Program-made: the position numbers and the translations under genes
Part shown: piece by piece, positions 1 through 64,000 of the stretch
Position numbering within the stretch: the stretch's first letter is position 1
How the letters are laid out: the number at the start of each line of letters is the position of its first letter
Notes under the pieces: model-generated
Databases searched by the model: none
What the model was told of the DNA's origin: nothing
Seen by the model: the letters and a program-made list of their open reading frames with translations, nothing else
Assembly: GCA_021736975.1 (NCBI GenBank)
Contig: JAIPET010000001.1
Coordinates: forward strand, 26,147 to 90,146
DNA length: 64,000 bases
Source: Candidatus Woesearchaeota archaeon
GTDB lineage: Archaea; Nanobdellota; Nanobdellia; Woesearchaeales; 21-14-0-10-32-9
Direction of reading: 5' to 3'

Positions 1-292
1 CTGTATTTTTATCCAAGAAAAAAAAGTGCATCTGAGATTTATAATTACATATCAAGATATTCTCAGAAAAATGGAGTGAAAGGTCCGAAAGCATTAGGGC
101 ATATTCTAAGTAAGTTTCCTGTAGATACAGATCTTACAGTGGTCAGTACAATGACTGGAACTAGGATTGTAAATAGTAGGTACATTAGACTTTATGTTTT
201 GCATAAGTCTTTTGTGATGAAATATTATAAAGAAAAAAATGAGTTAATTAAATTATCAAAGAAAAAGTCTCAGACCACTGCTAAGAAGAAAA

Positions 293-2392
293 ATGTCCGA
301 AGCTCCAGCAAAAAAAGATAAGTCAGTAATGGTACTTTCAAAAGTACATAGTGGCAGTAGGCAAACTGCTCTCACAGTAGATTATTCTACAGTTAATTAT
401 ACTAAATTAGAAACTATTTACAAAACCGATCAAATGCTTTTTCAAGCTGTCAACATCATCAGTAATTTTGCTATTTCTAAAGGGTATGAATTTATTATTG
501 ATGAGAATGTCAAAGAACAGATTGATCAAAGGGAAATCATATCTGACTTTGATTCAAAAGTAAATTTACCTAAACTTCTTACTGATGTTGTTAGACATTT
601 ACACATTTATGGTAATGCATATCTTGAGATTGTTTTCTCAAAAACTGAAAAAGATAAAGTTGTAGATCTTGTCTTAATTGATCCAAAAACTATCGAGTTT
701 AAGAAAACAGGTGCAGGAGAAATAGATCTTGATGATCAAGGCAAGATTAAAGGGTATGTTCAGAAAGTTGGAACTAAGACAATCGACTTAGATCCTGGTC
801 AAGTAATTCATTTCAGAATAAATACAATCGCTGATTCATTAACTGGTACTGGAATTATTGAGCCAGTCACTAAACTTATTGAAGCTAAAAGAAATATTGA
901 GCTAGGTCTTGCTGAATCCGTTTACAGACATGGCTTTCCTCAATTTCATGTTAAATTAGGAGATAAAGAACATCAACCAGAATCAGAACAGGTTGAAGAA
1001 GAAAGTGAGAAATATAAAAAGATTAATTCTAAATCTGAATTTGTTACGCCTTATTATTATGAGATTAAAGTTCTTGAAGCGCCATCTCTAAAAGGAGGAG
1101 AAGGTTATCTGAAATATTTTATTGATCAAATAGTTGCAGGTACTGGAGTTCCTAAAACTATTCTGCTTGGCACAGGAGAGAATACTAATAGAGCATCTTC
1201 TCAAACTGAGCAACAGAATTTCTTCTTATACATTGGAGGAATACAATCTCTCGTTTCTTCAGTATTAGAAAAAGAGTTATTTACAAAGATATTGAAAGTT
1301 GAAGAAAATACTGTTAGAATTCAATTTAATTCTTTACAATCAAAGACTGATCTTGAACTTGCACAAGAAAGGGAAATCTATCTGAAGTATGGAGTTGTTA
1401 CTCCTGATGAAGTCAGGCAAGAGATGGGCTTAGATCCTATTTCTTCACCCCCAAAAGAAAATAGCCAAGACATCTCTAATGTTTCATCAGGAGATTTTTT
1501 TAATTCAGATGACTTTTTAGGAAATGAAGATTTAATGATTGTGGAAGATGAAGATTTTAATGATGTCTTTATGCCTTATGCTCAGAAGTTTGCAGGATCT
1601 GATGCTAGTATCATGGAAGCACCGGGTGTTTTAGAAGTGTTAGGTCAACCAATTAAATCTAGATTTATCAAAGATGAACACATACTTATACATAGAGCTA
1701 ATAAGATCTTTGACAAGATAAGAAAGAAATTCTTAAAAGAGATTGATGGGAGATATGATATTAAAGATGATCTTGACAAACTCAAAGCTGAAGATATTAT
1801 TATTGATTCTGAACTACTTGCTCCTGAAAGAGATGCATTAGCAGCTGCAATATTTCTGGACTCTAAAAAGAAATTCAAACAAGGAATAAACTTGGGAGAG
1901 AAGTTTATCAAGAAAAATAATCCTGTTGTTGCAGGAATCAAGATTAAAAGTACAGTTCATGAGCCAGCACTTAAAGCATTAGATCTTTCTTCTTCTAAAC
2001 TTGCAGGTAAGGTTAGTGATGATTTGTTAAGGGAAACACAAAGAGTTCTACGTGAAGGTATTCAAGCAAGAAAAGGAGTAACTCAATTGAAAGAAGATAT
2101 TGAAACTGTATTTGAAAAGTTTGGAGGAACAAGTGGAAGATTCAATAAGATGGGAACTAGATCTGAATTAATTGCTAGAACTGAATTACAAAGATCTTTC
2201 ATTAATGGGAATATTCAAAGTTTCAAGGATCTAAAAGTTAAAACACTTAGAATGGTTACATTACCTGGTGCTTGTGAACAATGTTTAGAAGCTTCACCTG
2301 ATAATCAAGTAGTGCCGATTGATTTATCAGATGGAATTCTTCCAATTCATCCTAGATGCAGATGTGGCTGGTTTGCTAATAGTTTTAGTTAG
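293..2392 (+). CDS. phage portal protein fused to a Mu-gpF/SPP1-gp7-like head morphogenesis domain
   Basis: 699-aa ORF opening the structural module; the C-terminal ...HPRCRCGWF motif is typical of the Mu F family; too long for a portal alone. Confidence 0.45.
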   Translation: MSEAPAKKDKSVMVLSKVHSGSRQTALTVDYSTVNYTKLETIYKTDQMLFQAVNIISNFAISKGYEFIIDENVKEQIDQREIISDFDSKVNLPKLLTDVVRHLHIYGNAYLEIVFSKTEKDKVVDLVLIDPKTIEFKKTGAGEIDLDDQGKIKGYVQKVGTKTIDLDPGQVIHFRINTIADSLTGTGIIEPVTKLIEAKRNIELGLAESVYRHGFPQFHVKLGDKEHQPESEQVEEESEKYKKINSKSEFVTPYYYEIKVLEAPSLKGGEGYLKYFIDQIVAGTGVPKTILLGTGENTNRASSQTEQQNFFLYIGGIQSLVSSVLEKELFTKILKVEENTVRIQFNSLQSKTDLELAQEREIYLKYGVVTPDEVRQEMGLDPISSPPKENSQDISNVSSGDFFNSDDFLGNEDLMIVEDEDFNDVFMPYAQKFAGSDASIMEAPGVLEVLGQPIKSRFIKDEHILIHRANKIFDKIRKKFLKEIDGRYDIKDDLDKLKAEDIIIDSELLAPERDALAAAIFLDSKKKFKQGINLGEKFIKKNNPVVAGIKIKSTVHEPALKALDLSSSKLAGKVSDDLLRETQRVLREGIQARKGVTQLKEDIETVFEKFGGTSGRFNKMGTRSELIARTELQRSFINGNIQSFKDLKVKTLRMVTLPGACEQCLEASPDNQVVPIDLSDGILPIHPRCRCGWFANSFS

Positions 2393-2405
2393 TAGGTGAT
2401 CGTTA

Positions 2406-3246
2406 TTGAAATATTTCTCTATGTTTTCTGGAGTGGGAGGATTTGAAATTGGGATCAAAAAAGCAATACCAAAAGCAAAATGTATCGGATTCTCAGAAGT
2501 TGATACATACTCAGTTCAAATATATCAAAAGCACTTTCCAAAGCACAAGAATTTTGGTGATGCAACAAAAATCAACCCAAAAGACATACCTAACTTTGAT
2601 TTATTATGTGCAGGATTTCCTTGTCAAGCATTCAGCATTGCTGGAAAAAGGAAAGGTTTCGAAGATTCAAGAGGCACTTTGTTTTTTGAGATTGAAAGAA
2701 TTCTTAAAAGCAAAAAACCTGATTATTTACTCCTCGAAAACGTTAAAGGCCTACTCAGTCACAAACAAGGGAAAACTTTTGCCTACATTTTACAACGGCT
2801 GGATGAATTGGGGTATTGTATTGAATGGATGGTTCTTAACAGCAAGGATTTCAAAGTTCCCCAAAACAGAGAAAGAGTGTACATTATTGGATATCATAGA
2901 GAAAAATCCAAAAGAAAAATATTACCTTACGGATCAAACATTGAAATATTTAATAAAGCGAATCCGAAAGGGTTGGAACTCCAATATGATGGAGATTATC
3001 AAAGCAAAAGAATCTATTCTATATCAGGAGTTGCTCCAACAATACCCACAAGCAAATCAGGAGGAAATCATATTCCGTTTATTTCAGAAATACATTAGAC
3101 GATTGACTCCATTAGAAACTGAACGAGCTCAAGGGTTTCCAGATAACTGGACAAAAGGAGTCTCTGAAACACAAAGATATTCTATGATGGGGAATGCAGT
3201 AACAGTTAATGTAATTAAAGAAATACTTTCTAAAATAAAAAAATAA
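2406..3246 (+). CDS. DNA (cytosine-5)-methyltransferase, interrupted by an apparent frameshift near 3070-3100
   Basis: Motif I FSGVGGF, motif IV GFPCQAFS and motif VI ENVKGL lie in the frame of 2406..3098; motifs IX/X IRRLTPLETERAQGFPDNW...GNAV continue in the overlapping +1 frame ORF 2443..3246. Confidence 0.8.
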
Positions 3247-3277
3247 AAGGTGTCTCAGCCCACTTAGCCTGACTATT

Positions 3278-3366
3278 CCGACAAACCGGCCATTATTGTT
3301 TAGATTATTGTTGCCGTTGAGACCGTTATAATTATTGTTAAGGAACAGGACACGGCCCCAAGAGTA
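3278..3366 (-). repeat. DGR template repeat (TR), non-coding
   Basis: About 89 bp homologous to the 3' ends of both target genes; every difference from the VRs falls where the TR has T on the + strand (A on the coding strand); TR codons in the VR frame are mostly AAT/AAC and a stop codon is present. Confidence 0.8.
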
Positions 3367-3561
3367 GCCATTTCACTTTCTGGAAAGCCACCACCACTTC
3401 ACACATTAGGTGTCGTGGTTGTATTTTATAACAGCTAGGCTGTCATAGTGAAACGACGTGTAGTTCCAAGCTACTTCATTGCTTTTAATAAAGCAGCTGA
3501 GACAAAGTAGTAAGAATATATCTTATATAAAAACGTTTTTGTTTTCAGATTCTTTGGATGA

Positions 3562-4464
3562 TTATTTTCGCGCGCTTGGCGCCTCCGGCGCTACCCCGAC
3601 AAACCGGCCACCACCGTATAGATTATCGTCGCCGCCGAGACCGCCATAATCACTGTACAGGAACAGGACACGGCCCTGAGGAGTACTAGCATCACGACCA
3701 CCAAAAGGATGATAACAACCTAAGGTATCATCAGACGTGTCTTTTGCTCTTTCAAAGTATTCTTCTAAATTTTGCATTCCTGCGTTTCTTGCCATCACTA
3801 AAGAATTTGCTAAAAACTCCCTTTTTTTAACATAAGTAGATTCAGTATTCTGAGCTACTGAGTAAGGCATTACAATTCCAAACTGATGAGGTAAATCAGA
3901 AACACCTTTTTTAATTTCATCATCAAAATGATATAATTTAATTCCAGAGCCATCAGGAAGTTTACCATCCAGTAAATCATCAAACTCTTGATTTGTATAT
4001 TTAGCACTACCACTTACTAATCCTTCATCATAAGCTTGTTTAATACGTTTAGGAGTTAGTATTCCTCCGCCATTAACTAAAACTAAGACTGGTTCATTAG
4101 CACCATAAAATCTTCCCTTTTGATCAATTCCGATGTTTTCTTCTGTGTGAACAGTAAGCCAATTTTTATAAAAATCATGATTCTTTCCAGCTTTAACTTT
4201 GGCTGCAATAAGTTCAGGCATTGTAGCAACATAACCAGTACTTCCAGCATGTTCTAAAGCTTGTTGCAAAGCATCAGCAAGATTGCCATCATAAAACATC
4301 TTGCCTTTTAATATATCATTAATATTAACCATGTTTTGAGGCATAGCAGGTTGAGTTCTATTTGGGTTATTAACAGGTTGCCTTAAAGGTATTTCTTGTC
4401 CAGGAATCCAACCAGTAGCTTGAATGAATTTCTCCAAATCTTTATCAGGAATTATTCGAGTCAT
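3562..4464 (-). CDS. DGR variable (target) protein 1 with C-terminal variable region
   Basis: 300 aa; paralog of 6465..7385 with identical N- and C-terminal ends (MTRIIPDKDLEKFIQATGWIPGQEIP...FVGVAPEAPSARK); VR lies at the 3' end. Confidence 0.75.
   Translation of the reverse strand: MTRIIPDKDLEKFIQATGWIPGQEIPLRQPVNNPNRTQPAMPQNMVNINDILKGKMFYDGNLADALQQALEHAGSTGYVATMPELIAAKVKAGKNHDFYKNWLTVHTEENIGIDQKGRFYGANEPVLVLVNGGGILTPKRIKQAYDEGLVSGSAKYTNQEFDDLLDGKLPDGSGIKLYHFDDEIKKGVSDLPHQFGIVMPYSVAQNTESTYVKKREFLANSLVMARNAGMQNLEEYFERAKDTSDDTLGCYHPFGGRDASTPQGRVLFLYSDYGGLGGDDNLYGGGRFVGVAPEAPSARK
3568..3597 (-). promoter_or_regulatory. GC-rich IMH-like element with hairpin (GCGCC-TCC-GGCGC) at the VR1 3' boundary
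   Basis: tcgcgcgcttggcgcctccggcgctacccc is identical at both VRs and absent from the TR (TR has tagcctgactattcc instead); contains a short palindromic stem. Confidence 0.5.
3596..3685 (-). repeat. DGR variable region VR1
   Basis: Aligns to TR 3278..3366; 14 substitutions at TR-adenine positions, one elsewhere, and one indel at the 5' edge. Confidence 0.75.
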
Positions 4465-6449
4465 TTTGAAAGTAACACCTCCAGTCCAGCCTGAAGCATT
4501 TTATCCTTATCGTGAACAGGATGATAAACAATGTTAGGATCATTTCTTACGGCATTTCCTAGATCATAAGTTCCACCAATTTCAAAAAGTACAACATGAT
4601 TATTAGGATTACTTGCTATTTCTTTCATTTTCTTGGCTTCTCTTTGTGTTCGACCATCAATAACTAAACTACCATCAGTTACAACAACATATGTTCTTTG
4701 CTGTCCATCACGATAATTTGTGATACTGATATCTTCTTCATCATAACCATTATTAGGCTTAAACAAAGCACCTAAAGGTCCTGTTTCTCCTTTCCAAAAT
4801 TGATCAACAGTTACAATATCTGAACTTACTTGAGAATTACCAAAATTATGAATTCTCATTTTTGTTTGTTTACCCACCTGCTTTTCTCCTTGATGTAAAG
4901 CATCAACAAAACCATACATGACATGACTTAACATATCCCATCTACTTCCGTCATTTACTTTATATCTGCCAGCAGTACCGCCAAACATACTTCCTGAACT
5001 GTCAAGATAAAACTCAACCATATCAGGAACATTCATATGAGCATCAACATAAACAATATCTTTAAGATCTCGCTCTTTTAATTCATACTCGTTAAGTCTA
5101 TAAGTGCTATTTCCTATATCCATAAGCCATGGCAAACGAGTTTTCTTTTGTAAAGTACTGATTCTTCCAAGATTTACTCTACTTAATTGGTCTTCGGTAA
5201 GGACAGTACTCTTCTTTAGATTCCAATATTCTTGTTTTCCAACTATAACACTCTCGCCAACTTTTTGACCTCCAAGAATTTGAACCTTAGGATGATTTCG
5301 TTTGTAAAATTCATGTGTAGCTAAAACATCAAGATTTTTCATCTCATCAGCACTAGAATCTTTACTGCCAGGTTTTTTATTATCAACATCTTGAGGAAGT
5401 TGCATCTGAGATGCAGCTTGTTGTAAATCACCATCACTTTCTTGAGCTAATCCTTGAACGAATTGTTGTTGTTCAACAGGCGTCATGTCATCTAATAAAT
5501 CTTGTAAAATATTTTGAGGTGAAGCACCGCTACCAGCACCTTGCATATCAGGTCTTCCTTGAGGCATTCCTTTCTGAACATAAGGACCTAATACAGCCAT
5601 AAAACGTTCAATACCTTTATATCTATCATCTCCAGAAAAAACCTCTCTAATATCACTAACATAGGCTTGAACACGCTCATAATTCTCTTGATCAGAACCA
5701 CTTCCAAATAAAGATTTAGCTCTATCGACTAACGAAGCTCCTTTTGATTTAGGTAAATCAACAGATTGACCAATTAAACTACCTAAAGCTTTCTCAGCAA
5801 CAGCAACTCCTTCTTTGCCAGATTTACCTTCAAAGAAGCCATGAGTGCTTGCAGGACCGTACATAACACCATACAAGAATCTTGTAACAGTATAAAAATT
5901 AGTTTCAGAAGGAGAATCTTGTAATTCTAACAAGTCCCAAGTAGGAATAATATCATCTCTAACATACTCTCCTTTTTTATTATCTAATGCGAAACGATTA
6001 TCTAAAATAAAATCTTTAACTCCATTTTGAGATGCTTGAACCTTAACTACTTGTTCAAGTGGACTAAGATTTGGTTCAGCTTTTACAACACCACGTCTAA
6101 TGGATTGGTGGATTAATTTGTTATCATTATTTTCTCCTTCAACACTAAAAGGAGCTTCAATAGGATGATAAAGTTCATGATGTAATAAGTAATGTAAAGT
6201 CTCTTTTGCTAATTCTTCAGGAGTTCCATCCCAATACTTAGCAACAACATCTTCAAACTTTTGAGCTAAATTATTATCTTGAGAAATTTCTGCATAAATT
6301 CTTTTAAGATCAGTTGAAAATGTCCAGTCACGACCATTTTGTGCAACTCTTCGAATAACAGGAGTATCACTACGTAAAGGAAAGTCTCTCCTGACGTCAT
6401 CACGCCAGTCACGTTCAGCTTCATTAAGAAGCAATTGCATATCTTTCAT
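4461..6449 (-). CDS. VWA-domain (MIDAS) protein with N-terminal HExxH metallopeptidase-like motif
   Basis: DSSGSM MIDAS motif followed by DG/VVTDG stretches in the C-terminal third; HHELYH near the N-terminus; lies between the two DGR targets in one operon. Confidence 0.5.
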   Translation of the reverse strand: MKDMQLLLNEAERDWRDDVRRDFPLRSDTPVIRRVAQNGRDWTFSTDLKRIYAEISQDNNLAQKFEDVVAKYWDGTPEELAKETLHYLLHHELYHPIEAPFSVEGENNDNKLIHQSIRRGVVKAEPNLSPLEQVVKVQASQNGVKDFILDNRFALDNKKGEYVRDDIIPTWDLLELQDSPSETNFYTVTRFLYGVMYGPASTHGFFEGKSGKEGVAVAEKALGSLIGQSVDLPKSKGASLVDRAKSLFGSGSDQENYERVQAYVSDIREVFSGDDRYKGIERFMAVLGPYVQKGMPQGRPDMQGAGSGASPQNILQDLLDDMTPVEQQQFVQGLAQESDGDLQQAASQMQLPQDVDNKKPGSKDSSADEMKNLDVLATHEFYKRNHPKVQILGGQKVGESVIVGKQEYWNLKKSTVLTEDQLSRVNLGRISTLQKKTRLPWLMDIGNSTYRLNEYELKERDLKDIVYVDAHMNVPDMVEFYLDSSGSMFGGTAGRYKVNDGSRWDMLSHVMYGFVDALHQGEKQVGKQTKMRIHNFGNSQVSSDIVTVDQFWKGETGPLGALFKPNNGYDEEDISITNYRDGQQRTYVVVTDGSLVIDGRTQREAKKMKEIASNPNNHVVLFEIGGTYDLGNAVRNDPNIVYHPVHDKDKMLQAGLEVLLSK

Positions 6450-6464
6450 TGTTTGATACCTTCT

Positions 6465-7385
6465 CTATTTTCGCGCGCTTGGCGCCTCCGGCGCTACCCC
6501 GACAAACCGGCCATAATTGTTAAGATAATTGGCGCCGCTGAGACCGAAATAACTATAGTTAAGGAACAGGACACGGCCCTGAGGAGTACTAGCATCACGA
6601 CCACCAAAAGGATGATAACAACCTAAATCACCATCACTTGCTTTTGCCATTTCATAATATGATTCTAAATTCTCAAGTCCTCCTGCTCGAGCAATAACTA
6701 AAGGATTTTTCATAAAATCTTTCTTTTGATGATAACCTGATTTAGTTCCTTGAGCTATAGAATAAGGCATAACAACACCAAACCTATGAGGTAAACCAGA
6801 AACACCATCTTTTATTTGTTCAAAAGAAAACAATTCAATCTGAGAACCATCAGCTAATTTACCATCTAACAGATTATCAAACTCTTGATTTTCATATCTC
6901 GCACTATTGCTAATTAAACCCTCACCATAGGCTTTCATAATTCTATCAGGTGTAAGTATTCCTCCACCATTAACAACTACTAAAACAGGCTCATTTGCAG
7001 AATAAAACCTACCTTTTTGATCAATTCCGATGTTTTCTTCAGTATGAACTGCATACCATTTTTGCCAAAAATCATGACTTTTTTCTGCTTTTAATTTAGC
7101 AGAAATAAGTTCGGGCATTGTGGCAACATAACCATCAGTTCCAACATAATCTAAAGCTTCACCTAAAGCAACTGCTAAACCAATATAATTACCATCTTTC
7201 TTTTTTTCACTAAAAAAAGTCTTTCCCTTCAAGATATCATCAATATTAACGATACTTTGAGAAGTAATGGGTTGTGTTCTATTTGGGTTATTAACAGGTT
7301 GTCTTACAGGTATTTCTTGTCCAGGAATCCAACCAGTAGCTTGAATGAATTTCTCCAAATCTTTATCAGGAATTATTCGAGTCAT
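6465..7385 (-). CDS. DGR variable (target) protein 2 with C-terminal variable region
   Basis: 306 aa paralog of 3562..4464; the C-terminal 30 residues differ only at VR positions. Confidence 0.75.
   Translation of the reverse strand: MTRIIPDKDLEKFIQATGWIPGQEIPVRQPVNNPNRTQPITSQSIVNIDDILKGKTFFSEKKKDGNYIGLAVALGEALDYVGTDGYVATMPELISAKLKAEKSHDFWQKWYAVHTEENIGIDQKGRFYSANEPVLVVVNGGGILTPDRIMKAYGEGLISNSARYENQEFDNLLDGKLADGSQIELFSFEQIKDGVSGLPHRFGVVMPYSIAQGTKSGYHQKKDFMKNPLVIARAGGLENLESYYEMAKASDGDLGCYHPFGGRDASTPQGRVLFLNYSYFGLSGANYLNNYGRFVGVAPEAPSARK
6471..6500 (-). promoter_or_regulatory. GC-rich IMH-like element, second copy
   Basis: Identical 30-mer to 3568..3597, immediately 3' of VR2. Confidence 0.5.
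6499..6588 (-). repeat. DGR variable region VR2
   Basis: Aligns to the TR; differences (T to A, G or C on the + strand) occur only at TR T positions. Confidence 0.75.
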
Positions 7386-7390
7386 TTTAT

Positions 7391-8980
7391 CTACCTCACA
7401 ATAGAACCTAACCTGTGCTCATAGATACTGCTTTGTCCTTTTTTAGATTGATAGATTTCTCCAAAAGCTTTTATTGCTTCAGGTCCTCTTTCTTTTAGAG
7501 CAGAAGAAATATCTCCCTCATATGACCTACTAAAATGATCAAGCACTACAAGGTCAGCTAACACTCTTGATCTCATTGTTGCTTGAGCTGCACTTGTTGC
7601 TTGAGTATTAAGTTGAGACATATTATGTTGTAAGAAATTAAGATATTCCTTAAATCCATGTTCTTGACCAACTTTAATGGCTCCTTGCCATGCAGCTTGT
7701 CTTAATCCATAACCTTCAGGAATTCCAGCACCCTTATGCATATCAGCATAAGCTGATCTAGCATCATTTACAAGAGCCATTAAACTACCATAATCAGTAC
7801 CTGTAATTGTCTTACTTTCTAAAATTACTCCAATTCCTGCAGTAACATCATTTAAACCAACAGATGCATCATACGAACCATCTTTTACTCCTTTAATAAA
7901 TCCAAGAAGTCGTGATAAATCTCTGATTTTTCTAAGATCACGTCTAACAAATCCGTGCTTTAATTTACCTTGTGCATCAAGAATCTTTCTATAATTATTA
8001 TCATCTCTAACTGAAAAGTTTGGAGTAACACCTGCTTGTTGTAGTAATTCAATATTTCTTTCAAATGTTTGTTTAGGATCATAACCTACATACCCAAGAG
8101 CTGCATCAATAAATTCTCTTGTTTGACCGTCAAGTTGAGATGGGAACTGCTCAGGGTCTGTTATAACTGGATAAACTTCTTTCCAGCTTCCTTTTACACC
8201 TGAACGTTTAGCAAATTCACTCCAAAACTGTTCGTGTAAATCTCCTGCTAATGTTTTTTCTAACTGACTTGAACCTGCTTCTGCAACTCCATTAGGAAAT
8301 TTGAATTTTAAGAATCTGTTTTCTCCTGCGATATCAAGGTCAAGTGCAGCACTATGTTCTGCATCCGCAGGGTTCATAGCAGCTAAGATAGCAAGTCCTT
8401 TGTAACTACCATCTTTTCCAGGAATAGGAAGCCTTAAGTAACCAGTATCTCCATTGACGTGTACTACGCCATCAACTACTTGAAATACTTCTTGACTATC
8501 TCCTCTGTTAATTTCATCAATAAATAATGCTCCGTATTTAGAACATTTTTCTTGGTCAATCCTTGTTTTTGGTACTCCATTCTCTAAAGTGGTTTTAGTA
8601 AAAGGTTCAAGAGCTGAACTGCCTAAAACTCCTCCACTTAGTCTAAGAGTGTAATGCCCATCAGGACCGAATACTGCATTGAATAAGGCATCACTCGTGT
8701 ACGTTTTTCCAACACCCGTTACACCTTCATAGAGTACGTGAAAATCATCAAAAAACATGGATGCAGTATCAATATCGAGTACTGTTACTTCGGTTGAATT
8801 TGGAGAAGGTAATCTTCCTTTTCCATTTAAAAATTTCACATCAACATTATCTCCTTCTGTAATCTCCATATAAGGCGTTGGAGATACAACGCCATCAAGT
8901 GTGTCATACAAAGTTTGAACGAAATGTTTTCTCATTTCCTTATGATCTTTTTTTTCAGTTGCCATTTTGTACTTCTCCAT
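7391..8980 (-). CDS. AAA+ ATPase, MoxR-like
   Basis: Walker A GVTGVGKT, Walker B ALFIDEINRGD; 529 aa; upstream in the same operon as the VWA protein and the DGR targets. Confidence 0.6.
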   Translation of the reverse strand: MEKYKMATEKKDHKEMRKHFVQTLYDTLDGVVSPTPYMEITEGDNVDVKFLNGKGRLPSPNSTEVTVLDIDTASMFFDDFHVLYEGVTGVGKTYTSDALFNAVFGPDGHYTLRLSGGVLGSSALEPFTKTTLENGVPKTRIDQEKCSKYGALFIDEINRGDSQEVFQVVDGVVHVNGDTGYLRLPIPGKDGSYKGLAILAAMNPADAEHSAALDLDIAGENRFLKFKFPNGVAEAGSSQLEKTLAGDLHEQFWSEFAKRSGVKGSWKEVYPVITDPEQFPSQLDGQTREFIDAALGYVGYDPKQTFERNIELLQQAGVTPNFSVRDDNNYRKILDAQGKLKHGFVRRDLRKIRDLSRLLGFIKGVKDGSYDASVGLNDVTAGIGVILESKTITGTDYGSLMALVNDARSAYADMHKGAGIPEGYGLRQAAWQGAIKVGQEHGFKEYLNFLQHNMSQLNTQATSAAQATMRSRVLADLVVLDHFSRSYEGDISSALKERGPEAIKAFGEIYQSKKGQSSIYEHRLGSIVR

Positions 8981-9281
8981 CTAGAATTTTTATTTTAATT
9001 TCAACAAGCGTTTTAGGTCTAAGTTTATCTCTTAGGAATGCAGGAATAATGATTATATTCTGAGCTCCTTGCTTGCTGATTTGTTTTGTTAGTGTAAATT
9101 CATTCATTATACATTCACCATATAAACCACATAATATTTACATGTTGTTACTATGTAGTAAGCACAACTACTATTTAAATCTTTCTATATTTAGTCACTT
9201 ATAAGTAGTCCTTATTTGCTTTAGTACTCTGTTATTTATAAAGAAATAGGTAATTCTTTAAAAAGTTCTCCAACATAAACA

Positions 9282-9476
9282 TTACTCTGTTATGGGGAAT
9301 TTTTCAATAATTATGAACTCTTTATCGCCTGATCTGACTGCACTAACTTGTACTTTACTGCCGCTCTTTAAACCAATAGCTTTAGCTTCACGAGTGACCA
9401 AAACTCCAATTCCATTCCCGTAAGTATTCAACTGTTTTACAGATCTTTCGATGATTTCTTTTTTTGAATCAGTCAT
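9282..9476 (-). CDS. AbrB/MazE-like swapped-hairpin DNA-binding protein
   Basis: 64 aa from the internal Met (MTDSKKEI...); NGIGVLVTREAKAIGLKSGSKVQV resembles an AbrB/SpoVT domain; divergent from the RT. Confidence 0.45.
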   Translation of the reverse strand: MTDSKKEIIERSVKQLNTYGNGIGVLVTREAKAIGLKSGSKVQVSAVRSGDKEFIIIEKFPITE

Positions 9477-9486
9477 ATATTGTATA

Positions 9487-9579
9487 ATACTGTATATAAC
9501 TAATAAACACAGTATTATACTGTATATTACATATCCTTTGAACAACGTTAATAAATAAATGTAAGATACTGTATATTAC
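9487..9579. promoter_or_regulatory. three direct repeats ATACTGTATATWAC in the AbrB/RT divergent promoter region
   Basis: Copies at 9487-9500, 9517-9530 and 9565-9579, the last abutting the RT ATG; a partial inverted copy lies at 9508-9520. Confidence 0.5.
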
Positions 9580-9580
9580 T

Positions 9581-11254
9581 ATGGGTGATAAAAAAGACAT
9601 TCTTGTAGAAATATATGATGAAGTTTGTTCATATGAAAATTTAGAGCTAGCATTTCAAAGAGCCAGAAGGGGAAAAACACTAAAGCAGTATGTGATTGAT
9701 TTTGAAAAAGATTTAAAGGAAAATTTATTACAATTAAGATCGGAACTTCTTTTACATACATACGAACCAAGACCATTAAAAACATTCATTCTACGAGATC
9801 CAAAAACAAGAAAAATTAGTAAATCTGCATTTAGAGACAGAGTCATTCATCATGCAATATGTAACGTTATAGAACCTGTTTTTGATAAGCGATTTGTTCA
9901 TGATTCGTTTGCTAATAGAATTGGTAAAGGAACTCTTAATGCGATAAAACGATTTGATGTTTTCAAGAGAAAAGTATCTAAGAATAATACTATAAAATGT
10001 TATGTTCTTAAAGCAGATATTAAAAGTTATTTTGATACAGTTGATCATGAGATTTTAATAAAACTTCTATGTAAAAGAATTCATGATGGGAGATTAATGT
10101 GGCTAATTAGAATTATATTAAATAATCATCAAGGAAAAGTATCGAGTAAGGGGATGCCTTTAGGAAATCTAACATCTCAATTCTTTGCTAACGTGTATCT
10201 TAATGAGCTTGATCAATATGTTAAACAAAAACTGCGAGCAAAATATTATATAAGATATGTAGATGATTTTGTAATCCTACATCAATCTAGAATTCAATTA
10301 GAAGAGTATAAGGAAAAGATAGACCAGTTTCTCAAAGAAAAATTAGAACTAAAATTACATCCATTTAAATCTCAAATTATAAAATTAGAAAAGGGAATTC
10401 CTTTTTTAGGAATCAGAGTTTTTTATCATCACAAACTTCTTGTGAAAAAGAATATGAGAAAATTTGAGAAAAAAATGGAAGTTATGAAAAAAGATTACCA
10501 ATTGGAAAAAATAGAACGTGAAAAAGTAATAGAAAAATATGAGGGATGGATTGCCTATGCATCACATGCTAACACATACAAATATAGAAAACGGATGACT
10601 AGTAAATTAAACCATTCTTTCCCTGCTCAATCTGAAGTAAAAATTACTGCAGTAAAAAAACATGAGAATTTTCATAAAAAAGTAGATTTAAGTAAAATTG
10701 ACTTTACCCAACAAAAAACTCTACAATTAATTAATAGAGGAGTATCTATTGATAACATCGCTAAACAAAGAAACTTAAAGATTGGAACTGTTTGGGATCA
10801 TATCGCAAATCTAGTGGAATATCATCAAGTACCTCTTAAAAAAGTAATAACAACAAAGAAAGTTCATAAAATATTGTATGCAATAAAATCTCCAGAAGAT
10901 AAACTCAAAGATATCAAACAAAGAATAAATGATGAATCAATAAGTTATAATGAAATTCAAGTAGTACTTGCAAATGTAAAATCAAAGCATAAGAAAAAAA
11001 GTATTTCATATTATGTTGAATGGTATCAAAGAACAAACTGCTTTAGGAAATGCTATTACAATAAAGATCAAAGAAAAGAATGTCGAGTTAAATTTCAGCA
11101 ATTAGTAGCAAAAGGATTGAATATGGAGTTCTCAAAACATGATTTTCTGGATTTTTTTCATAATCATGTGAATATCTGTGTTCTACCTGAGAAAGATAAA
11201 AAAAGATTTATGTCTTGGGATGAATTTAAGAAATCAATTAAAAAGAAGCATTGA
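9581..11254 (+). CDS. DGR reverse transcriptase with about 180-aa C-terminal extension
   Basis: RT motifs: FDTVDH, GMPLGNLTSQFFANVYLNELD (DGR-type ...GxxxSQ) and YIRYVDDFVIL (YxDD); the extension carries an HTH-like segment and a Cys cluster. Confidence 0.85.
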   Translation: MGDKKDILVEIYDEVCSYENLELAFQRARRGKTLKQYVIDFEKDLKENLLQLRSELLLHTYEPRPLKTFILRDPKTRKISKSAFRDRVIHHAICNVIEPVFDKRFVHDSFANRIGKGTLNAIKRFDVFKRKVSKNNTIKCYVLKADIKSYFDTVDHEILIKLLCKRIHDGRLMWLIRIILNNHQGKVSSKGMPLGNLTSQFFANVYLNELDQYVKQKLRAKYYIRYVDDFVILHQSRIQLEEYKEKIDQFLKEKLELKLHPFKSQIIKLEKGIPFLGIRVFYHHKLLVKKNMRKFEKKMEVMKKDYQLEKIEREKVIEKYEGWIAYASHANTYKYRKRMTSKLNHSFPAQSEVKITAVKKHENFHKKVDLSKIDFTQQKTLQLINRGVSIDNIAKQRNLKIGTVWDHIANLVEYHQVPLKKVITTKKVHKILYAIKSPEDKLKDIKQRINDESISYNEIQVVLANVKSKHKKKSISYYVEWYQRTNCFRKCYYNKDQRKECRVKFQQLVAKGLNMEFSKHDFLDFFHNHVNICVLPEKDKKRFMSWDEFKKSIKKKH

Positions 11255-11312
11255 TTTGATACAAATTTAATAATCAATTATGATGGTAAATTAATTTAAC
11301 TCTTGAAATAAA

Positions 11313-11528
11313 TTACTTTTTAATATCTGAATCCTTGTTGGATATCACTTCTTGGATTAATAATTTGTAATAGTTTCCAAGTTCAATATCTTCTTCAGTC
11401 TTAGCCCAAACATCGTGGTCAAATTTGTTAAATCCCCATTCTTGTAGATATTCTTCTGCAAGTTTTTGGTCTTTGAAAACCATTAGTCCGCTGTTATCTT
11501 TCTTTAACAGTATGCATACTTCTTTCAT
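11313..11528 (-). CDS. hypothetical protein
   Basis: 71-aa ORF, no motif. Confidence 0.3.
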   Translation of the reverse strand: MKEVCILLKKDNSGLMVFKDQKLAEEYLQEWGFNKFDHDVWAKTEEDIELGNYYKLLIQEVISNKDSDIKK

Positions 11529-11602
11529 TTTGGATACCCCCTATTAATTAAAACTCACCCCTGAGAGTGGATAATACCTTAAAAGATATAATTTTTGTCA
11601 TT

Positions 11603-11863
11603 TTAGGATATTTTTCTTGTTTTTTTAGCATGGACTTCTTTCACTCTTTGAGTAAACCATGCAGATGCAAGGTCTTCTAATTCGGCTAGAAACTCTTGTT
11701 TTGCCAATGAAAATTCTAGTTTACTCTCTTTAGTTCTTTGATCCATTGATTTGAGATATTGTTTCACTTCTTTGAATGATTTCTCTAGTATCTCGTTTTG
11801 AATCTCTTTCTTACGAGCCATATTGAGTGAAGCGCTTACCTTTTTTAAATACTTTGCTATCAT
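11603..11863 (-). CDS. hypothetical protein
   Basis: 86-aa ORF, no motif. Confidence 0.3.
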   Translation of the reverse strand: MIAKYLKKVSASLNMARKKEIQNEILEKSFKEVKQYLKSMDQRTKESKLEFSLAKQEFLAELEDLASAWFTQRVKEVHAKKTRKIS

Positions 11864-11922
11864 TTAGGGATAACGATATTTCTCGAGTTTGTTTTTAGTT
11901 GTGATTTAGTTATTCTCTAGTT

Positions 11923-12201
11923 ATGACAATAAATTTATCATTTGACTGGAAAACCTACTCTTGGCTTAAAAGAGGTAATCGAAGGATCGAAGTTCTAAAG
12001 TTCCTTGCTAAATCTGAAAAGCCACTAACTGCAACTGATGTTAAAAAGGAGCAGAAAGTAGATATTACTCAATCTTCTTTTACTTTAAATGAGTTATGGA
12101 AGTTTAAGCTAATTGATTGTTTTAATCCAGAGGATCATCATGGTAAATTATTTGTAATCAATAAAAAAGGAATAAGTATGCTTGCTAAGCTGGAAAAATA
12201 A
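11923..12201 (+). CDS. winged-helix transcriptional regulator (ArsR/MarR-like)
   Basis: 92 aa; RIEVLKFLAKSEKPLTATDVKK...FKLI helix-turn-helix pattern. Confidence 0.4.
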   Translation: MTINLSFDWKTYSWLKRGNRRIEVLKFLAKSEKPLTATDVKKEQKVDITQSSFTLNELWKFKLIDCFNPEDHHGKLFVINKKGISMLAKLEK

Positions 12202-12256
12202 GGTTTATGTACACTCTAATAAAATAATATAAAGAAAAAAATAGATTTCTTTATCT

Positions 12257-13159
12257 ATGACAGATGAGCTTATCAAAGAGATAAATAGTTTTATTGAAGA
12301 ACTAGATAAGACAATAGAAGATTCATACGATTCTAAAAATATTATTGATAGTTTCATCGCCAATAATTATTCTACGTCAGAAGAGATTAATCAATTCATT
12401 GAACTTATTCAAGATCTTGATGAAGAAAAACCAAAGCAAGATCTAGAGGTTTTTGATGAAACACAAAATGAAATTTCCTTTATGTTGGAAGAACCATCAT
12501 CATTTATTGGTGATTCTCTTAAAAGACGTAATTTAGGAAGCGGTATATCAATTATAGTCGGATTTCTAAAGGATAGTACAAGAGCAAATTTAGCTTTACA
12601 AAGTTTCAGATTCAACAAGAAAGATCCATATAATTGGACTATGGATAAAGCTAAGGATTGGCTTAAAGGTAAAAAAGTCATTGAAGATAATAAAAGACAA
12701 GATCTCAAAAATCTTGAATATGTAACTATTGATGACGTTAAAATTCTCCATGTTCTAAAAGAAGGAACTAAACTAAGAATATTAGGAGTAGCAATTAGTG
12801 AGGGAGAATGGAACGGAATATTTTATCCAGCTAAAGAACTTGAGAAAGGATGTAAAAGTCTTGTAGGAAGACCACTAAGAATAGATCACTCATCAAGTTC
12901 AAGAGATATAGTTGGAAAAGTAATCAAATCAGTTTATGTTCCTGAGAAAAAGTGGATCGAGTTTGAAGCAATCGTAACTGATGAAGAGATTGCACAAAAG
13001 TTACTCGACAAACTTATTGATTCTGTTAGTGTCGGCGTACTCATAGATAAAGATGAGGTTGATGGTAAACCTGTGGCTCGTAATCTTGAGTTTAAGGAAT
13101 TAAGTTTAGTTGATGACCCCGCATGTAAAGATGCTAAGATTAAGCCTGTAAAAAATTGA
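12257..13159 (+). CDS. prohead serine protease (HK97 family) with N-terminal extension
   Basis: C-terminal ...ELSLVDDPA... motif and position immediately 5' of the scaffold and capsid genes. Confidence 0.5.
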   Translation: MTDELIKEINSFIEELDKTIEDSYDSKNIIDSFIANNYSTSEEINQFIELIQDLDEEKPKQDLEVFDETQNEISFMLEEPSSFIGDSLKRRNLGSGISIIVGFLKDSTRANLALQSFRFNKKDPYNWTMDKAKDWLKGKKVIEDNKRQDLKNLEYVTIDDVKILHVLKEGTKLRILGVAISEGEWNGIFYPAKELEKGCKSLVGRPLRIDHSSSSRDIVGKVIKSVYVPEKKWIEFEAIVTDEEIAQKLLDKLIDSVSVGVLIDKDEVDGKPVARNLEFKELSLVDDPACKDAKIKPVKN

Positions 13160-13233
13160 GTTCTGGATGACTGTCCTGCATATGGTATGCGAAAGTCAAA
13201 GCAAATAGAAAAACCTATGGAGGAGATTTTACA

Positions 13234-13701
13234 ATGGATGATGAACCAAAAGAATTGAAACAGGCAAAAGTCCTACTGAAGAAAGCTTCAGATGAACTTA
13301 ATGCCAAAAACTCCGAGATTGATAAATTAAAATCAGAGTCTGATAAAAAAGACAAGTTAATTTCGGAACTTACTGCAAAACACGAGGAGTTGTCTAAACA
13401 ACACACTGCAGTAATTGAAGAACTAAAACAGATCAAGCAAGAAGCTCGTGATGAAGTTCTAAAGAAACAGATTGAGTCAGAAGAGAAACTCGGAATTTTA
13501 GAAATGTCAAAAGAAGACAGACTAAAAGAACTAAGAGAACTTGACGAGAAAGGTGGCTTTGATCTGTATGCAAAACAGACAGAGAAAATGATGGAACTGC
13601 ACAAAGGTGTTGGTGACAGAAAGACTCTTGTCAATAATTCAAATCAACATAAGGATGCTAAGCAGGAGATTGCGAAAGCCCTTGGGATGGAGGCTGAATA
13701 A
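13234..13701 (+). CDS. scaffolding protein (coiled-coil)
   Basis: 155 aa, highly charged K/E-rich heptad-like sequence between the protease and capsid genes. Confidence 0.5.
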   Translation: MDDEPKELKQAKVLLKKASDELNAKNSEIDKLKSESDKKDKLISELTAKHEELSKQHTAVIEELKQIKQEARDEVLKKQIESEEKLGILEMSKEDRLKELRELDEKGGFDLYAKQTEKMMELHKGVGDRKTLVNNSNQHKDAKQEIAKALGMEAE

Positions 13702-13703
13702 AA

Positions 13704-14078
13704 ATGACATACGATATTCAAATTGATGAAGGTAAGAGTCCAAGTATGCTAATGGCATCAGCAGATCTTACCAAAGGGCAGTTTGTAGGTCTTGACTTAC
13801 AACCAGCTGTGGCAGGTGCAGACATCTTAGGAGTGTGTATCAGAGACTCGTTAGCGAATAATCCAATTTCATTGGCATGTATTGGTACTTTCTACCTTGA
13901 TGTAGAAGTTGGAGCTGCAGAGACAGTGAATGTTGGCGATGCATTGGAATTGAAAGATGCAAGTACGTTAATTGCTTTGAATCTTGGAACATCAGTAGCA
14001 AAAGCGTATGAGAAAATCGACAATAGTGCAGGTGGAACTTCCGTTGTGAAAAAGATTCCTGTTAAAATAATCAAATAG
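13704..14078 (+). CDS. hypothetical head protein
   Basis: 124-aa ORF in the head module. Confidence 0.35.
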   Translation: MTYDIQIDEGKSPSMLMASADLTKGQFVGLDLQPAVAGADILGVCIRDSLANNPISLACIGTFYLDVEVGAAETVNVGDALELKDASTLIALNLGTSVAKAYEKIDNSAGGTSVVKKIPVKIIK

Positions 14079-14094
14079 AGGAGGAAAGATCACA

Positions 14095-14901
14095 ATGAAA
14101 TCAATGAAAGAACTGTTTTCAACACAAGATGCGGCACCTATCATTAAAGAAATCATTGACGCTAATGTGTTCAAGGTTGCTACAAGAGAAAGGGTTGGTC
14201 GTCAAATCTTGCGATTAATAAATTTGAGCGAGGGCTCTTCAATAAAAATCCCCAAGATGGGTAAAGGAAAAGCGTATGTTATTCCTGAACTTGGAGAAAT
14301 CCCACTAGATGTAAGTACATTTGGCGATGTGGTTATCACACCATATAAGATTGGAAAAGCATTTGCTGTTCCATCAGAAGCTATCGAAGATTCAGCTTTT
14401 GACGTGATTAAACTAAAAGCAGATATGGCAACAGAAGATGTTGTTGCTAAAGAAGATGATGAAATCTTCAGAGTAATAAGTAATACTACAAACACTGTGT
14501 CTCCAAAGACTGTAGGAGAGTTTGTCCAGGAAGACGTTATTACTCTAAGAAATGCTGTCAACAAGAATAACTACAAAGCCAAGTTCTTAGTAGGTCATCC
14601 TGATGATATCGCTAAGCTTGAGAAAGATCTTATTAGCAAGGGCTATAAGGCTTTTGATAGACTTGACGAAGATGGAATCATCGGTAATGTCTCTGGATTA
14701 AGGGTTCTTGAAACTACAGCTGTGGAAGCAGGTTCTGTTATTGCTTTGGATAGCAGGGCAGTTGTGTTAGTTGAAAGACGACCTCTGAAGTTGAAGAACT
14801 TTGAAGATCCATTAAGAGATCTTGCAGGTGGAGTTACACTAACTGAAAGGGTAGCACCAGCAGTCCTTGATGACAATGCAATAGCGAAGATGATTTTGTG
14901 A
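14095..14901 (+). CDS. major capsid protein, HK97 fold (paralog 1)
   Basis: 268 aa, RBS-like GAGGAGG upstream, gene-order position; the C-terminal half is clearly paralogous to 14947..15684. Confidence 0.5.
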   Translation: MKSMKELFSTQDAAPIIKEIIDANVFKVATRERVGRQILRLINLSEGSSIKIPKMGKGKAYVIPELGEIPLDVSTFGDVVITPYKIGKAFAVPSEAIEDSAFDVIKLKADMATEDVVAKEDDEIFRVISNTTNTVSPKTVGEFVQEDVITLRNAVNKNNYKAKFLVGHPDDIAKLEKDLISKGYKAFDRLDEDGIIGNVSGLRVLETTAVEAGSVIALDSRAVVLVERRPLKLKNFEDPLRDLAGGVTLTERVAPAVLDDNAIAKMIL

Positions 14902-14946
14902 TCTTAACCGATCACATTTTTTTATCTTCTCTATGGAGGGTGACCT

Positions 14947-15684
14947 ATGGATTTAGTTAGTGTAAAATCTCAGATAATAGTAGAGACAAATAAGTTTCGT
15001 TTAGGTCCTGCTCTCTTTAAACTGCAACCATTATCAATTGGATCTGCAACTAAGATAAGTAAAATTAAAGGAGTCAATGGAGCGATAGTTCCTACTCTTG
15101 GCTCTGCCCCTATTTCTTTATTTGAAGTTGATACTGTAATTGCTTTTCCACTTACATTAAAATTACCTCTTCTTTTTTCTTCTGAAAGTTTCGAAGATAA
15201 TGATCTTGGATATATTATGCAAAAATCATTCAAAGAATGTTTTCATTTTGCAGATATAGAAAATCAGATTGTGATAGAAACACTTATTGCAGGATCAGGA
15301 AAGATCATAAGTGCAGAGAGCCACCCAAGCGTAAAAGAAACGCCTCTAATAAAAAATATTCATGAAGGTATGAAGTTCTTAGAAGATCATAAATATACGC
15401 CAAATAAGCTAGTAATTAACCCAGACATAGCAGAATCATTAAGACAAAGAGAAGAACTAAAAGAAAAACTTCAATCATATGCTATGGATGTCATAATCAA
15501 TGCATCTGTTCCAAAAGGGACTATCATCATTCTAGATAAAGATCACGCAGGACTGTTTATTGAAAGAGTGCCTGTTGAAATTAAAGATCACGTTGATTAT
15601 TGGAAAGATCAGAAAGGATTCCTACTTAGAGAAAGAGTTGTCCCTGTTGTAACAGATGGAAATGCTGTGGTGGTGATTCAATAA
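14947..15684 (+). CDS. capsid protein paralog (HK97 fold, paralog 2)
   Basis: 245 aa; LVINPDIAESL and ...FIERVPVEIKD...LLRERVVPVVTDGNAVVVI align with the corresponding segments of the preceding gene. Confidence 0.45.
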   Translation: MDLVSVKSQIIVETNKFRLGPALFKLQPLSIGSATKISKIKGVNGAIVPTLGSAPISLFEVDTVIAFPLTLKLPLLFSSESFEDNDLGYIMQKSFKECFHFADIENQIVIETLIAGSGKIISAESHPSVKETPLIKNIHEGMKFLEDHKYTPNKLVINPDIAESLRQREELKEKLQSYAMDVIINASVPKGTIIILDKDHAGLFIERVPVEIKDHVDYWKDQKGFLLRERVVPVVTDGNAVVVIQ

Positions 15685-16565
15685 TGGGAGTTGAAATTGA
15701 ATTACTTGAACAATTGAAAGAAGCTACCAAAGCTATTCAAACAGTAGCTGAAGCATTAACTATCAAAACAGATGGAAGTATCAACGTAAATGAACTTAAT
15801 CCTCTTCAAGAGATTATGTTAAAAGATGGAAGTGGGGCTATCTATAAAGCAAGAGTTAATTCAGATGGAAGATTACTTGTTGACACAAATCTTGTTATAT
15901 CTCCCGATGCAATAATTACTGATCCAATTGATCCAAATAAGAAAGCAAAAGTCAATTCCTCTGGAAGACTTCTCGTTGAAACTGAACAGCAGGGAGCAAA
16001 TGATACCATTATTGTAGATCCAATTGACAATGACAAAAAAGCTAAAGTGGATGCAAATGGAAGATTATTAGTAAGCGCTACCAGTGGGAACGGACTGCTT
16101 GGATCAGTAAAAATAGAAGATGCAACTGATTCAAGCAAGAAGGTTTTTGTTGATGCTTCTGGAAGAATGCTTGTTGCATTACCTCCACCAAGTCCACCTA
16201 TAGGTACAACTGAAGTTAAACAAACCAAGTTTAATGATGTTGGGGGAAATAGTGCTGATTATGATTATTATATAATTCCAAATGGGGAGACTATTAGAAT
16301 TCAGAAGCTACTTGGATCATCTGAAGATAGAGCAAAAGAATCATATGTTGCATTATGGTTAGACAATAATGGAGAAGACGCAACAGGAAGCGATGGTCAT
16401 GTAAACTGGAGTCTTATCTCTATAGCTTTCTCAAATATTAGCAATGTGAACTTCGATCTTAATGAAGAAGTAGTAGGAGATGGAATAAAAAGAATAGTTC
16501 TCCATAGAAGAAGAATGGATGCTGGAGCAAGATTGGTTTTTGCCAGATGGCAGGGGTATTACTAA
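15684..16565 (+). CDS. head decoration/fibre protein with tandem repeats of about 40 aa
   Basis: Repeats NSDGRLLVDTN / NSSGRLLVETE / DANGRLLVSAT / DASGRMLVAL. Confidence 0.45.
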   Translation: MGVEIELLEQLKEATKAIQTVAEALTIKTDGSINVNELNPLQEIMLKDGSGAIYKARVNSDGRLLVDTNLVISPDAIITDPIDPNKKAKVNSSGRLLVETEQQGANDTIIVDPIDNDKKAKVDANGRLLVSATSGNGLLGSVKIEDATDSSKKVFVDASGRMLVALPPPSPPIGTTEVKQTKFNDVGGNSADYDYYIIPNGETIRIQKLLGSSEDRAKESYVALWLDNNGEDATGSDGHVNWSLISIAFSNISNVNFDLNEEVVGDGIKRIVLHRRRMDAGARLVFARWQGYY

Positions 16566-16961
16566 ATGGCAACAGCTGAAACATACAAAGGAAAAATAGA
16601 ATTATACAACCCCGCGACCCAAGTAGACTTAACCACAGATTACTTGACTATCTTTGAAATTATCCATGAGGGTTTCATAGACATGATGAAACTTTCATTC
16701 AATAACTTATCTGATGTCGTGGTCAAGGTAACAATTGATGGAGAAACATATTATGAATTTAATCTTGAAGACCTCAAGAACCAAGTCAAACTCACAAAAG
16801 ATGAACAAGACACTTTCATGAATACAGCAAGTAATTCTTTTTGTGATTCATATCCAACTCCTTTATTCTTTGAGAGTTCAATCAAAGTCGAAGTGAAGAA
16901 ACTTTCAGGTAATAGAAAAATCAAAGGAGGCATCATAAGATACAGGTTGAAAGGTGATTAA
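16566..16961 (+). CDS. hypothetical structural protein
   Basis: 131-aa ORF in the co-directional block. Confidence 0.3.
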   Translation: MATAETYKGKIELYNPATQVDLTTDYLTIFEIIHEGFIDMMKLSFNNLSDVVVKVTIDGETYYEFNLEDLKNQVKLTKDEQDTFMNTASNSFCDSYPTPLFFESSIKVEVKKLSGNRKIKGGIIRYRLKGD

Positions 16962-16963
16962 TC

Positions 16964-17200
16964 ATGGTAACAGTTCAAGAAAAAATAGATGAAATCGAAA
17001 ACGGACTCAATTATGTAACAAACTCTCTAATCTTAAAGAGCCATGATGATAGGGGACTCGTCATCAAGTGGCTTGAACAAGATTTGGGTGTAGCCGAAAG
17101 AAAAGAAATTTTTATCGAACTCAACGAGGATGAGTCACATATGGCTGTTGAAAAAAGAACATCAATAAACAGTATAGAAGTTGAACCAGCAGGTGGGTAA
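16964..17200 (+). CDS. hypothetical protein
   Basis: 78-aa ORF. Confidence 0.3.
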   Translation: MVTVQEKIDEIENGLNYVTNSLILKSHDDRGLVIKWLEQDLGVAERKEIFIELNEDESHMAVEKRTSINSIEVEPAGG

Positions 17201-17288
17201 TCAAGATGGCTAATTGGAAATACAAAGTTGTACAAAGAAGAATTAAAGATGTTTCAGAATTAGCTCTGAACAATTTAGGTAACAACGG

Positions 17289-17603
17289 ATGGGAACTGAT
17301 ATTCATGAACCAATTGTGGAATGGCAAAATAATTGCTGTATTCAAAAAACAAACATAGGAGGGATAATTATGACAAACGTATATGTGAATGGAGAGTACG
17401 ATTGGAAATTAAGATTAAAGCTAGGTGCAAAGAGATTCCTTAAAGGATTAGGTGCATCTATACTTTTAACACTTATTCAATTCAGTGCAGAATTTCTACA
17501 AAACAATCCAGAGATCTTCCCACATGAATATACCCTATACACTGGACTTGTAGTTTCAGCATTACTTGGAATTGAAAAGGCAATCCAAAAAGAGAAGAAG
17601 TAA
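17289..17603 (+). CDS. small membrane protein (two predicted TM helices)
   Basis: 104 aa with hydrophobic segments GASILLTLIQF and LYTGLVVSALLGI. Confidence 0.3.
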   Translation: MGTDIHEPIVEWQNNCCIQKTNIGGIIMTNVYVNGEYDWKLRLKLGAKRFLKGLGASILLTLIQFSAEFLQNNPEIFPHEYTLYTGLVVSALLGIEKAIQKEKK

Positions 17604-17604
17604 A

Positions 17605-18087
17605 ATGGTTCAAAAAGAATACACAACAATAGATATAGTAAAATCCAGGATAGGCAATAAACACGTTGATACAGACGTGACTGATGCAGAAATTATTCAA
17701 TGGATTCAAGAAGCAAGTAACTTCATTGATTTATCTACCAAAAAAATAGGAATTGGTTTTGAAGAGACAGATCCATTGCATCCAACAGTCCAACAAATTG
17801 TTACAGATCTTGCAGTTATTAAGCTATTACTTAGAATAAGTGGGGCTGGTCTAGCTACTACTTCAGGACTTTCATATAAAGTTGGAGAATTCTCAGTAGA
17901 CAAGAAAAACTTAGAAGCATCTTCTATCAAAGAAATAAAAGTTTATGAGATCAGTGCAAAGGAGAGTCTCCTAACATTAAAAGAATATCTCAAAGTAGAT
18001 GATAAAAAATCGTTCATAGGTGCATCTGTTACGCAAGGAGAATCATCTCCAAATACAAATTATGGAGATAACTCACCTCAAGGATAA
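17605..18087 (+). CDS. head-tail connector/adaptor candidate
   Basis: Likely starts at the internal Met MVQKEYTT; position between the head and tail genes. Confidence 0.3.
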   Translation: MVQKEYTTIDIVKSRIGNKHVDTDVTDAEIIQWIQEASNFIDLSTKKIGIGFEETDPLHPTVQQIVTDLAVIKLLLRISGAGLATTSGLSYKVGEFSVDKKNLEASSIKEIKVYEISAKESLLTLKEYLKVDDKKSFIGASVTQGESSPNTNYGDNSPQG

Positions 18088-18089
18088 AA

Positions 18090-18464
18090 ATGGAAATTAA
18101 TACAGAAGACTTTGACAAAATAGTGGACTTAGATCTTGGAATAGATGTAACTTTAAGAAGAAAAACCACTACAGTTGATCCTGATTATGGAAGTTTAATC
18201 TCAGATTCAAATCAAGATACAATTATCAAAGTGGTCTGGCAAGAAATAACTGGGGAAGAGGAAAACTTTAGACCTGAAGGTGGGTTTAACATTGGAGACA
18301 TTAAGTGTTTTACAAAATCCAGTTATGAAAATGGGACTTTGATCATCGACTCAAAAACAGATACAATACTAAAAGGGGGAGTTGAACATAAGATCCTCAA
18401 AAATACTAATCACACAGTTGGTGATACAGTGGTGTACAAGGTGCTACATCTTAGGCTGAAATAA
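18090..18464 (+). CDS. head-tail joining protein candidate
   Basis: 124-aa ORF with tight coupling. Confidence 0.3.
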   Translation: MEINTEDFDKIVDLDLGIDVTLRRKTTTVDPDYGSLISDSNQDTIIKVVWQEITGEEENFRPEGGFNIGDIKCFTKSSYENGTLIIDSKTDTILKGGVEHKILKNTNHTVGDTVVYKVLHLRLK

Positions 18465-18492
18465 TATAAAGAAAAAAACATGATTTAGTTCT

Positions 18493-18855
18493 ATGGTCAA
18501 GATCAAAATAGAGAGTCCTGACCTGGCAAGAATCAGAAAGAAAGTGGACTCCTTTGCCGATAAGGGCTTTAAGGAAGATGTTCACGAATCGATAAGGAAA
18601 GTGCTTCCTAAGATTCATTCTGATGCATTTGATGACTGCCCTAAAAAGTCAGGGATCTTAGCCGCATCTTTGCATGTAGGCTTTGAAGATGAAGTCACAG
18701 GATATATTGCCGATGGAGTGTTTTATGGATTGTTCCAAGAAGAAGGAACTCGAACAATACCTGCAAAACATTTCATGAGAAATGCTGTAAATCACAATTT
18801 CCCAAGCGTGGGAGAAGAAGTGGTTGAGAAAGCAAAAAAGCGATTCAAACAGTAA
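18493..18855 (+). CDS. head-tail joining protein candidate (HK97 gp10-like)
   Basis: 120 aa, gene-order position. Confidence 0.3.
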   Translation: MVKIKIESPDLARIRKKVDSFADKGFKEDVHESIRKVLPKIHSDAFDDCPKKSGILAASLHVGFEDEVTGYIADGVFYGLFQEEGTRTIPAKHFMRNAVNHNFPSVGEEVVEKAKKRFKQ

Positions 18856-18889
18856 AGTTTGGGTATCTTCAAGAGCGAGGAGTCAAACA

Positions 18890-19351
18890 ATGGACAAAGA
18901 ACCAATTATAATAGTTCAAGATTTGCTAAGAAGCAATCTGTATGATTACAATACTTCTCGTTCTAGTGAATGGATTTATCCAGACTTTCCAAATGTAAAT
19001 TTAGGCAATCCATCTTATCCAAGAGTTTCTGTAACTGATGCAGACGAGCCAGCATCAAAAGTAACTGTTGGAACTAAAAGTGAAAAACAAATCATTGACA
19101 TTGATATCAATGTATGGGTTAAAGCTGGAGTGATCTATGAAAAGGATACAGAACAGTTTGAAGGAACTAAGCTAAGAGATGCTATCGCAAGAGCAATAGC
19201 CGACACATTACGAATTAATCAAAATCAACTGGCATCTGATGGATTGAACAATTACGAAAGAGTCAGTATGAAGACAATTAATAGTGAAGTTGCCGAGGGC
19301 ATTATGAGAAAGCAAATTACGATAAGGTTCACACGAATCATAATTGATTGA
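18890..19351 (+). CDS. tail completion protein candidate
   Basis: Probable start at the internal MDKEPIII. Confidence 0.3.
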   Translation: MDKEPIIIVQDLLRSNLYDYNTSRSSEWIYPDFPNVNLGNPSYPRVSVTDADEPASKVTVGTKSEKQIIDIDINVWVKAGVIYEKDTEQFEGTKLRDAIARAIADTLRINQNQLASDGLNNYERVSMKTINSEVAEGIMRKQITIRFTRIIID

Positions 19352-19405
19352 GTTTCAGAAAAAGAAAATGCAAAACAAAAAAACCAACATGGAGGATGAT
19401 TAAGA

Positions 19406-19879
19406 ATGACATTATTTTTTGGAACTCAAGGAAAGATATCAATAGATAGTGTTCAGTCTAAAAATGTGACTGAATGGAGTCTGTCTGTTAAGGCAGATAT
19501 TGAACAGATCAAGACCATTGGTAATTTTACCATATTTGATGAAAAACCTTTGGATCTTGTTGAGGGTAAGTTAAGTCTTATCACAGATGATCATGCATTT
19601 ATTGCGAAGTTGTTTGGAACAGTAGACACTACTGCAGACACACCATCAGTAGGGGATGAAACAAATGTTGTTACACTTGGATCTACAAGAACCAAATTCA
19701 ATGCAACATTTCAATACACAGATGCTAATGGCAACGATGTAAAAATTGAGTGCGTTGATTGTGTTGCTACAGACCACGAATTTAGCAACGAAGCAGAAGG
19801 TGTACTTGAAGAAAGTTTTAGCTTCAATGTAAAACCAAACGATGTGACCATTACCACAATAAAGAAAGCTACACCATAA
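19406..19879 (+). CDS. major tail protein candidate
   Basis: 157 aa, RBS GGAGGA upstream, precedes the chaperone pair and tape measure. Confidence 0.35.
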   Translation: MTLFFGTQGKISIDSVQSKNVTEWSLSVKADIEQIKTIGNFTIFDEKPLDLVEGKLSLITDDHAFIAKLFGTVDTTADTPSVGDETNVVTLGSTRTKFNATFQYTDANGNDVKIECVDCVATDHEFSNEAEGVLEESFSFNVKPNDVTITTIKKATP

Positions 19880-19914
19880 GCTTGACTAATTGAGTAAGGC
19901 AAAGGCATGACGAG

Positions 19915-20262
19915 ATGATACTCATGACAGAGGAAAACAAAACTAAGGAAAAGGAAAGTAAAGAAGTCGACCCAAAGGAAAAGCTGGAACAGCAAGACTT
20001 CCGAAACATCACCATATATCATATCCATAAGGATGTGGTAGATGATTTCAAAGAGTGGTGTAAGGTTAATGCTGGGAACAAGTTTCCTGCAGGTATTCAA
20101 CTTTTACTTTCCCGATCTAAAGTTTTTGAATTGATGTCAAACTTTGACACAAGAATCAAAGCTTTAGAACACAATTTGTCTATGATAATGAATAGACAAA
20201 AGAGTGTCGAGGAACACTCCCCTAAAGAACCGAAAGTTAAGACTATTGGAGGTGGAGCTTAA
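19915..20262 (+). CDS. tail assembly chaperone candidate
   Basis: 115 aa immediately upstream of the tape measure. Confidence 0.35.
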   Translation: MILMTEENKTKEKESKEVDPKEKLEQQDFRNITIYHIHKDVVDDFKEWCKVNAGNKFPAGIQLLLSRSKVFELMSNFDTRIKALEHNLSMIMNRQKSVEEHSPKEPKVKTIGGGA

Positions 20263-20594
20263 TGACAAGAAAATATACTATGCAGGATCTCTTAGCGAAA
20301 TCTAAAGAGAAAAAGAAAGTTGAAGTAAACTTTGAAGATGGAGTGGTTGAGTTTGATATCAGCAAAATTGATTTTGGTGTAATGAACCAAATCAGAAAGA
20401 AAACAAAAAATGATGATATGGAACTCACACGAGAAATGATCAAAGCATCAACTGATCTTCCTGACGATCAAGTGGATAGGTTGCCTTTAGGAGTCATTAG
20501 AGAATTAGGAGATAAGATCTCTGAACACTCAGGACTAGATAAGGCATCTAAGAGTGAAGCTGAACGTTTTCAAGATCCTCAGAAGGCAAATTAG
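20262..20594 (+). CDS. tail assembly chaperone candidate
   Basis: 110 aa, start overlapping the previous stop (ATGA). Confidence 0.35.
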   Translation: MTRKYTMQDLLAKSKEKKKVEVNFEDGVVEFDISKIDFGVMNQIRKKTKNDDMELTREMIKASTDLPDDQVDRLPLGVIRELGDKISEHSGLDKASKSEAERFQDPQKAN

Positions 20595-20775
20595 TTTATG
20601 TACTTCTGAGGCACTATGGAATGAGTTGGGATGAGATCAATAATTTAACGATTGACCAATTTAATTTCATGATTTCAGCATATAATGAAGACGTGAAGGA
20701 AAAGAATAGACAGGCAAGGAAGAAGCGTTAGAATGCTTCCTGCGAGGACAGGTGATAAACTATGAGTGAAAGGAC

Positions 20776-23700
20776 ATGGCTGAATCAGTACGGATCAAAT
20801 TTACAGGAGAAGATAAGGTCTCACCTACTGTCTCCAGGATTAATTCAAGTTTAGGTAGTCTTGGCTCTAAAATATCATCTGTTGGGAAGTCTTTTAACAA
20901 AGTCAATAAGGCACTAGTTCTCGGCTTTACTGCAATCACGGGTGCCGTTGTAGCACTTGGGGTTAAAGCCATAAAGAGTTTTGGAGAGTTTGATAGGCAA
21001 ATTAAAAGAGTTCAAGTTCTGGCAGGTGGAACAGAAGAAGATTTTAAGAGTTTAATGGACACAGCGTTCAGACTTGGTTCTAGCACAGCTTTTTCTGCAC
21101 AAGAAGTTGCGGAAGCATTTGAAGAATTTGCTAAAGCTGGTTTTTCTGTGAATCAAATTCTAAAAGCATCTGAATCAACATTGGGTTTAGCAACTGCGGG
21201 TAATATTAATCTTGCTGAAGCAGTTAATATTTCTGTTGCCGCTCTAAATGCATTTGGTAGAGAAGCAGATGATATGAATGGAGTAGCAACTATCTTAACA
21301 ACTTCATTTACTAATTCTGCTCAAACACTCGAAGATCTTGGTCAAGCATTAAAGTTCGTTGCTCCATTAGCTTCTAGTTTAGGGATTAGTTTAGAAGAGG
21401 TTAGTGCAGCTCTTGGAACTCTAGCAAATGTTGGTTTAAAGGGAAGTATTGCAGGAACTTCATTAAATCAGGCGATGTTACAATTGCTTAATCCAACAAC
21501 TAAATCTGCAGAAGTAATGGAAGATCTTGGCGTACAATTCTTTTCACTTGATGAGGCAGGTCAAGCGGCGAGTGCAACTATTAGAGCAACAAAAGACGAA
21601 TTTAATTTACTAAGAGATCGAGTAAGAGAGAGTGATATTGAAGTTGCTAATTTGGGATCTCAACTTGCAGAAGCAAAAAGAGAATTAAGTGGTCTTGCTA
21701 AAGATGCAGGTGGATTTGAAGGATTATCATCAGGTCTTACTGCGTTACAAAATAGTTTCGATGATGCTAGACTGAAAAATAAAGAATTAAGAGATGCTCT
21801 TGATGCACAAGAATCAACTTTTGAAGGATTAAGAAAACAAGTCCAGGAAGGATCTCAAGAGTTTATAGGGTTAAGAGATACAGCTAAACAACTTAATGAT
21901 GCTTTCAATGAAGTGGATGCATCAAGAATCCAAAGGGCAATGGCATTGGTTCAAATCTTCAAAGTTAGAGGTGCAAGATCATTTTTAACACTTACAAAAG
22001 AAATAGAAGAGTTTGACAGGTTATTCAATACAATAGCCGCAACTGAAATAAGAACAGAACTCCTCGATGAAGCAAGTTTAAGAAAAGCACTTGATGCACA
22101 AGATAGTTTTGCCTCTGCATTTGGGATTACATTTGAGAAACTTGTAGCAGATGCAACAAAAGTTCCAGAAGGATTAGACAAAGCATTAACTGATGCAAAA
22201 CTAGACGAAAGAGCTAGAGATATATTTAGAAATCTTAGAGATGAAGTAACAAATCTTGGACTAGATAGTGAATCTGTTGAAGCAGTATTATCTGATTTTT
22301 TACCATTAGATGCTGTAAAAGATTTTAGAAAAATAATTCAACTTACTGATCAAGATTTTGAAAGTTTTTTAGCTAATATTAATGCAACAAATCAAGATGC
22401 TCAAACATTAAACAAGACACTCCTAAATAATTTAGGATCTGCTTTAGAAGAATTACAAGATACAGTAACAACTACTTTTATCAGAATTGGCGGGGCAATT
22501 GCAGAAAGATTAGATCTTACAAATGTAGTGAGAAATATTCAGCAAGCAATAGAAGATTTCTCTACAGGTGGAGGAGTTGAAGCATTAGCAGACAAACTTG
22601 TAAATGTGTTCAAAACTATTGGGAATTTCTTTAAAGGAATTAAAACAGGTTTTTCTCAAGTATTTACGCCTGAAATAATTGATAATCTAAAGAACGCATT
22701 TGTAAGAAACTTTGGAATAATTCAAAACGAAGCAGGTAATCTTGGAGTAGTCTTTGGAAGAATACTTGGGAGCATGGTTAAAGGGGGGGCTGAACTTATA
22801 ACTAGAGTATTAAATTCAGACATTATAGAAAATGCTAGTAAGGCATTTAAGAGAATTGGAAGTGTCCTTGAAAAATTAGGTCCTACTATTGGTGCAGTTG
22901 CTACTGGCTTTGTTTTACTATCTCCCATTTTAGGTCCTTTATTCTACATTGGTGGAAAATTAGCGAGTATATTTGGATTCTTAATATCATCAGTTATTGG
23001 ATCAGGAAAAGCAATCTCTGGACTGATTGGTGGAACAGGGAAACTTGGAGGATCTTTTGGAGGTATTATTGGAAAGATCACAGGGGTAGGTGCAACTGCA
23101 ACAAAGACAACAGCTGGAACTGCAGGACTTCTTGGAAAACTTGGAGGTCTTGGATCTTCAATAAGTGGAGTATTCTCTGCTATAGGGTCTGCTTTAGGTG
23201 TAAGTGCAGGTGTAGCGGCTGGCATTGTAGTCGCTGTGATTGGAACAGTTATCGGATTTATTAATCAAGTGAGACAGAATTTCTTAGGACTAGGGGATGA
23301 TTTTAAAACAATTTTCGGAGCTATATGGACAGTTCTCAAAGCTGTTGGGTCTGCATTAAAAGAAAACCTTATCGATATTGGTGGACTGCTTAAACCAATT
23401 TGGGAAGGTATCAAAGACACTTTCAATGGACTTGGCAAGATCTTAGGTGCATTGGTAGCCTCAGTTATTCATCCTTTTGCAGAAGGACTTAGAAGATCTG
23501 GAGATGAGGGGCTTAAAGCTGGAGAGATAATCAAAGGTGCAGTTACTCTTATGCTTGCTCCATTAAGAATTGCATTAACTATTCTTGGAAGTTTACTAAA
23601 AGCAGTTGGAGCAATAATTAATTTTGTAGCCACAATCATTGCAGGTATTGTTGAACTTGGCTTTGCTTTCCAAGACGCATTTAGGAGATTTAAAACAGAG

Positions 23701-24960
23701 GGATTTTCTGCATTTAAAGGAGTTGGAGAAGTAGCTAAAAAGATTGGAATATCTATTCTTAAATCATTCATAGGTGCAATTGATTCAATCATAAATATAT
23801 TCATAGATCTAATTAATGAAGTCGTAAATATAGCGAAAAAGATTCCTTTACTTAACAAAGTAATTGATAAAAATTTCAAAATAGATAAAAATGTGCTTGG
23901 TAATCTTTTAGGATTCAGTAAAGAAGCTGAGAAGACAGTTGACAAAATTAAAGAAACACAAGATGTCTTAACGGAAGCACCAACAGCAATACCTGGCATT
24001 CAAGCAACTCAATCATTTTTACCAGGAATAAATGAAGGAAATACTGCTGGTTTAGGATTCTCAAGTTCAGCAATTGAAGCAATGTCTACAAACAGTGATG
24101 CTATTACAGCTTCGGCAGTAGATCCATTTAAAGAAGCAAGTATCCAAGCATCAGACTTTGGATTCACTTCTATGGAAAATTACTCTGCTCCGTTTAGAGA
24201 TCCTGATGCAATATCTTCAATAAAATCAGATATTATGTCAGTATTTCCAAGTCCTGAACAAGCATCTCAACAAGGGAGAGAGTTTGGTAAATTCTTCTTT
24301 ACAGGTTTGGCTAGTGGGATGCAGGAATTATCTGGAATCTTTCAACAAAATATTTTACCTATTTTTACAACTATGAATGAAGCATTGAAAACATTTATTT
24401 CAGCTTTCTTGAGAAACTTGTTTGTGCTAAAATCAGTTCCACCATTCTTCTTGAAATTAGCAACAAACATTTACAGAATATTTGTTGGTGGATGGCAATC
24501 TACATTCAACATGATTGCAGACATTACAGAAACTGTAGTCAATAGTATGCAGAATAATCTAGAAATATTTTATAATAATCTAGTATCAATAATTAACAGA
24601 TTAATTTCTGAATATAATCGAGCTGCAGAGATATTAGCCAGAGACATTACTAGAACTCATAAAAGCACAAGATCATATACTGACAGTAAAGGAAGATCAA
24701 GAACTAAAACCACTTACAGAACTGAGACTCTCTACAAAGGAGTCAACATTCCAAAACTTGCCCAATTCTCTAATGTTAAACTGGATAAGCTTCAGCTAGA
24801 GAGAGCTATAATACCTCAGTCTCCTGTAACTGTAGATGCTGGCGGATTCAATGTCAATATAGAGAATCTTAACACTTCAAGTGAAACTGACAAACAGAGA
24901 TTATTCTCAGAAATTGATGCGTTTATTGCTAATAAACTTGGAGGTTTAGTAAGATTATGA
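20776..24960 (+). CDS. tail tape measure protein
   Basis: 1394 aa; N-terminal alpha-helical region, central Gly-rich hydrophobic stretch, canonical position. Confidence 0.8.
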   Translation: MAESVRIKFTGEDKVSPTVSRINSSLGSLGSKISSVGKSFNKVNKALVLGFTAITGAVVALGVKAIKSFGEFDRQIKRVQVLAGGTEEDFKSLMDTAFRLGSSTAFSAQEVAEAFEEFAKAGFSVNQILKASESTLGLATAGNINLAEAVNISVAALNAFGREADDMNGVATILTTSFTNSAQTLEDLGQALKFVAPLASSLGISLEEVSAALGTLANVGLKGSIAGTSLNQAMLQLLNPTTKSAEVMEDLGVQFFSLDEAGQAASATIRATKDEFNLLRDRVRESDIEVANLGSQLAEAKRELSGLAKDAGGFEGLSSGLTALQNSFDDARLKNKELRDALDAQESTFEGLRKQVQEGSQEFIGLRDTAKQLNDAFNEVDASRIQRAMALVQIFKVRGARSFLTLTKEIEEFDRLFNTIAATEIRTELLDEASLRKALDAQDSFASAFGITFEKLVADATKVPEGLDKALTDAKLDERARDIFRNLRDEVTNLGLDSESVEAVLSDFLPLDAVKDFRKIIQLTDQDFESFLANINATNQDAQTLNKTLLNNLGSALEELQDTVTTTFIRIGGAIAERLDLTNVVRNIQQAIEDFSTGGGVEALADKLVNVFKTIGNFFKGIKTGFSQVFTPEIIDNLKNAFVRNFGIIQNEAGNLGVVFGRILGSMVKGGAELITRVLNSDIIENASKAFKRIGSVLEKLGPTIGAVATGFVLLSPILGPLFYIGGKLASIFGFLISSVIGSGKAISGLIGGTGKLGGSFGGIIGKITGVGATATKTTAGTAGLLGKLGGLGSSISGVFSAIGSALGVSAGVAAGIVVAVIGTVIGFINQVRQNFLGLGDDFKTIFGAIWTVLKAVGSALKENLIDIGGLLKPIWEGIKDTFNGLGKILGALVASVIHPFAEGLRRSGDEGLKAGEIIKGAVTLMLAPLRIALTILGSLLKAVGAIINFVATIIAGIVELGFAFQDAFRRFKTEGFSAFKGVGEVAKKIGISILKSFIGAIDSIINIFIDLINEVVNIAKKIPLLNKVIDKNFKIDKNVLGNLLGFSKEAEKTVDKIKETQDVLTEAPTAIPGIQATQSFLPGINEGNTAGLGFSSSAIEAMSTNSDAITASAVDPFKEASIQASDFGFTSMENYSAPFRDPDAISSIKSDIMSVFPSPEQASQQGREFGKFFFTGLASGMQELSGIFQQNILPIFTTMNEALKTFISAFLRNLFVLKSVPPFFLKLATNIYRIFVGGWQSTFNMIADITETVVNSMQNNLEIFYNNLVSIINRLISEYNRAAEILARDITRTHKSTRSYTDSKGRSRTKTTYRTETLYKGVNIPKLAQFSNVKLDKLQLERAIIPQSPVTVDAGGFNVNIENLNTSSETDKQRLFSEIDAFIANKLGGLVRL

Positions 24961-25340
24961 AAATAACAAGTCAAGATAAAAGTACAGATCTCTTTGTATT
25001 TGACAATGAAGAAAAAGCAGTTGTTACTTTAGAAACTACTGATAAAATCGTATGGGTTACTCATGAAATTCCAAATAGAGCAGGAAATATAAAACACTTT
25101 ATGGGATCAGGAGATGGCGACGTTCTTCTTACTGGCAAATTATTAGGACTGCAACCAACGAAAGCAGATAACAAAACAATTCTTAGAAATCTTGCTCTAG
25201 CTGGAACTATTGTTTACTTTGATACTGAAGGATATGAACCTGCTCTTGATGGACATTATGTGATAACAGAAATCAGTATCCCTGAAACAGGAGGAGAACC
25301 TTGGGAGTTTACTATTACACTCAGTCAATTCAATAATTAA
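24957..25340 (+). CDS. distal tail protein candidate
   Basis: 127 aa immediately after the tape measure. Confidence 0.35.
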   Translation: MKITSQDKSTDLFVFDNEEKAVVTLETTDKIVWVTHEIPNRAGNIKHFMGSGDGDVLLTGKLLGLQPTKADNKTILRNLALAGTIVYFDTEGYEPALDGHYVITEISIPETGGEPWEFTITLSQFNN

Positions 25341-25348
25341 GATTCAAG

Positions 25349-27892
25349 ATGATTCAAACGCACAAACCATTAAACAAGATCTATGTAGACATAGGCAATG
25401 GGTGGCAAGACATAAGTAGATTCATCACTAAATGGGATGCAGTAAAAAGTGTGACTTCACAAACAGATACTGCATCACTAAACTTTGATTACAACGCTTT
25501 ACAATATATCCAATCTTTTGATTCTTCAGCTAAAATTAAAGTTCTTGCAGGTTATGATTCTGAAAACTTAAAACTTTACTTTGATGGTTTGATTAAGAAC
25601 ATTAAAAAAACAAATACGAATGAAGATTTCGACGTGGAAGCAGAAGATTATTCTGTTTTCATGCTTAATAGAGTTGCCACATTCGCATTTAGTAATACAA
25701 AAGCAATAGATATTATCAAGCATGTTCTTTCAATTAAAATTCCTGAATATTCATGGACTGATGATACTTTTGATGATCATGAGTTCATAGTTGATAGTAT
25801 CGCATTTGAAGATAAACCCATTCATGAGATTATAGATTATTTTGCTAATCTTATCGGTGCTGATTTTTGGGTTACAAGTGACGGAGAAGGTAATATAATA
25901 TTTCATTGTAAGCAAAGAAATAGTATTGAGTCTGACTTTGTTCTTGAAAGAGGAGTTAATCTTAAGGGATTAATTTTTATTGAAGATAAAAGCCAAATGG
26001 CTAATAGGGTTATTGTTCAAGGAGATCAAAAAGAGTTTTCAACACAACAAAATTTCTTAGGGACTGGAGAATTAGTGGATTTCTATTTGATTTTTAGACC
26101 ACATAACGTGAGAGTGACTGTTGATGGTGTTCCTTTAAATGGTGGAGTCGAAGGTATTTCTCAAAATCCTGAGTTTTATGTTGATTACTATGAAAAGAAG
26201 ATCACTCTAAAAGTAGCCCCTCCTGAAAATGCAGTAATTGAAATTGGATATGCTTATGATATTCCTATCAAAGTTGAATCTTCTGATTTCGCTTCGATTA
26301 ATAAGTATGGAGAGAAAGTCAAGATCATTAAGAATAAGAATATCAGTGATAAGGCAGAAGCACAGAAGTATGCGAAAGAATATATTAAACAATTTGGCAA
26401 ACCAGTTTTTATTGCAGAAGCGGATGCTCCAGCAAGTACTGAGTTTGATGTTGGAGATGTAATCACTCTAAAAGATTCTGAAAAGCAAATTAACAATGCA
26501 ATGCAGGTTCTTGAATGTAGTTATAGTTTCTCAAAGACTGATGGATTTAATTCTTCACTTAAATTAGCACAAACTCAACAATCTGGAACTAACATGCTTA
26601 AAGATATTATTTTGAGATTGAAGCAATTAGAAGAAGTTCTCAAAGGAGACGTGGAGATAGTTACCAAATTAATGAAGTTTGAAGAAACTATTACAGTAAA
26701 GATCAAAAGAATTAGTGCAAGAAAAAGATTACTCCCACCAGGTTTCAGCTGGAGTAAAGAAGGAAGCTGGAATAATTTAGACTGGGGTATTTACGGAAAC
26801 ACTTCGTGGGAAACATTCTTTGAATCTGGAGACAAGGATATGTTTGCTAGTGAATTCCAAACAATCCATGATGAAGCATTAACTCTCGAAATATTTTTTA
26901 GTCCTGAATTAGATAAGATCATGATTTGGTCATTAGGACAATACACTAAAGATTCATGGAATAAACCAAGAGAGCTTATTGTACCAACTCCAACAATGCT
27001 TAAAGAAGTCATTGATGAATTAAGATATGAATATGATAAACTTTCTATGAATCTCTCAGTAGATCCAAATTATAGTGATGCAACTATCTGGAGTCTACAA
27101 GGTGGAAGCCCACCTTATTGGTCTAAGATGAGTTTCACTCGAAAGATTGCAGAAGCAGGACCTATTCAGCAAATCCATGATAAAGAATCATTTGATAATC
27201 TTGAATTTAGAGACAGAACAAGCTTTGGTCTTGACTTCTCCATAGAAAAGCCAATGTGGAGCATGAATTACACATGGAGTAGATCAGGTATAGAAATAAG
27301 TTCAAAAATATCTCAACATGATAAATATGCTGAAGATCTTATCAAAACAAAAGACAAGCTAAACATGGCTTATGACTTCTTAGAATTCTTAGACAAAGAA
27401 CTTGTATTTAGTAGATCTAAGTGGAGCAGAAGTCCTGAAATTGAGTATGTAGAAACAGAAAAAGATATTATGAAAGAAATACATGATAATCTTGTAGCAC
27501 AGGACAAACTATCAATGGAATTCAATCCATTAACAGATGGTTTCTTTTGGAGCATCAGAGGTTGGAATAAAGATGATTGGGGTAACATCCCATCAGATCT
27601 TGTTCAACAAGACCTAAAGCAGAGAACTGCTAAGGATGATTTGGTTTCTAAAGATAGAATGAACGTTGATCTAACTTGGTCAAACGAGTTCAAAGGTTGG
27701 AGTCTCAAAGTATGGGGCAAAGAAGGATGGATTAAGTTCGAACAACCAGCACCTCAAGAAAGTATTCAGGAGAAAACTGAGGAAGAATTGCTGACAATAA
27801 ATGAAAGAATTGGTTTTGAGAGTACAAACAACTTGGACAATGGTCTTGCTCTCATAAACACAAAATCACAATGGAGCGTGGCAACATGGTAG
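25349..27892 (+). CDS. tail tip / baseplate protein
   Basis: 847 aa following the tape measure and distal tail protein. Confidence 0.45.
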   Translation: MIQTHKPLNKIYVDIGNGWQDISRFITKWDAVKSVTSQTDTASLNFDYNALQYIQSFDSSAKIKVLAGYDSENLKLYFDGLIKNIKKTNTNEDFDVEAEDYSVFMLNRVATFAFSNTKAIDIIKHVLSIKIPEYSWTDDTFDDHEFIVDSIAFEDKPIHEIIDYFANLIGADFWVTSDGEGNIIFHCKQRNSIESDFVLERGVNLKGLIFIEDKSQMANRVIVQGDQKEFSTQQNFLGTGELVDFYLIFRPHNVRVTVDGVPLNGGVEGISQNPEFYVDYYEKKITLKVAPPENAVIEIGYAYDIPIKVESSDFASINKYGEKVKIIKNKNISDKAEAQKYAKEYIKQFGKPVFIAEADAPASTEFDVGDVITLKDSEKQINNAMQVLECSYSFSKTDGFNSSLKLAQTQQSGTNMLKDIILRLKQLEEVLKGDVEIVTKLMKFEETITVKIKRISARKRLLPPGFSWSKEGSWNNLDWGIYGNTSWETFFESGDKDMFASEFQTIHDEALTLEIFFSPELDKIMIWSLGQYTKDSWNKPRELIVPTPTMLKEVIDELRYEYDKLSMNLSVDPNYSDATIWSLQGGSPPYWSKMSFTRKIAEAGPIQQIHDKESFDNLEFRDRTSFGLDFSIEKPMWSMNYTWSRSGIEISSKISQHDKYAEDLIKTKDKLNMAYDFLEFLDKELVFSRSKWSRSPEIEYVETEKDIMKEIHDNLVAQDKLSMEFNPLTDGFFWSIRGWNKDDWGNIPSDLVQQDLKQRTAKDDLVSKDRMNVDLTWSNEFKGWSLKVWGKEGWIKFEQPAPQESIQEKTEEELLTINERIGFESTNNLDNGLALINTKSQWSVATW

Positions 27893-28347
27893 GAAAAAAA
27901 GATACACTCAAAGCAAAAGGAACTGTAAATATTAGCGTCATCAATAAAGATGGCAAAGTCATCGAGAGCATGACACATAACAAAGTTGTAGATTTAGGGA
28001 TTGAAGCACTCATAAAGCATGTCAATGGAGCATACACTAGTCTGATTGAATATTTTAGAATGGGGGTGGGACTAAATCCACCAACAGGATCAGACTCAGG
28101 TTTAGAGAGTCCTGTTGAGTTTACAACAGGTGTTACAACTAAGGTCTTTGATTCTGTAGGTTATCCAACTGTAAAAGAGATGAAATATCAATTAACAGTG
28201 GACTTTGCAGAAGGTAATGGGCAAACACTATCTGAGATAGGTTTATTCTTTGCAGATGGAACTATGTTCTCAAGATTCTTGCATCAAGGAGTAAACAAAA
28301 CAAGCTACATCAAGATAGTGTACCAATACACAATTTCAATCGAATAG
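27886..28347 (+). CDS. small tail protein (paralog A)
   Basis: SEIGLFFADGTMFS resembles SEIGIFDSASGGNMFV of the next gene. Confidence 0.35.
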   Translation: MVGKKDTLKAKGTVNISVINKDGKVIESMTHNKVVDLGIEALIKHVNGAYTSLIEYFRMGVGLNPPTGSDSGLESPVEFTTGVTTKVFDSVGYPTVKEMKYQLTVDFAEGNGQTLSEIGLFFADGTMFSRFLHQGVNKTSYIKIVYQYTISIE

Positions 28348-28356
28348 AGGTAAAAG

Positions 28357-28704
28357 ATGGGAGTAACTAAGAAAGGAAAAAAGCAGATCTTGGAATTACT
28401 GCAAGGGCAAATCTCTCACTTCGGGTTAGGTACAGATTCATCAAGTGAATCTGAGTTTGCAGAGAATCTTGGAGATGAGAAGTTCAGGAAAGTAATTACC
28501 GATAATGCAATTGATGAAGAAACTCTAAGCATGGATGTAGAGTGCTTTCTTGGTTCAGGAGAAGCCAATGGACATGACTTCTCTGAGATAGGTATATTTG
28601 ACTCAGCGAGTGGTGGAAATATGTTTGTGATATCAAACTTTCCTCCTGAAGAAAAAACCCCTCTACTTGAGTGGTTGATCGATGTTGTAATCGAGATAAA
28701 ATAA
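28357..28704 (+). CDS. small tail protein (paralog B)
   Basis: 115 aa paralog of the preceding gene. Confidence 0.35.
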   Translation: MGVTKKGKKQILELLQGQISHFGLGTDSSSESEFAENLGDEKFRKVITDNAIDEETLSMDVECFLGSGEANGHDFSEIGIFDSASGGNMFVISNFPPEEKTPLLEWLIDVVIEIK

Positions 28705-28732
28705 CATAAAGAAAGAAATATGAGGTGTTACT

Positions 28733-31402
28733 ATGGCATATGAAATAAAAAACAATGAAATTGCATGGGCTCCAGCAGTTGAAAATATCAACAGAGGATT
28801 TAGAGTCTTTGGCGTGAGTTCTGATGATAGTATGAAAGTTCTAACATATCAAGACATGACTTTACATGTACCTAATGGAGGTAATATTTGGATCAACGAC
28901 ATTAGACGAACATGGTTGACCAGTCTCCAAGATAATTTCGAAAATGGCATAACTGAATGGGAATCAGGAGATGACACAACAACAAGTGAAGAAAACTCAA
29001 TAGTTCAGAGTGGTACAAAATCATTGAAGTTAAGCTGGAATCATGATGGATCTACTCAATTTGCAAACAGAGTTCAAAAACTGTATAATGTTATTGATTT
29101 TAAGTACAGAAATAAATTAATTTTCCATTTCTACCCTGTCGCCAATCTCGAAGATAAATTATACATTAAGTACAAAAACAACGACAATGAATTCATTTTA
29201 GCAGAGGTTCTTCCACAAGACGTTACGGCAGGACAATGGAATAAAATAGAAATAGATTTACCTCCGACAGATGTTCAAAAGAATAAATTCCAAGCATTAA
29301 TTTTTGAATTCGATGGTTTACAATGGAGTACTGGAACACATGAGTTCTATATTGATGAGGTTTCTTTTGATACGCTCATTGATATTGTAGAAGCAGATCC
29401 TAACGACGAAAGAAAAGACATTATTACTATGGGGGAAGATGGCAAAATAGAGTTAATTACAGGAACTCCTCAAAGTCAGAACCCTGTTGAACCACCTGAT
29501 CTTCCAGCAGATAGATGTTGTCTTGCTATCATAACAGTTCCTGCTGGATCAACTCAAATAACTGCTGGACAAATTTTTGATACAAGAGTACCAAATACTT
29601 TTGCAGTTAATGCTGATAAAACTAAAAACGAATTAACGACAATAAAGAATGAAATAGTACAATTGGCATTAACAGATATTGAACAAAACGCACTTCTCAA
29701 TCTTCCTAGTGAGATTCCATTTAGCAATATGGTTGTTGAAAAGTTCTGGGATAGAGATGGTCTCAACAATACTGTTGAAACAGTGAATGAAGGAGAAAAC
29801 ATGCATGGTTATTATGAAGCATTAGATGCACCTAGAGGGCAAATCAATGTAAGTGGTTTGCCTGACATTTCAGGAATGGGTGGTACTGGGTGGGCAGAAG
29901 CCACATGGAGAACACGAGCTTACTATTGGAGGGGGAAAGTGTGGACTTGGATGCATAGCACTTCTGTTTATAACGAGATTGGTTGGGGGATTGCATCAAT
30001 TAATCCTGTAACTGGTGAAAAAATATTTGCAAATATTTGGACTGATGATTGGCAACTAGATCCTAATGATACCAATCCAAACGGCTCAAGAGAATTTAGT
30101 TACTACAAACAGAATAGTACTCAATGGTGTGCTCATCCTAAAGATTGGACTCATGACGAGGATTATTTGTATGTTCCTGTGTATGTCTCATCCATTCGTA
30201 TTGGGTACTATTCAAGTCAAGTAATTATTTTGGCTATAGATGAAGATGGAAATGTTGTGAGAACTATTCAGGCAGAAGAAACAAACGGTCCTTATCATGA
30301 TTGGTATGCTGTTCATCAGTTTCAGTATGATGTAAATCTAAAATCATTTCTGATTTATCATAGTGGGAGACGTTACACTGATTGGGGTCATCATAATGTG
30401 CCTGTTATGTATGATAAAAATTGGAATTCTGTTTTTGTAGGTAATATGCAAGACACAAATTATTATCCTTATTTGTGGGCATATATTCCAGATAATCAGT
30501 ACTTGTATCAACTGTCATGGTATAATGTATCTGGCAACTACAGGATTTATGCATATAGGTGGAGAATTGTAAAAAAAACAAATGGTGATCTTGATATAAC
30601 CTATCAAGGAGGATATACTCAAGGAAATCATACTAACACATTTGGGAGGCCTTTTTGGTATAATCAAACAGTGATATGTAATCAGAAAGATAGAATTTGG
30701 ATGTGTTATAGGGATGCTGAATATCATTTGCGTTGTTTATATATTGAAGCAGGTACTAACGATGACTGGTGGGAGAATTATAACCTAGGAGATAATCCTC
30801 TTGATAGAGGACTAGTTATGGAGTCATCTGTAGAGTCAACTCAAACTAATGGACTTCCTTATGTCTCTTATGCGGTAGCGTATGGTAGTGACACTGCTTT
30901 TTATGGATACGGTGATAAAACGTACAAACTTGAAGGTGGAAAAGGTATTCCTGGAGAAGTAGTTGCAGCTGGATCTTTTGCAGGTAGAAGAGGAGTGAGT
31001 GCAGTGGGTAAAACATCATTAGCGTTTTGGGACACTACAAATGATGCTTTTTACATTGCAGACTATTCTAATGCATTAACTGGAAGGGAGCAGACAGGAT
31101 TTGATATGACAACAAAAACTTTCAACTTTGAAAATGTTAAAGGGTTGTATATTACTGCAAAAGTTGCTGGGAGAGGGACTTCAGATCTATTGTCCATGAT
31201 TAAGGTTGATGTGCTGGATAACTTAGGAACTCCTATAACAGGTCTAACTAATTTGAGTGTTGATACTTATCATGTGATTCCTGTTGAACTTCAACCAATA
31301 GATCAGTTTAAGTTAAGGTTTCATTTTACGCCTGATGGAACTAAAAATATTCTTGCACAATTCCACGAATATGGTGTATTCGTAGATAATGAGGTGGTCT
31401 AA
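28733..31402 (+). CDS. tail fibre / receptor-binding protein
   Basis: 889 aa, very Trp/Tyr/Asn-rich C-terminal part, distal position in the tail module. Confidence 0.5.
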   Translation: MAYEIKNNEIAWAPAVENINRGFRVFGVSSDDSMKVLTYQDMTLHVPNGGNIWINDIRRTWLTSLQDNFENGITEWESGDDTTTSEENSIVQSGTKSLKLSWNHDGSTQFANRVQKLYNVIDFKYRNKLIFHFYPVANLEDKLYIKYKNNDNEFILAEVLPQDVTAGQWNKIEIDLPPTDVQKNKFQALIFEFDGLQWSTGTHEFYIDEVSFDTLIDIVEADPNDERKDIITMGEDGKIELITGTPQSQNPVEPPDLPADRCCLAIITVPAGSTQITAGQIFDTRVPNTFAVNADKTKNELTTIKNEIVQLALTDIEQNALLNLPSEIPFSNMVVEKFWDRDGLNNTVETVNEGENMHGYYEALDAPRGQINVSGLPDISGMGGTGWAEATWRTRAYYWRGKVWTWMHSTSVYNEIGWGIASINPVTGEKIFANIWTDDWQLDPNDTNPNGSREFSYYKQNSTQWCAHPKDWTHDEDYLYVPVYVSSIRIGYYSSQVIILAIDEDGNVVRTIQAEETNGPYHDWYAVHQFQYDVNLKSFLIYHSGRRYTDWGHHNVPVMYDKNWNSVFVGNMQDTNYYPYLWAYIPDNQYLYQLSWYNVSGNYRIYAYRWRIVKKTNGDLDITYQGGYTQGNHTNTFGRPFWYNQTVICNQKDRIWMCYRDAEYHLRCLYIEAGTNDDWWENYNLGDNPLDRGLVMESSVESTQTNGLPYVSYAVAYGSDTAFYGYGDKTYKLEGGKGIPGEVVAAGSFAGRRGVSAVGKTSLAFWDTTNDAFYIADYSNALTGREQTGFDMTTKTFNFENVKGLYITAKVAGRGTSDLLSMIKVDVLDNLGTPITGLTNLSVDTYHVIPVELQPIDQFKLRFHFTPDGTKNILAQFHEYGVFVDNEVV

Positions 31403-31567
31403 AGATGAGGATTTATAGAAAAAGACAGTCAAAAGCACAAATGATTCAAGCAAAAGCTAGACTCATGGCTCAAAAATCAGAGTATGTTCTTGGGTCTCCT
31501 GAGGAAATCCAATGTCAATCTATGATTGATAGATATGATGAGTTGATCGGAGCATAGTGAGGGAAAA

Positions 31568-32086
31568 ATGAATGAAGAAATTAAGTTTGATGAAGAAATG
31601 GTTATACAAGGTCAATGGACTCAAGATCAATTGGATCTTATGAAATCATTAATGGATCAGATTAACAAGGTAATGTCAGAAAGATTTCCGGGATTAGCAG
31701 ATCATGTTTCAATAAAATATGATTTACCTGACGAAGGAATTGGAGCAAAGTTTACTGCTAACTTTAATGTTGACGAAATTATGTATTTGGGAGATATGAA
31801 TCAAATACATAATTTAGAAGTATTCAAAGAACATCCTAAGGATTCTGAGAAATCTCTTAGAGCATTGTTTAATGATATGGCAGTATTGACATATTACCAA
31901 TTGCTACAAAAAGCAATCACAAGTGCATTAGGTTATGTTACTAAACGAGCTGAAGAAGAAGGGATGCATGATCAAGGGAGATTCTTTGTGAAAAGAAAGA
32001 AAGTTATTCCTTTGCCATTTATTCCAGAGGATGTTGTGTTGATGCATCCTAACACAATTAAGAATCTAAAAAGAGATGGAAGGTGA
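31568..32086 (+). CDS. hypothetical protein
   Basis: 172-aa ORF. Confidence 0.3.
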   Translation: MNEEIKFDEEMVIQGQWTQDQLDLMKSLMDQINKVMSERFPGLADHVSIKYDLPDEGIGAKFTANFNVDEIMYLGDMNQIHNLEVFKEHPKDSEKSLRALFNDMAVLTYYQLLQKAITSALGYVTKRAEEEGMHDQGRFFVKRKKVIPLPFIPEDVVLMHPNTIKNLKRDGR

Positions 32087-32450
32087 TCATATGAATTCAA
32101 AAGACCAAATAATCATATTGAATAAAGTACTTAAGGAAGTGCAGGAAGAGGATGACTCTTCGCTACCACTTTTATTTAATTTTAGCGTGAGAAATGAAGC
32201 AGGTAAGTTCACACATACAATTAATGCCAAAGTAGCATTAGAAGCGAGTTATGTGGGTGACAATACATTATCTAGTGCTATTCGAGAACAGAATCTTGAA
32301 GAAGTAAAGAGCATCTTGAGATCTGCGTATCAATATCTTTCAGATAACATCAACAAAAAACTTTCTTCCTTGGCAACCAAAAAAGTAAAGGAAAAGAAAA
32401 AAGAGATTGTAGAGGAGACTAAGGAAGAAGATGGCGTCTCCGAAGCTTAA
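32076..32450 (+). CDS. hypothetical protein
   Basis: 124-aa ORF. Confidence 0.3.
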   Translation: MEGDHMNSKDQIIILNKVLKEVQEEDDSSLPLLFNFSVRNEAGKFTHTINAKVALEASYVGDNTLSSAIREQNLEEVKSILRSAYQYLSDNINKKLSSLATKKVKEKKKEIVEETKEEDGVSEA

Positions 32451-32757
32451 TGGCAAACATGGCGAGATGATCACCCAGATGTATGGAAAGATCGGGGTGC
32501 TGATCAACGATGTTGCTAATATAAAAGATAGTCAAAAAGAGATGAAGTTAGATATATCTAAGATCAATGATAATATTACCGATCTAAAAGTGAATACTAA
32601 AGGTTACTCTGAAAAAATCAAAGCTGTTTCTGATGATATTAATGAACACAAAAAAGAGCATGATAAAATGTTTGGAAAGGTGCTAGGGATCATTGGAGTG
32701 ATCACAACAGTTATTTCTTTATTTGTCTCTATTATATTTAATTTCTTTAAGCGCTGA
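32431..32757 (+). CDS. membrane-anchored coiled-coil protein (holin-like candidate)
   Basis: C-terminal TM segment GIIGVITTVISLFVSIIFNFF. Confidence 0.3.
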   Translation: MASPKLNGKHGEMITQMYGKIGVLINDVANIKDSQKEMKLDISKINDNITDLKVNTKGYSEKIKAVSDDINEHKKEHDKMFGKVLGIIGVITTVISLFVSIIFNFFKR

Positions 32758-32799
32758 AACAGAATATTTATTAAATGTTTATTGTTCTGATGATTCAAT

Positions 32800-33564
32800 A
32801 TGGGAGACTTGATGGAAAGAAAAGAGCCAGATAAAAAGCATCTGAATTTATTTGATGAAATGGCTGTAAGGATGAAAGAAGTAATCAAAGATTCAGATAT
32901 GCCTCAACCTGTAAGCAATGGAGAATCTAGCGCCTATCTTAATCTCTTCAAATACTGGAATGATTTCTTAATTAAGGGCAAACTTCCATCATATAGCTGG
33001 ATAATTAGTAATATTTTCAGGGCAAGTGACCTAGGCGGAGCTTCCATTTTCATGGGTTGTAAAGAACTCGCTATTTTCCAGTTTTATTCTAAAGAATTTA
33101 TGGACTTTTTAGCTAAATCGATTAAAGACATAGGTGCTAATAAGATCATCGAAATAGGGGCAGGAGATGGGCTTCTAAGCCACTTTCTACAGCAAAAGGG
33201 AATAGATATCATTCCAACAGATAATCACAGTAGAGAGGACATAAATCATCCTAAAAGTGTTGAGAAACTAAGCCATAAAGAAGCTCTAGAAAAGCATAAT
33301 CCTGAAATAGTTTTAATCAGCTGGGAAGAGCTGGGATATGATTATGCAATTGACGTTCTAAAGTATCATTCAGTAAAATGTATTGTTTGGATAGGGGAGT
33401 ATAAAGGTGGTTGTACAGGTAGTGAAAAGCTGTGGAATTATGAAAATAAAGATACTGACAATCCATTCTGCCTTGCTAGAACTGATAACTGTATGTTTGG
33501 AGAAAATGTTCACAAACACACAGGAGTTTGGATCTTTTATCCAAAAAAATCTACTTTAGAATAA
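32800..33564 (+). CDS. class I SAM-dependent methyltransferase
   Basis: Motif I IIEIGAGDGLL. Confidence 0.5.
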   Translation: MGDLMERKEPDKKHLNLFDEMAVRMKEVIKDSDMPQPVSNGESSAYLNLFKYWNDFLIKGKLPSYSWIISNIFRASDLGGASIFMGCKELAIFQFYSKEFMDFLAKSIKDIGANKIIEIGAGDGLLSHFLQQKGIDIIPTDNHSREDINHPKSVEKLSHKEALEKHNPEIVLISWEELGYDYAIDVLKYHSVKCIVWIGEYKGGCTGSEKLWNYENKDTDNPFCLARTDNCMFGENVHKHTGVWIFYPKKSTLE

Positions 33565-33623
33565 ACTTAAAATAAACATACATACCTAGAATTGGCAATG
33601 CAGGGATTAAATATTCCATTATA

Positions 33624-33872
33624 TCAACCATGCAGTATGTATTCACAAAGTCTTCTTAATTGACCTGCTTTGATCTCTATCTTTTCAGTTGCATCAGAAT
33701 AATCTAATTTTTCTTCCCATGTTCGAGCAACTCTTTTTACATAGTCTCTCTCATGTTTTTCTTTGCTTAGATGTTTTCGATCACTGAATCTTCCCTTTTT
33801 GTCTCGTCTTTTTGATTTCATATGTATAACCTTGATTACATTAATCCAAAGAATCTCTTTATCTTTTGCCAC
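33624..33872 (-). CDS. hypothetical basic protein
   Basis: 82-aa ORF. Confidence 0.3.
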   Translation of the reverse strand: MAKDKEILWINVIKVIHMKSKRRDKKGRFSDRKHLSKEKHERDYVKRVARTWEEKLDYSDATEKIEIKAGQLRRLCEYILHG

Positions 33873-33905
33873 AGAGTAAATTTAACTTCTATCTTGTGGG
33901 GGCTT

Positions 33906-34133
33906 TTAATTCTTTGAAGTGTTCTCTTTTTGGTAGTTTTCTTTTTTGTTTTTGCCATGAGTTCTTCCTCCTATTCTTTGGTTGATTTCATGATTTAAGA
34001 AATTTCTAAATGCGATAATATCTTTAGTTCTATGATTGACTTTGTACTTCATGCCAATTCGTTTCATATCGATAAGTTCCTTTAGACTAACAACGAGTCC
34101 TCCCTTAGACGATACTTTCATTTGTTGATCCAT
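33906..34133 (-). CDS. hypothetical protein
   Basis: 75-aa ORF, overlaps the next start. Confidence 0.3.
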   Translation of the reverse strand: MDQQMKVSSKGGLVVSLKELIDMKRIGMKYKVNHRTKDIIAFRNFLNHEINQRIGGRTHGKNKKENYQKENTSKN

Positions 34134-35188
34134 TATGCAATAACCTCCACAACAGATTCATTTTTTGATTGATTAAGAGTATATTCTTTCTCAACAAGTA
34201 TCCCTTTACCTTTAATATGAGGAAGAATCCAAATCTTTTTCCCAGCATTAACTCCATATCTTTCTGCTTTAAGAGTTCTAAAATGACCTCTAACCCAAAA
34301 ACGATGAGAATAAGCTACATCATTCAATGTTGGATCAATAGAATTAATATATTTTTTCAACGTATCGCTTATCTTAATTACTGCTCTTATTGGTAATGGT
34401 GCTTTTCCTTTTTTAACTCGTTTAATATTTTGTTCTTCAGTAGGTTTTATTTCTGTGTATGAAACAGAGGGGTCATTAAGAAAATTAAGAAAATTCTTTA
34501 ATAAAATCCTTAGTTGTTTTCTAATTTTTCTTTCAAGTAAAGGTTTTTTGTAATCTGATTTATTTGATTTTAATATAAACCAATCATTTATAATAAAATT
34601 TGATTCATAATTCCATCCAAAATAATGACATTCAATATCAAAATTATCGCCTATATGCCCTATTTCTCTAAAACAAATTCCTTGAATTTGAACATTATCT
34701 ATTTTTATTGAAGTATCAAGAAAAACACTTAGAAAAGGAAGTCTAGGATTATTTACTGAAGATTTAGTTAGCATTAATAAATTCAAAATTTTACTGTCTA
34801 TTTGAAATGATTTTGACATTAACATATAAGGTAAAAACTTGATTGATCTTTTGTGAATTCCAGCAAGTTCAGAAGGAAGCATATTCGCTGAATGAACCAT
34901 TGTAGTCATAAACTCAACATTTTTTAAATAGCAATTCCCATCAGAAAACATTTCATTAAAATCTCTATTTTTCGGAACGAAATTTGTAATAAGAGAATGT
35001 GTTTTCTTTGAAGTTTCTATAAGTGAATTAAATTCTTCATCTTCAGGAAATCTATCATTTTTGTAAATAAAATAATGATAATAAAATGCATTCAAACTTT
35101 CACCGAGTTTTTTTAACATTATTTTTACCTCTTCTTTGTTTTCTTTTTGTAATGGATAAGAAAGACTTGTTTTAATCCTTCTTCCCAC
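34133..35188 (-). CDS. hypothetical protein
   Basis: 351-aa ORF, no motif. Confidence 0.35.
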   Translation of the reverse strand: MGRRIKTSLSYPLQKENKEEVKIMLKKLGESLNAFYYHYFIYKNDRFPEDEEFNSLIETSKKTHSLITNFVPKNRDFNEMFSDGNCYLKNVEFMTTMVHSANMLPSELAGIHKRSIKFLPYMLMSKSFQIDSKILNLLMLTKSSVNNPRLPFLSVFLDTSIKIDNVQIQGICFREIGHIGDNFDIECHYFGWNYESNFIINDWFILKSNKSDYKKPLLERKIRKQLRILLKNFLNFLNDPSVSYTEIKPTEEQNIKRVKKGKAPLPIRAVIKISDTLKKYINSIDPTLNDVAYSHRFWVRGHFRTLKAERYGVNAGKKIWILPHIKGKGILVEKEYTLNQSKNESVVEVIA

Positions 35189-35290
35189 ATTATGTAGAGT
35201 TGTCCAAGTATCTTAGACACTACATATAGTGTCCAAATTATTACTGCACTAAGACCCATTGTCTTAATGAGTAATGCAACAAGGAGAATC

Positions 35291-35689
35291 TCAAGCAGTA
35301 GGTTCATTTTCTTTTTCCTGATCCTCTTCAGATGTCTCTGTTGTTACCTTTACTTCAGAAGTTGTTTCAGGTTCTGCAGGTGTTGATTCTTCAGTACTTG
35401 GCTGTACTTCTTCATTTACTGCATCTTCTTCTGAGAAGTTCTTTTCTAAAACTTCAATCTTTCCCTGAAGAGTTTTGATTTCATGGTCTTTTGAAGCAAT
35501 CAAGTCTTTCAATTCTGAAAGAGTTTTTGTAACATCAGACTTGAATTCCATGAATGATGTCTTTACTTCAACTATTGTTTTTTCTAATCCATTAATTTTT
35601 TCAATTTGTTCCATTTGTATTCCTCCTTTCTCTCTGCCATTTTGGCAGACATTGTTTATGAAAGCGTAATTGTTGATCACCATGACCAA
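35291..35689 (-). CDS. coiled-coil acidic protein
   Basis: Heptad-like segment and an E/T-rich acidic tail. Confidence 0.3.
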   Translation of the reverse strand: MVMVINNYAFINNVCQNGREKGGIQMEQIEKINGLEKTIVEVKTSFMEFKSDVTKTLSELKDLIASKDHEIKTLQGKIEVLEKNFSEEDAVNEEVQPSTEESTPAEPETTSEVKVTTETSEEDQEKENEPTA

Positions 35690-35748
35690 TTAATAGGCCT
35701 GGATTCTCAACTGTTTGATTCATTGGTTTCTTACAGTAATGACATGAG

Positions 35749-35958
35749 TTATTTGATTGCATAGGCTTTTATCGTCCCCACTTTTGTGGATTTTACATTG
35801 CTATATTCTTCTTCAATTTCTGTTAGAAGTTTGCTTGTTAGATTCCAGCTTCTATTGATGCTCATAGCTATCTCTCGAGCAGACTTAGGATTATACGTAA
35901 TGCATTTTATGATCTGCTCTTTGATTCTATTCCTAGTTTCCTCATTTATTTTGCTCAT
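35749..35958 (-). CDS. small wHTH DNA-binding protein
   Basis: 69 aa; SAREIAMSINRSWNLTSKLL helix-turn-helix. Confidence 0.4.
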   Translation of the reverse strand: MSKINEETRNRIKEQIIKCITYNPKSAREIAMSINRSWNLTSKLLTEIEEEYSNVKSTKVGTIKAYAIK

Positions 35959-36066
35959 AATGTTTCACCAAAGGAAAATATTTTCATAAATAGAAATGAG
36001 TATTTTTTTCTTTATATTATTTCAGCAGACACGATGTCTTATTATATAAGAAGAAGAAATAAAAGA

Positions 36067-37161
36067 TTATTTTAAATCAATATTGACTTCGATTAACTTA
36101 TTTATGTCATCAACAATGCTGTTTTTTATTTTACTAAGCTTAGAAATCTTATTAGCAATATCTTTTTGTTTTTTAAAATCCAAATGTTTATCTTTATCAA
36201 CAGGAATCTTAATTTCTATGTCTTTGATTCTTCCCTTACCTGCTTTATGACCAAAACCAAATTTTTTCTTTGAAAATTCTTTTTCTATTTCATATTTTAG
36301 AAAATCAATTGATAATAGTTCTTTATATTTTTCATAAATTATTAAAGGTATTACTTTTTCAGATAACGAAAATCTTCCTTGTCTAAAATGAGGTTTCTCA
36401 ACAGATCCATCAATATTCCAAGTTAAACAGTCTTCAAAATATTTAATATCTTTTAGATTATCTTTCACATACCCATAATCAACAGAGTCTTTATCTTTTG
36501 ATGCACTATAAACAGGGATTGTTCCTTTATTTTTATTAATAAAATCTTTAGTAAAAAAACTTCTGTTTGTGGTGATGGATAAATCAAAGATATCACTAAT
36601 TTTTAATATTTTATACTTATTATCTGTGATAAAATTTACTTTGAGACTTTGGATTTCTTCAATTTTTGAAACCAATTCTTTCTTAATTTCTTTGATTAAG
36701 TTGTATTTTTCAATTATTTCTTTTTGTTTAGAAACATCAATCTCGTTATTTTTTTTAAGAGGAATCTTAATTTTAAATTTAGACATGTTTTTCAAAGATG
36801 ATCTTAAAGTTCTATCAAATCCATACTTTTTTTTGTTTTCCTCCAATTGATATAATATATATTCTGGTAAAATCTTATCTTCAATAATTTCTAAACAACC
36901 ACAGTGATCGGTAGGCATGAATTTAATACCTTTTTTTATATGATTAAAATCAAAATTGCCATCTATCCCCCATATAATAAATTCTTTATCAAAATTCTTA
37001 ATGATTGTTTTATCTGTAAAACCCATTGATTGAAAAACATTAGCACTGATTACAGGGATGTCTTTATTCGATTGAAATATATCTTTTCTAAGAACTCTCT
37101 TTCCAAGAAACATTTTAAAATAATTCTTATCATTTAAGGTAGTTTCTTTGTAAGATGCCAT
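36067..37161 (-). CDS. hsdS: type I restriction-modification specificity subunit (HsdS-like)
   Basis: Two repeated target-recognition-like halves (IPVISANVF... / IPVYSASKD...); immediately downstream of the N6-MTase with overlapping stop/start. Confidence 0.55.
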   Translation of the reverse strand: MASYKETTLNDKNYFKMFLGKRVLRKDIFQSNKDIPVISANVFQSMGFTDKTIIKNFDKEFIIWGIDGNFDFNHIKKGIKFMPTDHCGCLEIIEDKILPEYILYQLEENKKKYGFDRTLRSSLKNMSKFKIKIPLKKNNEIDVSKQKEIIEKYNLIKEIKKELVSKIEEIQSLKVNFITDNKYKILKISDIFDLSITTNRSFFTKDFINKNKGTIPVYSASKDKDSVDYGYVKDNLKDIKYFEDCLTWNIDGSVEKPHFRQGRFSLSEKVIPLIIYEKYKELLSIDFLKYEIEKEFSKKKFGFGHKAGKGRIKDIEIKIPVDKDKHLDFKKQKDIANKISKLSKIKNSIVDDINKLIEVNIDLK

Positions 37162-37162
37162 T

Positions 37163-39187
37163 TTATTTCAGTAGGGATATTTGTTGTTTATATTCATCCA
37201 TTTTTTCAGAGATTGTATCAACTAATTCTAAAAACCCTTCAACATCAACTTCCTTTTCTTCTTCCTCAATTCCTAGTTTAACTTTCTCTTCGAATGACCA
37301 CCATCGATCTACAGACCAAAATTTATCAACATCATCATAGAACTTCTTAATCGGGAATATTTTGCATCTTGGATCTTTTGTTTTGAAATCTGATTTGATA
37401 TTCTTGAATTGATTAAATAGTTTAACTGCTTCCTCTAAATCATTCTCTACAATATCAAAACGATTTACATCTAATGTTTCCCCAATCTCACTTACAAGAT
37501 ATGAAAATACTGGATGATTTTGTTTATCAGAAGAATTTCTTTTTTTTGTGATTGCAAGAATATATGTTTTTTTAATTGTTGTAAAAAATGTTTTTTTAGG
37601 TAAAGAAATTATGGCATCAATAAAACATTCATTTAAAATAAATTGCCTCATCTTTTTATCATTTATTCTATTTAAGATACCATCAGGGATTACGATAAAA
37701 GCTTTCCCTCCTTTTTTCAATGATCTTACAACCCATTCCATGAATAAACCTTCAACACCAAGAGCATTAACACTATAATACTGTTTTAATTCATTATCTT
37801 TATTGATCTCATCTTTTAAATTTGAACTACCACTCGTGACATAAGGCGGATTAGTTAAAATTAGGTCAAATTCTTCTTTAACTGGATATCTTAATGTTCC
37901 AAGTATTGAATTTGTTTTAAGTTCAAAAGAATCATTAAATAACTTAGAAAATTGTGTTGTAATCTTTGGATTTCTTTTAATTAGATCAGAAAAATAAATT
38001 AGCATATTTGCTTTAGCAAGAATAATGGTTTTTTGTTCTTCTGTATCGAAACCTTTATCAAATCCCCTTATATTAATGTGTGATTCTAATTTATTGTTTT
38101 TTACTTTATAAAAATCATCTAAGTTCTTCAAAATTGGCTCAAGCAAGAATTTACCAACACCGCACGCAGGATCACAGATTGTTTTATCATAATAATTCTC
38201 TATGTCAAACATTTTAGAAACTGCTTTTACTACCTTTAATGGTGTAAAAAATTGACCCCAATTTTTCTTACTGATACTCTCTTTTAGAAAACTTTCAAAT
38301 AATTTACTCTTAAAATCATAAGAAACATTTTCTAGTTTACCATATCCTTCAAATTTATAAAGTATTTTTTTAAAGACTGTCGCGTATCCCTCAACTGCCT
38401 TTTCATCTTTACTTACAAAGATTGTACCATTTATGATTGTAGTTCCATCTTTTTTATTCATAGGAAACAATTCATACTTTATTTTAGGACGAATATTATT
38501 TGCATAATATTCTAAAACATATGAATCATTTCTTTTACTATAAAGTTTAAGTAAAGACTTAAAATCTTCAGGATCTTCCAAAATATCTAAATCGCTTAAA
38601 TACTTGAAAATAAATAACTCGACAAAAGTATAAAGACAATTCTCAGGCGTTGCACCACTAACAGACCAAATATCTTGCCATATAGATTTTGCCAAGTCAG
38701 TAGGATCTCTTTCCTTCTTAGGTTTAATTTGAGAAGTAGTTTCATCTATTGAATCATTAATCTTTATTATTAATTGTTCCAACTCATTAGAGTCCAAATC
38801 TTTAAAATTCTGATTTAATGCATTTCCTTTCTCGTCTTTTATTAATTCTCCTTTTCTTAATACATTGCACCATACTGTGTTTATAGTGTCTGTAGCAATT
38901 AATAATTTTGTTTTCAAAGATTTAGCAACTACTAATTCTTGATTGATTGCTTTTTGTCTTAACTTTTCTGTTCTAAATTCTTTAGGTGTCTTACCTTCAA
39001 TTAGAGCTATAACTTTTTTATTTTCTAAAATCAAACAATCTGGTTTTTTATTTTCAACACCTTTATATGTTCTTTTTTCTATTAAATTATTTTCTTTCAG
39101 TTGTTTAATTGTAGTAGCCCCAAGAATTTTAAATTCCCAATTAGTAAAATTCTTTTTTAATGTTTTAAGATTTAGTTCCTCGCTCAT
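37163..39187 (-). CDS. hsdM: N6-adenine DNA methyltransferase (type I HsdM-like)
   Basis: Motif I DPACGVGKFLLE and motif IV LTNPPY. Confidence 0.7.
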   Translation of the reverse strand: MSEELNLKTLKKNFTNWEFKILGATTIKQLKENNLIEKRTYKGVENKKPDCLILENKKVIALIEGKTPKEFRTEKLRQKAINQELVVAKSLKTKLLIATDTINTVWCNVLRKGELIKDEKGNALNQNFKDLDSNELEQLIIKINDSIDETTSQIKPKKERDPTDLAKSIWQDIWSVSGATPENCLYTFVELFIFKYLSDLDILEDPEDFKSLLKLYSKRNDSYVLEYYANNIRPKIKYELFPMNKKDGTTIINGTIFVSKDEKAVEGYATVFKKILYKFEGYGKLENVSYDFKSKLFESFLKESISKKNWGQFFTPLKVVKAVSKMFDIENYYDKTICDPACGVGKFLLEPILKNLDDFYKVKNNKLESHINIRGFDKGFDTEEQKTIILAKANMLIYFSDLIKRNPKITTQFSKLFNDSFELKTNSILGTLRYPVKEEFDLILTNPPYVTSGSSNLKDEINKDNELKQYYSVNALGVEGLFMEWVVRSLKKGGKAFIVIPDGILNRINDKKMRQFILNECFIDAIISLPKKTFFTTIKKTYILAITKKRNSSDKQNHPVFSYLVSEIGETLDVNRFDIVENDLEEAVKLFNQFKNIKSDFKTKDPRCKIFPIKKFYDDVDKFWSVDRWWSFEEKVKLGIEEEEKEVDVEGFLELVDTISEKMDEYKQQISLLK

Positions 39188-39423
39188 TTTTGGACTTCTC
39201 CGTTAGAGTGTTTTTTTAGATAATCATCTATTATTGGTTCTAAAACTTCCCACACATTTCTATGTCCATTTTTCTTGATAGTATATTGGAGATCAATCCA
39301 TTTACTTTTATCTCCCCTGAATGATATTGTTTTAAGCCCATTAGAATTTTGTGGAGATTTAGTTTTAGATACCATATTATTACTTGTAATAAAGATTACA
39401 TATATAAATGTTGTCATCTTCAA
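39184..39423 (-). CDS. hypothetical protein
   Basis: 79-aa ORF overlapping the hsdM start. Confidence 0.3.
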   Translation of the reverse strand: MKMTTFIYVIFITSNNMVSKTKSPQNSNGLKTISFRGDKSKWIDLQYTIKKNGHRNVWEVLEPIIDDYLKKHSNGEVQK

Positions 39424-39460
39424 AGTAATAATTATTACTTGTAATAAAGGTTACATAAAT

Positions 39461-40516
39461 TTACAATGATAAGTACTCTACCTTAGAAGTGTTCCCTTTC
39501 TTGCCTCCAAAGACTTTGGTTACGGCAATGTATTTGTTTAATTCTAGAGCTTTTATACGCCTATAGAAGCTCCTGTAGCCTAGATCACCATTAACCTCTT
39601 GATATGCTTTAAAGAGTGCAGGGATGGTTTCTCCGTTCTTCTTTTTTACAAGATCTAGTATGTTTCTTGTAGGTTCATCTAGGTCAGAGCTTCCTTTAAT
39701 CGCATACTTGTCAATCTTATCCAAGATCTTCTTTACATGATCAAGTTTAACATATTTAGATGAAAGATTGTCAGCATATTTTCCAGCTTTCAATAGAATC
39801 AACAAACCACTTCTTATATCTCCACGATCATAAGTTTGATCAACTGCAAATGCGAATGAATCATTTTCAAAACATCCTTTACAAAAAGCATGATCAACTC
39901 TTTCCTTAAGAATTCCTCTTGTTTCTTCTAAATTGTATTTTTTAAATTCTACACATTCAAGAAATAATCTTGATCTAATTCTGTTATCTATTGATGATAA
40001 TAATTTCCCTTTGTGGTTAGTTATTAATATGATGCTGTATCTTAAAATGTGTTCAGTGATTGTGTAAAGAAAATCTAGATCTTCAGCTTTATCAATTTCA
40101 TCGAAGACAAATACTGCACTTGATTTGTTAATCCTATCTGCTATCTCTTTGAATAGTTCAACTCCCTTCTTGTTGTTAGTAAATGGATAATTTAATTGCT
40201 CACAAATATATAAGGCAATTTTGTAAGTAGTATTGTGTTGCCAGCAATTAACATAAATTGGTGTGATAGAGTCTGTTTCTTCTTCAAGCTCTTTAATGAT
40301 ATTTTTACATGCAAGGGTTTTCCCAATACCTGAAGAACCGTAAACTAAAACATTCTCTCCTTTCTGATTTTTGAAGAGAGGTTTTATACAGTTAGCTATT
40401 GCGAACTGATGATTTTCTCTATATCTTATTAGCTTCGGCTGATAGTCGAAATCAAGAACATGAATGTTTTTGAAAACACATTCATCAGCAGTTAGCATAT
40501 CCTTGAACAGTGTCAT
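39461..40516 (-). CDS. Orc1/Cdc6-family AAA+ replication initiator
   Basis: Walker A VYGSSGIGKT, Walker B VFVFDEIDK, C-terminal winged-helix-like region, about 350 aa; AT-rich upstream region with palindromes. Confidence 0.7.
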   Translation of the reverse strand: MTLFKDMLTADECVFKNIHVLDFDYQPKLIRYRENHQFAIANCIKPLFKNQKGENVLVYGSSGIGKTLACKNIIKELEEETDSITPIYVNCWQHNTTYKIALYICEQLNYPFTNNKKGVELFKEIADRINKSSAVFVFDEIDKAEDLDFLYTITEHILRYSIILITNHKGKLLSSIDNRIRSRLFLECVEFKKYNLEETRGILKERVDHAFCKGCFENDSFAFAVDQTYDRGDIRSGLLILLKAGKYADNLSSKYVKLDHVKKILDKIDKYAIKGSSDLDEPTRNILDLVKKKNGETIPALFKAYQEVNGDLGYRSFYRRIKALELNKYIAVTKVFGGKKGNTSKVEYLSL

Positions 40517-40714
40517 TTTTCTGTTTAACTTAATCCTGCTATTTTATAGCATTCCAACTACCTGAAGCTTTAGAGAAAGAAGAATGTATAAATTTGATTA
40601 TCAAATTGGGATAACTTTTTTGGAAGTTTATCCCAAACATTCATCTTACCTGCTTTTTAAAGCCTCGGTGTAGATAAAAGAGCCTAAGAAATATATAAAT
40701 TCTTTGATAACTTG

Positions 40715-40891
40715 TCAAGTCCAAGAGGATTAAACTAGAAGAAGTAAGATTTGACGAGGATAGAACGCCAAATCATTGATTCTGCACTTGACAAAATACA
40801 TAGAGTTTATTCTGCAATATCTTCCATCTTAATATAATCTCATAGAGTCATTTAAATATTGTAGGTCTACTTGTCATGTCTGTCAAGTCTA
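40715..40891. promoter_or_regulatory. ACTTGNCAAGT palindromic motifs in the orc1/cdc6 upstream region (putative operator or origin elements)
   Basis: ACTTGTCAAGT at 40715-40725, a half site at 40780, ACTTGTCATGTCTGTCAAGT at 40871-40890; related ACTTGACTTGACAAGT at 44253-44268 upstream of the second integrase, and 45391-45406. Confidence 0.4.
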
Positions 40892-40894
40892 ACC

Positions 40895-41140
40895 TTATTC
40901 ATTTGCCCAAGACCAAACATCTTCAGGTAAAGCATCTCTTGATGCAGTATCAAGATCATGAATTATTCTTTTTGCTTTCTCAAGTCTATCTTCTTTGATC
41001 AACTGTGCAACATATCTAAAATCGGTTGCATCTGACTTTAATTGACCACCTGCAGGATCAAATTGTTTTCCTTTCTCTAATTGATCTGCTCTAGAGTTTA
41101 ATTCTTTAATAAATAATTCTTTGTTCATTATAATCACCAA
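40895..41140 (-). CDS. hypothetical protein
   Basis: 81-aa ORF. Confidence 0.3.
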   Translation of the reverse strand: MVIIMNKELFIKELNSRADQLEKGKQFDPAGGQLKSDATDFRYVAQLIKEDRLEKAKRIIHDLDTASRDALPEDVWSWANE

Positions 41141-41724
41141 TCTAAAGTCCTACTATACTCGGTGGCTTCTTTTCTTTTTTCAGAATAAGATTTAAGATCC
41201 CATAACATATCGGCTAATTCATCTTTACTTAGATCATTCATCATAACAATAAAGTATTCTTTGTAAGATTCAATCTTTGCTTCTGGAGACAAAGTATCAC
41301 TTTCACGTTCTAAGATTCCCACATATCTCGGATAATCATATCCTTGCGTATCAACTAAAATAAATTCATCTTCTGTTTTAAGTAATACTTTCCACAATCT
41401 ATATTCTGAGAAGTTAAACTCTTGCATTTCATTCCAATCCTTAAATGATTGTTCTCCAATTTCTTTCTCTTGATTCATCATTTCAGATAATTCTGCAGGA
41501 GTAATCTTCCCTGTTGTTTTACCATAAACTTCTTTTAATGATTCAGGTTTTCTTGAAAGTAAAATCCTTTTGTTGTTCTGATTTTCTTGGTCGTTACTCC
41601 CATCTTGAAACCCATCAGTGTATATTTTATCAAAGATGACTTCTAAGTCCTCATCATGTTCTGTAGATTTTACTTTTAACAAGTCCTTTACTTGTTTGAC
41701 AATAGATTTTATGTAATCTCCCAT
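41134..41724 (-). CDS. hypothetical protein
   Basis: 196-aa ORF. Confidence 0.3.
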   Translation of the reverse strand: MGDYIKSIVKQVKDLLKVKSTEHDEDLEVIFDKIYTDGFQDGSNDQENQNNKRILLSRKPESLKEVYGKTTGKITPAELSEMMNQEKEIGEQSFKDWNEMQEFNFSEYRLWKVLLKTEDEFILVDTQGYDYPRYVGILERESDTLSPEAKIESYKEYFIVMMNDLSKDELADMLWDLKSYSEKRKEATEYSRTLDW

Positions 41725-41725
41725 T

Positions 41726-41950
41726 TTAAACCTCTAACCAAGATCTTTCTCTTTGGATTGTTTCAGTAGGAATTATCTCCCCCTTTCGTTTTGATTCGGC
41801 TACGCTAAAATCAAAGATAGCTTCTTCAGTTCCACAACAACTACAAATCATAGTTTTATTATCTCGCCTACTTGTTGCCCCGTAACCTTGTGTGTGGTTA
41901 TGACATCGAGGACATTTCCATATTTTTTTATCCATTTTTATCATCTCCAA
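41726..41950 (-). CDS. zinc-ribbon protein
   Basis: CPRCHNH...CSCCG cysteine pairs. Confidence 0.4.
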   Translation of the reverse strand: MEMIKMDKKIWKCPRCHNHTQGYGATSRRDNKTMICSCCGTEEAIFDFSVAESKRKGEIIPTETIQRERSWLEV

Positions 41951-42125
41951 ATTTTTCTTTGAGTTTCTTGTCTATCATCTCAATATGATTCATTACATCA
42001 TCAGCGTTTGTTTGACTTTTGTCATAGTACCTTTTGATTTTCCAAGTATAACTGCCTCTTGCAGTTCGACTAATTTCGATACTATCTTGTTTATCGTTTT
42101 GTAATTCTTCAGCTTCCAATTTCAT
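41928..42125 (-). CDS. hypothetical protein
   Basis: 65-aa ORF. Confidence 0.25.
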   Translation of the reverse strand: MKLEAEELQNDKQDSIEISRTARGSYTWKIKRYYDKSQTNADDVMNHIEMIDKKLKEKFGDDKNG

Positions 42126-42172
42126 TGTTTATCATCCCCATTATCGGTTCTTGTTTTTTTCTTCATAATATT

Positions 42173-43057
42173 TTAGTCAACCATTTTCTTTACATTGTGT
42201 TTCATAAAGATCTGATTTTGCATCATTGCTATGGCTTCTTCTTCTGCAATGTTTTCTTTTGGTTTAGTGCTTGCTTCTGATTGTGGTGTGATTACAATCT
42301 TCACTAGGTTTGTGAGTTCTGCAATTTGATCTTTAAGACTACTAATCTCTTTGTTGTGCTTTTCTTCTGTCGAATTAAATACGCTATTGACTATGTCTCG
42401 TTTTGCTTTCATGCTTGTTTTGATATATCGTTCAGTTGACCTAAGATTCTTATGCCTTCCACAGATTTGTGCGGCGAATACACCTCTTGAATCACAGATC
42501 TTCTGCAGATAATAATGTCTTAATGTATGATAACTTAGAACCGATAGTTTATGTCCTGTTGCAGATGTGCTATATTTGTGATCAAGCCCAGCTGCTTTTC
42601 TGAACCTTATAGTTCTTGATCTAATTGTTCCAGGACTAAGATGTTTTTCACCAGTGTATGAATACCTTCCAGAACTAGGTGGTCTTCCACACCTCGACAT
42701 GCGACCGTATTTCATCCTCCAAAAGATGTAATTATCAGAAAGAAGTATTTGCTGTTTGTAAGTTAAGATATGATTCTTTAATCTCTCGATCATAAAGTCA
42801 GGAATGATTATCTTTTCTCCTTTCTCTTTGTTTTTTTGTTCAGGGAGGATTAAAGTTTTTTCAACAAAATCTATGTGATCAACTTTTATGCTACAAGTCT
42901 CAATGCTTCTTAATCCTAGTTCACTAGCACAGTAATATATGTTCTCCCAAAACATAACATAGTCTGAATCATACCTTGATTCCACATCTCTTACTGCTTG
43001 CATAAATATATTGAATTGTGCTTCAGTAATTGATTTTTGTTTTGCTTCTTGTGCCAT
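42173..43057 (-). CDS. int: tyrosine recombinase / integrase (paralog 1)
   Basis: LRSIETC (Arg), HTLRHYY (H-x-x-R), RSTERY (Tyr) catalytic residues. Confidence 0.75.
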   Translation of the reverse strand: MAQEAKQKSITEAQFNIFMQAVRDVESRYDSDYVMFWENIYYCASELGLRSIETCSIKVDHIDFVEKTLILPEQKNKEKGEKIIIPDFMIERLKNHILTYKQQILLSDNYIFWRMKYGRMSRCGRPPSSGRYSYTGEKHLSPGTIRSRTIRFRKAAGLDHKYSTSATGHKLSVLSYHTLRHYYLQKICDSRGVFAAQICGRHKNLRSTERYIKTSMKAKRDIVNSVFNSTEEKHNKEISSLKDQIAELTNLVKIVITPQSEASTKPKENIAEEEAIAMMQNQIFMKHNVKKMVD

Positions 43058-43107
43058 AGTTTTATTCTCCAGCGCTCACGCTATCTTGTAAATAATAAAT
43101 GAAAAAA

Positions 43108-43470
43108 TTAAGCCCATAACTTAGTCATAAGCTCCTTTGCGTATGTCGCTATTTCTTGTGGTGTAGCTTTAGATCCAGCATGTATTGTGGCTGTTGCTTT
43201 TAGGCATACTTGTAAATGTATATCTTCTGTTAGAATATCATCTCTTTTAGGTTTAGGTGTTGGACTTGGTTTTGGTTTCTCTGCAGATTTAATCTTTTCA
43301 AAGGATTTTACGTTTCTAAATTTCCCATTGGGGTCATATTCTACTTTTACAGTGTCTCCTTTTTCAAGATCACATTTACCATATCCATTGTACCAGGTAT
43401 CTTCAATTACAAAACCAAACTTAGGACCTTTTCTGCTTACAGCAGTTACTTCTCCAGTTTCAGATGGCAT
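43108..43470 (-). CDS. hypothetical protein
   Basis: 120-aa ORF. Confidence 0.3.
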   Translation of the reverse strand: MPSETGEVTAVSRKGPKFGFVIEDTWYNGYGKCDLEKGDTVKVEYDPNGKFRNVKSFEKIKSAEKPKPSPTPKPKRDDILTEDIHLQVCLKATATIHAGSKATPQEIATYAKELMTKLWA

Positions 43471-43804
43471 TTGGTTTCACCTCTTGAGTCTTTTTGTCCC
43501 ACTCTGTTAAAGAAAACATTCCTTTACCCATAACTTTGAATCTATTCTTTTTGTCAGTTGACATTCTGGCAAAGATTGTGTTTTGTGGTGTGAGTCCTTT
43601 TGACTCTCCTATCTTTAGAACTTCTTCCATTACTTTTTTGTAATGCATTGGTTTGCCAAATTCTTTTAGAATATTGTAGCAGATTTCTCTATGAGATTCT
43701 GCAGTACTTTTTTGTTTCTTTGGCTCTGTTTTAATCTCTGCAGGTTCTTTTTTTGTATCTGCATCGATAACTTTATATGGTTGCTTTTGTTTTTTTCCTT
43801 TCAT
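43460..43804 (-). CDS. wHTH (Mrr-N/HARE-HTH-like) DNA-binding protein
   Basis: HREICYNILKEFGKPMHYKKVMEEVL...TPQNTIFARMSTD...FSLTEW pattern. Confidence 0.35.
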   Translation of the reverse strand: MKGKKQKQPYKVIDADTKKEPAEIKTEPKKQKSTAESHREICYNILKEFGKPMHYKKVMEEVLKIGESKGLTPQNTIFARMSTDKKNRFKVMGKGMFSLTEWDKKTQEVKPNAI

Positions 43805-44350
43805 GGTAGTTTACCTCCGGGTACTCTATCTAGGGATTGAGACACTGCTTTGCGGTTGGGTCTCAGTCCCGCTCATAATTATATGAGTATTATTTTGTTT
43901 TGCAGTTTTCTTTTAAGATCACATAAACCTCCTTTCCAATGTGTTTCTTTAGATATGGTATTACTGCTCCATTTCCTGATTTATTTACAGGTCTTATTTC
44001 TATATCTTCAGGTTCTACTATGATCGTCCTTGTTTTAATTTGTGTTTTATTAGGCATTTGTATCGTCCTCGTAAATTATGGTTATGTCTATACATTAAGA
44101 GACTATCCTTCTATATAAATCTTGTCATGAAATGAGCTATTTTTAGCGGATATTTCGCTGTCATATCTGCGTGATAATAGCAGATACATACTAGACTTGA
44201 CTAACATAATCCAGTTAATTTCTCCTCAACAAATAGCAGTTTTCAAAGCTAAATCGATTTGGACTTGACTTGACAAGTAGGGAGATTTCCCTTATAAGGG
44301 TGTACAATTTCTGTTACATCATATCAATACATTAATGGGGGTAATGTAAT

Positions 44351-45349
44351 TTGGAATCGAAAAACTCAAGAGGTCCGTTCGGACATCGAAACGAAGCTAA
44401 AGAAAAAACAATAACAGATGAACAATTCGAGAGATTCATTAAAGCAGTTGCATTTGTAGAAGAACCTGAGTATATCGCTTTTTGGGAGAACATATACTAT
44501 TGTGCATCATACTTGGGTCTTAGAAGTATTGAAACATGCAAAGTAAGAATAGAAGATATTGACTTTTTAGCCAAAACCCTCACATTACCCGAACAAAAGA
44601 ATAAGGTTCGATTTGAAAAGATCATTATCCCTGATTTCATGCTTGAAAGACTAAAAGAACACATAATAAAATACAAAGCCCAAATTATCATAAATTCAGA
44701 ATATGGTAGCTTAATTCACGATCCAAGAATCATATCCAAAGCAAAAAAGCAAGAACTCAAAGGAGAATATTATCTCTTCTGGAGAATGAAGCAAAAAATC
44801 AGAGGTTGTAAACGATACAATGAGAAACACATGGATACTTCTACTATCAGAACTCACTTAATCAAAACTAGAAAGACTGCAGGTCTTGACATGAAATACG
44901 GAATGACCAACACAGGTCATGCATTATCCATCCTAAGTTACCATACCCTTAGGCATTATTATCTGCAGAAGATTTGTGATCAAAGAGGAGTCTTTGCGGC
45001 TCAGATAAGTGGTCGACATAAGAATTTACGATCTACAGAAAGATATTTGACAACTTCATTAACAGCCAAACAATCTATTGTCAATGAAGTATTCAATGTT
45101 CAATCACAACATGAATCGGCAGAAATTGCATCTCTAAAACATGAGATCCAGGAGCTGAAAGAAATTATGAAGGCTTCTGTCTTGCTTAGCAATGGCAATC
45201 CCAGAAACATCAAAAATCAAAATAGGATAGCAGTAGAAGAATCAGAAAGTTATATGCAAAATCGAGCATTGTATCAGGCTCGTAAGATCAGACGAGTGAC
45301 CGAAGAAACTGAAGTCAGAAAAGAAGTTGTTGTAGGTGAACAATTTTAA
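44351..45349 (+). CDS. int: tyrosine recombinase / integrase (paralog 2)
   Basis: About 60% identical to 42173..43057 across the catalytic region, same R/H-x-x-R/Y residues. Confidence 0.75.
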   Translation: MESKNSRGPFGHRNEAKEKTITDEQFERFIKAVAFVEEPEYIAFWENIYYCASYLGLRSIETCKVRIEDIDFLAKTLTLPEQKNKVRFEKIIIPDFMLERLKEHIIKYKAQIIINSEYGSLIHDPRIISKAKKQELKGEYYLFWRMKQKIRGCKRYNEKHMDTSTIRTHLIKTRKTAGLDMKYGMTNTGHALSILSYHTLRHYYLQKICDQRGVFAAQISGRHKNLRSTERYLTTSLTAKQSIVNEVFNVQSQHESAEIASLKHEIQELKEIMKASVLLSNGNPRNIKNQNRIAVEESESYMQNRALYQARKIRRVTEETEVRKEVVVGEQF

Positions 45350-45666
45350 TCTGATTCAAGATCATACAATTTTTTGCATATCTCTTTCTTGGACTTGTCC
45401 ACTTGACAGGGCAACCGAAAACTATATATCTGTCCTATGTTTTAATGATTGTAAGTTTCCCTTAACCAAGATTCATTCCAGAAAAGGTCTGATTCGGGTT
45501 ATAACGAATTTGGGGAAAGCGTTATATTCTTGTAACGGAAATATAAATGTTTCGATTATTTATCACTATAAAGTAACAAAATTATTGTTTGTGTTTTTTA
45601 TAGTTATTTATGAATATAGCTTAAAATATAGTTAGCTTTTTATAAAGAGGATTTTTTTTTAAAATA

Positions 45667-48069
45667 ATGAAATACGAATTAATAGGATTAGGAAACCCGA
45701 TGATGGATATAATGTTAGAAGTCTCTGATGAAAAATTACAAGAATTAAATTTACAAAAAGGACAATGCAACTTAGTAGATGAAGAAACAATAAAAAAATT
45801 AGAATCGCAAATAGATGAATCAAATGGAAAATTGATTTTAGGCGGATCAGTATCAAATATGATTGCAATATTCTCGCAATTAGGCGGAAAATCAAAATTT
45901 ATAGGAAAAATAGGTTCTGACAAAATAGGTCAAAAATATGAAGAAGGAATGAAAAAAATAGGAGTAGATCCAAATCTAATAATTTCTGAAAAAATGACAG
46001 GACGAAATTTAAATTTTGTGACTCCAGACTCAGAAAGAACAATGACAGTTCATCTAGGTTCTGCATTAACATTAAGATCAGAAGACATATCAGAAGAGAT
46101 AATACAAGAAACAAAATATTTCCAAGTAGCAGGATACGTATTAGAAGACGAAAATCTAAGAACTGCAACAATAAAAGCATTCAAAATAGCAAAACAAAAA
46201 GGAGCAAAAATATCAATAGACTTAGCAGATCCATGGCTGGTAGAAAGATGTAAAAACTCTTTATTAGATATAGTTAAAGAACACGCAGACATATTATTTG
46301 CAAACGAAGAAGAAGCAAAAAAAATAACAGGAAAAGAAACAGCAAAAGAATCAATAGAAGAACTATCAAAATATGTAGATTTAGTAATTGTAAAAATAGG
46401 AAAAGAAGGAAGCATAATAAAAAAACAAAACGAAAAAATAATCACAATAAAAGGATTTAAAGTAGAAGCAAAAGACACAACAGGAGCAGGGGATAGCTAC
46501 GCAGGAGCATTCTTATATGGATTAACACAAAATTGGCCACTAGAAAAAACAGGAAAACTAGCATCCTTTATAGCATCAGAAGTTGTAAAAATCATAGGTG
46601 CAAGATTAACAAAAATACCTGAATACGAACACATATTCAAAAATACATTTTCAACGGAGGAAACAAAAATGGATTATAAAGTAGCAGATATATCGCAAGC
46701 AAAATACGGAAGACAAGAAATAACAATAGCAGAAAAAGAAATGCCAGGACTAATAGCACTAAGAGAAAAATACGGCGAAGAAAAACCACTAAAAGGCGCA
46801 AAAATAATGGGCTCACTACACATGACAATACAAACCGCAGTACTCATAGAAACATTATCTGAATTAGGAGCAGACGTAAGATGGTGCTCATGCAATATTT
46901 ATAGTACACAAGACCATGCAGCAGCAGCAATAGCACAAACAGGAATACCTGTATTTGCATGGAAAGGAGAAACACTAAAAGAATACTGGTGGTGCACAGA
47001 ACAAGCACTAACTTGGCCAGATGGAACAGGACCAGACCTAATAGTTGATGATGGAAGCGACGCAACAATGCTCGTTCACAAAGGAGCTGCAGCTGAAAAA
47101 AATCCTGCTTTGCTAAACATTGATTACAGTAGTGAGGGTGAAGATTACCAAGAACTAATAAAATTAATAAAAGAATCATATCAAAAAGACAAAACTAAAT
47201 GGACAAAAATCGCTGAATACATAAAAGGAGTAAGCGAAGAAACAACAACAGGCGTAAATAGACTATACCAAATGATGAAAAACAAAGAATTACTATTTCC
47301 TGCAATAAACGTGAATGACTCAGTAACAAAAAGCAAATTTGACAACCTATACGGCTGCAGAGAATCATTAGCAGACGGAATCAAAAGAGGAACAGACGTA
47401 ATGATAGCAGGAAAAAAAGTTTTAGTATGCGGATATGGAGATGTAGGGAAAGGATGCGCACACAGCATGAAAAGCTATGGTGCTAGAGTTACAGTAACCG
47501 AAATAGATCCAATATGCGCATTACAAGCAGCAATGGAAGGATACGAAGTAAAAACCATTGAAGATGTCGTATCGGATGTAGATATATTTGTAACAACAAC
47601 AGGAAATAAAGACATAATAACAATACAGCACATGGAAAAAATGAAAGACAACGCAATAGTTTGCAACATCGGACATTTTGACAACGAAATCCAAGTAGAA
47701 AAACTAGAAAAATATCCAGGAATAAAAGAAGAAAACATAAAACCACAAGTAGACAAATTCGAATTCCCAGACGGACATTCAATAGTTTTACTAAGTAGAG
47801 GAAGACTAGTAAATCTAGGAAATGCAACAGGACACCCAAGCTTTGTAATGAGTAACAGTTTTACAAACCAAGTACTAGCACAAATAGAACTATGGAAAAA
47901 CAAACACGAAATAGGAGTAAGCGTACTTCCAAAAGAACTAGACGAAGAAGTAGCAAGACTGCACTTAGCAAAAATAGGAGTGAAACTAACTAAACTAAGC
48001 AAAGAACAAGCAGACTACATAAACGTTAAACAAGAAGGACCATATAAACCAAATCACTATAGGTATTAA
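45667..48069 (+). CDS. fused adenosine kinase (PfkB family) and S-adenosyl-L-homocysteine hydrolase
   Basis: N-terminal half has the PfkB signature [13 protein letters not shown]; C-terminal half has SAHH hallmarks ([20 protein letters not shown]-binding [10 protein letters not shown]); single uninterrupted 800-aa ORF. Confidence 0.8.
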
Positions 48070-48258
48070 TTTTTTTTTTATTTTTTACTTTTTGGGCATG
48101 CATAAATTATGTATTTATATCCGCGGAAAAAATATGGATGCGACCGTAATCAGCTAATGCTGATTGAATATAGTTGTTTTATGTGTTTTTTCTGCAAGAA
48201 AAAAAGCCGAAGGCTCAGTTCAAAAAATATTTTTCGCACTTCTTCAAAAACGAGCTTT

Positions 48259-48717
48259 TTACTTTTCAAAATAAGTTTTATATGACCTTAAAGTTGCATT
48301 TCCTATGCTTCTTGAACCAAAATTCCTATATAGAAATCCTAAAAATCCTGGAAATTGTACATTACTTATAATTAGATGAAAATTGACAACCTTGCCTTTA
48401 CTAGAAAACTCACAAAAATAATGTGACTTTCCATTCATCTTTTTTCCGGCTTGGTATTCTTCATCGAATTCAATTACAAATTTATCTGTTTGGACACTTT
48501 TAACAATATTTGTACGTTTCATAAGTCCTTCATTGTTTTTAATTATTACAAAATCCTTCCCTTCCTTATCCAAAACAACATTTGAAATTCCAGGCATTAG
48601 GCTAACTACACCAACAAAATGTTTCCCAATTTCTGCAAGTGATTTTTTAACTTTTTGTATATCGCAATCAATTTGATTAGAACCATCGAACCAAACAGAT
48701 TTTTTTAATTTAGTCAT
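48259..48717 (-). CDS. hypothetical protein
   Basis: 152-aa ORF bracketed by an 18-bp perfect inverted repeat. Confidence 0.4.
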   Translation of the reverse strand: MTKLKKSVWFDGSNQIDCDIQKVKKSLAEIGKHFVGVVSLMPGISNVVLDKEGKDFVIIKNNEGLMKRTNIVKSVQTDKFVIEFDEEYQAGKKMNGKSHYFCEFSSKGKVVNFHLIISNVQFPGFLGFLYRNFGSRSIGNATLRSYKTYFEK

Positions 48718-48897
48718 ATAAAACTTATTTCTTTATTATTATATAAATGTATTCGTCATCCAAGATAAATATTTTTTTAATTGAATGCGCTATGTGTTAA
48801 ATGATTGTGTGGTAGAATGAAAGAAGCAATATTTTGTTTAAATGTTGATAAGTTGTGTGAGGCAAAGTCGAAACCCGTAGATTTTTATTATTGCGCG

Positions 48898-49179
48898 TTA
48901 TTTGTAAATATTTTTTCTATGGCCTATTTCAATAACAATAATTAAAAGTTTGCCTGCTTTAATGTCAATAATTACTCTATAGTCTCCAACTCGTAATCTA
49001 AAATAAGGAGAAGCAACTAATTTTTTAACGTGAGAATGTGGTCTAATTCTACATCTTTCTAATGTAGAAATAATTCTTCTAGAATCTTGTTTATTTAGTT
49101 TATTTAGGAATTTTTTAGATTCGTTTGTAAAAAAAAGATCAAACACTAAAAAATCACCTCGTGATTTTGTGTGCACCAA
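48898..49179 (-). CDS. RelE/ParE-family type II toxin
   Basis: ...YFRLRVGDYRVIIDI...IIVIEIGHRKNIYK. Confidence 0.7.
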   Translation of the reverse strand: MVHTKSRGDFLVFDLFFTNESKKFLNKLNKQDSRRIISTLERCRIRPHSHVKKLVASPYFRLRVGDYRVIIDIKAGKLLIIVIEIGHRKNIYK

Positions 49180-49203
49180 AAATTTTTAATTTTTAAGTGC
49201 ATT

Positions 49204-49422
49204 TTACATTCCTAATTCCTTTTTAACATCTTCAAGAGAATAAACTCTTCCTGCTTTAATATCTTCTTCAGCTAGTTTGATTCTTTTTTTAGTTTCTTCA
49301 GATAATTCCATGGAATCCTCTAAAGCATCCCAAATTACTTCTTCATAAGATTCTTTATCATACATCTTTCTCTCTTTTAGTTTTGAGAGCAATTCTTGAC
49401 TTACTGATATTGTTGTTGCCAT
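49204..49422 (-). CDS. antitoxin candidate (RelB-like) upstream of RelE
   Basis: 72-aa acidic protein immediately upstream of and co-oriented with the toxin. Confidence 0.45.
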   Translation of the reverse strand: MATTISVSQELLSKLKERKMYDKESYEEVIWDALEDSMELSEETKKRIKLAEEDIKAGRVYSLEDVKKELGM

Positions 49423-49999
49423 AACAACTATATAATTGACTATATATATAAATATTTTGTTTTTTTAAGGCTTAAAAGAAAATTAGAACCTAAATACAAT
49501 TGCAACTAATCCTTGTAGGGCTGAAATTTAGTACCTCGTTCCGAAGGAAAATTTTTGAGTAAGCGGGCGGGCGACATTCTAAGCAAATTGGGATAGGATT
49601 ACTAAAGAAATTATTGCAAGAACAGATTTAATACCTGTATCGGGACATGAATATACTCATAGAGTGCAACATAACAATGGAGTTGTGTCTAAAAAATATT
49701 CAATATTTATGGAAGGTCATGCAAGGGGAGTGCAAAGACAATTATCTGAAGATTATCAAGAGTGAGAAGACAACGAAGCATTTCTCTATAACATTTTGGA
49801 CATCACAGTTGGAGAATTTAAAAGTACATATTTATGGATGTGTAAAAAGTTAGGCCAAGAACCAAGTAAAAGTTTGTTAAAAACAAAAAGCATACGAAGC
49901 AGGAAGAAAATAAATTTTACTTTTTTTTAGCTTTCCTTTATTCTTATTTTATCTTTCGGTTTAGTCAAAGCCCTATTCTATTTTTAGCCCAAATCTCAA

Positions 50000-50042
50000 A
50001 TTGCAATTAATCCTTGTTATACGTTTTTTCTGCAAGAAAAAA
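50000..50042 (+). repeat. dif-like site followed by the hairpin TTTTTTCTGCAAGAAAAAA; start of a 130-bp repeat module
   Basis: ATTGCAATTAA-TCCTTG-TTATACG then a perfect 8-bp stem with GCA loop; the module 50000-50130 is about 95% identical to 56125-56245. Confidence 0.6.
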
Positions 50043-50155
50043 AGCTGAAGGCTCAGTTAAATTTTCACGTTAATAAATATCGACCAAAGGGAGCCTATAT
50101 GTCCGAAGGACGAGTTGGGGCGTTTTAAATAGTTAAATATATAATGAGTTAATGT

Positions 50156-51159
50156 TTGTTTGTTCTTATGGTTGCAAACGATGATGAAATTAGAACAATA
50201 TTCAAATCATTAGATTTAAACATAAATAATATTTCTAAAGTCAAAACACTTGCTAATTTCTTGGTTAAAGTTGAAACTGATAAAGGGAATTATTTTCTAA
50301 AGATTTATGATAGTAAAATAGAAGCTAAGACAGGTTACAAATTAGCTCATTTGTATCCGCTTTTATTAGAAAATAATATTCCTGTTCCAAAAGTTGTCAA
50401 ATATGATGACAGTTTAGAATTAGTTAAGCATCCTTACTTGATAATTACTGAAATTGAAGGTCAAATGCTTTGCGATGTAATTGAGACAATGAGCAGAAAA
50501 GAAAAAGTTTCTTTTTATTATGAATTTGGAAAAATAATTGCGAATTTCCATTCAATTACTTTTGATAAATTCGGAGAAACTTTTGATGGTAAAACTGTTC
50601 AGAATTTTACTGAAGCAAATAATAAAGGTCCGTTTGATAATTGGAAAGATATGCATAAAGAAATAATCGAATTTAGGTTAAATATTTTCAGAAACTCAAG
50701 TTTTGAAGATCTAATTGAACCTATTAGTTCTTGGTTTGAAAAAAATTCAGATCTTATTGATTATCATATTACTCCGAGACTACTTCATATTGATTTAAAT
50801 CAAAAAAATGTATTCGTGAATAATAATAAAATTTCAGGAATAATTGATTTTGATGGAGCTTTTGTTGGACATAATGAAGAAGAATTAATGAGAACTGAAG
50901 GTGCAAATTTTTCAAATGATGAAGAATTAAAGCAATCATTTTTCGAATGATATACAGAAATTATTAAATTAGATTCTGATTATGAACTACGAAGAAAATA
51001 CTATTATTTTGCAAGATTACTTGTTCATACTGATTGCATAATTCAATATGGTGAAAGTTATGTTGATGTTAAAAAAGAAGGAGATATTGTTAGAAAAGAA
51101 ATTTTTAAATTATTAAATGATGAAGAAATTGATTTTAATAAGAATAAGCGAAATACTTA
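50156..51159 (+). pseudogene. aminoglycoside/choline-kinase-type phosphotransferase (APH family) with in-frame TGA at 50948-50950
   Basis: HIDLNQKNVFV (HxDLxxxN) and IIDFDGAF (DFG/IDxD) motifs; the same frame stays open for 69 more codons after the TGA, giving a typical family length of about 334 aa. Confidence 0.55.
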
Positions 51160-51214
51160 ATCTAGCTCCAACTCTTTTTGTTTCTTTTTTCTAAAAAGAA
51201 AATAGTGAAAATTT

Positions 51215-51238
51215 AATTGCGTATAAGCCTTGTTATAC
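51215..51238 (+). repeat. dif-like palindromic site ATTGCGTATAA-GCCTTG-TTATACG
   Basis: 7-bp perfect inverted arms CGTATAA/TTATACG around a 6-bp spacer; a member of an at least 10-copy family, all in + orientation, lying between the single-gene units. Confidence 0.6.
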
Positions 51239-51302
51239 GTTTTTTCTGCAAGAAAAAATCGCGAAGTGAAACGTAGCGACAGTATGACGCAAGGTGGTGG
51301 CG

Positions 51303-51860
51303 TTACAGAAGTGGCTTAATATTATTAAATAATTCTTCAAATTCAATATATCCTGCTTCCTCGTTAAAGTGTCCTGCATTTTTTATAATATTAGGTATTG
51401 CACCAAGTTTATCTGCTAACTCATTTGCACATTCTATTGGAACGTAAGGGTCATTATCTGAATGATAAATAAAGAATTGTTTACAATTTTGTTTTATCTT
51501 TGACCAATCAAAGGTTTTATCTACAAATGTTCTATTGATTGAATCAAAAGTTTCATTTCCTAATAATTTTAAGAAACCTGAAATGAAATATGAACCTTTG
51601 ATTGTTACATTAATATGTTCCAATACACTTAGTAAAAATGCAGGTGCTAAACTATGACCTACAAAAATGGTATTCTCATCAATTTGGTTTTCATATTCTG
51701 CAAAAATAGTATTCCAGTTTTCCAATGATTGATTTTCAGGAGTTGGAAATTCAGGAACAATCACTTCGTGATTTAATTCTTCTAATTTTTGCTTTAACCA
51801 AGGAAACCAGTTTTCTTTTGGATTACCAAAAGCACCATGAATGAGGAAAATTTTTGTCAT
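51303..51860 (-). CDS. alpha/beta hydrolase (YdeN/RBBP9-like serine hydrolase)
   Basis: 185 aa, GHSLA nucleophile elbow, D and H later in the sequence. Confidence 0.55.
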   Translation of the reverse strand: MTKIFLIHGAFGNPKENWFPWLKQKLEELNHEVIVPEFPTPENQSLENWNTIFAEYENQIDENTIFVGHSLAPAFLLSVLEHINVTIKGSYFISGFLKLLGNETFDSINRTFVDKTFDWSKIKQNCKQFFIYHSDNDPYVPIECANELADKLGAIPNIIKNAGHFNEEAGYIEFEELFNNIKPLL

Positions 51861-51920
51861 AATAATATAATAGAAAGCAGGATTTTATAAGATTTGTGAT
51901 TAAGCCACCACCTGAGTAAT

Positions 51921-51944
51921 ATTGCGTATAATCCTTGTTAAACT
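51921..51944 (+). repeat. dif-like site (right arm degenerate)
   Basis: ATTGCGTATAA-TCCTTG-TTAAACT. Confidence 0.5.
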
Positions 51945-52064
51945 CTCCGTTAGGATTGATTTTTAGTGCAACGATGCCGAAGGCAAAAAATCAAAGTCGA
52001 GAAAGAGGGCGTTCTATTTAATGAGCGAATGCAATACATCAAGAACAGGAATATAGGGGCACAC

Positions 52065-52982
52065 TCACGTTTCTTTTAGTTCATATACATTATCCAATAA
52101 ATCTGGCTTTGGAATTGAAGATAATTCTCCTTTACTTCCACTTTTAACCCATTTAATATGCCATAAATATAGAAGTCCGACAGACATTTGTTCTAAATAT
52201 ATTCCTAATGTCCAAATTATTCCTTCATAAATTATTACTACTGTCCAAAATAAAGATGAGAATGCAACACCAGATTTATCCAAATAAATAATTATTATCA
52301 ATGGAATAGCCATAAATAATGATGCAATACCTGTTAAAGTATATGTTGTAATAAATTGTAATGGATGTTTTTTTATGACTTCAAGAGATCTTTTAAACGC
52401 TGAAAATGGTCCTTTATTTTCCCAAGCAATAGCTGGTAATGTTAAAAAGATGTACATTCTAACTAATTTTTCAAACATTCTTAATCCGAGTTTTAACCAA
52501 CTAAAGGGTCCAGAGTTTGCTCCTCCTAATGTTAATGCAGCATCTCTAGGAGATGGTTCTGGTCTTGAACTTCTTCCTTTCTTTTTACTAGTTAAAACTC
52601 TAATAATTAGTAGAATAAACCAAACAATTGCCCAAATTAGCGCGACTGGAATTACTTTTATCAAATCTAAAAATACTGCTTCTTTTATTGCTTTTCCAAA
52701 TGATATTTTTTCTCCGAATTCAATCTGTTGCATGAATTCAAGCATCATAATATTTGCAACACAAATAATTAATGTAATCAGGAAAATTACTCCAAATATA
52801 ATTAATAGTAGTAATCCTAAATCATTTGGTGCTTCAAAATAATACCTTAGATATAATATAATTGATGCAACTAAAATCCATGAGAAAAATATTGGGATTA
52901 GAAAAATTGGTTTTCTAAAAAGAAATTTGAATGAATCAGTAAAAAGTTTCCATCCTTCGCCTAGTTTACCTAAAAATGCCAT
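52065..52982 (-). CDS. polytopic membrane protein
   Basis: 305 aa with several hydrophobic helices; flanked by two nested perfect 14-bp inverted repeats. Confidence 0.45.
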   Translation of the reverse strand: MAFLGKLGEGWKLFTDSFKFLFRKPIFLIPIFFSWILVASIILYLRYYFEAPNDLGLLLLIIFGVIFLITLIICVANIMMLEFMQQIEFGEKISFGKAIKEAVFLDLIKVIPVALIWAIVWFILLIIRVLTSKKKGRSSRPEPSPRDAALTLGGANSGPFSWLKLGLRMFEKLVRMYIFLTLPAIAWENKGPFSAFKRSLEVIKKHPLQFITTYTLTGIASLFMAIPLIIIIYLDKSGVAFSSLFWTVVIIYEGIIWTLGIYLEQMSVGLLYLWHIKWVKSGSKGELSSIPKPDLLDNVYELKET

Positions 52983-53084
52983 TTAAATATTAAATGTCAA
53001 GAGTAATATATAAATATTTCTAGAGTGAGTGTGCCCCTTTCAAATCTTTAGCCCTCTTTCTCGATTGAGTTTAAGTGCTGTTAT

Positions 53085-53125
53085 CTTTCCTGACGACCAA
53101 AGGGAGGAAAGCGCAGCGGGGCTCG
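53085..53125 (+). repeat. repeat module B: CGACGACYRAARGGAGGARAGCGCAGCGGGGC
   Basis: Copies at 53085-53125, 53958-53995 and 58897-58930, partial at 60072-60100; contains the SD-like AAAGGAGG. Confidence 0.5.
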
Positions 53126-53299
53126 AAGGTGTAGCGAAGCGGAACCATCGAGAGTTGAGAATAAGTCCGTCCATCAGATGAACGAAGTGGTACATCTAGA
53201 CAAATCATCGAGGGGTTTGGTTGTTAGAAAACTTGTTGCCACTAAATAGAGACTATAAAGCGAAAGGTTTTTAAATACATAATCATTTTCCTTTTTAAA

Positions 53300-53902
53300 A
53301 TGACAATAATAATTCCAAAATATTCAGAATCAAAAATTGTTGAACCAACAAAACAAGATTATCAACAACTAAGTATTGATATGCCTGATAAGAAAAATAT
53401 AAGATTAGCATCATTAGATGAAATAAAAACTTTTTCTGGAGTTGATTTATCATATGGAGTTCCAATTATTAAAAAAGGATTTTTTGGAAATAAAAATTCA
53501 GATTTATATGCACCAACTGATGAAGATTGTTCTAGATTAGGAATAGAAAATAATTATGCCGTATCTCAAGAAGGTGATGTAATGCTAAAAAGTTATTCTT
53601 TAGAAGATGGTGTTGCATATGTTTCTGATCCACATGGAAGTTTAGTTGAAACTTTTGCAAAAAGTTCAGCAATAGCATCGGATGTAATCAAAAATGGAAT
53701 TGTAAATATGAAAGTATTTATCAAAGATGCAGGTATTGGAAATTTAGTATTAACCCATCCTGATGTGGGTACTTCTTTAAAAAATCATGGATCAAAATTT
53801 GTTGATACCTTATTTCCAAATTATAGAAAAATAATGGCAACAATACCAGATTCAAGTTCGCAAGGTATAACATCTAACGGACTAGAATATGCATTATATT
53901 AA
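53300..53902 (+). CDS. hypothetical protein
   Basis: 200-aa ORF; TATA-like TTTTTAAATA about 25 bp upstream; flanked by a 14-bp perfect inverted repeat. Confidence 0.45.
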   Translation: MTIIIPKYSESKIVEPTKQDYQQLSIDMPDKKNIRLASLDEIKTFSGVDLSYGVPIIKKGFFGNKNSDLYAPTDEDCSRLGIENNYAVSQEGDVMLKSYSLEDGVAYVSDPHGSLVETFAKSSAIASDVIKNGIVNMKVFIKDAGIGNLVLTHPDVGTSLKNHGSKFVDTLFPNYRKIMATIPDSSSQGITSNGLEYALY

Positions 53903-54102
53903 ACCAAACCCCCTTCTTTTTTTTAGGACTTATTCTCAATTGAAGATAATTCCTGTTATGTCTCCCGACGACTAAAAGGAGGAGAGCGCAGCGGGGCAAA
54001 ATCCAAAGGATTTTGAGTTCAGAATTCGGGCGTTATTAATATTAACTTTAAAGTGGTAACAGTACCGAAAGATTTATAAATATAAAGTCAATTCATTTTA
54101 TT

Positions 54103-54387
54103 ATGAGATTATATCAAAAAATTATCGCTGGAGGAATAGTAATTGCTGGTTTGGCTGGACTTACTGGATGTAAAGATAATTCTAATCAAGAATCTCAAAG
54201 AAATGAACCTGCTCCATCACATTTTGCGACAGTTCCAATGGTTTATGAAACTGGAATGTCAATGACGAGTGGAGATTTTGATGGAGATGGAGATTTAGAT
54301 TTGATTGTTGGAGCAAAATATCCTGGAAAAAGCGAAGGACGAGTTTATAGATTCAACAATGATGGAGAAGGTAATCTTTCTCAGTAA
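54103..54387 (+). CDS. lipoprotein with FG-GAP/VCBS-like repeat
   Basis: Signal peptide and lipobox LTGC; DFDGDGDLDLIVGAKY; TATA-like TTTATAAATA about 25 bp upstream. Confidence 0.5.
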   Translation: MRLYQKIIAGGIVIAGLAGLTGCKDNSNQESQRNEPAPSHFATVPMVYETGMSMTSGDFDGDGDLDLIVGAKYPGKSEGRVYRFNNDGEGNLSQ

Positions 54388-54433
54388 ATCTTTCGGTTTC
54401 TATAATTATACTTTTAGCCCGAATTCTGAATTA

Positions 54434-54472
54434 GACATAATCCTTGTTATACGTTTTTTCTGCAAGAAAAAA
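54434..54472 (+). repeat. dif-like half site plus hairpin TTTTTTCTGCAAGAAAAAA
   Basis: ...ATAA-TCCTTG-TTATACG followed by the hairpin; a variant module is shared with 51239-51300. Confidence 0.5.
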
Positions 54473-54518
54473 TTGCGAAATGAAATGGAGCAACAGTATG
54501 ACGCAGAGAGCTTTTCCG

Positions 54519-55016
54519 TTACTTGTTGAAAAAATTAATACATTCTGGAATTACTTTTAGAAAATTCTCTGGAGAATTATTTAAACTTTGAAGTAATTCC
54601 TCTTTTGAAAACCATTTGATTTTTTCAACTTCATCTTCTTGAATTGTAAATTGTTTTATATCTTTATCGACTAAAGCAAAAAACCATTGAGTAAAATGTT
54701 TGTGTTCTCCATCGTGAAAATGATGAAATGACTTTTGAAATTTTTGATTCTTTAAACCAATCTCTTCTTCAGCTTCTTTAACAATATTGGATTCATATGA
54801 TTCTCCTTCATCAATAGTTCCAGCAACTGCTGGACCCCATTTCCCAGGATTATTTTTTTTGTTAAATGATCTTTGTGCAAGGAGAATCTCGCCATTAGAA
54901 TTTTGAATCCATAAAGCTGAAACTCTATAAATATCAGATTGGTTTAAAGTTCCTCTTTCTTTAGAACCTATGATTTCATCATTTTCATTTACAATAACTA
55001 TTTTTGCTTTAGACAT
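54519..55016 (-). CDS. NUDIX hydrolase
   Basis: Nudix box GTIDEGESYESNIVKEAEEEIGL. Confidence 0.75.
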   Translation of the reverse strand: MSKAKIVIVNENDEIIGSKERGTLNQSDIYRVSALWIQNSNGEILLAQRSFNKKNNPGKWGPAVAGTIDEGESYESNIVKEAEEEIGLKNQKFQKSFHHFHDGEHKHFTQWFFALVDKDIKQFTIQEDEVEKIKWFSKEELLQSLNNSPENFLKVIPECINFFNK

Positions 55017-55075
55017 ATCTTTTTACAATTCAAGAAGTAATATAAATTTATCGAAAGGAAAAGCTCTCGAGTAAT

Positions 55076-55099
55076 ATTGCGTATAACCCTTGTTATATT
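55076..55099 (+). repeat. dif-like site
   Basis: ATTGCGTATAA-CCCTTG-TTATATT. Confidence 0.5.
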
Positions 55100-55167
55100 C
55101 CCCGTAGGGCAGAAATTTAGTGCAACGTCCCGAAGGGAAATTTCAGAGTTTTGGAAATGGGCCGTCA

Positions 55168-56064
55168 TTAAAAATTTGATATTAAAAAATCTGTAACAAC
55201 TTTTGCTAATTCTTCTTCCTTATCTTCAAAATCGTGATTAGTTTTTGGAATAATTACTGCTTTGGTTCTGCTGTTACTTTTCTTCAATAATTCAACTGAT
55301 TCGTTGACTGACATCATCATATGTTCAGAACCTTCTTTAACAACATCTGCATTTGTGAATTTGTCATTATTTGAAATTACTGCCAAAATAGGAACTTTAA
55401 TTTTAGAATAAAAATCCAATTTCTTTAGACGAAATGGAAATGCTTTAGATAATTCTGAATTGTCTGAAAACTGATTTATGAACGATTCGGCACTTTTTGG
55501 CAGTATCCCTGCGTGACTATACCATTGTGTTGTTAAAAATTGTTCTCTTTTATCTTTTTCAATTAGGTTTTTTGCTTCAGTAAATAAGTCATCTTTACAG
55601 TTAGTTTTATCCATGAATTTATGGGCACAACCAAAAGAATCAGAAAAACCTAAAAGTACAATTCCAGTAATTTTATCTTTATACTTTCCTTTATTCATGT
55701 AATAAACAATTTTTTCAGTTCCTAAACTATGGCCTTGTAGGATTATGTTTGAATATCCCTTATTTATGACAAATTCAATCCATGCATCAATATCCAAAAG
55801 ACAATCCTCAAAATTCTCGACCGCTGAGCCTGTTTTTTGCCAAGTGTGTGTCAAAACAGAATTTCCTCTGTTGTTAATTGATAACCACGAGAATCCATTT
55901 TTGGGAAAAGCAACAGCCATATTCTCAAAGAATGGCTCTTCATAAAAATTGCTTGCAGAACCATGAATATTAATCACGATTTTGTCTGAATTTTTATTTT
56001 CCAAAAATAATCCGTGAAGAATTAACTTGTCTTTTGTTGTTACAGATACTATTGGGTATTTCAT
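55168..56064 (-). CDS. alpha/beta hydrolase (esterase/lipase-like)
   Basis: GHSLG nucleophile motif, 298 aa. Confidence 0.6.
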   Translation of the reverse strand: MKYPIVSVTTKDKLILHGLFLENKNSDKIVINIHGSASNFYEEPFFENMAVAFPKNGFSWLSINNRGNSVLTHTWQKTGSAVENFEDCLLDIDAWIEFVINKGYSNIILQGHSLGTEKIVYYMNKGKYKDKITGIVLLGFSDSFGCAHKFMDKTNCKDDLFTEAKNLIEKDKREQFLTTQWYSHAGILPKSAESFINQFSDNSELSKAFPFRLKKLDFYSKIKVPILAVISNNDKFTNADVVKEGSEHMMMSVNESVELLKKSNSRTKAVIIPKTNHDFEDKEEELAKVVTDFLISNF

Positions 56065-56124
56065 ATCTATATAGATTTGAAGAAGAATTAAAAAGATTTC
56101 GTTTTAGGCCCCTTTCCAAAATTG

Positions 56125-56245
56125 AATATAAGCTCTGTTATACGTTTTTTCTGCAAGAAAAAAAGCCGAAGGCTCAATTAAATTTTCACGTCAATCAATA
56201 ACGACCAAAGGGAGCCAATATGTCCGAAGGACGAGGGGGGTCCAG
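56125..56245 (+). repeat. dif-like half site, hairpin and 100-bp repeat module (second copy)
   Basis: Near-identical to 50000-50130; ends in the left inverted repeat of the next unit. Confidence 0.6.
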
Positions 56246-56286
56246 ATTTTTTGTTTCTTTTTTTTTAAAAAAGAATATTGAATCTT

Positions 56287-57714
56287 TTAGTTTCTCATAA
56301 TTTTTTCAAAAATTAATCCTACAAATATTCCAACTATTCCTGCTAACAAATTCATTATTGCCGGTTCAAATCCAAATAAAGGAATCTTAAGAAATAAGTT
56401 TAATATTACTGATATTAATCCGAAAGATAGGGCAAACCAACCAACAGTTTTTGATTTAATTCCATGTAATGGGGCTAATAAGCAAGGAAGCAAACCCATT
56501 AAACCCGCAATTTGAATAGTTGCTAAACTTACGATGAATTTAGGAGGTGAAATAGAAAGTATTACACTTATCACTAGAACAGATATCATCAATATTCTGC
56601 TTAGAGATACTTTAATTTTTTCTCTTTTCAAAACATTTTCTTCAAATATTGCTGTTACTGAAAGTAGAACTGAATCTATTGTTGATATGGATGCTGCAAC
56701 AACTCCGACAATCACAAGTATGGATGCAATGATTATCAATCCTAGTAAAAATCCTGTTGAGTTTGACAAAACACTTTGAATAACATCTCCGACTACAAAA
56801 TCAGGGGTTGAAACAGCAACATTTGCTGCAGCGTATAAACCAATTAATCCCGCAAACAAAATTGTAAAAACTCCTGCAATTGGATACCACAAGCTAATCA
56901 TCTTTAGCGTCTTTTTATTTGCTGCCATTATTCTTACACTAACTTGAGGTGTTGCTAGAACAATGAATGCAAAAAGTATTGCATAGGAGATTAAAAGAGG
57001 TACTGTGAAATAGCCATTCGGACCTGGAATTGAAGTTAGTCCTGCTTCACTAATCTTTGCTAAAAAATTAGTGCCTTTCATAAAAAATAACAATACTGCT
57101 CCAAAAACACCTACTCCAACTAAAGTGAATATTCCTTGAATTTGATCAGTCTTTGCGTCAACAATAGAACCGCCCTTCCATAAATAAAATCCAACTAAAG
57201 CCGCAAGAATTATTAAACCAGTGATATAGCTAATTGCTCCATCTGTATATGAAACAAATAATTTGCCTATTCCAGCTAGTTGCAATATTAAATACGGAAA
57301 CAAAAATAATATTGTTGTCAAAGATAATATTTTTGAAAGACTTTTTGAATTATATCCATCTAATAACAATCCAATAGGAGAAAGAAAAGTTTTATTGTTT
57401 TTTTCTTGGTCCTGTCTTAGTTTTGATATTTTAACACCATAAGTCATTAAAATAATAGGAGTTAACATCACACCTAAACCGAGAAAGAAAAATGCACCGA
57501 CTCCATGTGCATAATATAATGCGGGTAAACCAACAACAGTGAATGCACTAAATGTTGTAGCAAAAAGAGAAAAGAAAATAAGGTTCGGACTAAGTCTTCC
57601 AATAGCAGTAAAAAATTCATAATTAGTGATTTTTTTAGGGAGTTTAATTTTAACCCATAAAGAAATTCCAATAACCAAGAGAATGGATATAATTGCAATT
57701 GTTAGTTCAATCAT
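56287..57714 (-). CDS. polytopic membrane transporter (sodium:solute symporter-like)
   Basis: 475 aa, about 12 hydrophobic helices. Confidence 0.4.
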   Translation of the reverse strand: MIELTIAIISILLVIGISLWVKIKLPKKITNYEFFTAIGRLSPNLIFFSLFATTFSAFTVVGLPALYYAHGVGAFFFLGLGVMLTPIILMTYGVKISKLRQDQEKNNKTFLSPIGLLLDGYNSKSLSKILSLTTILFLFPYLILQLAGIGKLFVSYTDGAISYITGLIILAALVGFYLWKGGSIVDAKTDQIQGIFTLVGVGVFGAVLLFFMKGTNFLAKISEAGLTSIPGPNGYFTVPLLISYAILFAFIVLATPQVSVRIMAANKKTLKMISLWYPIAGVFTILFAGLIGLYAAANVAVSTPDFVVGDVIQSVLSNSTGFLLGLIIIASILVIVGVVAASISTIDSVLLSVTAIFEENVLKREKIKVSLSRILMISVLVISVILSISPPKFIVSLATIQIAGLMGLLPCLLAPLHGIKSKTVGWFALSFGLISVILNLFLKIPLFGFEPAIMNLLAGIVGIFVGLIFEKIMRN

Positions 57715-58219
57715 AATTTAGATTTATTAATTAAAGTTTATAATGTTTTCTAAAATCAACGTGGACTTGGAATGTTTTTCTCAGTAAATCAATTTCGAAC
57801 AACAAAGTTGTGAGCCAATATGTGCGTAGCACCTGGACTCCCCCTCTTTTGCTTCTTTTTCTAAAAGAAGAATGAGATTTAGACTAGTGAAAATTTAATT
57901 GCGTATAACATCGCGATTAAGAGAAGTTGTTTGCAGTGACTTTAATCTATAAATAAGCAAACAATTTGGGCTAATTTCTGGTCGGGCACGAAGCCGATTT
58001 GCGAAGCAAAAAGAAATTACCTCTTAATCTGCTGTTGGGAGATTTTTTCTGAAAGAAAAAACACGAGCTGACGCACAAAGCGTCCTCGTGAGTAAAAAAT
58101 TATCTTTGGGTGGGGGGCGGAGGTGGAAACTCCGCAATTAAATAGGAAAAATTATCGTGTTATTTTGAGAAATTAGGGTTGGGCGAAAGACTTATAAACT
58201 ATAGGGTGATAACAAGAAT

Positions 58220-58570
58220 ATGATAAAAGAAATTTGGAAAGAATGTGTAGCACTTGGCTTAGCAGGAGCAATTTATTTTTCTCCAGCTGCGGTTGAAATT
58301 TACATGAACAGCAAATTTAAGGACATTGGAGAAGAATTTTCTGTAAGAGAAATTGGTAATCAAAGACAATTTTATATTGGTGCCGAGATGGGATTGGCTC
58401 GTCTTGCAATAGATGAAAACAAAGACGGCACCCTTGACAAAGTATATAGAAATATGCCAATTTCTCCAATGATGGGTGGTCCAGGATACAGATTGATGGA
58501 AACAGAAACAACCGCAACCGACAGAGAAAAATTTGCAAGGGCAGAACGACTTCTAAGCCAAGCAAAATAA
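58220..58570 (+). CDS. hypothetical protein
   Basis: 116-aa ORF; TATA-like CTTATAAACT about 25-30 bp upstream. Confidence 0.4.
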   Translation: MIKEIWKECVALGLAGAIYFSPAAVEIYMNSKFKDIGEEFSVREIGNQRQFYIGAEMGLARLAIDENKDGTLDKVYRNMPISPMMGGPGYRLMETETTATDREKFARAERLLSQAK

Positions 58571-58877
58571 ATTCTTTCTTTCAAAAATAAAGCCCTACCC
58601 TAAGAAAAATTTGGGAGAGCAAAGCGAACCCTTTACCCTTTGTTATATGAGGTGCGAAGCATTTCATTTCTGTTTTTGTTTGGTCGGGTAAAAGAAGTTT
58701 TTCATAGTATTTTCACGATGATTTTTCAGTATCTCGGGTGGGAAGAAAGATAATTTTTTATTTCCCCGAGCCGAAGAATGAGGCGAGTGGTGTAAATCCC
58801 AACGTCAGGGATATACGAAGTTTTTCTGGAACGAAGCGGAAGAAAAATTTGGGTGAAGCCCGAGCCGAGGGCTGAAC

Positions 58878-58897
58878 CGTATATCCCTTGTTATACG
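58878..58897 (+). repeat. dif-like site
   Basis: CCGTATAT-CCCTTG-TTATACG. Confidence 0.5.
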
Positions 58898-58969
58898 CCC
58901 CGACGACTGAAAGGAGGAGAGCGCAGCGTGGTGCGAACGAAGTGAGCAAGTCAGTGGAGTGGCGTTAAT

Positions 58970-59935
58970 CTAATAAGAAGTCGTTCTCGTTAAATGATAT
59001 GGTTTATCATTTTTTAATTTTTCTTGTCCAAGAATCCAAATATGATCGTTAACATGAATAGAATCTGCGTGTGCAATCTTCTTTTTTATCTTTTGTTTGA
59101 TTAGTTCTACAACCCAAACAGTATTTGCTCTTAATTCTATTTCTTCCTCGCTGTCTTTATCAATTTGAATTTGATTATCAATTTTATCAGCGAGGTAATC
59201 TGAATAAGAGAAAATACCTAATCTTCTTAAAACAAAAGGTAATTTATAATCGGCACACGCAGTTAGTTTATCAATATTTTTTAACTTGCCAAATTCGTGT
59301 CCGTTGAAAGCTTGCACAATATCAGCAACTAAAAGTTGTGCACGCTTGTAAAAATAAACTCTCTTTCCGTTGTAAGTTGATGAGTCCTCAAAAGAAGGAA
59401 AATTCTCAACTATCAAACTCAATAATTTTTGTGAATCGCCATTTGCTTTTTCTAGGAGATTAGTAAAATCGCCGTCAAATTTCTTGAGTAATGTTGTTCC
59501 AATTTCTCTTAAAATATTCAACCTTTCTTCAAAAAGAGGAATTTGAACATTTCCCTCCAAGATTTTACTAAGCTCTTCTTCTTTAATCTCAGAAAGAAAT
59601 TTTGCGTCCAAAATGGGAATTTTATTTTCTATTGCTCTGGCAACAGCACTTATCATTCCATACGCACCATCAACTTCTTCGGAATGATAAATTATTTTCC
59701 ATTTTGGGTCGCCCCAATATGAAAAACTGATTGAGTTAAACACGAGTAAAAAATGCAGTCTATCTTTCGGGCTTAACTTTTTGAGATTAAATGGCGATTC
59801 ATCAATCCAATGTTTGATATGAGAATGACTAAAATAATCAACAAACTCATCAACTTTTTCAGAGTTTATTTTTACGTGTTGAGAATTATCAACAACGAAT
59901 TTGCAAGTTTCAATTATTCTATTCATGTTATCCAT
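58970..59935 (-). CDS. hypothetical protein (possibly DUF2419 / queuosine-salvage-like)
   Basis: 321-aa ORF; the family assignment is tentative, from overall pattern only. Confidence 0.35.
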   Translation of the reverse strand: MDNMNRIIETCKFVVDNSQHVKINSEKVDEFVDYFSHSHIKHWIDESPFNLKKLSPKDRLHFLLVFNSISFSYWGDPKWKIIYHSEEVDGAYGMISAVARAIENKIPILDAKFLSEIKEEELSKILEGNVQIPLFEERLNILREIGTTLLKKFDGDFTNLLEKANGDSQKLLSLIVENFPSFEDSSTYNGKRVYFYKRAQLLVADIVQAFNGHEFGKLKNIDKLTACADYKLPFVLRRLGIFSYSDYLADKIDNQIQIDKDSEEEIELRANTVWVVELIKQKIKKKIAHADSIHVNDHIWILGQEKLKNDKPYHLTRTTSY

Positions 59936-60015
59936 TATAAATTAAAAAATGATACTAATTAAAAAATGTTTCTATAACGACTTCCACTTTGTAGCCACTC
60001 CACTGATTGCGTATA

Positions 60016-60039
60016 ATCGCTGTTCATTTTCCCGAGCGT
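60016..60039 (+). repeat. dif-like site (right arm degenerate)
   Basis: ATTGCGTATAA-TCGCTG-TTCATTT, overlapping the end of the right inverted repeat of the 58970 unit. Confidence 0.45.
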
Positions 60040-60215
60040 AATGAAATGAAGCGAGAGCCTGCAAGGCGTGGCACGAGCGGAACGACTGAAAGGAGTGACC
60101 TCGTGAGTTTCCAATCTCCGAAAATTCTTTGATATCATAGTTGCTGAAATGTATATTGACTATGTAGTAGTAAATAAATAGAAAGATTTAAAAGTAAACA
60201 GATTCTTCTTTTTCT

Positions 60216-60719
60216 ATGACAATGGAAAGTTCCCAAACATACGCGAAGCCATTTGATTTAGAAGAAAGGCTGGAAACTCAAGATAGCAGAAGCGCCTTTC
60301 AAAAAATCAAAGATGTATATTTCAAACCTAAATCTTTTGAAAAATGGAAGAACGGGAGAGTTTACGAATGGATTGGTGCAAAATATATTCAAAAAGCAGT
60401 GATGGGAACAGTAGGTAAACTCGGGCGTTCAATAGGAAGGGATGAAGAAAGTGGAACAAATTATTTTATTGGAAAACAATTAAATCTTGATGCCTTAGAA
60501 ACTTATGAAAGAAAAACAAGATTTAATGAAATGTTACATGCCCCCCAAATAATTTGGAACGCGTCTGTATTGGTAAAATATTTAGGTGATGGTAATTATG
60601 GCGGAGAGGTTTTCTGGGGAAGTTTTTTTCTTGCATTAAATAGTTCTTGCACAATTATTCAAAGATACAATCGTGCAAGAGTAGATAATGTCATAGAAAA
60701 AAGATACAAGAAAAAATAA
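60216..60719 (+). CDS. hypothetical protein
   Basis: 167-aa ORF. Confidence 0.4.
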   Translation: MTMESSQTYAKPFDLEERLETQDSRSAFQKIKDVYFKPKSFEKWKNGRVYEWIGAKYIQKAVMGTVGKLGRSIGRDEESGTNYFIGKQLNLDALETYERKTRFNEMLHAPQIIWNASVLVKYLGDGNYGGEVFWGSFFLALNSSCTIIQRYNRARVDNVIEKRYKKK

Positions 60720-61037
60720 TCTTTCTATTTTACAAAATACTTTTCAGCAATTTCGTTTAATCAGCGATGTTATGCGACAATTTTAATTTCGCATTGGAGC
60801 GTTAAGCGAAGATATCAAAATCAGAATTTTTGGTTTACCGACGCTAGGAGGAGATTGGAAATTGAAATGAACAATATATATACGAAAAAAGGCAAATTTT
60901 GCTTTTTTAGGACTTCAGAGTCTTAAATTTATGATTTCGATTCAGAAAAAGTGTTTTGATTTATTAGTGTCAAATCCGAAAATTTTCCAAAATTTTGATG
61001 GTAGCACATATAAATTTCATAATATTCACGTTCATTA

Positions 61038-61853
61038 ATGACTTTTGATGTTCTTTACAATATGAAAAGAGAAATGCTCCGTCGCAAACTTTCTCCAAGA
61101 ACAGTAAAAACCTATTTGAATTATGTTAAAATGTTTTTGCTTGCTAATAAAGAAAAAGATGTTAGAAAATTTTCTAAAAAAGACGTAAGAGAATTTCTTT
61201 ATAAACTTGAAGAAAAAAAAGTTTCAGGAAGTACACTAAATGTAGCTCATAACGCTTTGCGTTTCATGATGATTGATGTTTTACACAAAGCTTGTTATTT
61301 AAAAATAAAATATGCAAAAACTCCTGTTAGACAAATAGAATATCTAACTAAAGAAGAGGTTATTAAAATTTTAAATGTTATTGAAAATGCAAAACATAAA
61401 TTATTAATTTCTTTGATGTATGGAGCAGGTCTTAGAGTGCGAGAAGTGACTCGTTTAAAGATTACAGATTTTAGTTTTGAAGAAAATATTGGATTTGTTA
61501 GAGGAGGAAAAGGAAACAAGGATAGATTATTTATTATTCCTCAAAAAATAAAGAAAGAACTACAAAAAGTTTGTTCTCAAGAAACACACTGGATTTTTCC
61601 AGGAAGAAACGGTTCGTTAACTGTCAAATCTGTACAATTAATTGTTAAACAGGCAGGAAAGAAAGCAAAAATAAAAAAACATGTTCATCCACACATATTT
61701 AGACATTCATTCACAACGCATTTATTAGAATCAGGAATTGATGTAAATTCAGTTCAAGGACTTCTTGGACATGTAAGACCAGAAACAACTCTAGGATATT
61801 CGCATACATTAAGACCGAAAAAGATTACAATAAAAAGTCCGCTAGATTACTAA
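61038..61853 (+). CDS. xer: Xer-like tyrosine recombinase (XerA/XerC/D family)
   Basis: GLRVREVTRL (box I Arg); HPHIFRHSFTTHLLESGIDVNSVQGLLGHVRPETTLGYSHT (box II H-x-x-R...H...Y); 271 aa. Confidence 0.8.
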   Translation: MTFDVLYNMKREMLRRKLSPRTVKTYLNYVKMFLLANKEKDVRKFSKKDVREFLYKLEEKKVSGSTLNVAHNALRFMMIDVLHKACYLKIKYAKTPVRQIEYLTKEEVIKILNVIENAKHKLLISLMYGAGLRVREVTRLKITDFSFEENIGFVRGGKGNKDRLFIIPQKIKKELQKVCSQETHWIFPGRNGSLTVKSVQLIVKQAGKKAKIKKHVHPHIFRHSFTTHLLESGIDVNSVQGLLGHVRPETTLGYSHTLRPKKITIKSPLDY

Positions 61854-61985
61854 AGTATGTTATTGTATAATTATGAATCTTTTATGATTTTTATTTCATA
61901 TTTTTACACATTTAATATTTTTTTCGTGTTATTTTTTTTGAGTCAAAAAGATACTTTTTTAAATAATCTATTTATTTTTAATTAA

Positions 61986-62585
61986 ATGCTTAATGAATAC
62001 ACAGTTCTTGACATTGAAACAACAGGACTTTCTAGATATAGACATAAAATAACAGAAATAGCAGCAGTAAATATAGTTGATGGAATTGTAAAAAAAGAAT
62101 TTCAAACACTAATAAATCCAGAAACAAAAATACCAAGATTCATAACGCGCTTAACAGGAATAAATGACGAAATGGTAAAAGATGCACCTACAATAAACGA
62201 AGCAATGCCTAAATTCTTAAATTTTTTAGATGAATCAGTAATGATTGCACATAATGCTTCATTTGACTACGGATTTTTGAAATATAATACAGAAGAATTA
62301 ATAGGAAAAAAATTTGAAAATCAAAAACTATGCACAAGAAAACTCGCATCAAGACTTATTCCTGAATTGCCAAGTAAAAAATTATCTTGTGTTTGCGAAC
62401 ATTATAATATAATTAATGAAGATGCACACAGAGCAATGACTGATGTAAAAGCAACATTTGAAGTATTTAAAAAATTTCACGAAACATTACTTGAAGCTGG
62501 AATAAAAGAAAGAGAAGAAATATTAAAATTTGAATCATTGCCAGGGCATAAATGCAGACAAATTCTATATGAAAAATTAAATTGA
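61986..62585 (+). CDS. DnaQ-like 3'-5' exonuclease (DEDDh)
   Basis: Exo I VLDIETTGL, Exo II AHNASFDYGFL, Exo III HRAMTDV. Confidence 0.75.
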   Translation: MLNEYTVLDIETTGLSRYRHKITEIAAVNIVDGIVKKEFQTLINPETKIPRFITRLTGINDEMVKDAPTINEAMPKFLNFLDESVMIAHNASFDYGFLKYNTEELIGKKFENQKLCTRKLASRLIPELPSKKLSCVCEHYNIINEDAHRAMTDVKATFEVFKKFHETLLEAGIKEREEILKFESLPGHKCRQILYEKLN

Positions 62586-62778
62586 TACTAATATGAAAAA
62601 CTAATTTTTTTGTATTGCGAAACACTATTTTTGATTCCATCAAAAACAAATAATAAATATTTATACCTATTTTGATTTACAAAATGCAAATATTTCAAAA
62701 TTATTTCAAGGCAATACTGATGTTTTTATATTATCCTAAAAATTGTATAATATTTAAAAAATAAAAAATTAAAAATAA

Positions 62779-63993
62779 TTATTTAGTTTTATACTGATTG
62801 AATAATTCAGCAAATACTTTAGGAACAAGAGCCATTTTTTCTGGAGTTTCAACATAAGCAATTCTCATCTGAGTATTCCCAGGATTAACTTCTCCTTCTT
62901 TTGCATTATAAAAACCTGCCATTGGAGAAACTAAAAGAGTATACTTTTCCCCATTTATTTCTACTTTTCCTTCACTAGCACAATAATTAACAAAATCCAT
63001 TGCGTCAAATTGATCATTCACTAAATTTCTAACATCAACAACACTATAAATAGACGCATCAGGACTAGAAACAATAATTCCAGGAAGTTCTTCTTTAATC
63101 TTTGTTGTTAATTGAGTAAGCATAGGTTTGTAGTAATTTCTTTGAGTTTCAAACCAAGACTTTAAATTTTCAACAGATTCATGAGCTAATGCTCCAAATA
63201 AATACTGATCAATAACAGGACTACAAAGTTCCTTAGTATTTTCTGCAACGCATTTTTCATTAAACGCCTTATTATCAGTAACCATTGCACCTATTCTAAG
63301 TCCGCAAGCATTCCAAACCTTTGAAGCAGTTTCAATAACAATTCTTCTACCTTCAATTCCAGGAACTAAATTATTAGTTAAACCATATAAACTCGTAGTT
63401 TCAGAACTATTATAATGTAATTCTCTATAAGCTTCATCACTAATCATCCACATATTGTTTTCAACACATAACTTTCCAAGTTCCTTCATATCATCCATAG
63501 AATAAAAATGACCAGTAGGATTATCATAAGGAATAACAACCATCGCCCCAGGATTTTCATTTTTAATAATATTTTCAATTTCACTAATATCAGGAATAGC
63601 AAATTTACCATTCTCATTAAGATGTCTACTTACAGAAACAGTTCTAATGCCAAGAGGTTTAGCCATCGCATTATAATTTGTGTACGCAGCATCAATTAAT
63701 AATAAAGGCCTATCGCCATTAAGAACACTCTCACAAGTACCATAAATTATAAGTCCCATAGCTTGAGAACCGCCATTTGTAATTTGAGCATATAATTTAC
63801 TTGTATCAAAACCTGATGCACTAATAATATTCAAAAAAGCATCATTAGTTTCTTTAAATCCTATAGTGGAAGAATACTGAATAACTCCATCTTTAAACGG
63901 ACTACTTTCTTTTTTTAAATCAAACATTCTTTTTTGAATAGATGGATGCGCAGGTAAACTAACATTTCCAATGTGCGTGTTTAATGCAATCAC
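62779..63993 (-). CDS. class I/II PLP-dependent aminotransferase (N-terminus beyond the window end)
   Basis: SKVWNACGLRIGAMV (PLP-lysine region), about 400 aa; the ORF runs to the window edge. Confidence 0.55.
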   Translation of the reverse strand: MIALNTHIGNVSLPAHPSIQKRMFDLKKESSPFKDGVIQYSSTIGFKETNDAFLNIISASGFDTSKLYAQITNGGSQAMGLIIYGTCESVLNGDRPLLLIDAAYTNYNAMAKPLGIRTVSVSRHLNENGKFAIPDISEIENIIKNENPGAMVVIPYDNPTGHFYSMDDMKELGKLCVENNMWMISDEAYRELHYNSSETTSLYGLTNNLVPGIEGRRIVIETASKVWNACGLRIGAMVTDNKAFNEKCVAENTKELCSPVIDQYLFGALAHESVENLKSWFETQRNYYKPMLTQLTTKIKEELPGIIVSSPDASIYSVVDVRNLVNDQFDAMDFVNYCASEGKVEINGEKYTLLVSPMAGFYNAKEGEVNPGNTQMRIAYVETPEKMALVPKVFAELFNQYKTK

Positions 63994-64000
63994 ACCATCA

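Follow-up and report, generated by a model that had tools for sequence, protein, structure and literature searches.

Mini-hairpins of the GCGNAGC type are far stabler as DNA than as RNA, and the natural settings known for the DNA forms are single-stranded-DNA signals (PMC13037366). Those with the sequences CCGAAGG and GCGAAGC typify the G4 phage origin, ssiA and the promoters of the N4 virion polymerase (PMC13037366). For the inverted repeats that flank the dif sites of Thermococcales, binding of a partner protein has been proposed (PMC2958812). The window analysed here, 64,000 nucleotides (64 kb) from the genome of a tiny archaeon of the Woesearchaeota, contains about 14 gene cassettes of mobile appearance in a 12.7-kb array (48.16–60.89 kb) located between ahcY and a XerA-like gene. 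This array is integron-like, the cassettes appearing to be serially integrated at a chromosomal dif-type site beside xerA; no description of an arrangement of this kind was found in the literature searched. The short repeat modules of the array are probably hairpin-forming inserts within recombination sites and not genes. We consider it fairly probable that they are attC-like, single-strand-folded parts of Xer/dif-type cassette recombination sites.

The cassettes carry genes for ParE/antitoxin, APH, hydrolases, NUDIX, an SSF transporter, Q_salvage and CrtO, which face either way relative to the modules, and the gene content of the array included neither a recombinase gene nor a replication gene within a cassette. 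The XerA-like gene closes the array. The cassette order was identical in the sister MAG GCA_021734925.1, and comparisons including this MAG revealed no excised circle, empty site or rearranged array, nor was a recombination event seen directly. The array is bordered by the following genes:

45667–48069: ahcY-pfkB fusion gene, with the first junction (J0) just downstream
61038–61853, + strand: XerA-like tyrosine recombinase, 271 aa, Pfam Phage_integrase and SAM_4

Each junction of the array has a dif-like site of the form ATT-N5-TAA / spacer / TTA-N5-(A)GT. The 24-nt dif-like pattern was matched six times against 0.04 expected, and a weight matrix derived from these junctions gave 11 strong matches, all on the + strand at 49.5–60.0 kb, with a single marginal match in the remainder of the 64 kb. 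In most cassettes a module of 30–78 nt interrupts the right arm after 7–8 nt. It is followed on its 3′ side by (A)GT, the outer bases that complete the arm, and then by a stem unique to the cassette, the complement of which is found at the opposite end of that cassette, followed by the uninterrupted left arm. The module is inside the right arm, not beside it. Other junctions and the terminal site have uninterrupted right arms ending in ..AAGT. In environmental junctions the spacer length ranged between 6 and about 14 nt, which is unusual for the core site of a tyrosine recombinase. The junctions and modules are listed below, where H1 denotes the 19-nt hairpin TTTTTTCTGCAAGAAAAAA:

48163–48185, + strand: J0, the first junction, read from the sequence; left arm ATTGAATATAG, which is chromosomal, spacer, right arm TTATGTG belonging to the first cassette; its counterpart in a relative, at L005:5030, is similar
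48186–48236, + strand: module A′; H1 48186–48204, H2 (AGCC-GAA-GGCT) 48205–48215, then CAGTTCAAAAAATATTTTTCG
49499–49570, + strand: J1; left arm ATTGCAACTAA, spacer TCCTTG, truncated right arm, then a module C copy
50000–50121, + strand: J2 with module A; left arm 50000–50010, spacer 50011–50016, inner right arm TTATACG 50017–50023
50024–50121, + strand: module A of J2; H1 50024–50042, H2 50043–50053, outer arm CAGT and extension 50054–50068
50069–50121, + strand: distal parts of the same module; second branch region 50069–50111, cassette stem GAGTTGGGGC 50112–50121
51165–51219, + strand: left-hand partner of module A in the APH cassette; stem GCTCCAACTC 51165–51174, T-rich palindrome branch 51182–51200
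51205–51219, + strand: GTGAAAATTTAATTG in this partner, pairing with 50054–50068
51216–51301, + strand: J3 with module A2; H1 51240–51258, variable hairpin TCGC..GCGA 51259–51279, CAGT 51280–51283
51292–51301, + strand: J3 cassette stem AGGTGGTGGC; partner stem 51904–51913
51921–52010, + strand: J4 with module C variant; inner right arm TTAAACTC 51938–51945, branch hairpins 51946–51994, AGT 51995–51997, stem 51999–52010
53051–53062: partner of the J4 stem; the partner left arm is GAGTTTAA at J5
53064–53168, + strand: J5 with module B; branches 53089–53152, AGT 53153–53155, stem TTGAGAATAAGTCC 53155–53168; partner stem 53926–53939
53939–54031, + strand: J6 with module B; inner right arm TTATGTCT 53956–53963, branches 53964–54015, AGT 54016–54018
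54018–54031, + strand: J6 cassette stem TTCAGAATTCGGGC; partner stem 54417–54430, partner left arm AGACATAA at J7
54430–54517, + strand: J7 with module A2; H1 54454–54472, hairpin TTGC..GCAA 54473–54493, CAGT 54494–54497, stem 54506–54517; partner stem 55057–55068
55076–55163, + strand: J8 with module C; inner right arm TTATATTC 55093–55100, branches 55101–55146, AGT 55147–55149, stem 55149–55163; partner stem 56107–56121
56121–56245, + strand: J9 with module A; H1 56145–56163, H2 56164–56174, CAAT and extension 56175–56189, stem GAGGGGGGTCCAG 56233–56245
57833–57901: left-hand partners of J9; stem 57833–57846, T-rich palindrome 57853–57869, and 57887–57901
57898–58061, + strand: J10, with an uninterrupted (‘class II’) right arm, ATTGCGTATAA-CATCGCGA-TTAAGAGAAGT; the interval includes J11 and an H1 copy
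58020–58061, + strand: end of the ‘E’ cassette, which follows J10 and has no ORF, in CCTCTTAA (J11, 58020–58042), then an H1 copy with one mismatch (58043–58061)
58626–58653, + strand: J12, a possible degenerate junction, uncertain and seen in sequence only, GAACCCTTTAC-CCTTTG-TTATATG
58874–58963, + strand: J13 with module B; branches 58899–58948, AGT 58949–58951, stem CAGTGGAGTGGC 58952–58963; partner stem 59994–60005, end-pairing score 44
60006–60122, + strand: J14 with a composite module; A2-like hairpin, GCCT-GCA-AGGC, B core ACGACTGAAAGGAG (60031–60105)
60106–60108, + strand: AGT of J14, then a stem pairing with 60847–60860
60750–60778, + strand: J15, irregular and uncertain, ATTTCGTTTAA-TCAGCGATG-TTATGCGAC; left arm like the terminal left arm of relatives
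60861–60889, + strand: J16, terminal, ATTGAAATGAA-CAATAT-ATATACGAAAA; the right arm is chromosomal and adjoins the recombinase gene (in relatives the equivalent is ATTTCATTTAA-CCATAT-ATATGCGAAGT)

All modules are on the + strand, and the repeat families described in the original prediction proved to be real. H1 occurs exactly at 48186, 50024, 51240, 54454 and 56145. It had been placed after TTATACG in five places, which holds for four of them, the fifth arm being TTATGTG (48179–48185). Module A is complete at 50024–50121 and 56145–56245. The supposed partial copy at 48185–48215 is not a fragment but belongs to the separate, widespread variant A′, which was detected in at least 11 metagenome contigs. 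The sequences regarded as variants of module A at 51239–51300 and 54454–54505 form a family of their own, A2 (51240–51283 and 54454–54497), composed of H1, a variable hairpin and CAGTATGACGCA. Of the four sites proposed for module B, the exact consensus was confirmed at 53966 and 58901 and the core ACGACTGAAAGGAG at 60082, but the copy at about 53091 has one mismatch. Module C, expected at 49514 and 55098 with a variant at 51941, was found at 49514–49560, 55102–55146 and 51946–51994, and the T-rich palindrome and its relative were recovered at 51182–51200 and 57853–57869. The A-type and B modules consist of at least two self-contained hairpins with a short linker or none. Seven different, fully complementary 4-bp stems were observed for the second hairpin; its own halves paired in 28 of 38 sequences, compared with 35 of 1174 combinations of halves from different sequences. 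These compensatory changes demonstrate that the hairpins are real, and covariation of the stems would also be expected if RNA of the same strand folded.

The two ends of one cassette are complementary. When the right flank of each junction was compared with the reverse complement of the left flank of the next one, the median score was about 26, versus 17.0 ± 2.9 for 1374 other flank pairs (p = 4e-12); flanks of the same junction paired no better than this background (p = 0.30). At the five variable arm positions the match within a cassette was 3.66/5, versus 2.03/5 for other pairs (p = 7e-10). Among independent metagenome cassettes TTATACG was accompanied by CGTATAA in 21 of 22 cases and TTATGTG by CACATAA in 12 of 15 (Fisher p = 3e-6). 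Folding with DNA parameters put the cassette's own left flank first of 14 candidates in 10 of the 13 cassettes of the window, with energies of −32 to −50 kcal/mol versus foreign means of −16 to −31; the J4 cassette reached −50.0 kcal/mol (rank 1/14). The first two of the 13 showed no end pairing on folding, and the J1 cassette is degenerate, with unpaired ends (own-flank rank 8/14). In 18 of 20 folded cassettes positions 1–2 of the left arm (A, T) paired with the T and G of (A)GT, located 39–86 nt past the start of the right arm.

Nearly all loops of the module hairpins are, on the + strand, GNA triplets, as is typical of stable DNA mini-hairpins. In the intergenic DNA of the window array we counted 10 GNA triloops on the + strand and none on the − strand, in the arrays of relatives 15 and none, and at 83 metagenome junctions 110 and 2, while 69 kb of control DNA gave 10 and 10. 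A strand test on the long stems gave 54 G·T versus 35 A·C mismatches (p = 0.056). In relatives and at the 83 metagenome junctions these modules recurred with position and orientation unchanged and with compensatory changes in sequence. Of 122 hairpin matches in metagenomes, 83 immediately follow the right arm. Cores of modules B and C were detected at other loci, always in the same orientation, and the ‘E’ element without an ORF was also present in L055 and L089, among others.

These observations suggest a model in which the + strand becomes single-stranded, or the cassette is excised as a circle, and the ends of one cassette, being complementary, would therefore pair. Such pairing would rebuild the full 11-bp arm duplex, with a conserved T·G wobble at arm position 2, and the module would protrude from it as hairpin branches. 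The product would be an attC-like site, conserved in shape and variable in sequence, that integration splits in two, and the XerA-like enzyme would cut within or at the edge of the spacer. A point against the model is that a hairpin with the spacer as its loop would, in contrast to a canonical two-arm core site, provide only one arm duplex. Families A, A′, A2, B and C would represent lineages of sites reused by unrelated genes.

The original prediction named small RNA genes, terminators and recombination-associated leaders as possible roles and was supported in part; the last comes closest to the evidence, since the modules are physically part of recombination sites, in the right arm, flanked by cassette-specific pairing stems. 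It is unlikely that their main role is to terminate transcription or to insulate the cassettes from one another, with polymerase stopped both ways at the T-rich hairpin (T6 ... A7) and at T-rich palindromes and with transcript 3′ ends stabilised by the other hairpins. A T6 run does follow the arm palindrome on the + strand and a T7 run the second hairpin on the − strand (scan: 48216–48204, 56175–56163), T-rich palindromes are located at gene ends (51182–51200, about 56255–56285), and 52 of 70 first ORFs past hairpin-type modules were on the − strand, so that gene 3′ ends face the module. However, modules B and C have no T-run, terminator-like structures in the region were as frequent as expected by chance (6 found, 6.0 expected), the loops on the − strand would be UNC triplets without special stability, and the fixed insertion point in the right arm, the trailing (A)GT and the far-end pairing would be left unexplained. 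Termination is plausible only as a secondary role, for the T-rich hairpin: this has a T-run on either strand, precisely where the cassette ends, and therefore probably also stops transcription in both directions. Slightly less likely than a main role in termination is that the modules are double-stranded accessory sequences which, like those of the plasmid sites cer and psi, serve as binding sites for XerA or for an architectural protein and set direction or topology without hairpin extrusion. Their presence on only one side of the core site, their conserved short boxes (CAGTATGACGCA, AGTGCAACG, AGAGCGCAGCG, GAGTAAT) and the parallel with the repeats at Thermococcales dif sites (PMC2958812) agree with this, but compensatory stem changes and a strict GNA strand bias are unexpected for double-stranded protein-binding sites, the families have structure rather than sequence in common, and the modules are within the arm, not next to it.

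The strict strand bias and the likeness of CCGAAGG/GCGAAGC to the G4 phage origin, ssiA and the N4 promoters (PMC13037366) would also fit single-strand initiation signals like ssi/sso, with the folded + strand recruiting primase or RNA polymerase to convert a single-stranded cassette copy to duplex. As both their location in a recombinase arm and their pairing with the left arm speak for recombination, and the cassettes have no replication gene, we think this improbable as the main role, although it could be compatible with a recombination site. It is very unlikely that the modules encode small RNAs or serve the cassette genes as cis-regulatory RNA leaders, even though the hairpins are conserved with covariation, module B has a GGAGG box and cassettes without an ORF are made only of such hairpins. 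Oligo-T stops archaeal transcription, and A-type modules open with a T6 run at the 5′ end, where transcription should therefore stop. An Rfam search of the modules gave no match even at E ≤ 1, the cassette genes lie both ways relative to the modules, the structure takes in the cassette's far end as well as the recombinase arms, and stems of only 2–4 bp with GNA triloops are weak in RNA and far stabler in DNA (PMC13037366). The 85% identity of the two A modules (50024 and 56145) over 139 nt might be taken to indicate inert remains of local duplication within one genome. This is hardly credible, as the modules are widespread, rather than single-copy and absent from relatives: distant relatives and over 80 environmental contigs have them, beside different genes, and they also occur beside Xer-like genes only 34–38% identical, which further site arrays adjoin.

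The presumed catalyst of the cassette recombination considered here as the preferred reading is the XerA-like protein, although another enzyme encoded elsewhere in the genome may serve instead. Its best solved relatives are XerA 4a8e (9.5e-35) and IntI4 2a3v (7.7e-31), but the protein does not have the IntI insert. It is 70–84% identical across many Woesearchaeota and resembles the conserved housekeeping XerA. In relatives L005, L007, L011, L013, L014 and L017 we found site arrays in one orientation upstream of xerA, and in L011 a homologous CrtO cassette had a different module and a different position in the array.

The repeat modules lie within a chromosomal array of small gene units at positions 48163-60889, bordered on the left by an ahcY-pfkB fusion gene (45667-48069) and on the right by a tyrosine recombinase gene (61038-61853) that starts 148 nt beyond the array end; the layout was matched in relatives. 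The array consists of approximately 14 short units, here called cassettes, with unrelated accessory genes on both strands (nine on the minus and five on the plus strand). None of the cassette ORFs in the window array matched a recombinase family. A dif-like site was found at each unit boundary, with the consensus ATTGCGTATAA-TCCTTG-TTATACG and the general form ATT-N5-TAA / spacer / TTA-N5, in which the left arm closes one cassette and the right arm opens the next. The 24-nt dif-like pattern gave 6 matches against 0.04 expected, and a weight matrix detected 11 strong sites, every one on the plus strand and within the array. At least 15 dif-like sites were present in 12.7 kb, and uninterrupted right arms occurred only at the terminal site and at the sites that we term class II.

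Genes carried by the cassettes of the window array
ParE toxin and antitoxin
APH-type kinase
Two hydrolases
DUF4013 membrane protein
FG-GAP protein
NUDIX protein
SSF transporter
Queuosine-salvage protein
CrtO-like acyltransferase

The fusion gene at the left border encodes 800 aa, with an S-adenosylhomocysteine hydrolase and a PfkB-family kinase domain; the border genes of relatives are different ones. The APH cassette gene contains an in-frame TGA at 50948-50950, after which the frame stays open for 69 further codons, to 51160; the gene is called at 260 aa in the sister genome, and the TGA could mark a pseudogene, recoding or a sequencing error. A stretch identical to the window is present in GCA_021735585.1. 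Comparison with the sister genome GCA_021734925.1 showed the same cassette order; the sole difference in called genes is the FG-GAP protein, of 94 aa in the window (54103-54387) versus 150 aa in the sister locus (L138, 6630-7082). Other features of the window are a Cdc6/Orc1 gene, a type I restriction system and a tailed-virus block.

The original prediction had named three families of repeat modules (A, B and C) together with T-rich palindromes, and its positions proved correct to within a few bases, all on the plus strand. Reading of 47.5-64 kb of the window and a repeat search gave a 19-nt T-rich hairpin, TTTTTTCTGCAAGAAAAAA, with an 8-bp stem and a GCA loop.

Copies of the hairpin TTTTTTCTGCAAGAAAAAA found by sequence search
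48186, plus strand, exact copy
50024, plus strand, exact copy
51240, plus strand, exact copy
54454, plus strand, exact copy
56145, plus strand, exact copy
58043, plus strand, copy with one mismatch

The hairpin had been said to follow TTATACG in five places; four copies do so, and one is preceded by TTATGTG. The module at 48186, which had been taken for a partial module A, is indeed present, as a distinct and widespread variant (A') and no fragment, and the supposed variants of module A at 51240 and 54454 form a family of their own (A2).

The two ends of a cassette were found to be complementary to each other. Each junction's right flank was compared with the left flank of the next junction after reverse complementation, and the median score was about 26, versus 17.0 ± 2.9 for other pairings (p = 4e-12), whereas complementarity between the flanks of one and the same junction was at background (p = 0.30). 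At the five variable arm positions the two ends of a cassette matched at 3.66 of 5, compared with 2.03 of 5 for other pairs (p = 7e-10); examples of matching arm pairs are TTATGTCT/AGACATAA, TTAAACTC/GAGTTTAA and TTAATTGC/GCAATTAA. The pairing was observed independently in metagenome cassettes, where, among the matches listed, 21 of 22 TTATACG arms had CGTATAA as their partner and 12 of 15 TTATGTG arms had CACATAA (p = 3e-6). This test used a specific pattern; a loose pattern of a right arm and the next left arm was swamped by matches within genes. Nine window cassettes had perfect, cassette-specific stems of 10-15 nt. In folds with DNA parameters the cassette's own left end was the best among 14 alternatives for 10 of 13 window cassettes, with energies of -32 to -50 kcal/mol versus means of -16 to -31 kcal/mol for the alternatives. 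Since the two ends of a cassette are complementary and the flanks of a single junction are not, the crossover would lie between the arms, in the spacer or at its edge. An excised circle, or an integrated cassette in single-stranded form, would form a single long, imperfect palindrome with the spacer at its centre. The mismatches in the long stems, examined for strand specificity, comprised 54 G.T versus 35 A.C (p = 0.056).

Two other readings of the junctions were rejected. Spacers that are target-site duplications of a transposon with terminal inverted repeats do not agree with the different spacers found across a cassette (TCCTTG versus GTGCTG), and a crossover at the outer conserved boxes GGGCGTTA / TTTAGCCC, by analogy with that at the integron R box, does not agree with the non-complementary stems that flank one junction.

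The modules proved to lie within the right arm. Of 20 folded cassettes, 18 had the outer bases A1 and T2 of the left arm paired with T and G in an (A)GT past the module, at a distance of 39-86 nt from the first right-arm base. Right arms without interruption, of the form TTA-N5-AGT, were found at 57917 (TTAAGAGAAGT) and at the terminal site of relatives (ATATGCGAAGT). This gives ATT-N5-TAA / spacer / TTA-N5-AGT as the full site, whose only inherent asymmetry is T.G at arm position 2. The right arm is interrupted after its first 7-8 nt by modules A, A', A2, B and C, which are hairpin branches 30-78 nt in length. Within the A families two hairpins abut one another and the arm pieces directly, with zero unpaired linker, so that the fold is a neat four-way junction. 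DNA folding identified the T-rich palindromes as branch hairpins on the left-hand side of an A-type site.

Selection acts on the hairpins as structures, and on a single strand. In the element that follows the T-rich hairpin, seven or more different outer stems, each fully complementary, were found (TCGC/GCGA, TGCC/GGCA, AGCC/GGCT, TTGC/GCAA, TCAA/TTGA, TCGA/TCGA and TGCT/AGCA). Its own halves paired in 28 of 38 distinct sequences, versus 35 of 1174 pairings of halves across sequences. The loops were overwhelmingly GNA triplets, closed by C:G and confined to the plus strand.

GNA triloops by strand
Intergenic DNA of the window array: 10 on plus, 0 on minus
Arrays of relatives: 15 on plus, 0 on minus
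83 metagenome junctions, among the matches listed: 110 on plus, 2 on minus
Control, 69 kb downstream of xerA: 10 on plus, 10 on minus

According to a recent review, DNA mini-hairpins of the GCGNAGC type are extraordinarily stable, their RNA versions being much weaker, and natural examples mark signals in single-stranded DNA, among them the G4 origin, ssiA with CCGAAGG, and N4 promoters (PMC13037366).

Small RNA genes, terminators and recombination-associated leaders had been offered as explanations of the modules. It is mainly the DNA-specific stability of GNA mini-hairpins (PMC13037366) that favours folded DNA over RNA. An Rfam 15 scan of the array gave nothing at the gathering score and, at E<=1, one chance-level hit within a gene, and a tRNA scan found none; with GNA mini-hairpins so much weaker as RNA, small RNA genes are unlikely. 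Termination accounts for part of the observations. The T-rich hairpin has T6 directly after the arm palindrome on the plus strand and T7 directly after the second hairpin on the minus strand, and among the matches listed the genes after hairpin-type modules (A, A' and A2) lay on the minus strand in 52 cases and on the plus strand in 18, so that 52 of 70 run towards the module. These features point to two-way termination at the cassette border as a likely secondary role of the T-rich hairpin family. However, a hairpin with a T-run on both strands is confined to the hairpin-type modules and absent from B and C, and termination fails to explain either these modules or the arm geometry. Scans with bacterial promoter and terminator consensus models, which are ill-suited to archaea, gave counts at chance.

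The recombination option fared best. The modules sit inside the right arm and the cassette ends pair, so that anatomically there is good support for reading them as parts of a recombination site, although no recombination product was seen. Duplication confined to this locus had been named as the outcome that would speak against a wider role of the modules; their presence in relatives and metagenomes goes far beyond local repetition, and the module finding is real.

Fifteen loci of relatives around xerA were fetched, and upstream sequence was retained in six of them (L005, L007, L011, L013, L014 and L017). Each of the six contained an array of like sites in the same orientation, with other gene content (serpin, DEAD helicase, MazE-like and others) and another gene at the left boundary. 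The contigs of L003, L004, L006, L008-L010, L012, L015 and L016 often stop a few hundred bases upstream of xerA, which suggests routine breakage of short-read assemblies by the arrays and hence their under-representation in MAGs. A metagenome scan with the hairpin gave at least 120 stretches; among the matches listed, 83 of 122 occurrences stood directly after ...YTG-TTAT(A/G)(C/T)G and ran on into an A, A' or A2 continuation. Several metagenome contigs had a Xer-like gene 34-38% identical to that of the window, likewise after an array; the modules are therefore common to deep lineages. The cores of B and C (AGAGCGCAGCG, AGTGCAACG and GACTRAAAGGAG) recurred at other loci in constant orientation. 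Between the CrtO cassette of the window and its homologue in L011, both the module and the array position differ. Three IMG/VR hairpin matches, considered as possible viral carriers, all fell within unrelated coding sequence; no module in site context was found on IMG/VR viral contigs, and modules A and B gave no match in plasmid and phage collections.

ORF-less cassettes consisting of hairpins alone were common, both in the window (57917-58033) and in L011, L013, L014, L055 and L089. A widespread ORF-less form, the E cassette, comprises TTAAGAGAAGT, hairpins with GAA or GCA loops, and then CCTCTTAA; it usually stands after the 8-nt spacer CATCGCGA and before a hairpin-type cassette.

Copies of the E cassette
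57917-58033, window
958-1020, reverse strand, metagenome locus L055
120-178, metagenome locus L089

Spacer length varied at metagenome loci including L031, L057, L060, L068 and L125: spacers were of 6 nt (NNNYTG) before interrupted arms and of 8 nt (CATCGNNN) before uninterrupted arms. Hybrid spacers of 10-14 nt also occurred, such as TAA-CATCGCGCTG-TTA. Variable spacer length is atypical of the core site of a tyrosine recombinase.

The recombinase is a 271-aa protein whose best solved relative is P. abyssi XerA (4a8e, 9.5e-35), and the score against Vibrio IntI4 (2a3v, 7.7e-31; 320 aa) was nearly as good. With IntI4 it shares a SAM_4 domain at the N terminus and a ..SPL tail at the C terminus. 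The IntI4 alignment falls into two pieces because the query is without about 45 residues of the IntI-specific insert, its residues 176-199 spanning IntI4 178-247. Homologues 70-84% identical were found in many Woesearchaeota assemblies, often annotated as XerA or XerD, and on this sequence evidence the enzyme looks like the regular Xer recombinase of the lineage. The terminal site beside xerA, ATTTCATTTAA-CCATAT-ATATGCGAAGT, is conserved in relatives. It is followed, up to the xerA start, by approximately 150-230 nt of conserved non-coding DNA (window 60890-61037; L003-L017) with the boxes GAATTC, GGGGCTT and AGAAAAAGTGT..AGTGGTGAA, in which RNAalifold detected no conserved RNA structure. This DNA may be a promoter or an operator, or it may correspond to the attI region of integrons. 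In L003, L010, L011 and L014 the left arm closest to xerA (ATTTCRTTTAA) is kept though the last cassette varies, and homology between L011 and L014 ends at the left edge of this arm, which may be retained to keep the dif site working. Two more ORFs with weak Phage_integrase matches, at 42173-43057 (minus strand) and 44351-45349 (plus strand), lie between the virus-like block and ahcY and show no relation to the array's recombinase.

We rate the array as a fresh version of a kind already known, the site-specific cassette array. As in integrons, short and mostly single-gene cassettes adjoin a tyrosine recombinase gene and a primary site, the sites form family-like lineages conserved more in structure than in sequence and have strand-specific features, ORF-less cassettes and a toxin-antitoxin (ParE) cassette occur, and the recombinase has the SAM_4 domain, the ..SPL tail and the near-equal score against IntI4. 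In contrast to integrons, the recombinase is without the IntI-specific additional domain of about 45 aa near patch III, and the contiguous attC (R''-L''...L'-R') 3' of the gene, with its crossover at one end (between G and TT), is absent. The palindrome of the array is centred on the crossover, so that its halves stand at opposite cassette ends and flank the gene, not the junction. Furthermore, the genes run both ways instead of being mostly co-oriented from a common promoter, the core resembles an archaeal dif site (11 nt, spacer, 11 nt), and the hairpin branches sit within one arm. The system works like an integron but departs from one in the defining features of IntI insert, contiguous attC and gene orientation. 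Described archaeal integrons use IntI and classical attC sites, and some Woesearchaeales genomes are listed with attC clusters and without an integrase (Ghaly et al. 2022, PMC9668308); the supplementary text of that paper contains none of the array's motifs. In the searchable literature, itself incomplete, we found no description of Xer/dif cassette arrays in archaea or DPANN.

Elements of the IMEX type (CTX-phi, TLC-phi, the gonococcal island and Legionella LME-1) have no recombinase of their own and use the host Xer; the cassette ORFs here matched no recombinase family. Like the cassettes, IMEX elements follow one another at a dif-type site and have directly oriented dif-like sites on either side. 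CTX-phi builds its Xer site from a folded single-stranded hairpin. Unlike IMEX, the units here measure 0.1-1.8 kb, carry no replication or virion genes and number a dozen or more per locus; the arm duplex is assembled from opposite ends of the element instead of from a pair of inverted sites at one of them, and the host is archaeal with a single XerA. The pdif modules of Acinetobacter plasmids are also small gene modules between Xer-type sites, reused across contexts, but their flanking sites are inverted and on plasmids, whereas the strong sites here are all on the plus strand, chromosomal and beside xerA, with structured and interrupted arms. With archaeal XerA/dif (PMC2958812, PMC8371274) the array has in common a recombinase closest to P. 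abyssi XerA, imperfectly inverted 11-nt arms and a 6-nt spacer; inverted repeats flank the dif sites of Thermococcales too. Archaeal dif is described as single-copy and, in Thermococcales, as not adjacent to xerA (PMC2958812, PMC8371274), whereas the sites here are numerous, beside xerA and between accessory genes, and not one dimer-resolution site. C-GNA-G triloops on one strand, including CCGAAGG and GCGAAGC, are shared with the DNA mini-hairpins of the G4 origin, ssiA and N4 promoters (PMC13037366), which are priming or promoter signals, while those of the array are embedded in a recombinase arm. The accessory sequences of cer/psi (about 150-180 bp beside the core, with architectural proteins) are similarly one-sided; the modules here lie within the arm.

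The modules probably contribute structurally to an attC-like recombination site, which integration would split into two halves. Its active form would be DNA that is single-stranded or extruded, where the ends pair and so restore the 11-bp arm, and XerA would be the enzyme. An interrupted arm would make a poor double-stranded substrate, complete only once folded. Such folding-dependent completion of an arm would resemble integron attC sites and the CTX-phi attachment hairpin. Folded cassettes strung on single-stranded spacers would tolerate the spacers of 6-14 nt seen in metagenomes. A weak point of this model is that a self-folded circle provides one arm duplex only. We tentatively propose, with somewhat less than even confidence, that DPANN archaea have a second, structurally distinct integron principle, in which an enzyme of the XerA type, lacking the IntI insert, would move single-gene cassettes into and out of the dif locus, the ends of a 'split attC' would pair in single-stranded DNA and rebuild the arm, and the extruded modules would act as a switch that makes the site active only when unwound.

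If this is correct, a gene-capture platform would have been built on the housekeeping machinery of Xer/dif dimer resolution, in tiny-genome organisms that rely on hosts and gene exchange. The arrays would be an accessory-gene reservoir in Woesearchaeota, and their repeat-rich nature would account for the relatives' contigs that stop just before xerA. They would also offer a natural comparison for the origin of integrons from Xer-like enzymes, with the same logic and another site geometry. The compact DNA signals TTA-N5, GNA-loop hairpins and then AGT could be used to find further arrays, and the modules could serve the design of structure-dependent recombination tools.

The tailed-virus-like block of the window (293-33500) includes a portal gene (293-2392) and a tape-measure gene (20776-24960). 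An RT-16 RNA motif (84 bits; 3359-3502, minus strand) and a reverse transcriptase with RVT_1 and HTH_40 domains (9581-11254, plus strand) were found within this block, and together they may represent a diversity-generating retroelement of an integrated archaeal virus.

Follow-up and report, generated by a model that had tools for sequence, protein, structure and literature searches.

In integrons, the hallmark of the attC site is that its sequence is specific to the cassette and its structure is conserved, and the exchange of a single strand is completed by replication, as it also is in CTX phage. The archaeal recombinase XerA, on the other hand, acts on double-stranded dif. In this work we have analysed a stretch of 64,000 nucleotides from a Candidatus Woesearchaeota archaeon (the window), in which an array of dif-like sites lies beside a XerA-like recombinase gene and the genes between the sites are bracketed by inverted repeats. 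On balance we lean towards the view that each cassette has a long interrupted stem of its own, whose two strands are seen as these repeats. The best reading of such a stem would be an attC-like folded recombination site, but one opened at its small loop, with its strands flanking the gene. The preliminary description set the repeats apart from attC sites, which is misleading since attC also pairs cassette-specific sequence with conserved structure.

The dif-like sites and the recombinase gene

All coordinates are those of the + strand of the window. At the array-distal boundary, the sequence reads ATTGAATATAG TTGTT TTATGTG (48164..48186) and is followed by a family-A var module. The left half of this boundary site is chromosomal and its right half is the start of the first cassette. 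Two degenerate sites follow, an uncertain one, ATTGAATGCGC TATGTG TTAAATG (48778..48801), which abuts an imperfect right outer arm, and one which retains the left half and centre (ATTGCAACTAA TCCTTG, 49499..49522), the right half being deleted. Further dif-like sites are ATTGCAATTAA TCCTTG TTATACG (50000..50023), ATTGCGTATAA GCCTTG TTATACG (51216..51239), ATTGCGTATAA TCCTTG TTAAACT (51921..51944), ATTGAGTTTAA GTGCTG TTATCTT (53064..53087), ATTGAAGATAA TTCCTG TTATGTC (53939..53962), ATTAGACATAA TCCTTG TTATACG (54430..54453), ATTGCGTATAA CCCTTG TTATATT (55076..55099) and ATTGAATATAA GCTCTG TTATACG (56121..56144). The SSF cassette is closed by a left half-site, ATTGCGTATAA (57898..57908), and next to it lies an ORF-less mini-cassette (57909..58029) with the complementary ends GATTAAGAG (57915) and CTCTTAATC (58021), to which the logic of the folded mini-cassettes discussed below also applies. 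The site at 58874..58897, (G)AACCGTATATC CCTTG TTATACG, has a degenerate left half, and ATTGCGTATAA TCGCTG TTCATTT (60006..60029) precedes the terminal, attI-like site ATTGAAATGAA CAATAT ATATACG (60861..60884), which adjoins the recombinase gene. Counterparts of the terminal site were found in relatives (L011, L009, L012 and L144/L145/L147). The gene (61038..61853) encodes a XerA-like tyrosine recombinase of 271 aa, the putative cassette recombinase, which differs from IntI in having no IntI insertion. The array and the recombinase gene keep this arrangement even where protein identity has fallen to 40-49%.

Paired arms around the genes

All 12 inverted-repeat pairs reported around the genes in the preliminary description were located in the sequence. 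Six of the nine pairs called perfect were exact as numbered; the other three are perfect as well, with the right arm placed 10 nt off (53051-53064 instead of 53041-53054, 53025-53038 instead of 53015-53028 and 59994-60006 instead of 60004-60016), and the three imperfect pairs match what had been said of them. The list had mixed two kinds of repeat, outer pairs which adjoin the sites and inner pairs placed tightly against the stop codon and the BRE/TATA elements. In the unit of site 48164, imperfect outer arms (48218..48235 / 48764..48781) enclose a perfect inner pair of 18 nt (48269..48286 / 48713..48730). The APH unit has outer arms at 50057..50068 / 51205..51216 (left arm TTAAATTTTCAC) and inner arms at 50112..50121 / 51165..51174 (left GAGTTGGGGC, with one mismatch, right GCTCCAACTC). 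Class II outer arms were found at 51292..51301 / 51904..51913, where the left arm is preceded by GACGCA and the right one followed by GAGTAAT, and around the NUDIX unit (54506..54517 / 55057..55068). In unit 51921 the outer arms (51997..52010 / 53051..53064) surround an inner pair (52055..52068 / 53025..53038) whose left arm overlaps the stop codon; its right arm lies directly upstream of a TATA box. Unit 53064 has outer arms at 53155..53168 / 53926..53939 and inner arms, absent from the earlier list, at 53212..53222 / 53902..53912. In unit 53939 (outer arms 54018..54031 / 54417..54430) the inner pair at 54064..54076 / 54385..54397 overlaps the BRE/TATA elements on the left and the stop codon on the right. 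Unit 55076 has outer arms with one mismatch (55149..55163 / 56107..56121) and inner arms at 55189..55200 / 56036..56047, and the SSF unit has outer arms at 56175..56189 / 57887..57901 and inner arms with one indel (56233..56245 / 57833..57846). A pair with one mismatch (58173..58184 / 58592..58603) surrounds the ORF at 58220-58570 in the stretch with degenerate sites.

Nesting, which had been described as occasional, is the rule: 71% of the units with outer arms had an inner pair with a score of 11 or more, compared with 2.6% of controls, and the last two units of the array have 4-5 nested segments each. In the Q_salvage unit (outer arms 58951..58963 / 59994..60006) these lie at 58977-58985, 59005-59020 and 59050-59064 on the left (58977..59064) and at 59916-59930, 59939-59954 and 59976-59984 on the right (59916..59984). 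The last unit, whose right outer arm abuts the terminal site (60108..60119 / 60850..60861), has left segments at 60128-60136, 60141-60158, 60176-60188 and 60209-60221 (60128..60221) and right segments at 60689-60701, 60718-60730, 60733-60750 and 60811-60819 (60689..60819). The statement that the right repeat ends 7 bp before the site holds for a minority of units, in which GAGTAAT follows; in most, the first base of ATTG is also the last base of the right outer arm.

Are such repeats peculiar to the array? Within the window, the left and right flanks of the same unit gave a mean score of 12.1, as against 7.7 (sd 1.45) with flanks of other units, and repeats with a score of 12 or more, lying no further than 120 nt from the ORF ends, occurred at 6 of the 11 ORFs in the array and at none of the 45 ORFs elsewhere, which bears out the enrichment that the preliminary description had proposed to look for. 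Across 66 non-redundant units from 36 Woesearchaeota loci, 50% had arms scoring at least 12, versus 0.5% of mismatched unit pairs, in a sample that is skewed toward similar arrays because sites were detected with a consensus taken from this window and metagenomes were scanned with one exact pattern. A clear outer arm is missing in about 40% of units at the thresholds used. The arms were also replicated in a complete Woesearchaeota genome of 1.13 Mb.

Half-site complementarity, predicted folds and reusable frames

The right half of a site, R(N), pairs with the left half of the next site, L(N+1), at 3.7 of 5 variable positions, as against 2.3 of 5, the random value, for R(N) with L(N). Pairing within the unit was better in 63 of the 81 informative units and pairing within the site in 8. 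Examples from the array itself are sites 51921 and 53064, the R half of the former being paired with the L half of the latter, and likewise site 60006 (R half) and the terminal site (L half). Re-joined sites were paired at 88.3%, with a covariation of 0.432 compared with 0.183 after shuffling (0/500 shuffles), and no pairing beyond chance was detected within integrated sites (74.9% vs 74.7% shuffled, 226/500 shuffles). Since R(N) is complementary to L(N+1) and the halves of an integrated site are unpaired, a cassette is not the interval between two complete sites. It begins with the central region (c) of a site and ends with the left half-site (L) of the following one, and contains in order c, R, a var module made up of one or two mini-hairpins, the outer and the inner left arm, the promoter and gene in either orientation, the inner and the outer right arm, and L. 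Comparison of sites and contexts places the crossover at TAA|centre. One cassette present in two contexts shares only the sequence from c to L. In all 11 site pairs which are alike upstream but different downstream, c differs, and it is identical in site pairs with near-identical downstream sequence.

As single-stranded DNA, the re-joined ends of a cassette are predicted to form a cloverleaf of about 100 nt. For six cassettes of the window, these ends gave -22 to -30 kcal/mol (z -4.0 to -8.8, 0/200 shuffles); five boundaries as integrated gave no fold (z -0.66 to +0.11). The minimum free energy structure holds the arm stem and the L:R hairpin together in 33 of 40 units, and chimeras reached -12.5 vs -24.2 kcal/mol. 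It had been suggested earlier that single-strand folding juxtaposes consecutive dif-like sites, and the complementary half-sites, the re-joined folds (z -4 to -9) and the G·T bias described below all support this. In vivo, such folding may occur in single-stranded DNA.

The arms had been described as unique to each unit. This is so within the array, and would be expected, as arms need only pair and should differ between neighbours to avoid mis-pairing. They are not gene-specific, however, for in other genomes identical outer arms enclose unrelated genes. By this comparison the outer arms belong to a reusable frame of site and var module, which they follow rather than the gene. Compensatory changes between homologous frames, which the preliminary description had named as a check, were indeed found: TTATATT/GGATATAA in one frame corresponds to TTAGTTT/GAAACTAA in another, var module and arms being otherwise identical. 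Several homologous frames show such double-sided, pairing-preserving differences, one of them an indel.

Alternative explanations and the proposed cassette cycle

Could the array be the product of ordinary double-stranded Xer recombination, with small circles integrating in tandem at the chromosomal dif in an IMEX-like manner? Small elements rich in hairpins would then have received genes in their loops, and the arms and palindromic half-sites would be passive relics with no role in recombination. We regard this as unlikely, although it accords with several observations. The sites have the layout of dif, the best solved relative of the recombinase is P. abyssi XerA, and one frame can carry unrelated genes. 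ORF-less elements with an arm hairpin exist: mini-cassettes of 92-168 nt fold like gene-bearing units, and in two of them the arms persist as a simple hairpin whose loop is 5 nt or 29 nt long. Some arm mutations are uncompensated, two in L028 relative to the window and one in L052 relative to L081, all in closely related arms. Yet relics should decay symmetrically, and mispairs on the site strand are G·T in 68 cases and A·C in 23 (38:9 in the half-site helix, 30:14 in the arms), an excess which could partly reflect strand-asymmetric mutation. Nor would relics be expected to differ by the pairing-preserving changes, indel included, seen between homologous frames, and a duplex needs no complementarity of L and R, whose covariation is well above that of shuffled sites. 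The central regions of neighbouring sites differ, a feature that a classical exchange of two strands does not easily accommodate, and circles of 92-168 bp would presumably be too small for duplex synapsis.

It is improbable that the stems form in RNA, with read-through of the site strand giving each unit a long processing stem that leads to cleavage, circular RNAs or stabilization. The G·U-tolerant pairing and the GNRA-like and GAA loops of the var modules suit RNA equally well as DNA, and the processing of archaeal rRNA precursors uses long flanking stems. However, the folding strand is set by the sites and not by the gene: the site strand out-folds its complement in 36 of 40 units, the bias of G·T over A·C is alike for genes on the + strand (36:15) and the - strand (17:6), and half of the genes would be covered by an antisense RNA. 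On one side the arms lie outside the promoter, the stems are perfect runs with no bulge-helix-bulge pattern, no Rfam family matched, and it is the recombination crossover that determines which segments pair. The earlier suggestion of long-range RNA stems tied to expression is therefore disfavoured. Hardly credible is the view that the arms are substrates for gene inversion, by a switch or by replication template-switching, for even though inverted repeats do promote inversion and could in this way account for a gene orientation relative to the sites of 34:31, unlike that in integrons, the arms can be explained without inversion, every arm differs, leaving no invertase-type site common to the units, no cassette was found in both orientations among the compared loci, and half-site complementarity, nucleotide-exact abutment to the site and strand bias would all remain unexplained.

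We therefore return to the stem of a folded recombination site. In the array, this stem would form across the gene in single-stranded DNA of the site strand and unite both flanking crossover points, with the gene in the far loop of the hairpin; R and L of one cassette are mutually complementary and the arms extend this complementarity, gapless on the right-hand strand. Cassettes may be excised as circles, in which the stem would become the cloverleaf, made up of the closing arm stem, the L:R hairpin and the var hairpins. The central region would form the loop of the L:R hairpin, 4-6 nt long, at whose edge the crossover TAA|c would lie. Integration would open the hairpin at this small loop, and the strands of the stem would thus end up on opposite sides of the gene. 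By analogy with integrons and CTX phage, the XerA-like enzyme might exchange one strand at TAA|c, and replication would then finish the process. Neither an excised circle nor an empty site was observed. One circular contig, L077, is a different element of 4.3 kb. To our knowledge, there is no precedent for a tyrosine recombinase that works at the edge of a loop in a hairpin, or on two half-sites each of which is made complete by a remote partner. We found no publication on a system of this kind, and the array is seemingly an integron-like gene-cassette system of Woesearchaeota that has not been described before.

Direct dif-like sites and the units between them

In the window, whose G+C content is about 32%, dif-like sites stand in a row between 48164 and 60884, at least 14 of them within 12.7 kb and all on the + strand, with the consensus ATTGCGTATAA-NCCTTG-TTATACG (left half-site L, centre, right half-site R). 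The sites are direct repeats on one strand throughout, here and in the relatives, for which we sampled loci encoding relatives of the recombinase and metagenome contigs containing the site pattern (designated L001 to L147, followed where needed by a unit position). The left border of the array is the gene for a PfkB-AdoHcyase fusion, in which a PfkB-family kinase domain and S-adenosylhomocysteine hydrolase share one 800-aa ORF (45667-48069, + strand); the array begins about 95 nt past its stop codon. The right border is a tyrosine recombinase gene (271 aa, 61038-61853). The terminal site, with a distinct centre and R half of the type NNNTAT ATAWGCG, precedes the recombinase gene by 150-250 nt, both in the window and in the related loci L011, L009, L012 and L144/L145/L147. 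In the window it was placed at 60861, and the candidate sites at 60752 and 58626 were not retained.

Each unit is flanked by direct dif-like sites, measures 92 nt to 2.4 kb and carries either no gene or one accessory gene. Judged by the longest ORF, 34 units have their gene on the + strand and 31 on the - strand. The cargo genes in the window are of the accessory type: a ParE toxin with its antitoxin, a phosphotransferase with an in-frame stop (APH family, 50156-51160, + strand, TGA at 50948-50950), two hydrolases, a NUDIX protein, a solute symporter, a queuosine-salvage protein, CrtO and several unknowns. No recombinase or transposase gene was found among the cassette genes of the window units. 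The ParE toxin-antitoxin pair (48898-49179 and 49204-49422, - strand) forms the only unit without detectable inverted-repeat arms, and both of its flanking sites are degenerate (48778-49522). This cassette appears to be immobilised and, by analogy, recalls the toxin-antitoxin cassettes which stabilise chromosomal integrons. A 121-nt unit without an ORF (57909-58029) lies directly 3' of a left half-site; its ends are complementary to each other (GATTAAGAG/CTCTTAATC), though without the usual TTA/TAA. From 58030 to 58874 the sites are degenerate. Far to the left, a duplication spaced 2.9 kb (3273-4467 and 6466-7388, 71-89% identical) includes 86-nt repeats framed by GACAAACCGGCC...GGACACGGCCC and is unrelated to the array.

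Many Candidatus Woesearchaeota MAGs encode proteins with 70-84% identity to the recombinase, a conservation like that of a housekeeping gene. Among the NCBIfam models it scores 193 bits with XerA_Arch NF040815 (cut-off 220) and 187 bits, in a match of two pieces, with the integron integrase TIGR02249 (cut-off 265). Its best solved relatives are P. abyssi XerA (4a8e) and then VchIntIA (2a3v), and over the N-terminal two thirds of the protein the alignment to VchIntIA is nearly as good as that to XerA. The protein has no IntI-specific insertion, 22 of its residues (177-198) standing opposite 68 residues of IntI4 (179-246). The same order, an array and then the recombinase gene on one strand, also occurs in long contigs and with relatives only 40-49% identical (L096, L123, L112). 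In nine of the 15 genome loci the sequence stops no more than about 2.5 kb upstream of the recombinase gene, and MAG contigs with this gene mostly end 0.2-2.5 kb upstream, where the array would be (L001, L002, L004-L008, L010, L013, L014). This suggests a failure of assembly caused by repeats or by heterogeneity of the population, and it fits an array which varies within the population. Just left of the fusion gene lie two divergent tyrosine-recombinase paralogues (42212-43048, - strand, and 44351-45349, + strand), 51% identical to each other and with weak Pfam and NCBIfam matches; we do not count them as part of the system, as they have no counterpart near arrays in the related loci.

Sites of this pattern also occur outside such arrays. 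Viral contigs gave eight single matches and no arrays. The contig L077 (Ga0180007_10027002, 4458 nt) is probably circular, since its first 100 nt recur at 4336; it holds one fully palindromic site (1011-1036, ATTGCGTATAA TAACTG TTATACGCA) and HTH-type genes, with no recombinase, and is a candidate for a small plasmid or virus using the Xer enzyme of its host. Nine contigs with 42-51% G+C (L053, L062, L068, L071, L088, L108, L111, L113, L118) have single sites ATTGCGTATAA-N6-TTATACGCA(AT), self-complementary over at least 8 scored positions, which are probably the ordinary dif sites of other lineages. The commonest cassette half-site has the sequence of those single palindromic sites. Contig L115 (2156-2601 in reverse-strand coordinates) has four sites of another flavour, ATATCATATAA CCAATG TTATCTC, 128-161 nt apart and each followed by a conserved GTAGAGATTAAA; they may represent a related type of array in another lineage.

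Half-sites that pair across the cassette

The R half of site N, which consists of TTA and 4-5 variable bases, is complementary to the L half of site N+1 and not to its own L. The non-consensus R/L pairs which match within window units are TTAAACT/AGTTTAA, TTATCTT/AAGATAA, TTATGTCT/AGACATAA, TTATATT/AATATAA and TTCATTT/AAATGAA. Over 88 units, R(N) and L(N+1) pair at 3.7 of the 5 variable positions, R(N) and L(N) at 2.3 and random halves at 2.2; among the 81 informative units, pairing across the unit was better in 63 and pairing within the site in 8. When the sites were re-joined (alignment A1), 88.3% of the cells paired, double-sided changes numbered 108 against 45.8 ± 5.4 in shuffled alignments, and the covariation score of 0.432 (shuffled, 0.183) was reached by none of 500 shuffles. 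For the sites as integrated (A2), 74.9% of the cells paired against 74.7% after shuffling, a value reached by 226 of 500 shuffles. The half-sites are free to vary at 4-5 positions, yet they co-vary across a cassette, and the complementarity between the two halves of one integrated site goes no further than TAA/TTA. Because R pairs across the unit and not within the site, every integrated site is a hybrid of two cassettes.

Where does the crossover lie? The same cassette is found in two contexts in the loci L081 (8950-9807) and L123 (749-1606), with 91% identity; the homology begins directly after the upstream TAA and stops directly after the downstream ...GCGTATAA. The phosphotransferase cassette has the same homology boundaries when the window is compared with locus L070, which holds a 91.6% identical copy of the 3' end of the phosphotransferase gene and of the right arm. 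In 11 pairs of sites with a shared upstream part (arm and L) and different downstream parts the centre was never shared (1.55 of 4 positions match, background 1.45), and in pairs with near-identical downstream parts the centres are identical. The limits of homology and the linkage of the centre together define a cassette as centre, R, variable module (var), arm, gene, arm and L, with the crossover at TAA|centre. Centres differ between neighbouring sites, and this difference and the one-sided linkage are consistent, we infer, with a single-strand exchange like that of integrons and CTX phage. Two rules, the crossover at TAA|centre and the pairing of R(N) with L(N+1), make it possible to mine metagenomes for such cassettes.

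Arms, frames and predicted folds

The preliminary description of this DNA listed twelve inverted-repeat pairs around units between 48269 and 60016. All twelve are present in the sequence, with three right arms displaced there by exactly 10 nt (their true starts are 53051, 53025 and 59994), and the list mixes two kinds of pair: outer arms, which lie next to the sites, and inner arms, a nested pair which hugs the gene. Within the window, the left flank of a unit compared with right flanks gave a mean of 12.1 for its own unit and 7.7 ± 1.45 for other units. Enrichment at array genes was also borne out within the window: of 11 array ORFs, 6 had repeats scoring at least 12 within 120 nt of their ends, and of 45 ORFs elsewhere none did. 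Among the sampled loci, the 36 nt preceding a site, taken as reverse complement, had a match of at least 12 within 3.5 kb upstream for 35 of 101 sites, against 2 of 89 downstream, and arms of at least 12 joined the two ends of the same unit in 50% of 66 non-redundant units (36 loci) and in 0.5% of mismatched pairs. The pattern is also present in the complete 1.13-Mb genome CP060219.1. A chance origin of the arms is ruled out by the mismatched-unit controls and by the comparison inside and outside the array.

The arms have a regular position. The last base of the right outer arm is the A of ATTG in class I, to which most units belong; in the minority forming class II the arm stops 7 nt earlier and GAGTAAT follows. 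The left outer arm is found 32-108 nt downstream of the site, at a median distance of about 52 nt, and before it stands RAG in class I or GACGCA in class II. The var module, situated between site and left arm, belongs to a few families common to different cassettes and metagenomes and is rich in C-GAA-G and GNRA-type mini-hairpins. The 3' end of var was considered as an inverted copy of dif and rejected, as in the folds only the 3-6 nt before the left arm pair with ATTG (in class II, with GAGTAATATTG). An inner pair occurs in 71% of the units which have outer arms and in 2.6% of controls; it overlaps the stop codon on one side and on the other lies at or just outside the BRE/TATA, and BRE/TATA-like elements are also located inside inner arms. 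In each of the two final units of the window, four or five segments are nested. At the inner edge, the window arms are followed by GTT/GTC and preceded by TTTA, a motif which in other loci is a tendency only.

A repeat unique to each gene had been proposed, and this stands only in part: arms are unique within one array, but the same outer arms surround unrelated cargo. The window unit 53939-54430 and L028 6-858 have the centre, R, var, outer arms and L in common and unrelated genes inside; the homology ends at the inner edge of the outer arms, and the inner arms are separate for each. Among five pairs of units with near-identical outer arms on different contigs the cargo was unrelated in four, and one toxin-antitoxin cargo was found in two different frames (half-sites, var and outer arms). 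Units without an ORF (92-168 nt) fold like those with genes, and in two of them, L045 730-855 and L056 36-203, the arms are kept as a plain hairpin with a 29-nt or 5-nt loop. This separation of frame and cargo places the outer arms in the recombination module and the gene in the loop of the hairpin. How genes join a recombination site is unsolved for integrons; here the same kind of frame is seen both empty, with a loop of 5 or 29 nt, and loaded with unrelated genes. On the evidence of frames, folds and covariation we favour, with moderate confidence, the reading that the arms are the two strands of a hairpin stem belonging to the recombination site of the cassette.

Compensatory changes in homologous arms, together with some uncompensated ones, were indeed seen, and for these we relied only on clearly homologous pairs. 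Between the loci L022 and L036, which have a common frame, the outer arms show a change of A:T to G:C; in the inner arms, TT corresponds to TCC on the left and AA to GGA on the right. A change of C:G to T:A separates the inner arms of L081 6423 from those of L096 2148. The units L052 3156 and L081 6423 have the same var and arms with half-sites TTATATT/GGATATAA and TTAGTTT/GAAACTAA, respectively. The uncompensated changes are two in L028 relative to the window and one in L052 relative to L081, and L123 has one G·T. Orthologous cassettes are few among the 135 loci, and the L036/L066 pair differs in that its context is not comparable. An automated comparison of similar arms gave 30 compensated, 7 wobble and 52 uncompensated changes, and it is noisy, many of these arms being non-homologous or over-extended. 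Could integration be an ordinary double-stranded Xer reaction, with the repeats as its relics? In favour of this explanation are the uncompensated changes and sites which are still recognisably dif, and against it are the compensated changes and the half-sites co-varying across the cassette; we consider it rather unlikely.

The joined ends of a cassette form a module of 90-150 nt, for which DNA parameters predict a closing stem (arms and ATT), an L:R hairpin whose loop is the centre (4-6 nt) and one or two var hairpins. The re-joined ends of six window cassettes gave -22 to -30 kcal/mol (z -4.0 to -8.8, none of 200 shuffles being as good), and five real boundaries of the same length gave z from -0.66 to +0.11. 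Of 40 units, 33 have a minimum free energy structure with both the arm stem and the L:R hairpin, and chimeric ends reached -12.5 kcal/mol against -24.2 for true ends. On the right-hand strand the predicted helices are contiguous to the nucleotide, with ATT in the arm helix, GNNNNTAA in the half-site helix and var as a side branch.

The mispairs are biased towards one strand. G·T outnumbers A·C by 38:9 in the half-site helix and by 30:14 in the arms, and the strand of the sites folds better than its complement in 36 of 40 units. As this bias is alike for genes on either strand (36:15 and 17:6), the folding strand is set by the sites and not by transcription of the gene. These data argue against a role in mRNA and are compatible with an RNA transcribed from the site strand; an Rfam search of 47.9-61.1 kb with an E-value threshold returned one sub-threshold chance match, and a site-strand RNA structure seems to us improbable. 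Processing stems of archaeal RNA are helices with two 3-nt bulges, transcribed from the gene strand. Such bulge-helix-bulge stems were rejected, as the arms pair perfectly without interruption, the strand bias does not depend on the orientation of the gene and Rfam gave no match; no tRNA was found in the searched sequence. Inversion of the gene between its arms, which the occurrence of genes in both orientations might recall, is very improbable beside a folding strand that follows the direct sites.

A proposed folded cassette site among known recombination systems

If the arms are indeed the stem of a cassette hairpin, how would the site work? We infer a single-stranded state in vivo in which the XerA-type enzyme would act, exchanging one strand and producing circles. 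The crossover would lie at the small-loop end of the hairpin and the gene in the far loop, so that integration would leave the strands of the stem on either side of the gene. In a single-stranded array, the stem of a cassette would turn two half-sites into duplex, the L of one site and the R of the site before it. The 6-nt centres would link successive stems, and both crossover points of a cassette would be kept close to each other. In a circle, a cloverleaf would result from the same pairing. Recombination may act here on a folded single strand recognised by its structure, with covariation, predicted folds and the G·T bias as its computational support.

These arrays share several features with integrons. 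In both, an array of mostly single-gene cassettes adjoins a tyrosine recombinase gene with a distinct terminal site beside it, and the content is typical of integron cassettes (ParE toxin-antitoxin, NUDIX, phosphotransferase, hydrolases, unknowns). Both have a recombination module of about 100 nt with structure conserved over sequence and, here as predicted, a single-strand fold, and a crossover at one edge of the central region which is compatible with single-strand exchange. However, the integron integrase carries an additional IntI-specific domain between patches II and III, which the recombinase here lacks. An attC is one contiguous imperfect palindrome of 57-141 bp at the cassette 3' end, arranged R''-L''...L'-R', with the R''/R' core RYYYAAC/GTTRRRY and the crossover at G|TT. 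Here the site is dif-like and the stem, intact at the 3' end of an integron cassette, is split around the gene; a crossover at the small-loop end would split the stem and so leave integrated boundaries without a local fold. Canonical attC sites were rejected: GTTATAC/GTATAAC stand only 4-6 nt apart in the dif-like site, integrated boundaries are unfolded, the palindrome is split and the crossover is at TAA|centre. Integron cassettes are mostly promoterless, co-oriented and expressed from Pc, whereas each cassette here has its own promoter and a random orientation, and a conserved frame is re-used with different genes inside. Archaeal integrons have been described by Ghaly et al. (2022, PMC9668308) as cassette arrays in archaeal MAGs including Nanoarchaeota/DPANN, with canonical attC found by attC models and IntIs with the IntI-specific domain; the text of that paper makes no mention of XerA, Woesearchaeota or inverted repeats.

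Among precedents for an action of Xer on folded DNA, CTX phage comes nearest in mechanism. The single strand of its attP(+) folds into a likeness of a dif site, and the exchange involves one strand pair only. There, two inverted dif-like sites pair into one duplex site, whereas here L would pair with the R of the same cassette and the centre would be a loop or linker. Integrase-less elements (IMEX) likewise stand in tandem at a dif-type site, each unit flanked by dif-like sites and without a recombinase gene, but they are phages, plasmids or islands with replication or transfer functions and not one-gene cassettes. In contrast to both CTX and IMEX, the host here is archaeal and presumably has one XerA-type enzyme. 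The pdif modules of Acinetobacter are likewise small, carry genes between Xer-type sites and are exchanged among replicons, but pdif sites alternate in orientation around each module. They lack cassette-specific arms and are mainly plasmid-borne, and the array sites here are all direct (pdif sites are listed in PMC6449649). Archaeal Xer/dif dimer resolution (XerA, PMC2958812) has the inverted arms around a 6-nt centre, and the recombinase here is highly conserved in its lineage with XerA as its best solved relative; unlike that system there are at least 14 sites instead of one chromosomal site, and the protein falls below the NCBIfam cut-off for XerA. Terminal repeats of transposons and MITEs do not account for the arms either. 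Such repeats are conserved between copies and accompanied by target-site duplication and a cognate transposase; the arms here differ in every unit of an array, the cassette genes include no transposase, and unit ends are set by site halves. In its working the system would resemble both integrons and CTX-phage integration, but it fails to fit integrons, Xer/dif proper, pdif modules or transposons. Full-text searches of the literature found no description of such arrays. They belong among the tyrosine-recombinase gene-cassette platforms, and there is a fair chance that they merit the status of a new kind.

Perhaps, and we propose this tentatively, Woesearchaeota (DPANN) possess a third, independently built platform for gene capture beside integrons and Xer-exploiting elements. 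The XerA-type recombinase of the lineage would move one-gene cassettes as single-stranded DNA, the site being a cloverleaf hairpin cut at its small loop, and the chromosomal crossover site would consist of two half-sites, each becoming double-stranded by pairing with the distant end of the cassette next to it. As a vehicle that can be used again, the frame would receive unrelated modules of promoter and gene in its loop by a second step. Integrons are the textbook device of gene capture, recombination of folded DNA is regarded as a speciality of IntI, and the origin of integrons from Xer-like enzymes is an open question. The recombinase studied here lies between XerA and IntI in sequence, lacks the IntI insertion and is linked to cassette arrays, and the array sites are still recognisably dif yet attC-like, with structure conserved and sequence free. 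Such an intermediate enzyme together with attC-like dif sites makes the transition from Xer to integron directly testable. For DPANN archaea, with their tiny genomes and dependence on a host, the arrays provide a concrete mechanism of accessory-gene turnover, and they suggest an explanation of why DPANN assemblies break just upstream of xerA.

Follow-up and report, generated by a model that had tools for sequence, protein, structure and literature searches.

For the way in which prokaryotes accumulate and rearrange individual genes, integrons serve as the model system, yet the origin of their integrase, IntI, and of their recombination site, attC, is an open question. In its canonical form, an IntI-type integrase with an additional domain reads outward beside tandem mobile single-gene cassettes, which are mostly promoterless, co-oriented and served by a common promoter, and each attC spans 57-141 nt with R'' (RYYYAAC) and R' (GTTRRRY) boxes at its ends and L''/L' inside; according to the literature, the IntI-specific insertion is essential for integron function. 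Three other described systems offer points of comparison. The archaeal dif site, the target of XerA, has a 6-bp spacer with an imperfect inverted arm of about 11 bp on either side; a replicon carries it once, in the terminus region and at a position unlinked to xerA (Cortez et al. 2010, PMC2958812). Acinetobacter pdif modules are small plasmid-borne units bounded by Xer sites (arm, 6-bp spacer, arm) that alternate in inverted orientation and are used by the host XerC/XerD; the modules move from one replicon to another with a cargo of accessory genes and toxin-antitoxin pairs, and are not known to have attached hairpin modules or bracket arms. In archaeal bulge-helix-bulge (BHB) processing stems, long-range inverted repeats enclose a functional unit, and a transcript containing both arms forms a 4-bp helix with two 3-nt bulges on opposite strands. 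Literature searches for the motif and concept described below led only to work on canonical integrons, dif modules and Xer, with no description of such a platform.

Within the 64,000-nt stretch of Woesearchaeota DNA analysed here (the window), an initial annotation had described a membrane-protein gene as a discrete unit bounded by two nested, perfect 14-bp inverted repeats. Both pairs are indeed perfect; the arms are GC-rich 14-mers, each occurring once per strand in the window, and dinucleotide shuffles gave chance expectations of 0.01 and 0.00 matches with 1 mismatch allowed. The left arms lie where they had been placed, the outer, TCGAGAAAGAGGGC, at 51997-52010 (+) and the inner, AGGGGCACACTCAC, at 52055-52068 (+), whereas the right arms, previously put at 53015-53028 and 53041-53054, are each shifted 10 nt further along, to 53025-53038 (inner, GTGAGTGTGCCCCT, +) and 53051-53064 (outer, GCCCTCTTTCTCGA, +). 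The spacings, given earlier as 45 versus 13 bp, measure 44 nt on the left (52011-52054, +) and 12 nt on the right (53039-53050, +). As had been noted, the inner left arm covers the stop codon (52065-52067) of the minus-strand ORF at 52065-52982, whose product, 305 aa long, is a multi-pass membrane protein weakly similar to DUF4013/DUF6159, and the inner right arm is immediately upstream of a TATA-like box, TTTATATA (minus strand, 53007-53014). Located inside the arms and about 25 nt upstream of the ATG, this box, as read from the sequence, would be the cassette's own promoter.

The flanks of this gene revealed further structure. Upstream lies a dif-like core whose left arm, ATTGCGTATAA (51921-51931, +), is assigned to the preceding serine-hydrolase cassette by core alignment and by breakpoints falling directly after ..TAA, so that the core spacer TCCTTG and right arm TTAAACT (51932-51944, +) would be the first bases of the cassette under study. 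A type-2 hairpin module (CCGTTAGG..; TTGATTTTT-AGTGCAACGATGCCGAAGGC-AAAAAATCAA) with a CGAAG mini-hairpin follows at 51945-51996 (+); homologous copies with covarying stems lie at 55099-55140 and 49520-49560, and the copy in L057, a Woesearchaeota contig considered below, is 90% identical. The outer left arm comes next, followed by a conserved C/GTT. On the other side, the right spacer is T-rich (TTCAAATCTTTA), of a type ending ..TTTTA that recurs in other cassettes, and the outer right arm directly abuts the downstream core, whose left arm, TTGAGTTTAA (53065-53074, +), would supply the last bases of the cassette. The following cassette then starts with the spacer GTGCTG, the right arm TTATCTT and a type-3 module (GACGACCAAAGGGAGGAAAGCGCAGCG...), together a GC-rich island at 53075-53168 (+) that ends in its own outer arm, TTGAGAATAAGTCC (53155-53168, +). 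We consider it likely that the unit is one cassette, spanning about 51932-53074, of an integron-like array with a Xer-type tyrosine recombinase.

The array covers about 13 kb (48165-60880, +) and contains at least 11 unrelated genes, on both strands, separated by about 13 composite intergenic elements that are all in direct orientation, with the repeat family present in every intergenic gap; sibling contigs carry the same array. By Pfam, the cargo comprises proteins of 152, 200 and 116 aa of unknown function, a ParE/antitoxin pair, an APH kinase, a serine hydrolase, the DUF4013 membrane protein, FG-GAP, Nudix and DUF1749 hydrolase proteins, an SSF transporter, a queuosine-salvage protein and CrtO. 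In each of these elements, a hairpin module follows a dif-like palindromic core (about GCGTATAA-NNNYTG-TTATACG); core spacers differ between neighbouring sites, and TATA/BRE-like promoters lie inside the cassettes, whose genes face both ways. The "bracket architecture" for which the membrane-protein unit had been singled out turned out to be general along the array. All 10 cassettes tested possess a cognate arm pair of 8-14 perfect nt, compared with 3 of 90 non-cognate left/right combinations reaching 10 nt or more, two of these three being between cassettes with a common arm sequence. The arms are specific to each cassette. Across the window, 44 perfect 14-mer inverted pairs no more than 3 kb apart were counted, concentrated at 48-62 kb, as against 1-7 in shuffles, which rules out chance or low complexity as the origin of the arms. 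A MITE or other terminal-inverted-repeat transposon was rejected as well: the arms differ from cassette to cassette instead of forming one common terminal repeat, and the left flank, C/GTT, is not repeated directly in the right one, TTTTA/, as it would be in a target-site duplication.

The intergenic DNA of the array is also strand-asymmetric, with 20 GNA mini-hairpins on the (+) strand versus 4 on the (-) strand, compared with 36 and 36 elsewhere. Gene-less hairpins with covarying stems occupy the same core-adjacent position, and the reconstructed closed sites adopted one shared predicted fold in 8/8 cassettes (z -4.5 to -10.7). Crossover linkage analysis at the spacer edges gave 16/44 and 2/7 against a background of 33/1538, at a resolution no finer than the 6-nt spacer.

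Abutting the array and reading away from it is a gene for a 271-aa XerA-like tyrosine recombinase (61038-61853, +). Homologs of this enzyme were found in 13 of 119 related 2-8-kb loci, downstream of the module in 13/13 and on the same strand in 11/13, and the recombinase is thus physically linked to the element beyond this window. It aligns end to end with Pyrococcus abyssi XerA (4A8E), and in the alignment with IntI4 (2A3V) its residues 177-198 (22 aa) stand opposite IntI4 residues 179-246 (68 aa), such that the IntI-specific insertion of about 46 aa is absent. With the TIGR02249 integron-integrase model it scored 187 bits against a cut-off of 265, and neither the XerA nor the IntI model scored it above the curated cut-off; it could simply be the host's chromosome-resolution Xer. 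Two further recombinases at 42-45 kb are divergent, with weak XerA/IntI matches, and their homologs were not found in the related loci.

Compared with integrons, including the archaeal ones (Ghaly et al. 2022, PMC9668308), the array has the same overall plan: a tyrosine recombinase, reading away, at the end of tandem, unrelated single-gene cassettes, among them a toxin-antitoxin pair and gene-less cassettes. In both, the sites are structured, strand-asymmetric and more alike within a genome, and the cassettes are bounded at a conserved short box, their first bases pairing with their own far end. The parts, however, are different. The recombinase is XerA-like without the IntI insertion. By inspection, no attC with R boxes at its ends and L''/L' inside was recognised, and within each intergenic element the two ends lack complementarity; the R-like boxes are instead adjacent (4-6 nt) within a dif-like palindrome and the stem lies outside them, as in an attC turned inside out. 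Moreover, 70-130 nt of the site are at the cassette 5' end, so that arms of 10-25 nt bracket the gene. The array further differs in having modules shared across phyla, cassettes in both orientations with their own promoters in place of a common one, and fold-back through coding sequence.

The core, ATTGCGTATAA-NNNYTG-TTATACGnnnn, conforms to dif in geometry, with imperfect inverted arms of about 11 bp and a 6-bp spacer, and on that basis is a candidate Xer site; both the recombinase family and the site geometry match archaeal XerA/dif. In contrast to the published single-copy dif, at least 13 tandem copies (about 13 cores in 13 kb) lie beside the xerA-like gene, each attached to a mobile gene. 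The likeness to pdif modules extends to small modules bounded by Xer sites and to their cargo, whereas in the array all cores and modules are in the (+) orientation, chromosomal and beside a single Xer-like gene, and are accompanied by hairpin modules and arms. Like BHB stems, the cassette has long-range inverted repeats enclosing a functional unit, but what they enclose here is a protein gene whose promoter is internal; the architecture is found in bacteria too, and the evidence points to DNA.

Comparison with other genomes bears on mobility. The Nudix cassette (window 54424-55096) recurs in another genome (locus L118) at 91% identity with different neighbours on both sides, and the homology runs from ..TAA/TCCTTGTTATACG to ..GCGTATAAC(C)/, breaking exactly at the cores, which shows that whole cassettes are mobile. 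In L057, an unrelated 302-aa cargo is carried in the chassis of the cassette under study, made up of both outer arms, the hairpin module, the 44-nt left spacer and the left core arm. There, the outer left arm and TTGAGTTTAA are identical to those of the window, which diverges from L057 right after that core arm, and the left spacer is conserved. The inner arms, AGGGGGACAATTTA and TAAATTGTCCCCT, differ in sequence from those of the window and retain their pairing; AGGGG of the inner left arm is common to the L057 chassis, while its other 9 nt are cargo-specific. Sequence comparison thus documents mobility for the neighbouring cassette and for the chassis, not for the exact unit, which was found in four contigs, all with one context and one orientation. 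JGI metagenome contigs gave no match for the right end of the unit and no excised circle, tandem junction or empty junction for this cassette. Among other loci, 22 arm pairs of differing sequence had the right arm abutting the core, versus 4 in a mirror control, and a Patescibacteria contig (L044) carries brackets of 15 and 25 nt. Conserved sequence modules are common across phyla, and archaea and bacteria of ultra-small size both carry the element family, with identities of 95-99% in places, although the taxonomic labels of many of the MAG contigs that carry it may be unreliable. The plasmid database held no match to the conserved element and viral contigs a single one, and these two sources gave no sign of a plasmid or viral vehicle. 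A locus first taken for an empty site (L012) consists of two cassettes of one arm family, and a protein gene was considered after the ultra-conserved element, where there is no ORF.

Complementarity is not confined to the arms. In four cassettes (Nudix, queuosine salvage, CrtO and α/β-hydrolase), fold-back pairing runs through the ORF, and 0/200 synonymous shuffles reached the observed score; ssDNA folding of the first three gave z-scores of -12.1, -9.8 and -5.8, respectively. Between the window and L118, one compensatory pair of synonymous changes was identified. For the membrane-protein cassette itself, the intragenic complementarity was reached by 63/200 shuffles (z -2.3) and is not significant. 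On these sequence data, the pairing is under selection, and the earlier view that the inverted repeats are functionally meaningful was borne out, given that their pairing is conserved with compensatory change in L057 and L118. Selection on base pairing through protein-coding sequence, with compensatory synonymous changes, is unusual for cellular genes, and it would imply that folding in single-stranded form is important to the cassettes.

We propose that each intergenic element be read as the right arm or arms of the previous cassette, a dif-like core, one of a few hairpin modules and the left arm or arms of the next cassette, where the core has a 6-nt spacer between two arms that are 7-11 bp long. 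The core spacer, or its edge, would be the place of recombination, and a mobile unit would begin with the spacer and the right core arm, continue through the module, arm A, the gene and arm A', and close with the left core arm. The two arms of a site would hence come to lie on opposite sides of a gene, and each gene would be bracketed by its own inverted repeat. A' and A may pair in the excised circle or whenever the DNA is single-stranded; in the cassette under study, outer and inner 14-bp helices split by a 44 x 12 nt loop would form, the cassette folding back on itself and presenting core and module on a stem. A precedent is CTX phage, one of the IMEX elements that exploit Xer/dif, in which the substrate of the Xer recombinase is a hairpin folded from single-stranded DNA and only one strand is exchanged. 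We infer that the pairing occurs in single-stranded DNA of the + strand and serves recombination, for which the recombinase at 61038 would be the catalyst. The cassettes would thus fold back, probably as single-stranded DNA, and the GNA strand bias, predicted folds and heterogeneous spacers point indirectly to recombination of a folded single strand.

The data do not discriminate between pairing in single-stranded DNA, pairing in read-through RNA and a double-strand reaction in which the arms have another role. We regard it as unlikely that the array consists of double-strand Xer/dif-type modules (Acinetobacter dif modules, IMEX) undergoing ordinary duplex recombination at the cores, with arms and fold-back unrelated to the reaction and serving in transcription insulation or termination, stability of a ssDNA transfer intermediate, second-strand priming or silencing. 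The published dif geometry of the core, which is palindromic in duplex, and the end-to-end alignment with XerA speak for this account, and the T-rich right spacers and the coincidence of inner arms with promoters or stop codons fit an expression role. Nevertheless, neighbouring core spacers differ, and complete two-strand exchange by tyrosine recombinases tolerates differing spacers poorly; the arms are outside the gene's own transcript, and the strand bias, uniform junction fold and core-adjacent gene-less hairpins tie the paired stem to the site. An ordinary integron, with canonical attC and IntI and with brackets that extend the 6-7-nt complementarity of a cassette start with its own inverse core site, appears very unlikely. 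Against it stand a recombinase that lacks the insertion and scores below the IntI cut-off, R-like boxes 4-6 nt apart and not at the ends of a 57-141-nt hairpin, a variable stem outside the boxes, a 5' site portion of 70-130 nt instead of 6 nt, and cassettes in both orientations with their own promoters. This is in spite of the 187-bit integrase match, the outward-reading recombinase beside the array, the toxin-antitoxin cassette, published reports of integrons in Nanoarchaeota, and core arms (GTATAAC / GTTATAC) that equal the R'' and R' heptamers of an experimentally active Hadarchaeota attC.

At the RNA level, the flanks of a read-through transcript might pair, and the helix be cut or ligated in a BHB-like manner, releasing or circularising the cassette RNA, a scenario that we hold to be highly improbable. 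The flanks cofold as RNA at about -63 kcal/mol and their pairing is conserved with compensatory changes, but the likeness to archaeal processing stems suggested in the initial annotation did not survive folding, in which an internal loop of 44 x 12 nt separated two 14-bp helices and no BHB motif appeared. Rfam searches, run with gathering thresholds on the whole window and with E<=10 on 51700-53400, placed no family in the region, only chance microRNA/snoRNA matches, and ARAGORN detected no tRNA, which together rule out a split or interrupted known RNA gene. Since the gene's TATA box is inside the arms, its mRNA cannot contain the right-hand arms. Bacteria share the architecture, and to our knowledge Patescibacteria have no bulge-helix-bulge splicing endonuclease; gene orientation relative to the arms varies, and the breakpoints at cores and the recombinase linkage point to DNA. 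Hardly credible, finally, is an invertible switch in which the inverted repeats are flipping sites of the gene segment. Cassette genes do occur in both orientations relative to the elements, and an 86%-identical homolog of the membrane protein (L138) has the opposite orientation to module-like sequence; yet all four contigs with the unit show a single orientation, arms that differ per cassette give a recombinase no sequence to recognise, and an inversion site would not be expected to have nested pairs with unequal spacers or rungs within ORFs.

Returning to the array of fold-back cassettes, we tentatively suggest, as a possibility somewhat short of even, that it represents an undescribed "Xer-type integron", in which a XerA-like recombinase without the IntI domain acts on composite sites, the cassettes are selected for whole-length, rod-like ssDNA fold-back, and near-identical 131-nt gene-less elements are among those exchanged between DPANN archaea and CPR bacteria. 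It would carry out integron logic with different parts, namely a Xer-like recombinase, a dif-like core with attC R-box heptamers and a stem outside the boxes, and these different parts make a Xer-to-integron transition directly testable. Because its R-box heptamers are common with true attC, the platform could be sister or ancestor to integrons and so connect them with Xer/dif. The 95-99% sharing between archaea and bacteria, in turn, makes it a candidate for carrying genes across domains, in groups about whose mobile elements little is known.

The cargo of the cassette under study has a separate history. The 305-aa membrane protein is widely distributed and elsewhere is an ordinary chromosomal gene: around its homologs at 75-88% identity (L124-L138), in ordinary chromosomal contexts, the arms are absent, so they do not belong to the gene as such. 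The initial annotation had held that a lack of conserved pairing in homologous units would count against the brackets, and the answer depends on the unit compared, in that homologs of the gene lack the arms in chromosomal contexts whereas homologs of the chassis keep the pairing. Three of the chromosomal homologs share one ordinary neighbourhood, and L124 retains the homologous promoter of the membrane-protein gene.

The two nested perfect 14-nt inverted repeats that the initial annotation described around a membrane-protein gene are present in the sequence. An outer pair, TCGAGAAAGAGGGC (51997-52010) and GCCCTCTTTCTCGA (53051-53064), encloses an inner pair, AGGGGCACACTCAC (52055-52068) and GTGAGTGTGCCCCT (53025-53038); the left-arm coordinates first reported were right, the right-arm coordinates were 10 nt too low, and the spacing between the pairs is unequal as described, although the left spacer measures 44 nt and the right one 12 nt rather than 45 and 13. 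Each 14-mer occurs once per strand within the window, and shuffles allowing one mismatch gave expected matches to the two of 0.01 and 0.00. The arms enclose a minus-strand ORF (52065-52982) encoding a 305-aa membrane protein with weak similarity to DUF4013. Also as annotated, the stop codon of this ORF overlaps with the inner left arm, and a TATA-like box ~25 nt ahead of its ATG has the inner right arm a short distance upstream. Rfam and ARAGORN returned no matches around this cassette.

Against a GC background of 27-33%, a GC-rich island lies immediately to the right of the cassette. The window contains 44 perfect inverted pairs of 14-mers no more than 3 kb apart, compared with 1-7 in shuffles, and these cluster at 48-62 kb. 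Self-alignment revealed a direct-repeat family present in nearly all intergenic gaps from 48.2 to 60.9 kb, and a side-by-side reading of these gaps gave the order right arm, core, hairpin module and left arm of the next unit. The right-hand arm of the preceding unit comes after a T-rich stretch with a TTTTA end; the core is palindromic, with the approximate consensus ATTGCGTATAA-NNNYTG-TTATACG; the module is of type 1 (TTTTTTCTGCAAGAAAAAA...), type 2 (...TAGTGCAACG..CCGAAGG...) or type 3 (GACGAC.AAAGGGAGGA.AGCGCAGCG...); and the left-hand arm belonging to the unit that comes next is followed by C|GT(T/C). According to Pfam, the cargo genes are mutually unrelated and lie on both strands, comprising an APH kinase, a serine hydrolase, the membrane protein, two unknowns, an FG-GAP protein, a Nudix protein, a DUF1749 hydrolase, an SSF transporter, a queuosine (Q) salvage protein, CrtO and a ParE/antitoxin pair. 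An Orc1/Cdc6 gene upstream of the array indicates an archaeal host, and the nearest related contigs carry the Woesearchaeota label. Directly ahead of the first array element, an 800-aa fusion joins a PfkB-family kinase to an S-adenosylhomocysteine hydrolase (45667-48069). The core after the SSF cassette (TTGCGTATAAC-ATCGC...) is split at 57905-58035 by an insert of ~110 nt bounded by GATTAAGAG and CTCTTAATC, after which the site continues as TGCTGTT..TTTTTTCTGAAAGAAAAAA; cores of L057, a locus in another Woesearchaeota MAG, contain a similar insert with GGATTTAGAGA and TCTCTAAATCC. These inserts may represent a small hairpin element with the core spacer as its target.

The bracket architecture proved general, as the initial annotation had implied: a cognate arm pair of 8-14 perfect nt was found in all ten cassettes tested, whereas only 3 of 90 non-cognate left/right combinations reached at least 10 nt, two of them involving cassettes with a common arm sequence. 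A second, inner pair also occurs in the cassettes of a 200-aa unknown (unk200, 53212/53903), FG-GAP (54064/54385) and CrtO (several). In plus-strand cassettes, the BRE/TATA promoter is at the inner left arm and the stop codon at the inner right arm. Other loci yielded 22 perfect arm pairs of at least 11 nt, all different in sequence and with the right arm abutting the core, compared with 4 in a mirror control; in L044, a Patescibacteria contig, brackets of 15 and 25 nt surround consecutive genes.

Homologs of the membrane protein in other genomes (75-88% identity) lack arms, cores and modules, and three share the same ordinary neighborhood of a TPP enzyme, DsrE or DUF302, the membrane-protein gene and an RMMBL hydrolase. 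In one homolog, L124, the promoter and 3′ end are recognizably homologous to the window and the upstream arm is absent. The arms therefore belong to the cassette chassis around the cargo gene rather than to the gene itself. Conversely, L057 carries an unrelated cargo, a 302-aa protein, in a homologous chassis: its type-2 module and left core arm are those of the window, its outer arms are identical, its 44-nt left spacer is homologous and its T-rich right spacer is similar. Its inner arms, AGGGGGACAATTTA and TAAATTGTCCCCT, are unlike those of the window yet pair with each other and, as in the window, one of them overlaps the stop codon and the other lies ahead of the promoter. Conservation of the pairing in homologous units, which the initial annotation had made decisive, thus holds for this chassis homolog, through compensatory change, and fails for the gene homologs. 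The outer pair is tied to the chassis, and the inner one follows the cargo; AGGGG| ... |CCCCT marks the boundary. One of the gene homologs (83% identity; L133, 1225-3129), with no recognizable arms, adjoins an HTH and DDE_3 transposase pair and a 321-aa tyrosine recombinase.

Homology breakpoints were located within the cores. The Nudix cassette (54424-55096) is 91% identical over 674 nt to a locus from another genome, L118, with different neighbors on both sides; the homology starts in the left core at ...TAA|TCCTTGTTATACG and ends in the right core at ...GCGTATAAC(C)|. Within the window, the stretches 51203-51226 and 57885-57908 match perfectly as far as TATAA and diverge beyond; the right half TTCCTGTTATGTCTCCC-GACGAC is common to many loci whose left halves are completely different; and L057 shares the left core arm TTGAGTTTAA with the window, diverging right after it. 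Because the breakpoints recur at the same place in the core, the mobile unit consists of the gene between its arms A and A′, with the spacer, right core arm and module ahead of arm A and the left core arm behind arm A′. A linkage test on the edges of the 6-nt spacer singled out neither as the exchange point, and no excised circle or different context for the membrane-protein cassette itself was found in JGI metagenome contigs or in sibling contigs carrying the same array (GCA_021734925.1, GCA_021735585.1 and two Logan assemblies).

Closed sites, in which the right end of a cassette is joined to its own left element at the core as in an excised circle, were folded with DNA parameters. Eight of eight cassettes gave a common fold, with a basal A′/A stem closing a junction from which the core hairpin and one or two hairpins of the module emerge (z between -4.5 and -10.7 relative to shuffled sequences). 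The construction itself accounts for part of the basal stem and for none of the inner hairpins. In the membrane-protein cassette, the outer and inner helices with their 44 x 12 loop form the base of this structure. Gene-less versions are common, in which a hairpin of 9-10 bp, whose stem covaries freely and whose loop spans 3-7 nt (often GAGCCGA), adjoins the left core arm at the exact A′ position of gene cassettes. A variable paired stem beside the core is hence a constant feature of the site, and its loop may hold only a few bases or an entire gene. GNA mini-hairpins (N-S-GNA-S′-N′) number 20 on the plus strand versus 4 on the minus strand in 4 kb of array intergenic DNA, compared with 36 on each strand in the other 47 kb. 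Hairpins of the d(GCGAAGC) type are exceptionally stable in DNA, and together with the strand bias this suggests that the plus strand, the "bottom" strand under the recombinase-orientation convention of integrons, folds as DNA.

The arms are only the outermost rungs of a wider complementarity within cassettes, with nested scores of 24-95 in 11 cassettes versus 0-32 in 12 ordinary genes. Ladders of nested perfect inverted repeats of 10-16 nt extend across the coding sequences in the Nudix (54441-55086), DUF1749-hydrolase (55087-56131), Q-salvage (58885-60016) and CrtO (60017-60870) cassettes; Nudix has six concentric pairs from the outer arms to a center near 54843, mostly in the ORF, and Q-salvage about eight. 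Among 200 synonymous-codon shuffles per cassette, with protein and flanks fixed, none reached the observed score in any of these four; two further cassettes were marginal, and 0 of 10 control genes were significant. Single-stranded DNA folding gave z of -12.1 for Nudix, -9.8 for Q-salvage and -5.8 for CrtO. All rungs are kept in the L118 Nudix copy, one through a compensatory synonymous pair (Lys AAA to AAG and Ala GCT to GCC). Intragenic complementarity in the membrane-protein cassette was not significant (63 of 200 shuffles reached its score; z -2.3), which, speculatively, would fit later capture.

The type-3 module pattern (22 specified bases) matched more than 119 contigs of species-representative genomes, including archaea (Woesearchaeota, Nanoarchaeia, Pacearchaeota, Aenigmatarchaeota, Methanosarcinales and ANME-1) and bacteria (many Patescibacteria, Omnitrophota and others). 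Some of these labels derive from automated bins and may be wrong, but the matches include long curated CPR contigs (e.g., a 261-kb Falkowbacteria contig) and the single-cell Nanoarchaeota genome SCGC AAA011-G17. At 58801-58931, a mini-hairpin, a core and a type-3 module together form a 131-nt gene-less element that recurs in many loci (e.g., L016, L008, L091 and L100) and is 95-99% identical across contigs labeled Magasanikbacteria, Methanosarcinales, Gammaproteobacteria, Spirochaetales and others, reflecting either very recent cross-domain spread or mis-binning. In L044 (2585-2720) and ~24 other loci, an ultra-conserved element is followed by a conserved non-coding stretch without an ORF (GAGTTCAAAAAATATTTTTCG...TTTTGAAAAATGAAA-GAGGGGTTAGGGGTG-AATTTCATTTTTCAAAA) that contains a 16-bp hairpin; the first array element of the window (48220-48240) starts likewise, and the stretch may be an array terminus or primary attachment site.

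A 271-aa tyrosine recombinase with SAM-like and catalytic domains (61038-61853) abuts the array and reads away from it; the ORF was established by gene calls on the sibling contigs together with Pfam and NCBIfam. It scored 193 bits against the archaeal XerA model and 187 bits against the integron-integrase model, both under the cut-off. It aligned end to end with P. abyssi XerA (4A8E) and in two pieces with IntI4 (2A3V), 22 residues standing opposite 68 of IntI4; it therefore lacks the IntI-specific insertion, reported as essential for integron function. Homologs (35-48% identity) occur in 13 of the 119 short loci matching the type-3 module, archaeal and bacterial, downstream of the module in its orientation in 13/13 and, as in the window, on the same strand in 11/13. 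Two divergent tyrosine-recombinase paralogs with weak XerA/IntI similarity, inverted relative to each other (42173-43057, minus; 44351-45349, plus), share a 93-nt inverted repeat of 80% identity (42446-42538/44933-45025), flank small genes including one for a HARE-HTH protein, and have no homologs among the related loci.

Collectively, the best-supported reading of these sequences is an integron-like cassette platform putatively run by a Xer-type recombinase. The nested repeats would be two halves of the cassette's site stem, left on either side of the gene because crossover takes place inside a stem-closed site. Compared with canonical attC, the site appears by inspection to be inside out, with the variable stem outside the R-like heptamers; these heptamers, GTATAAC and GTTATAC, also occur in a validated Hadarchaeota attC and are here adjacent, making a dif-like palindrome with the published dif geometry. 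The arms would pair in single-stranded DNA, and pairing could aid recombination, for example by extruding the gene as a loop so that successive cores meet, or alternatively by presenting the core on a junction. The heterogeneous core spacers suggest that only a single strand would be exchanged. Our literature search, whose coverage was incomplete so that an earlier description is possible, found no account of this element or architecture; it returned canonical integrons of archaea, dif modules of Acinetobacter, studies of Xer/dif, and Xer-like recombinases of a "Cand" subgroup without an assigned role.

In the 5′ part of the window, an 86-nt template-like repeat adjoins an Rfam RT-16 RNA (3359-3502, minus; 84 bits), the repeat and its copies lying at 3273-3358, 3591-3676 and 6494-6579. 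Two paralogous genes (3562-4464 and 6465-7385) each carry a variable copy at the 3′ end, with most of the differences falling on T positions, which are A on the coding strand. The arrangement resembles a diversity-generating retroelement; among the ORFs checked, none was identified as a reverse transcriptase gene. A phage portal protein at 293-2392 (Pfam Phage_portal and Portal_Mu) suggests that this 5′ region belongs to a virus or provirus, and long ORFs occupy 20.8-31.4 kb.
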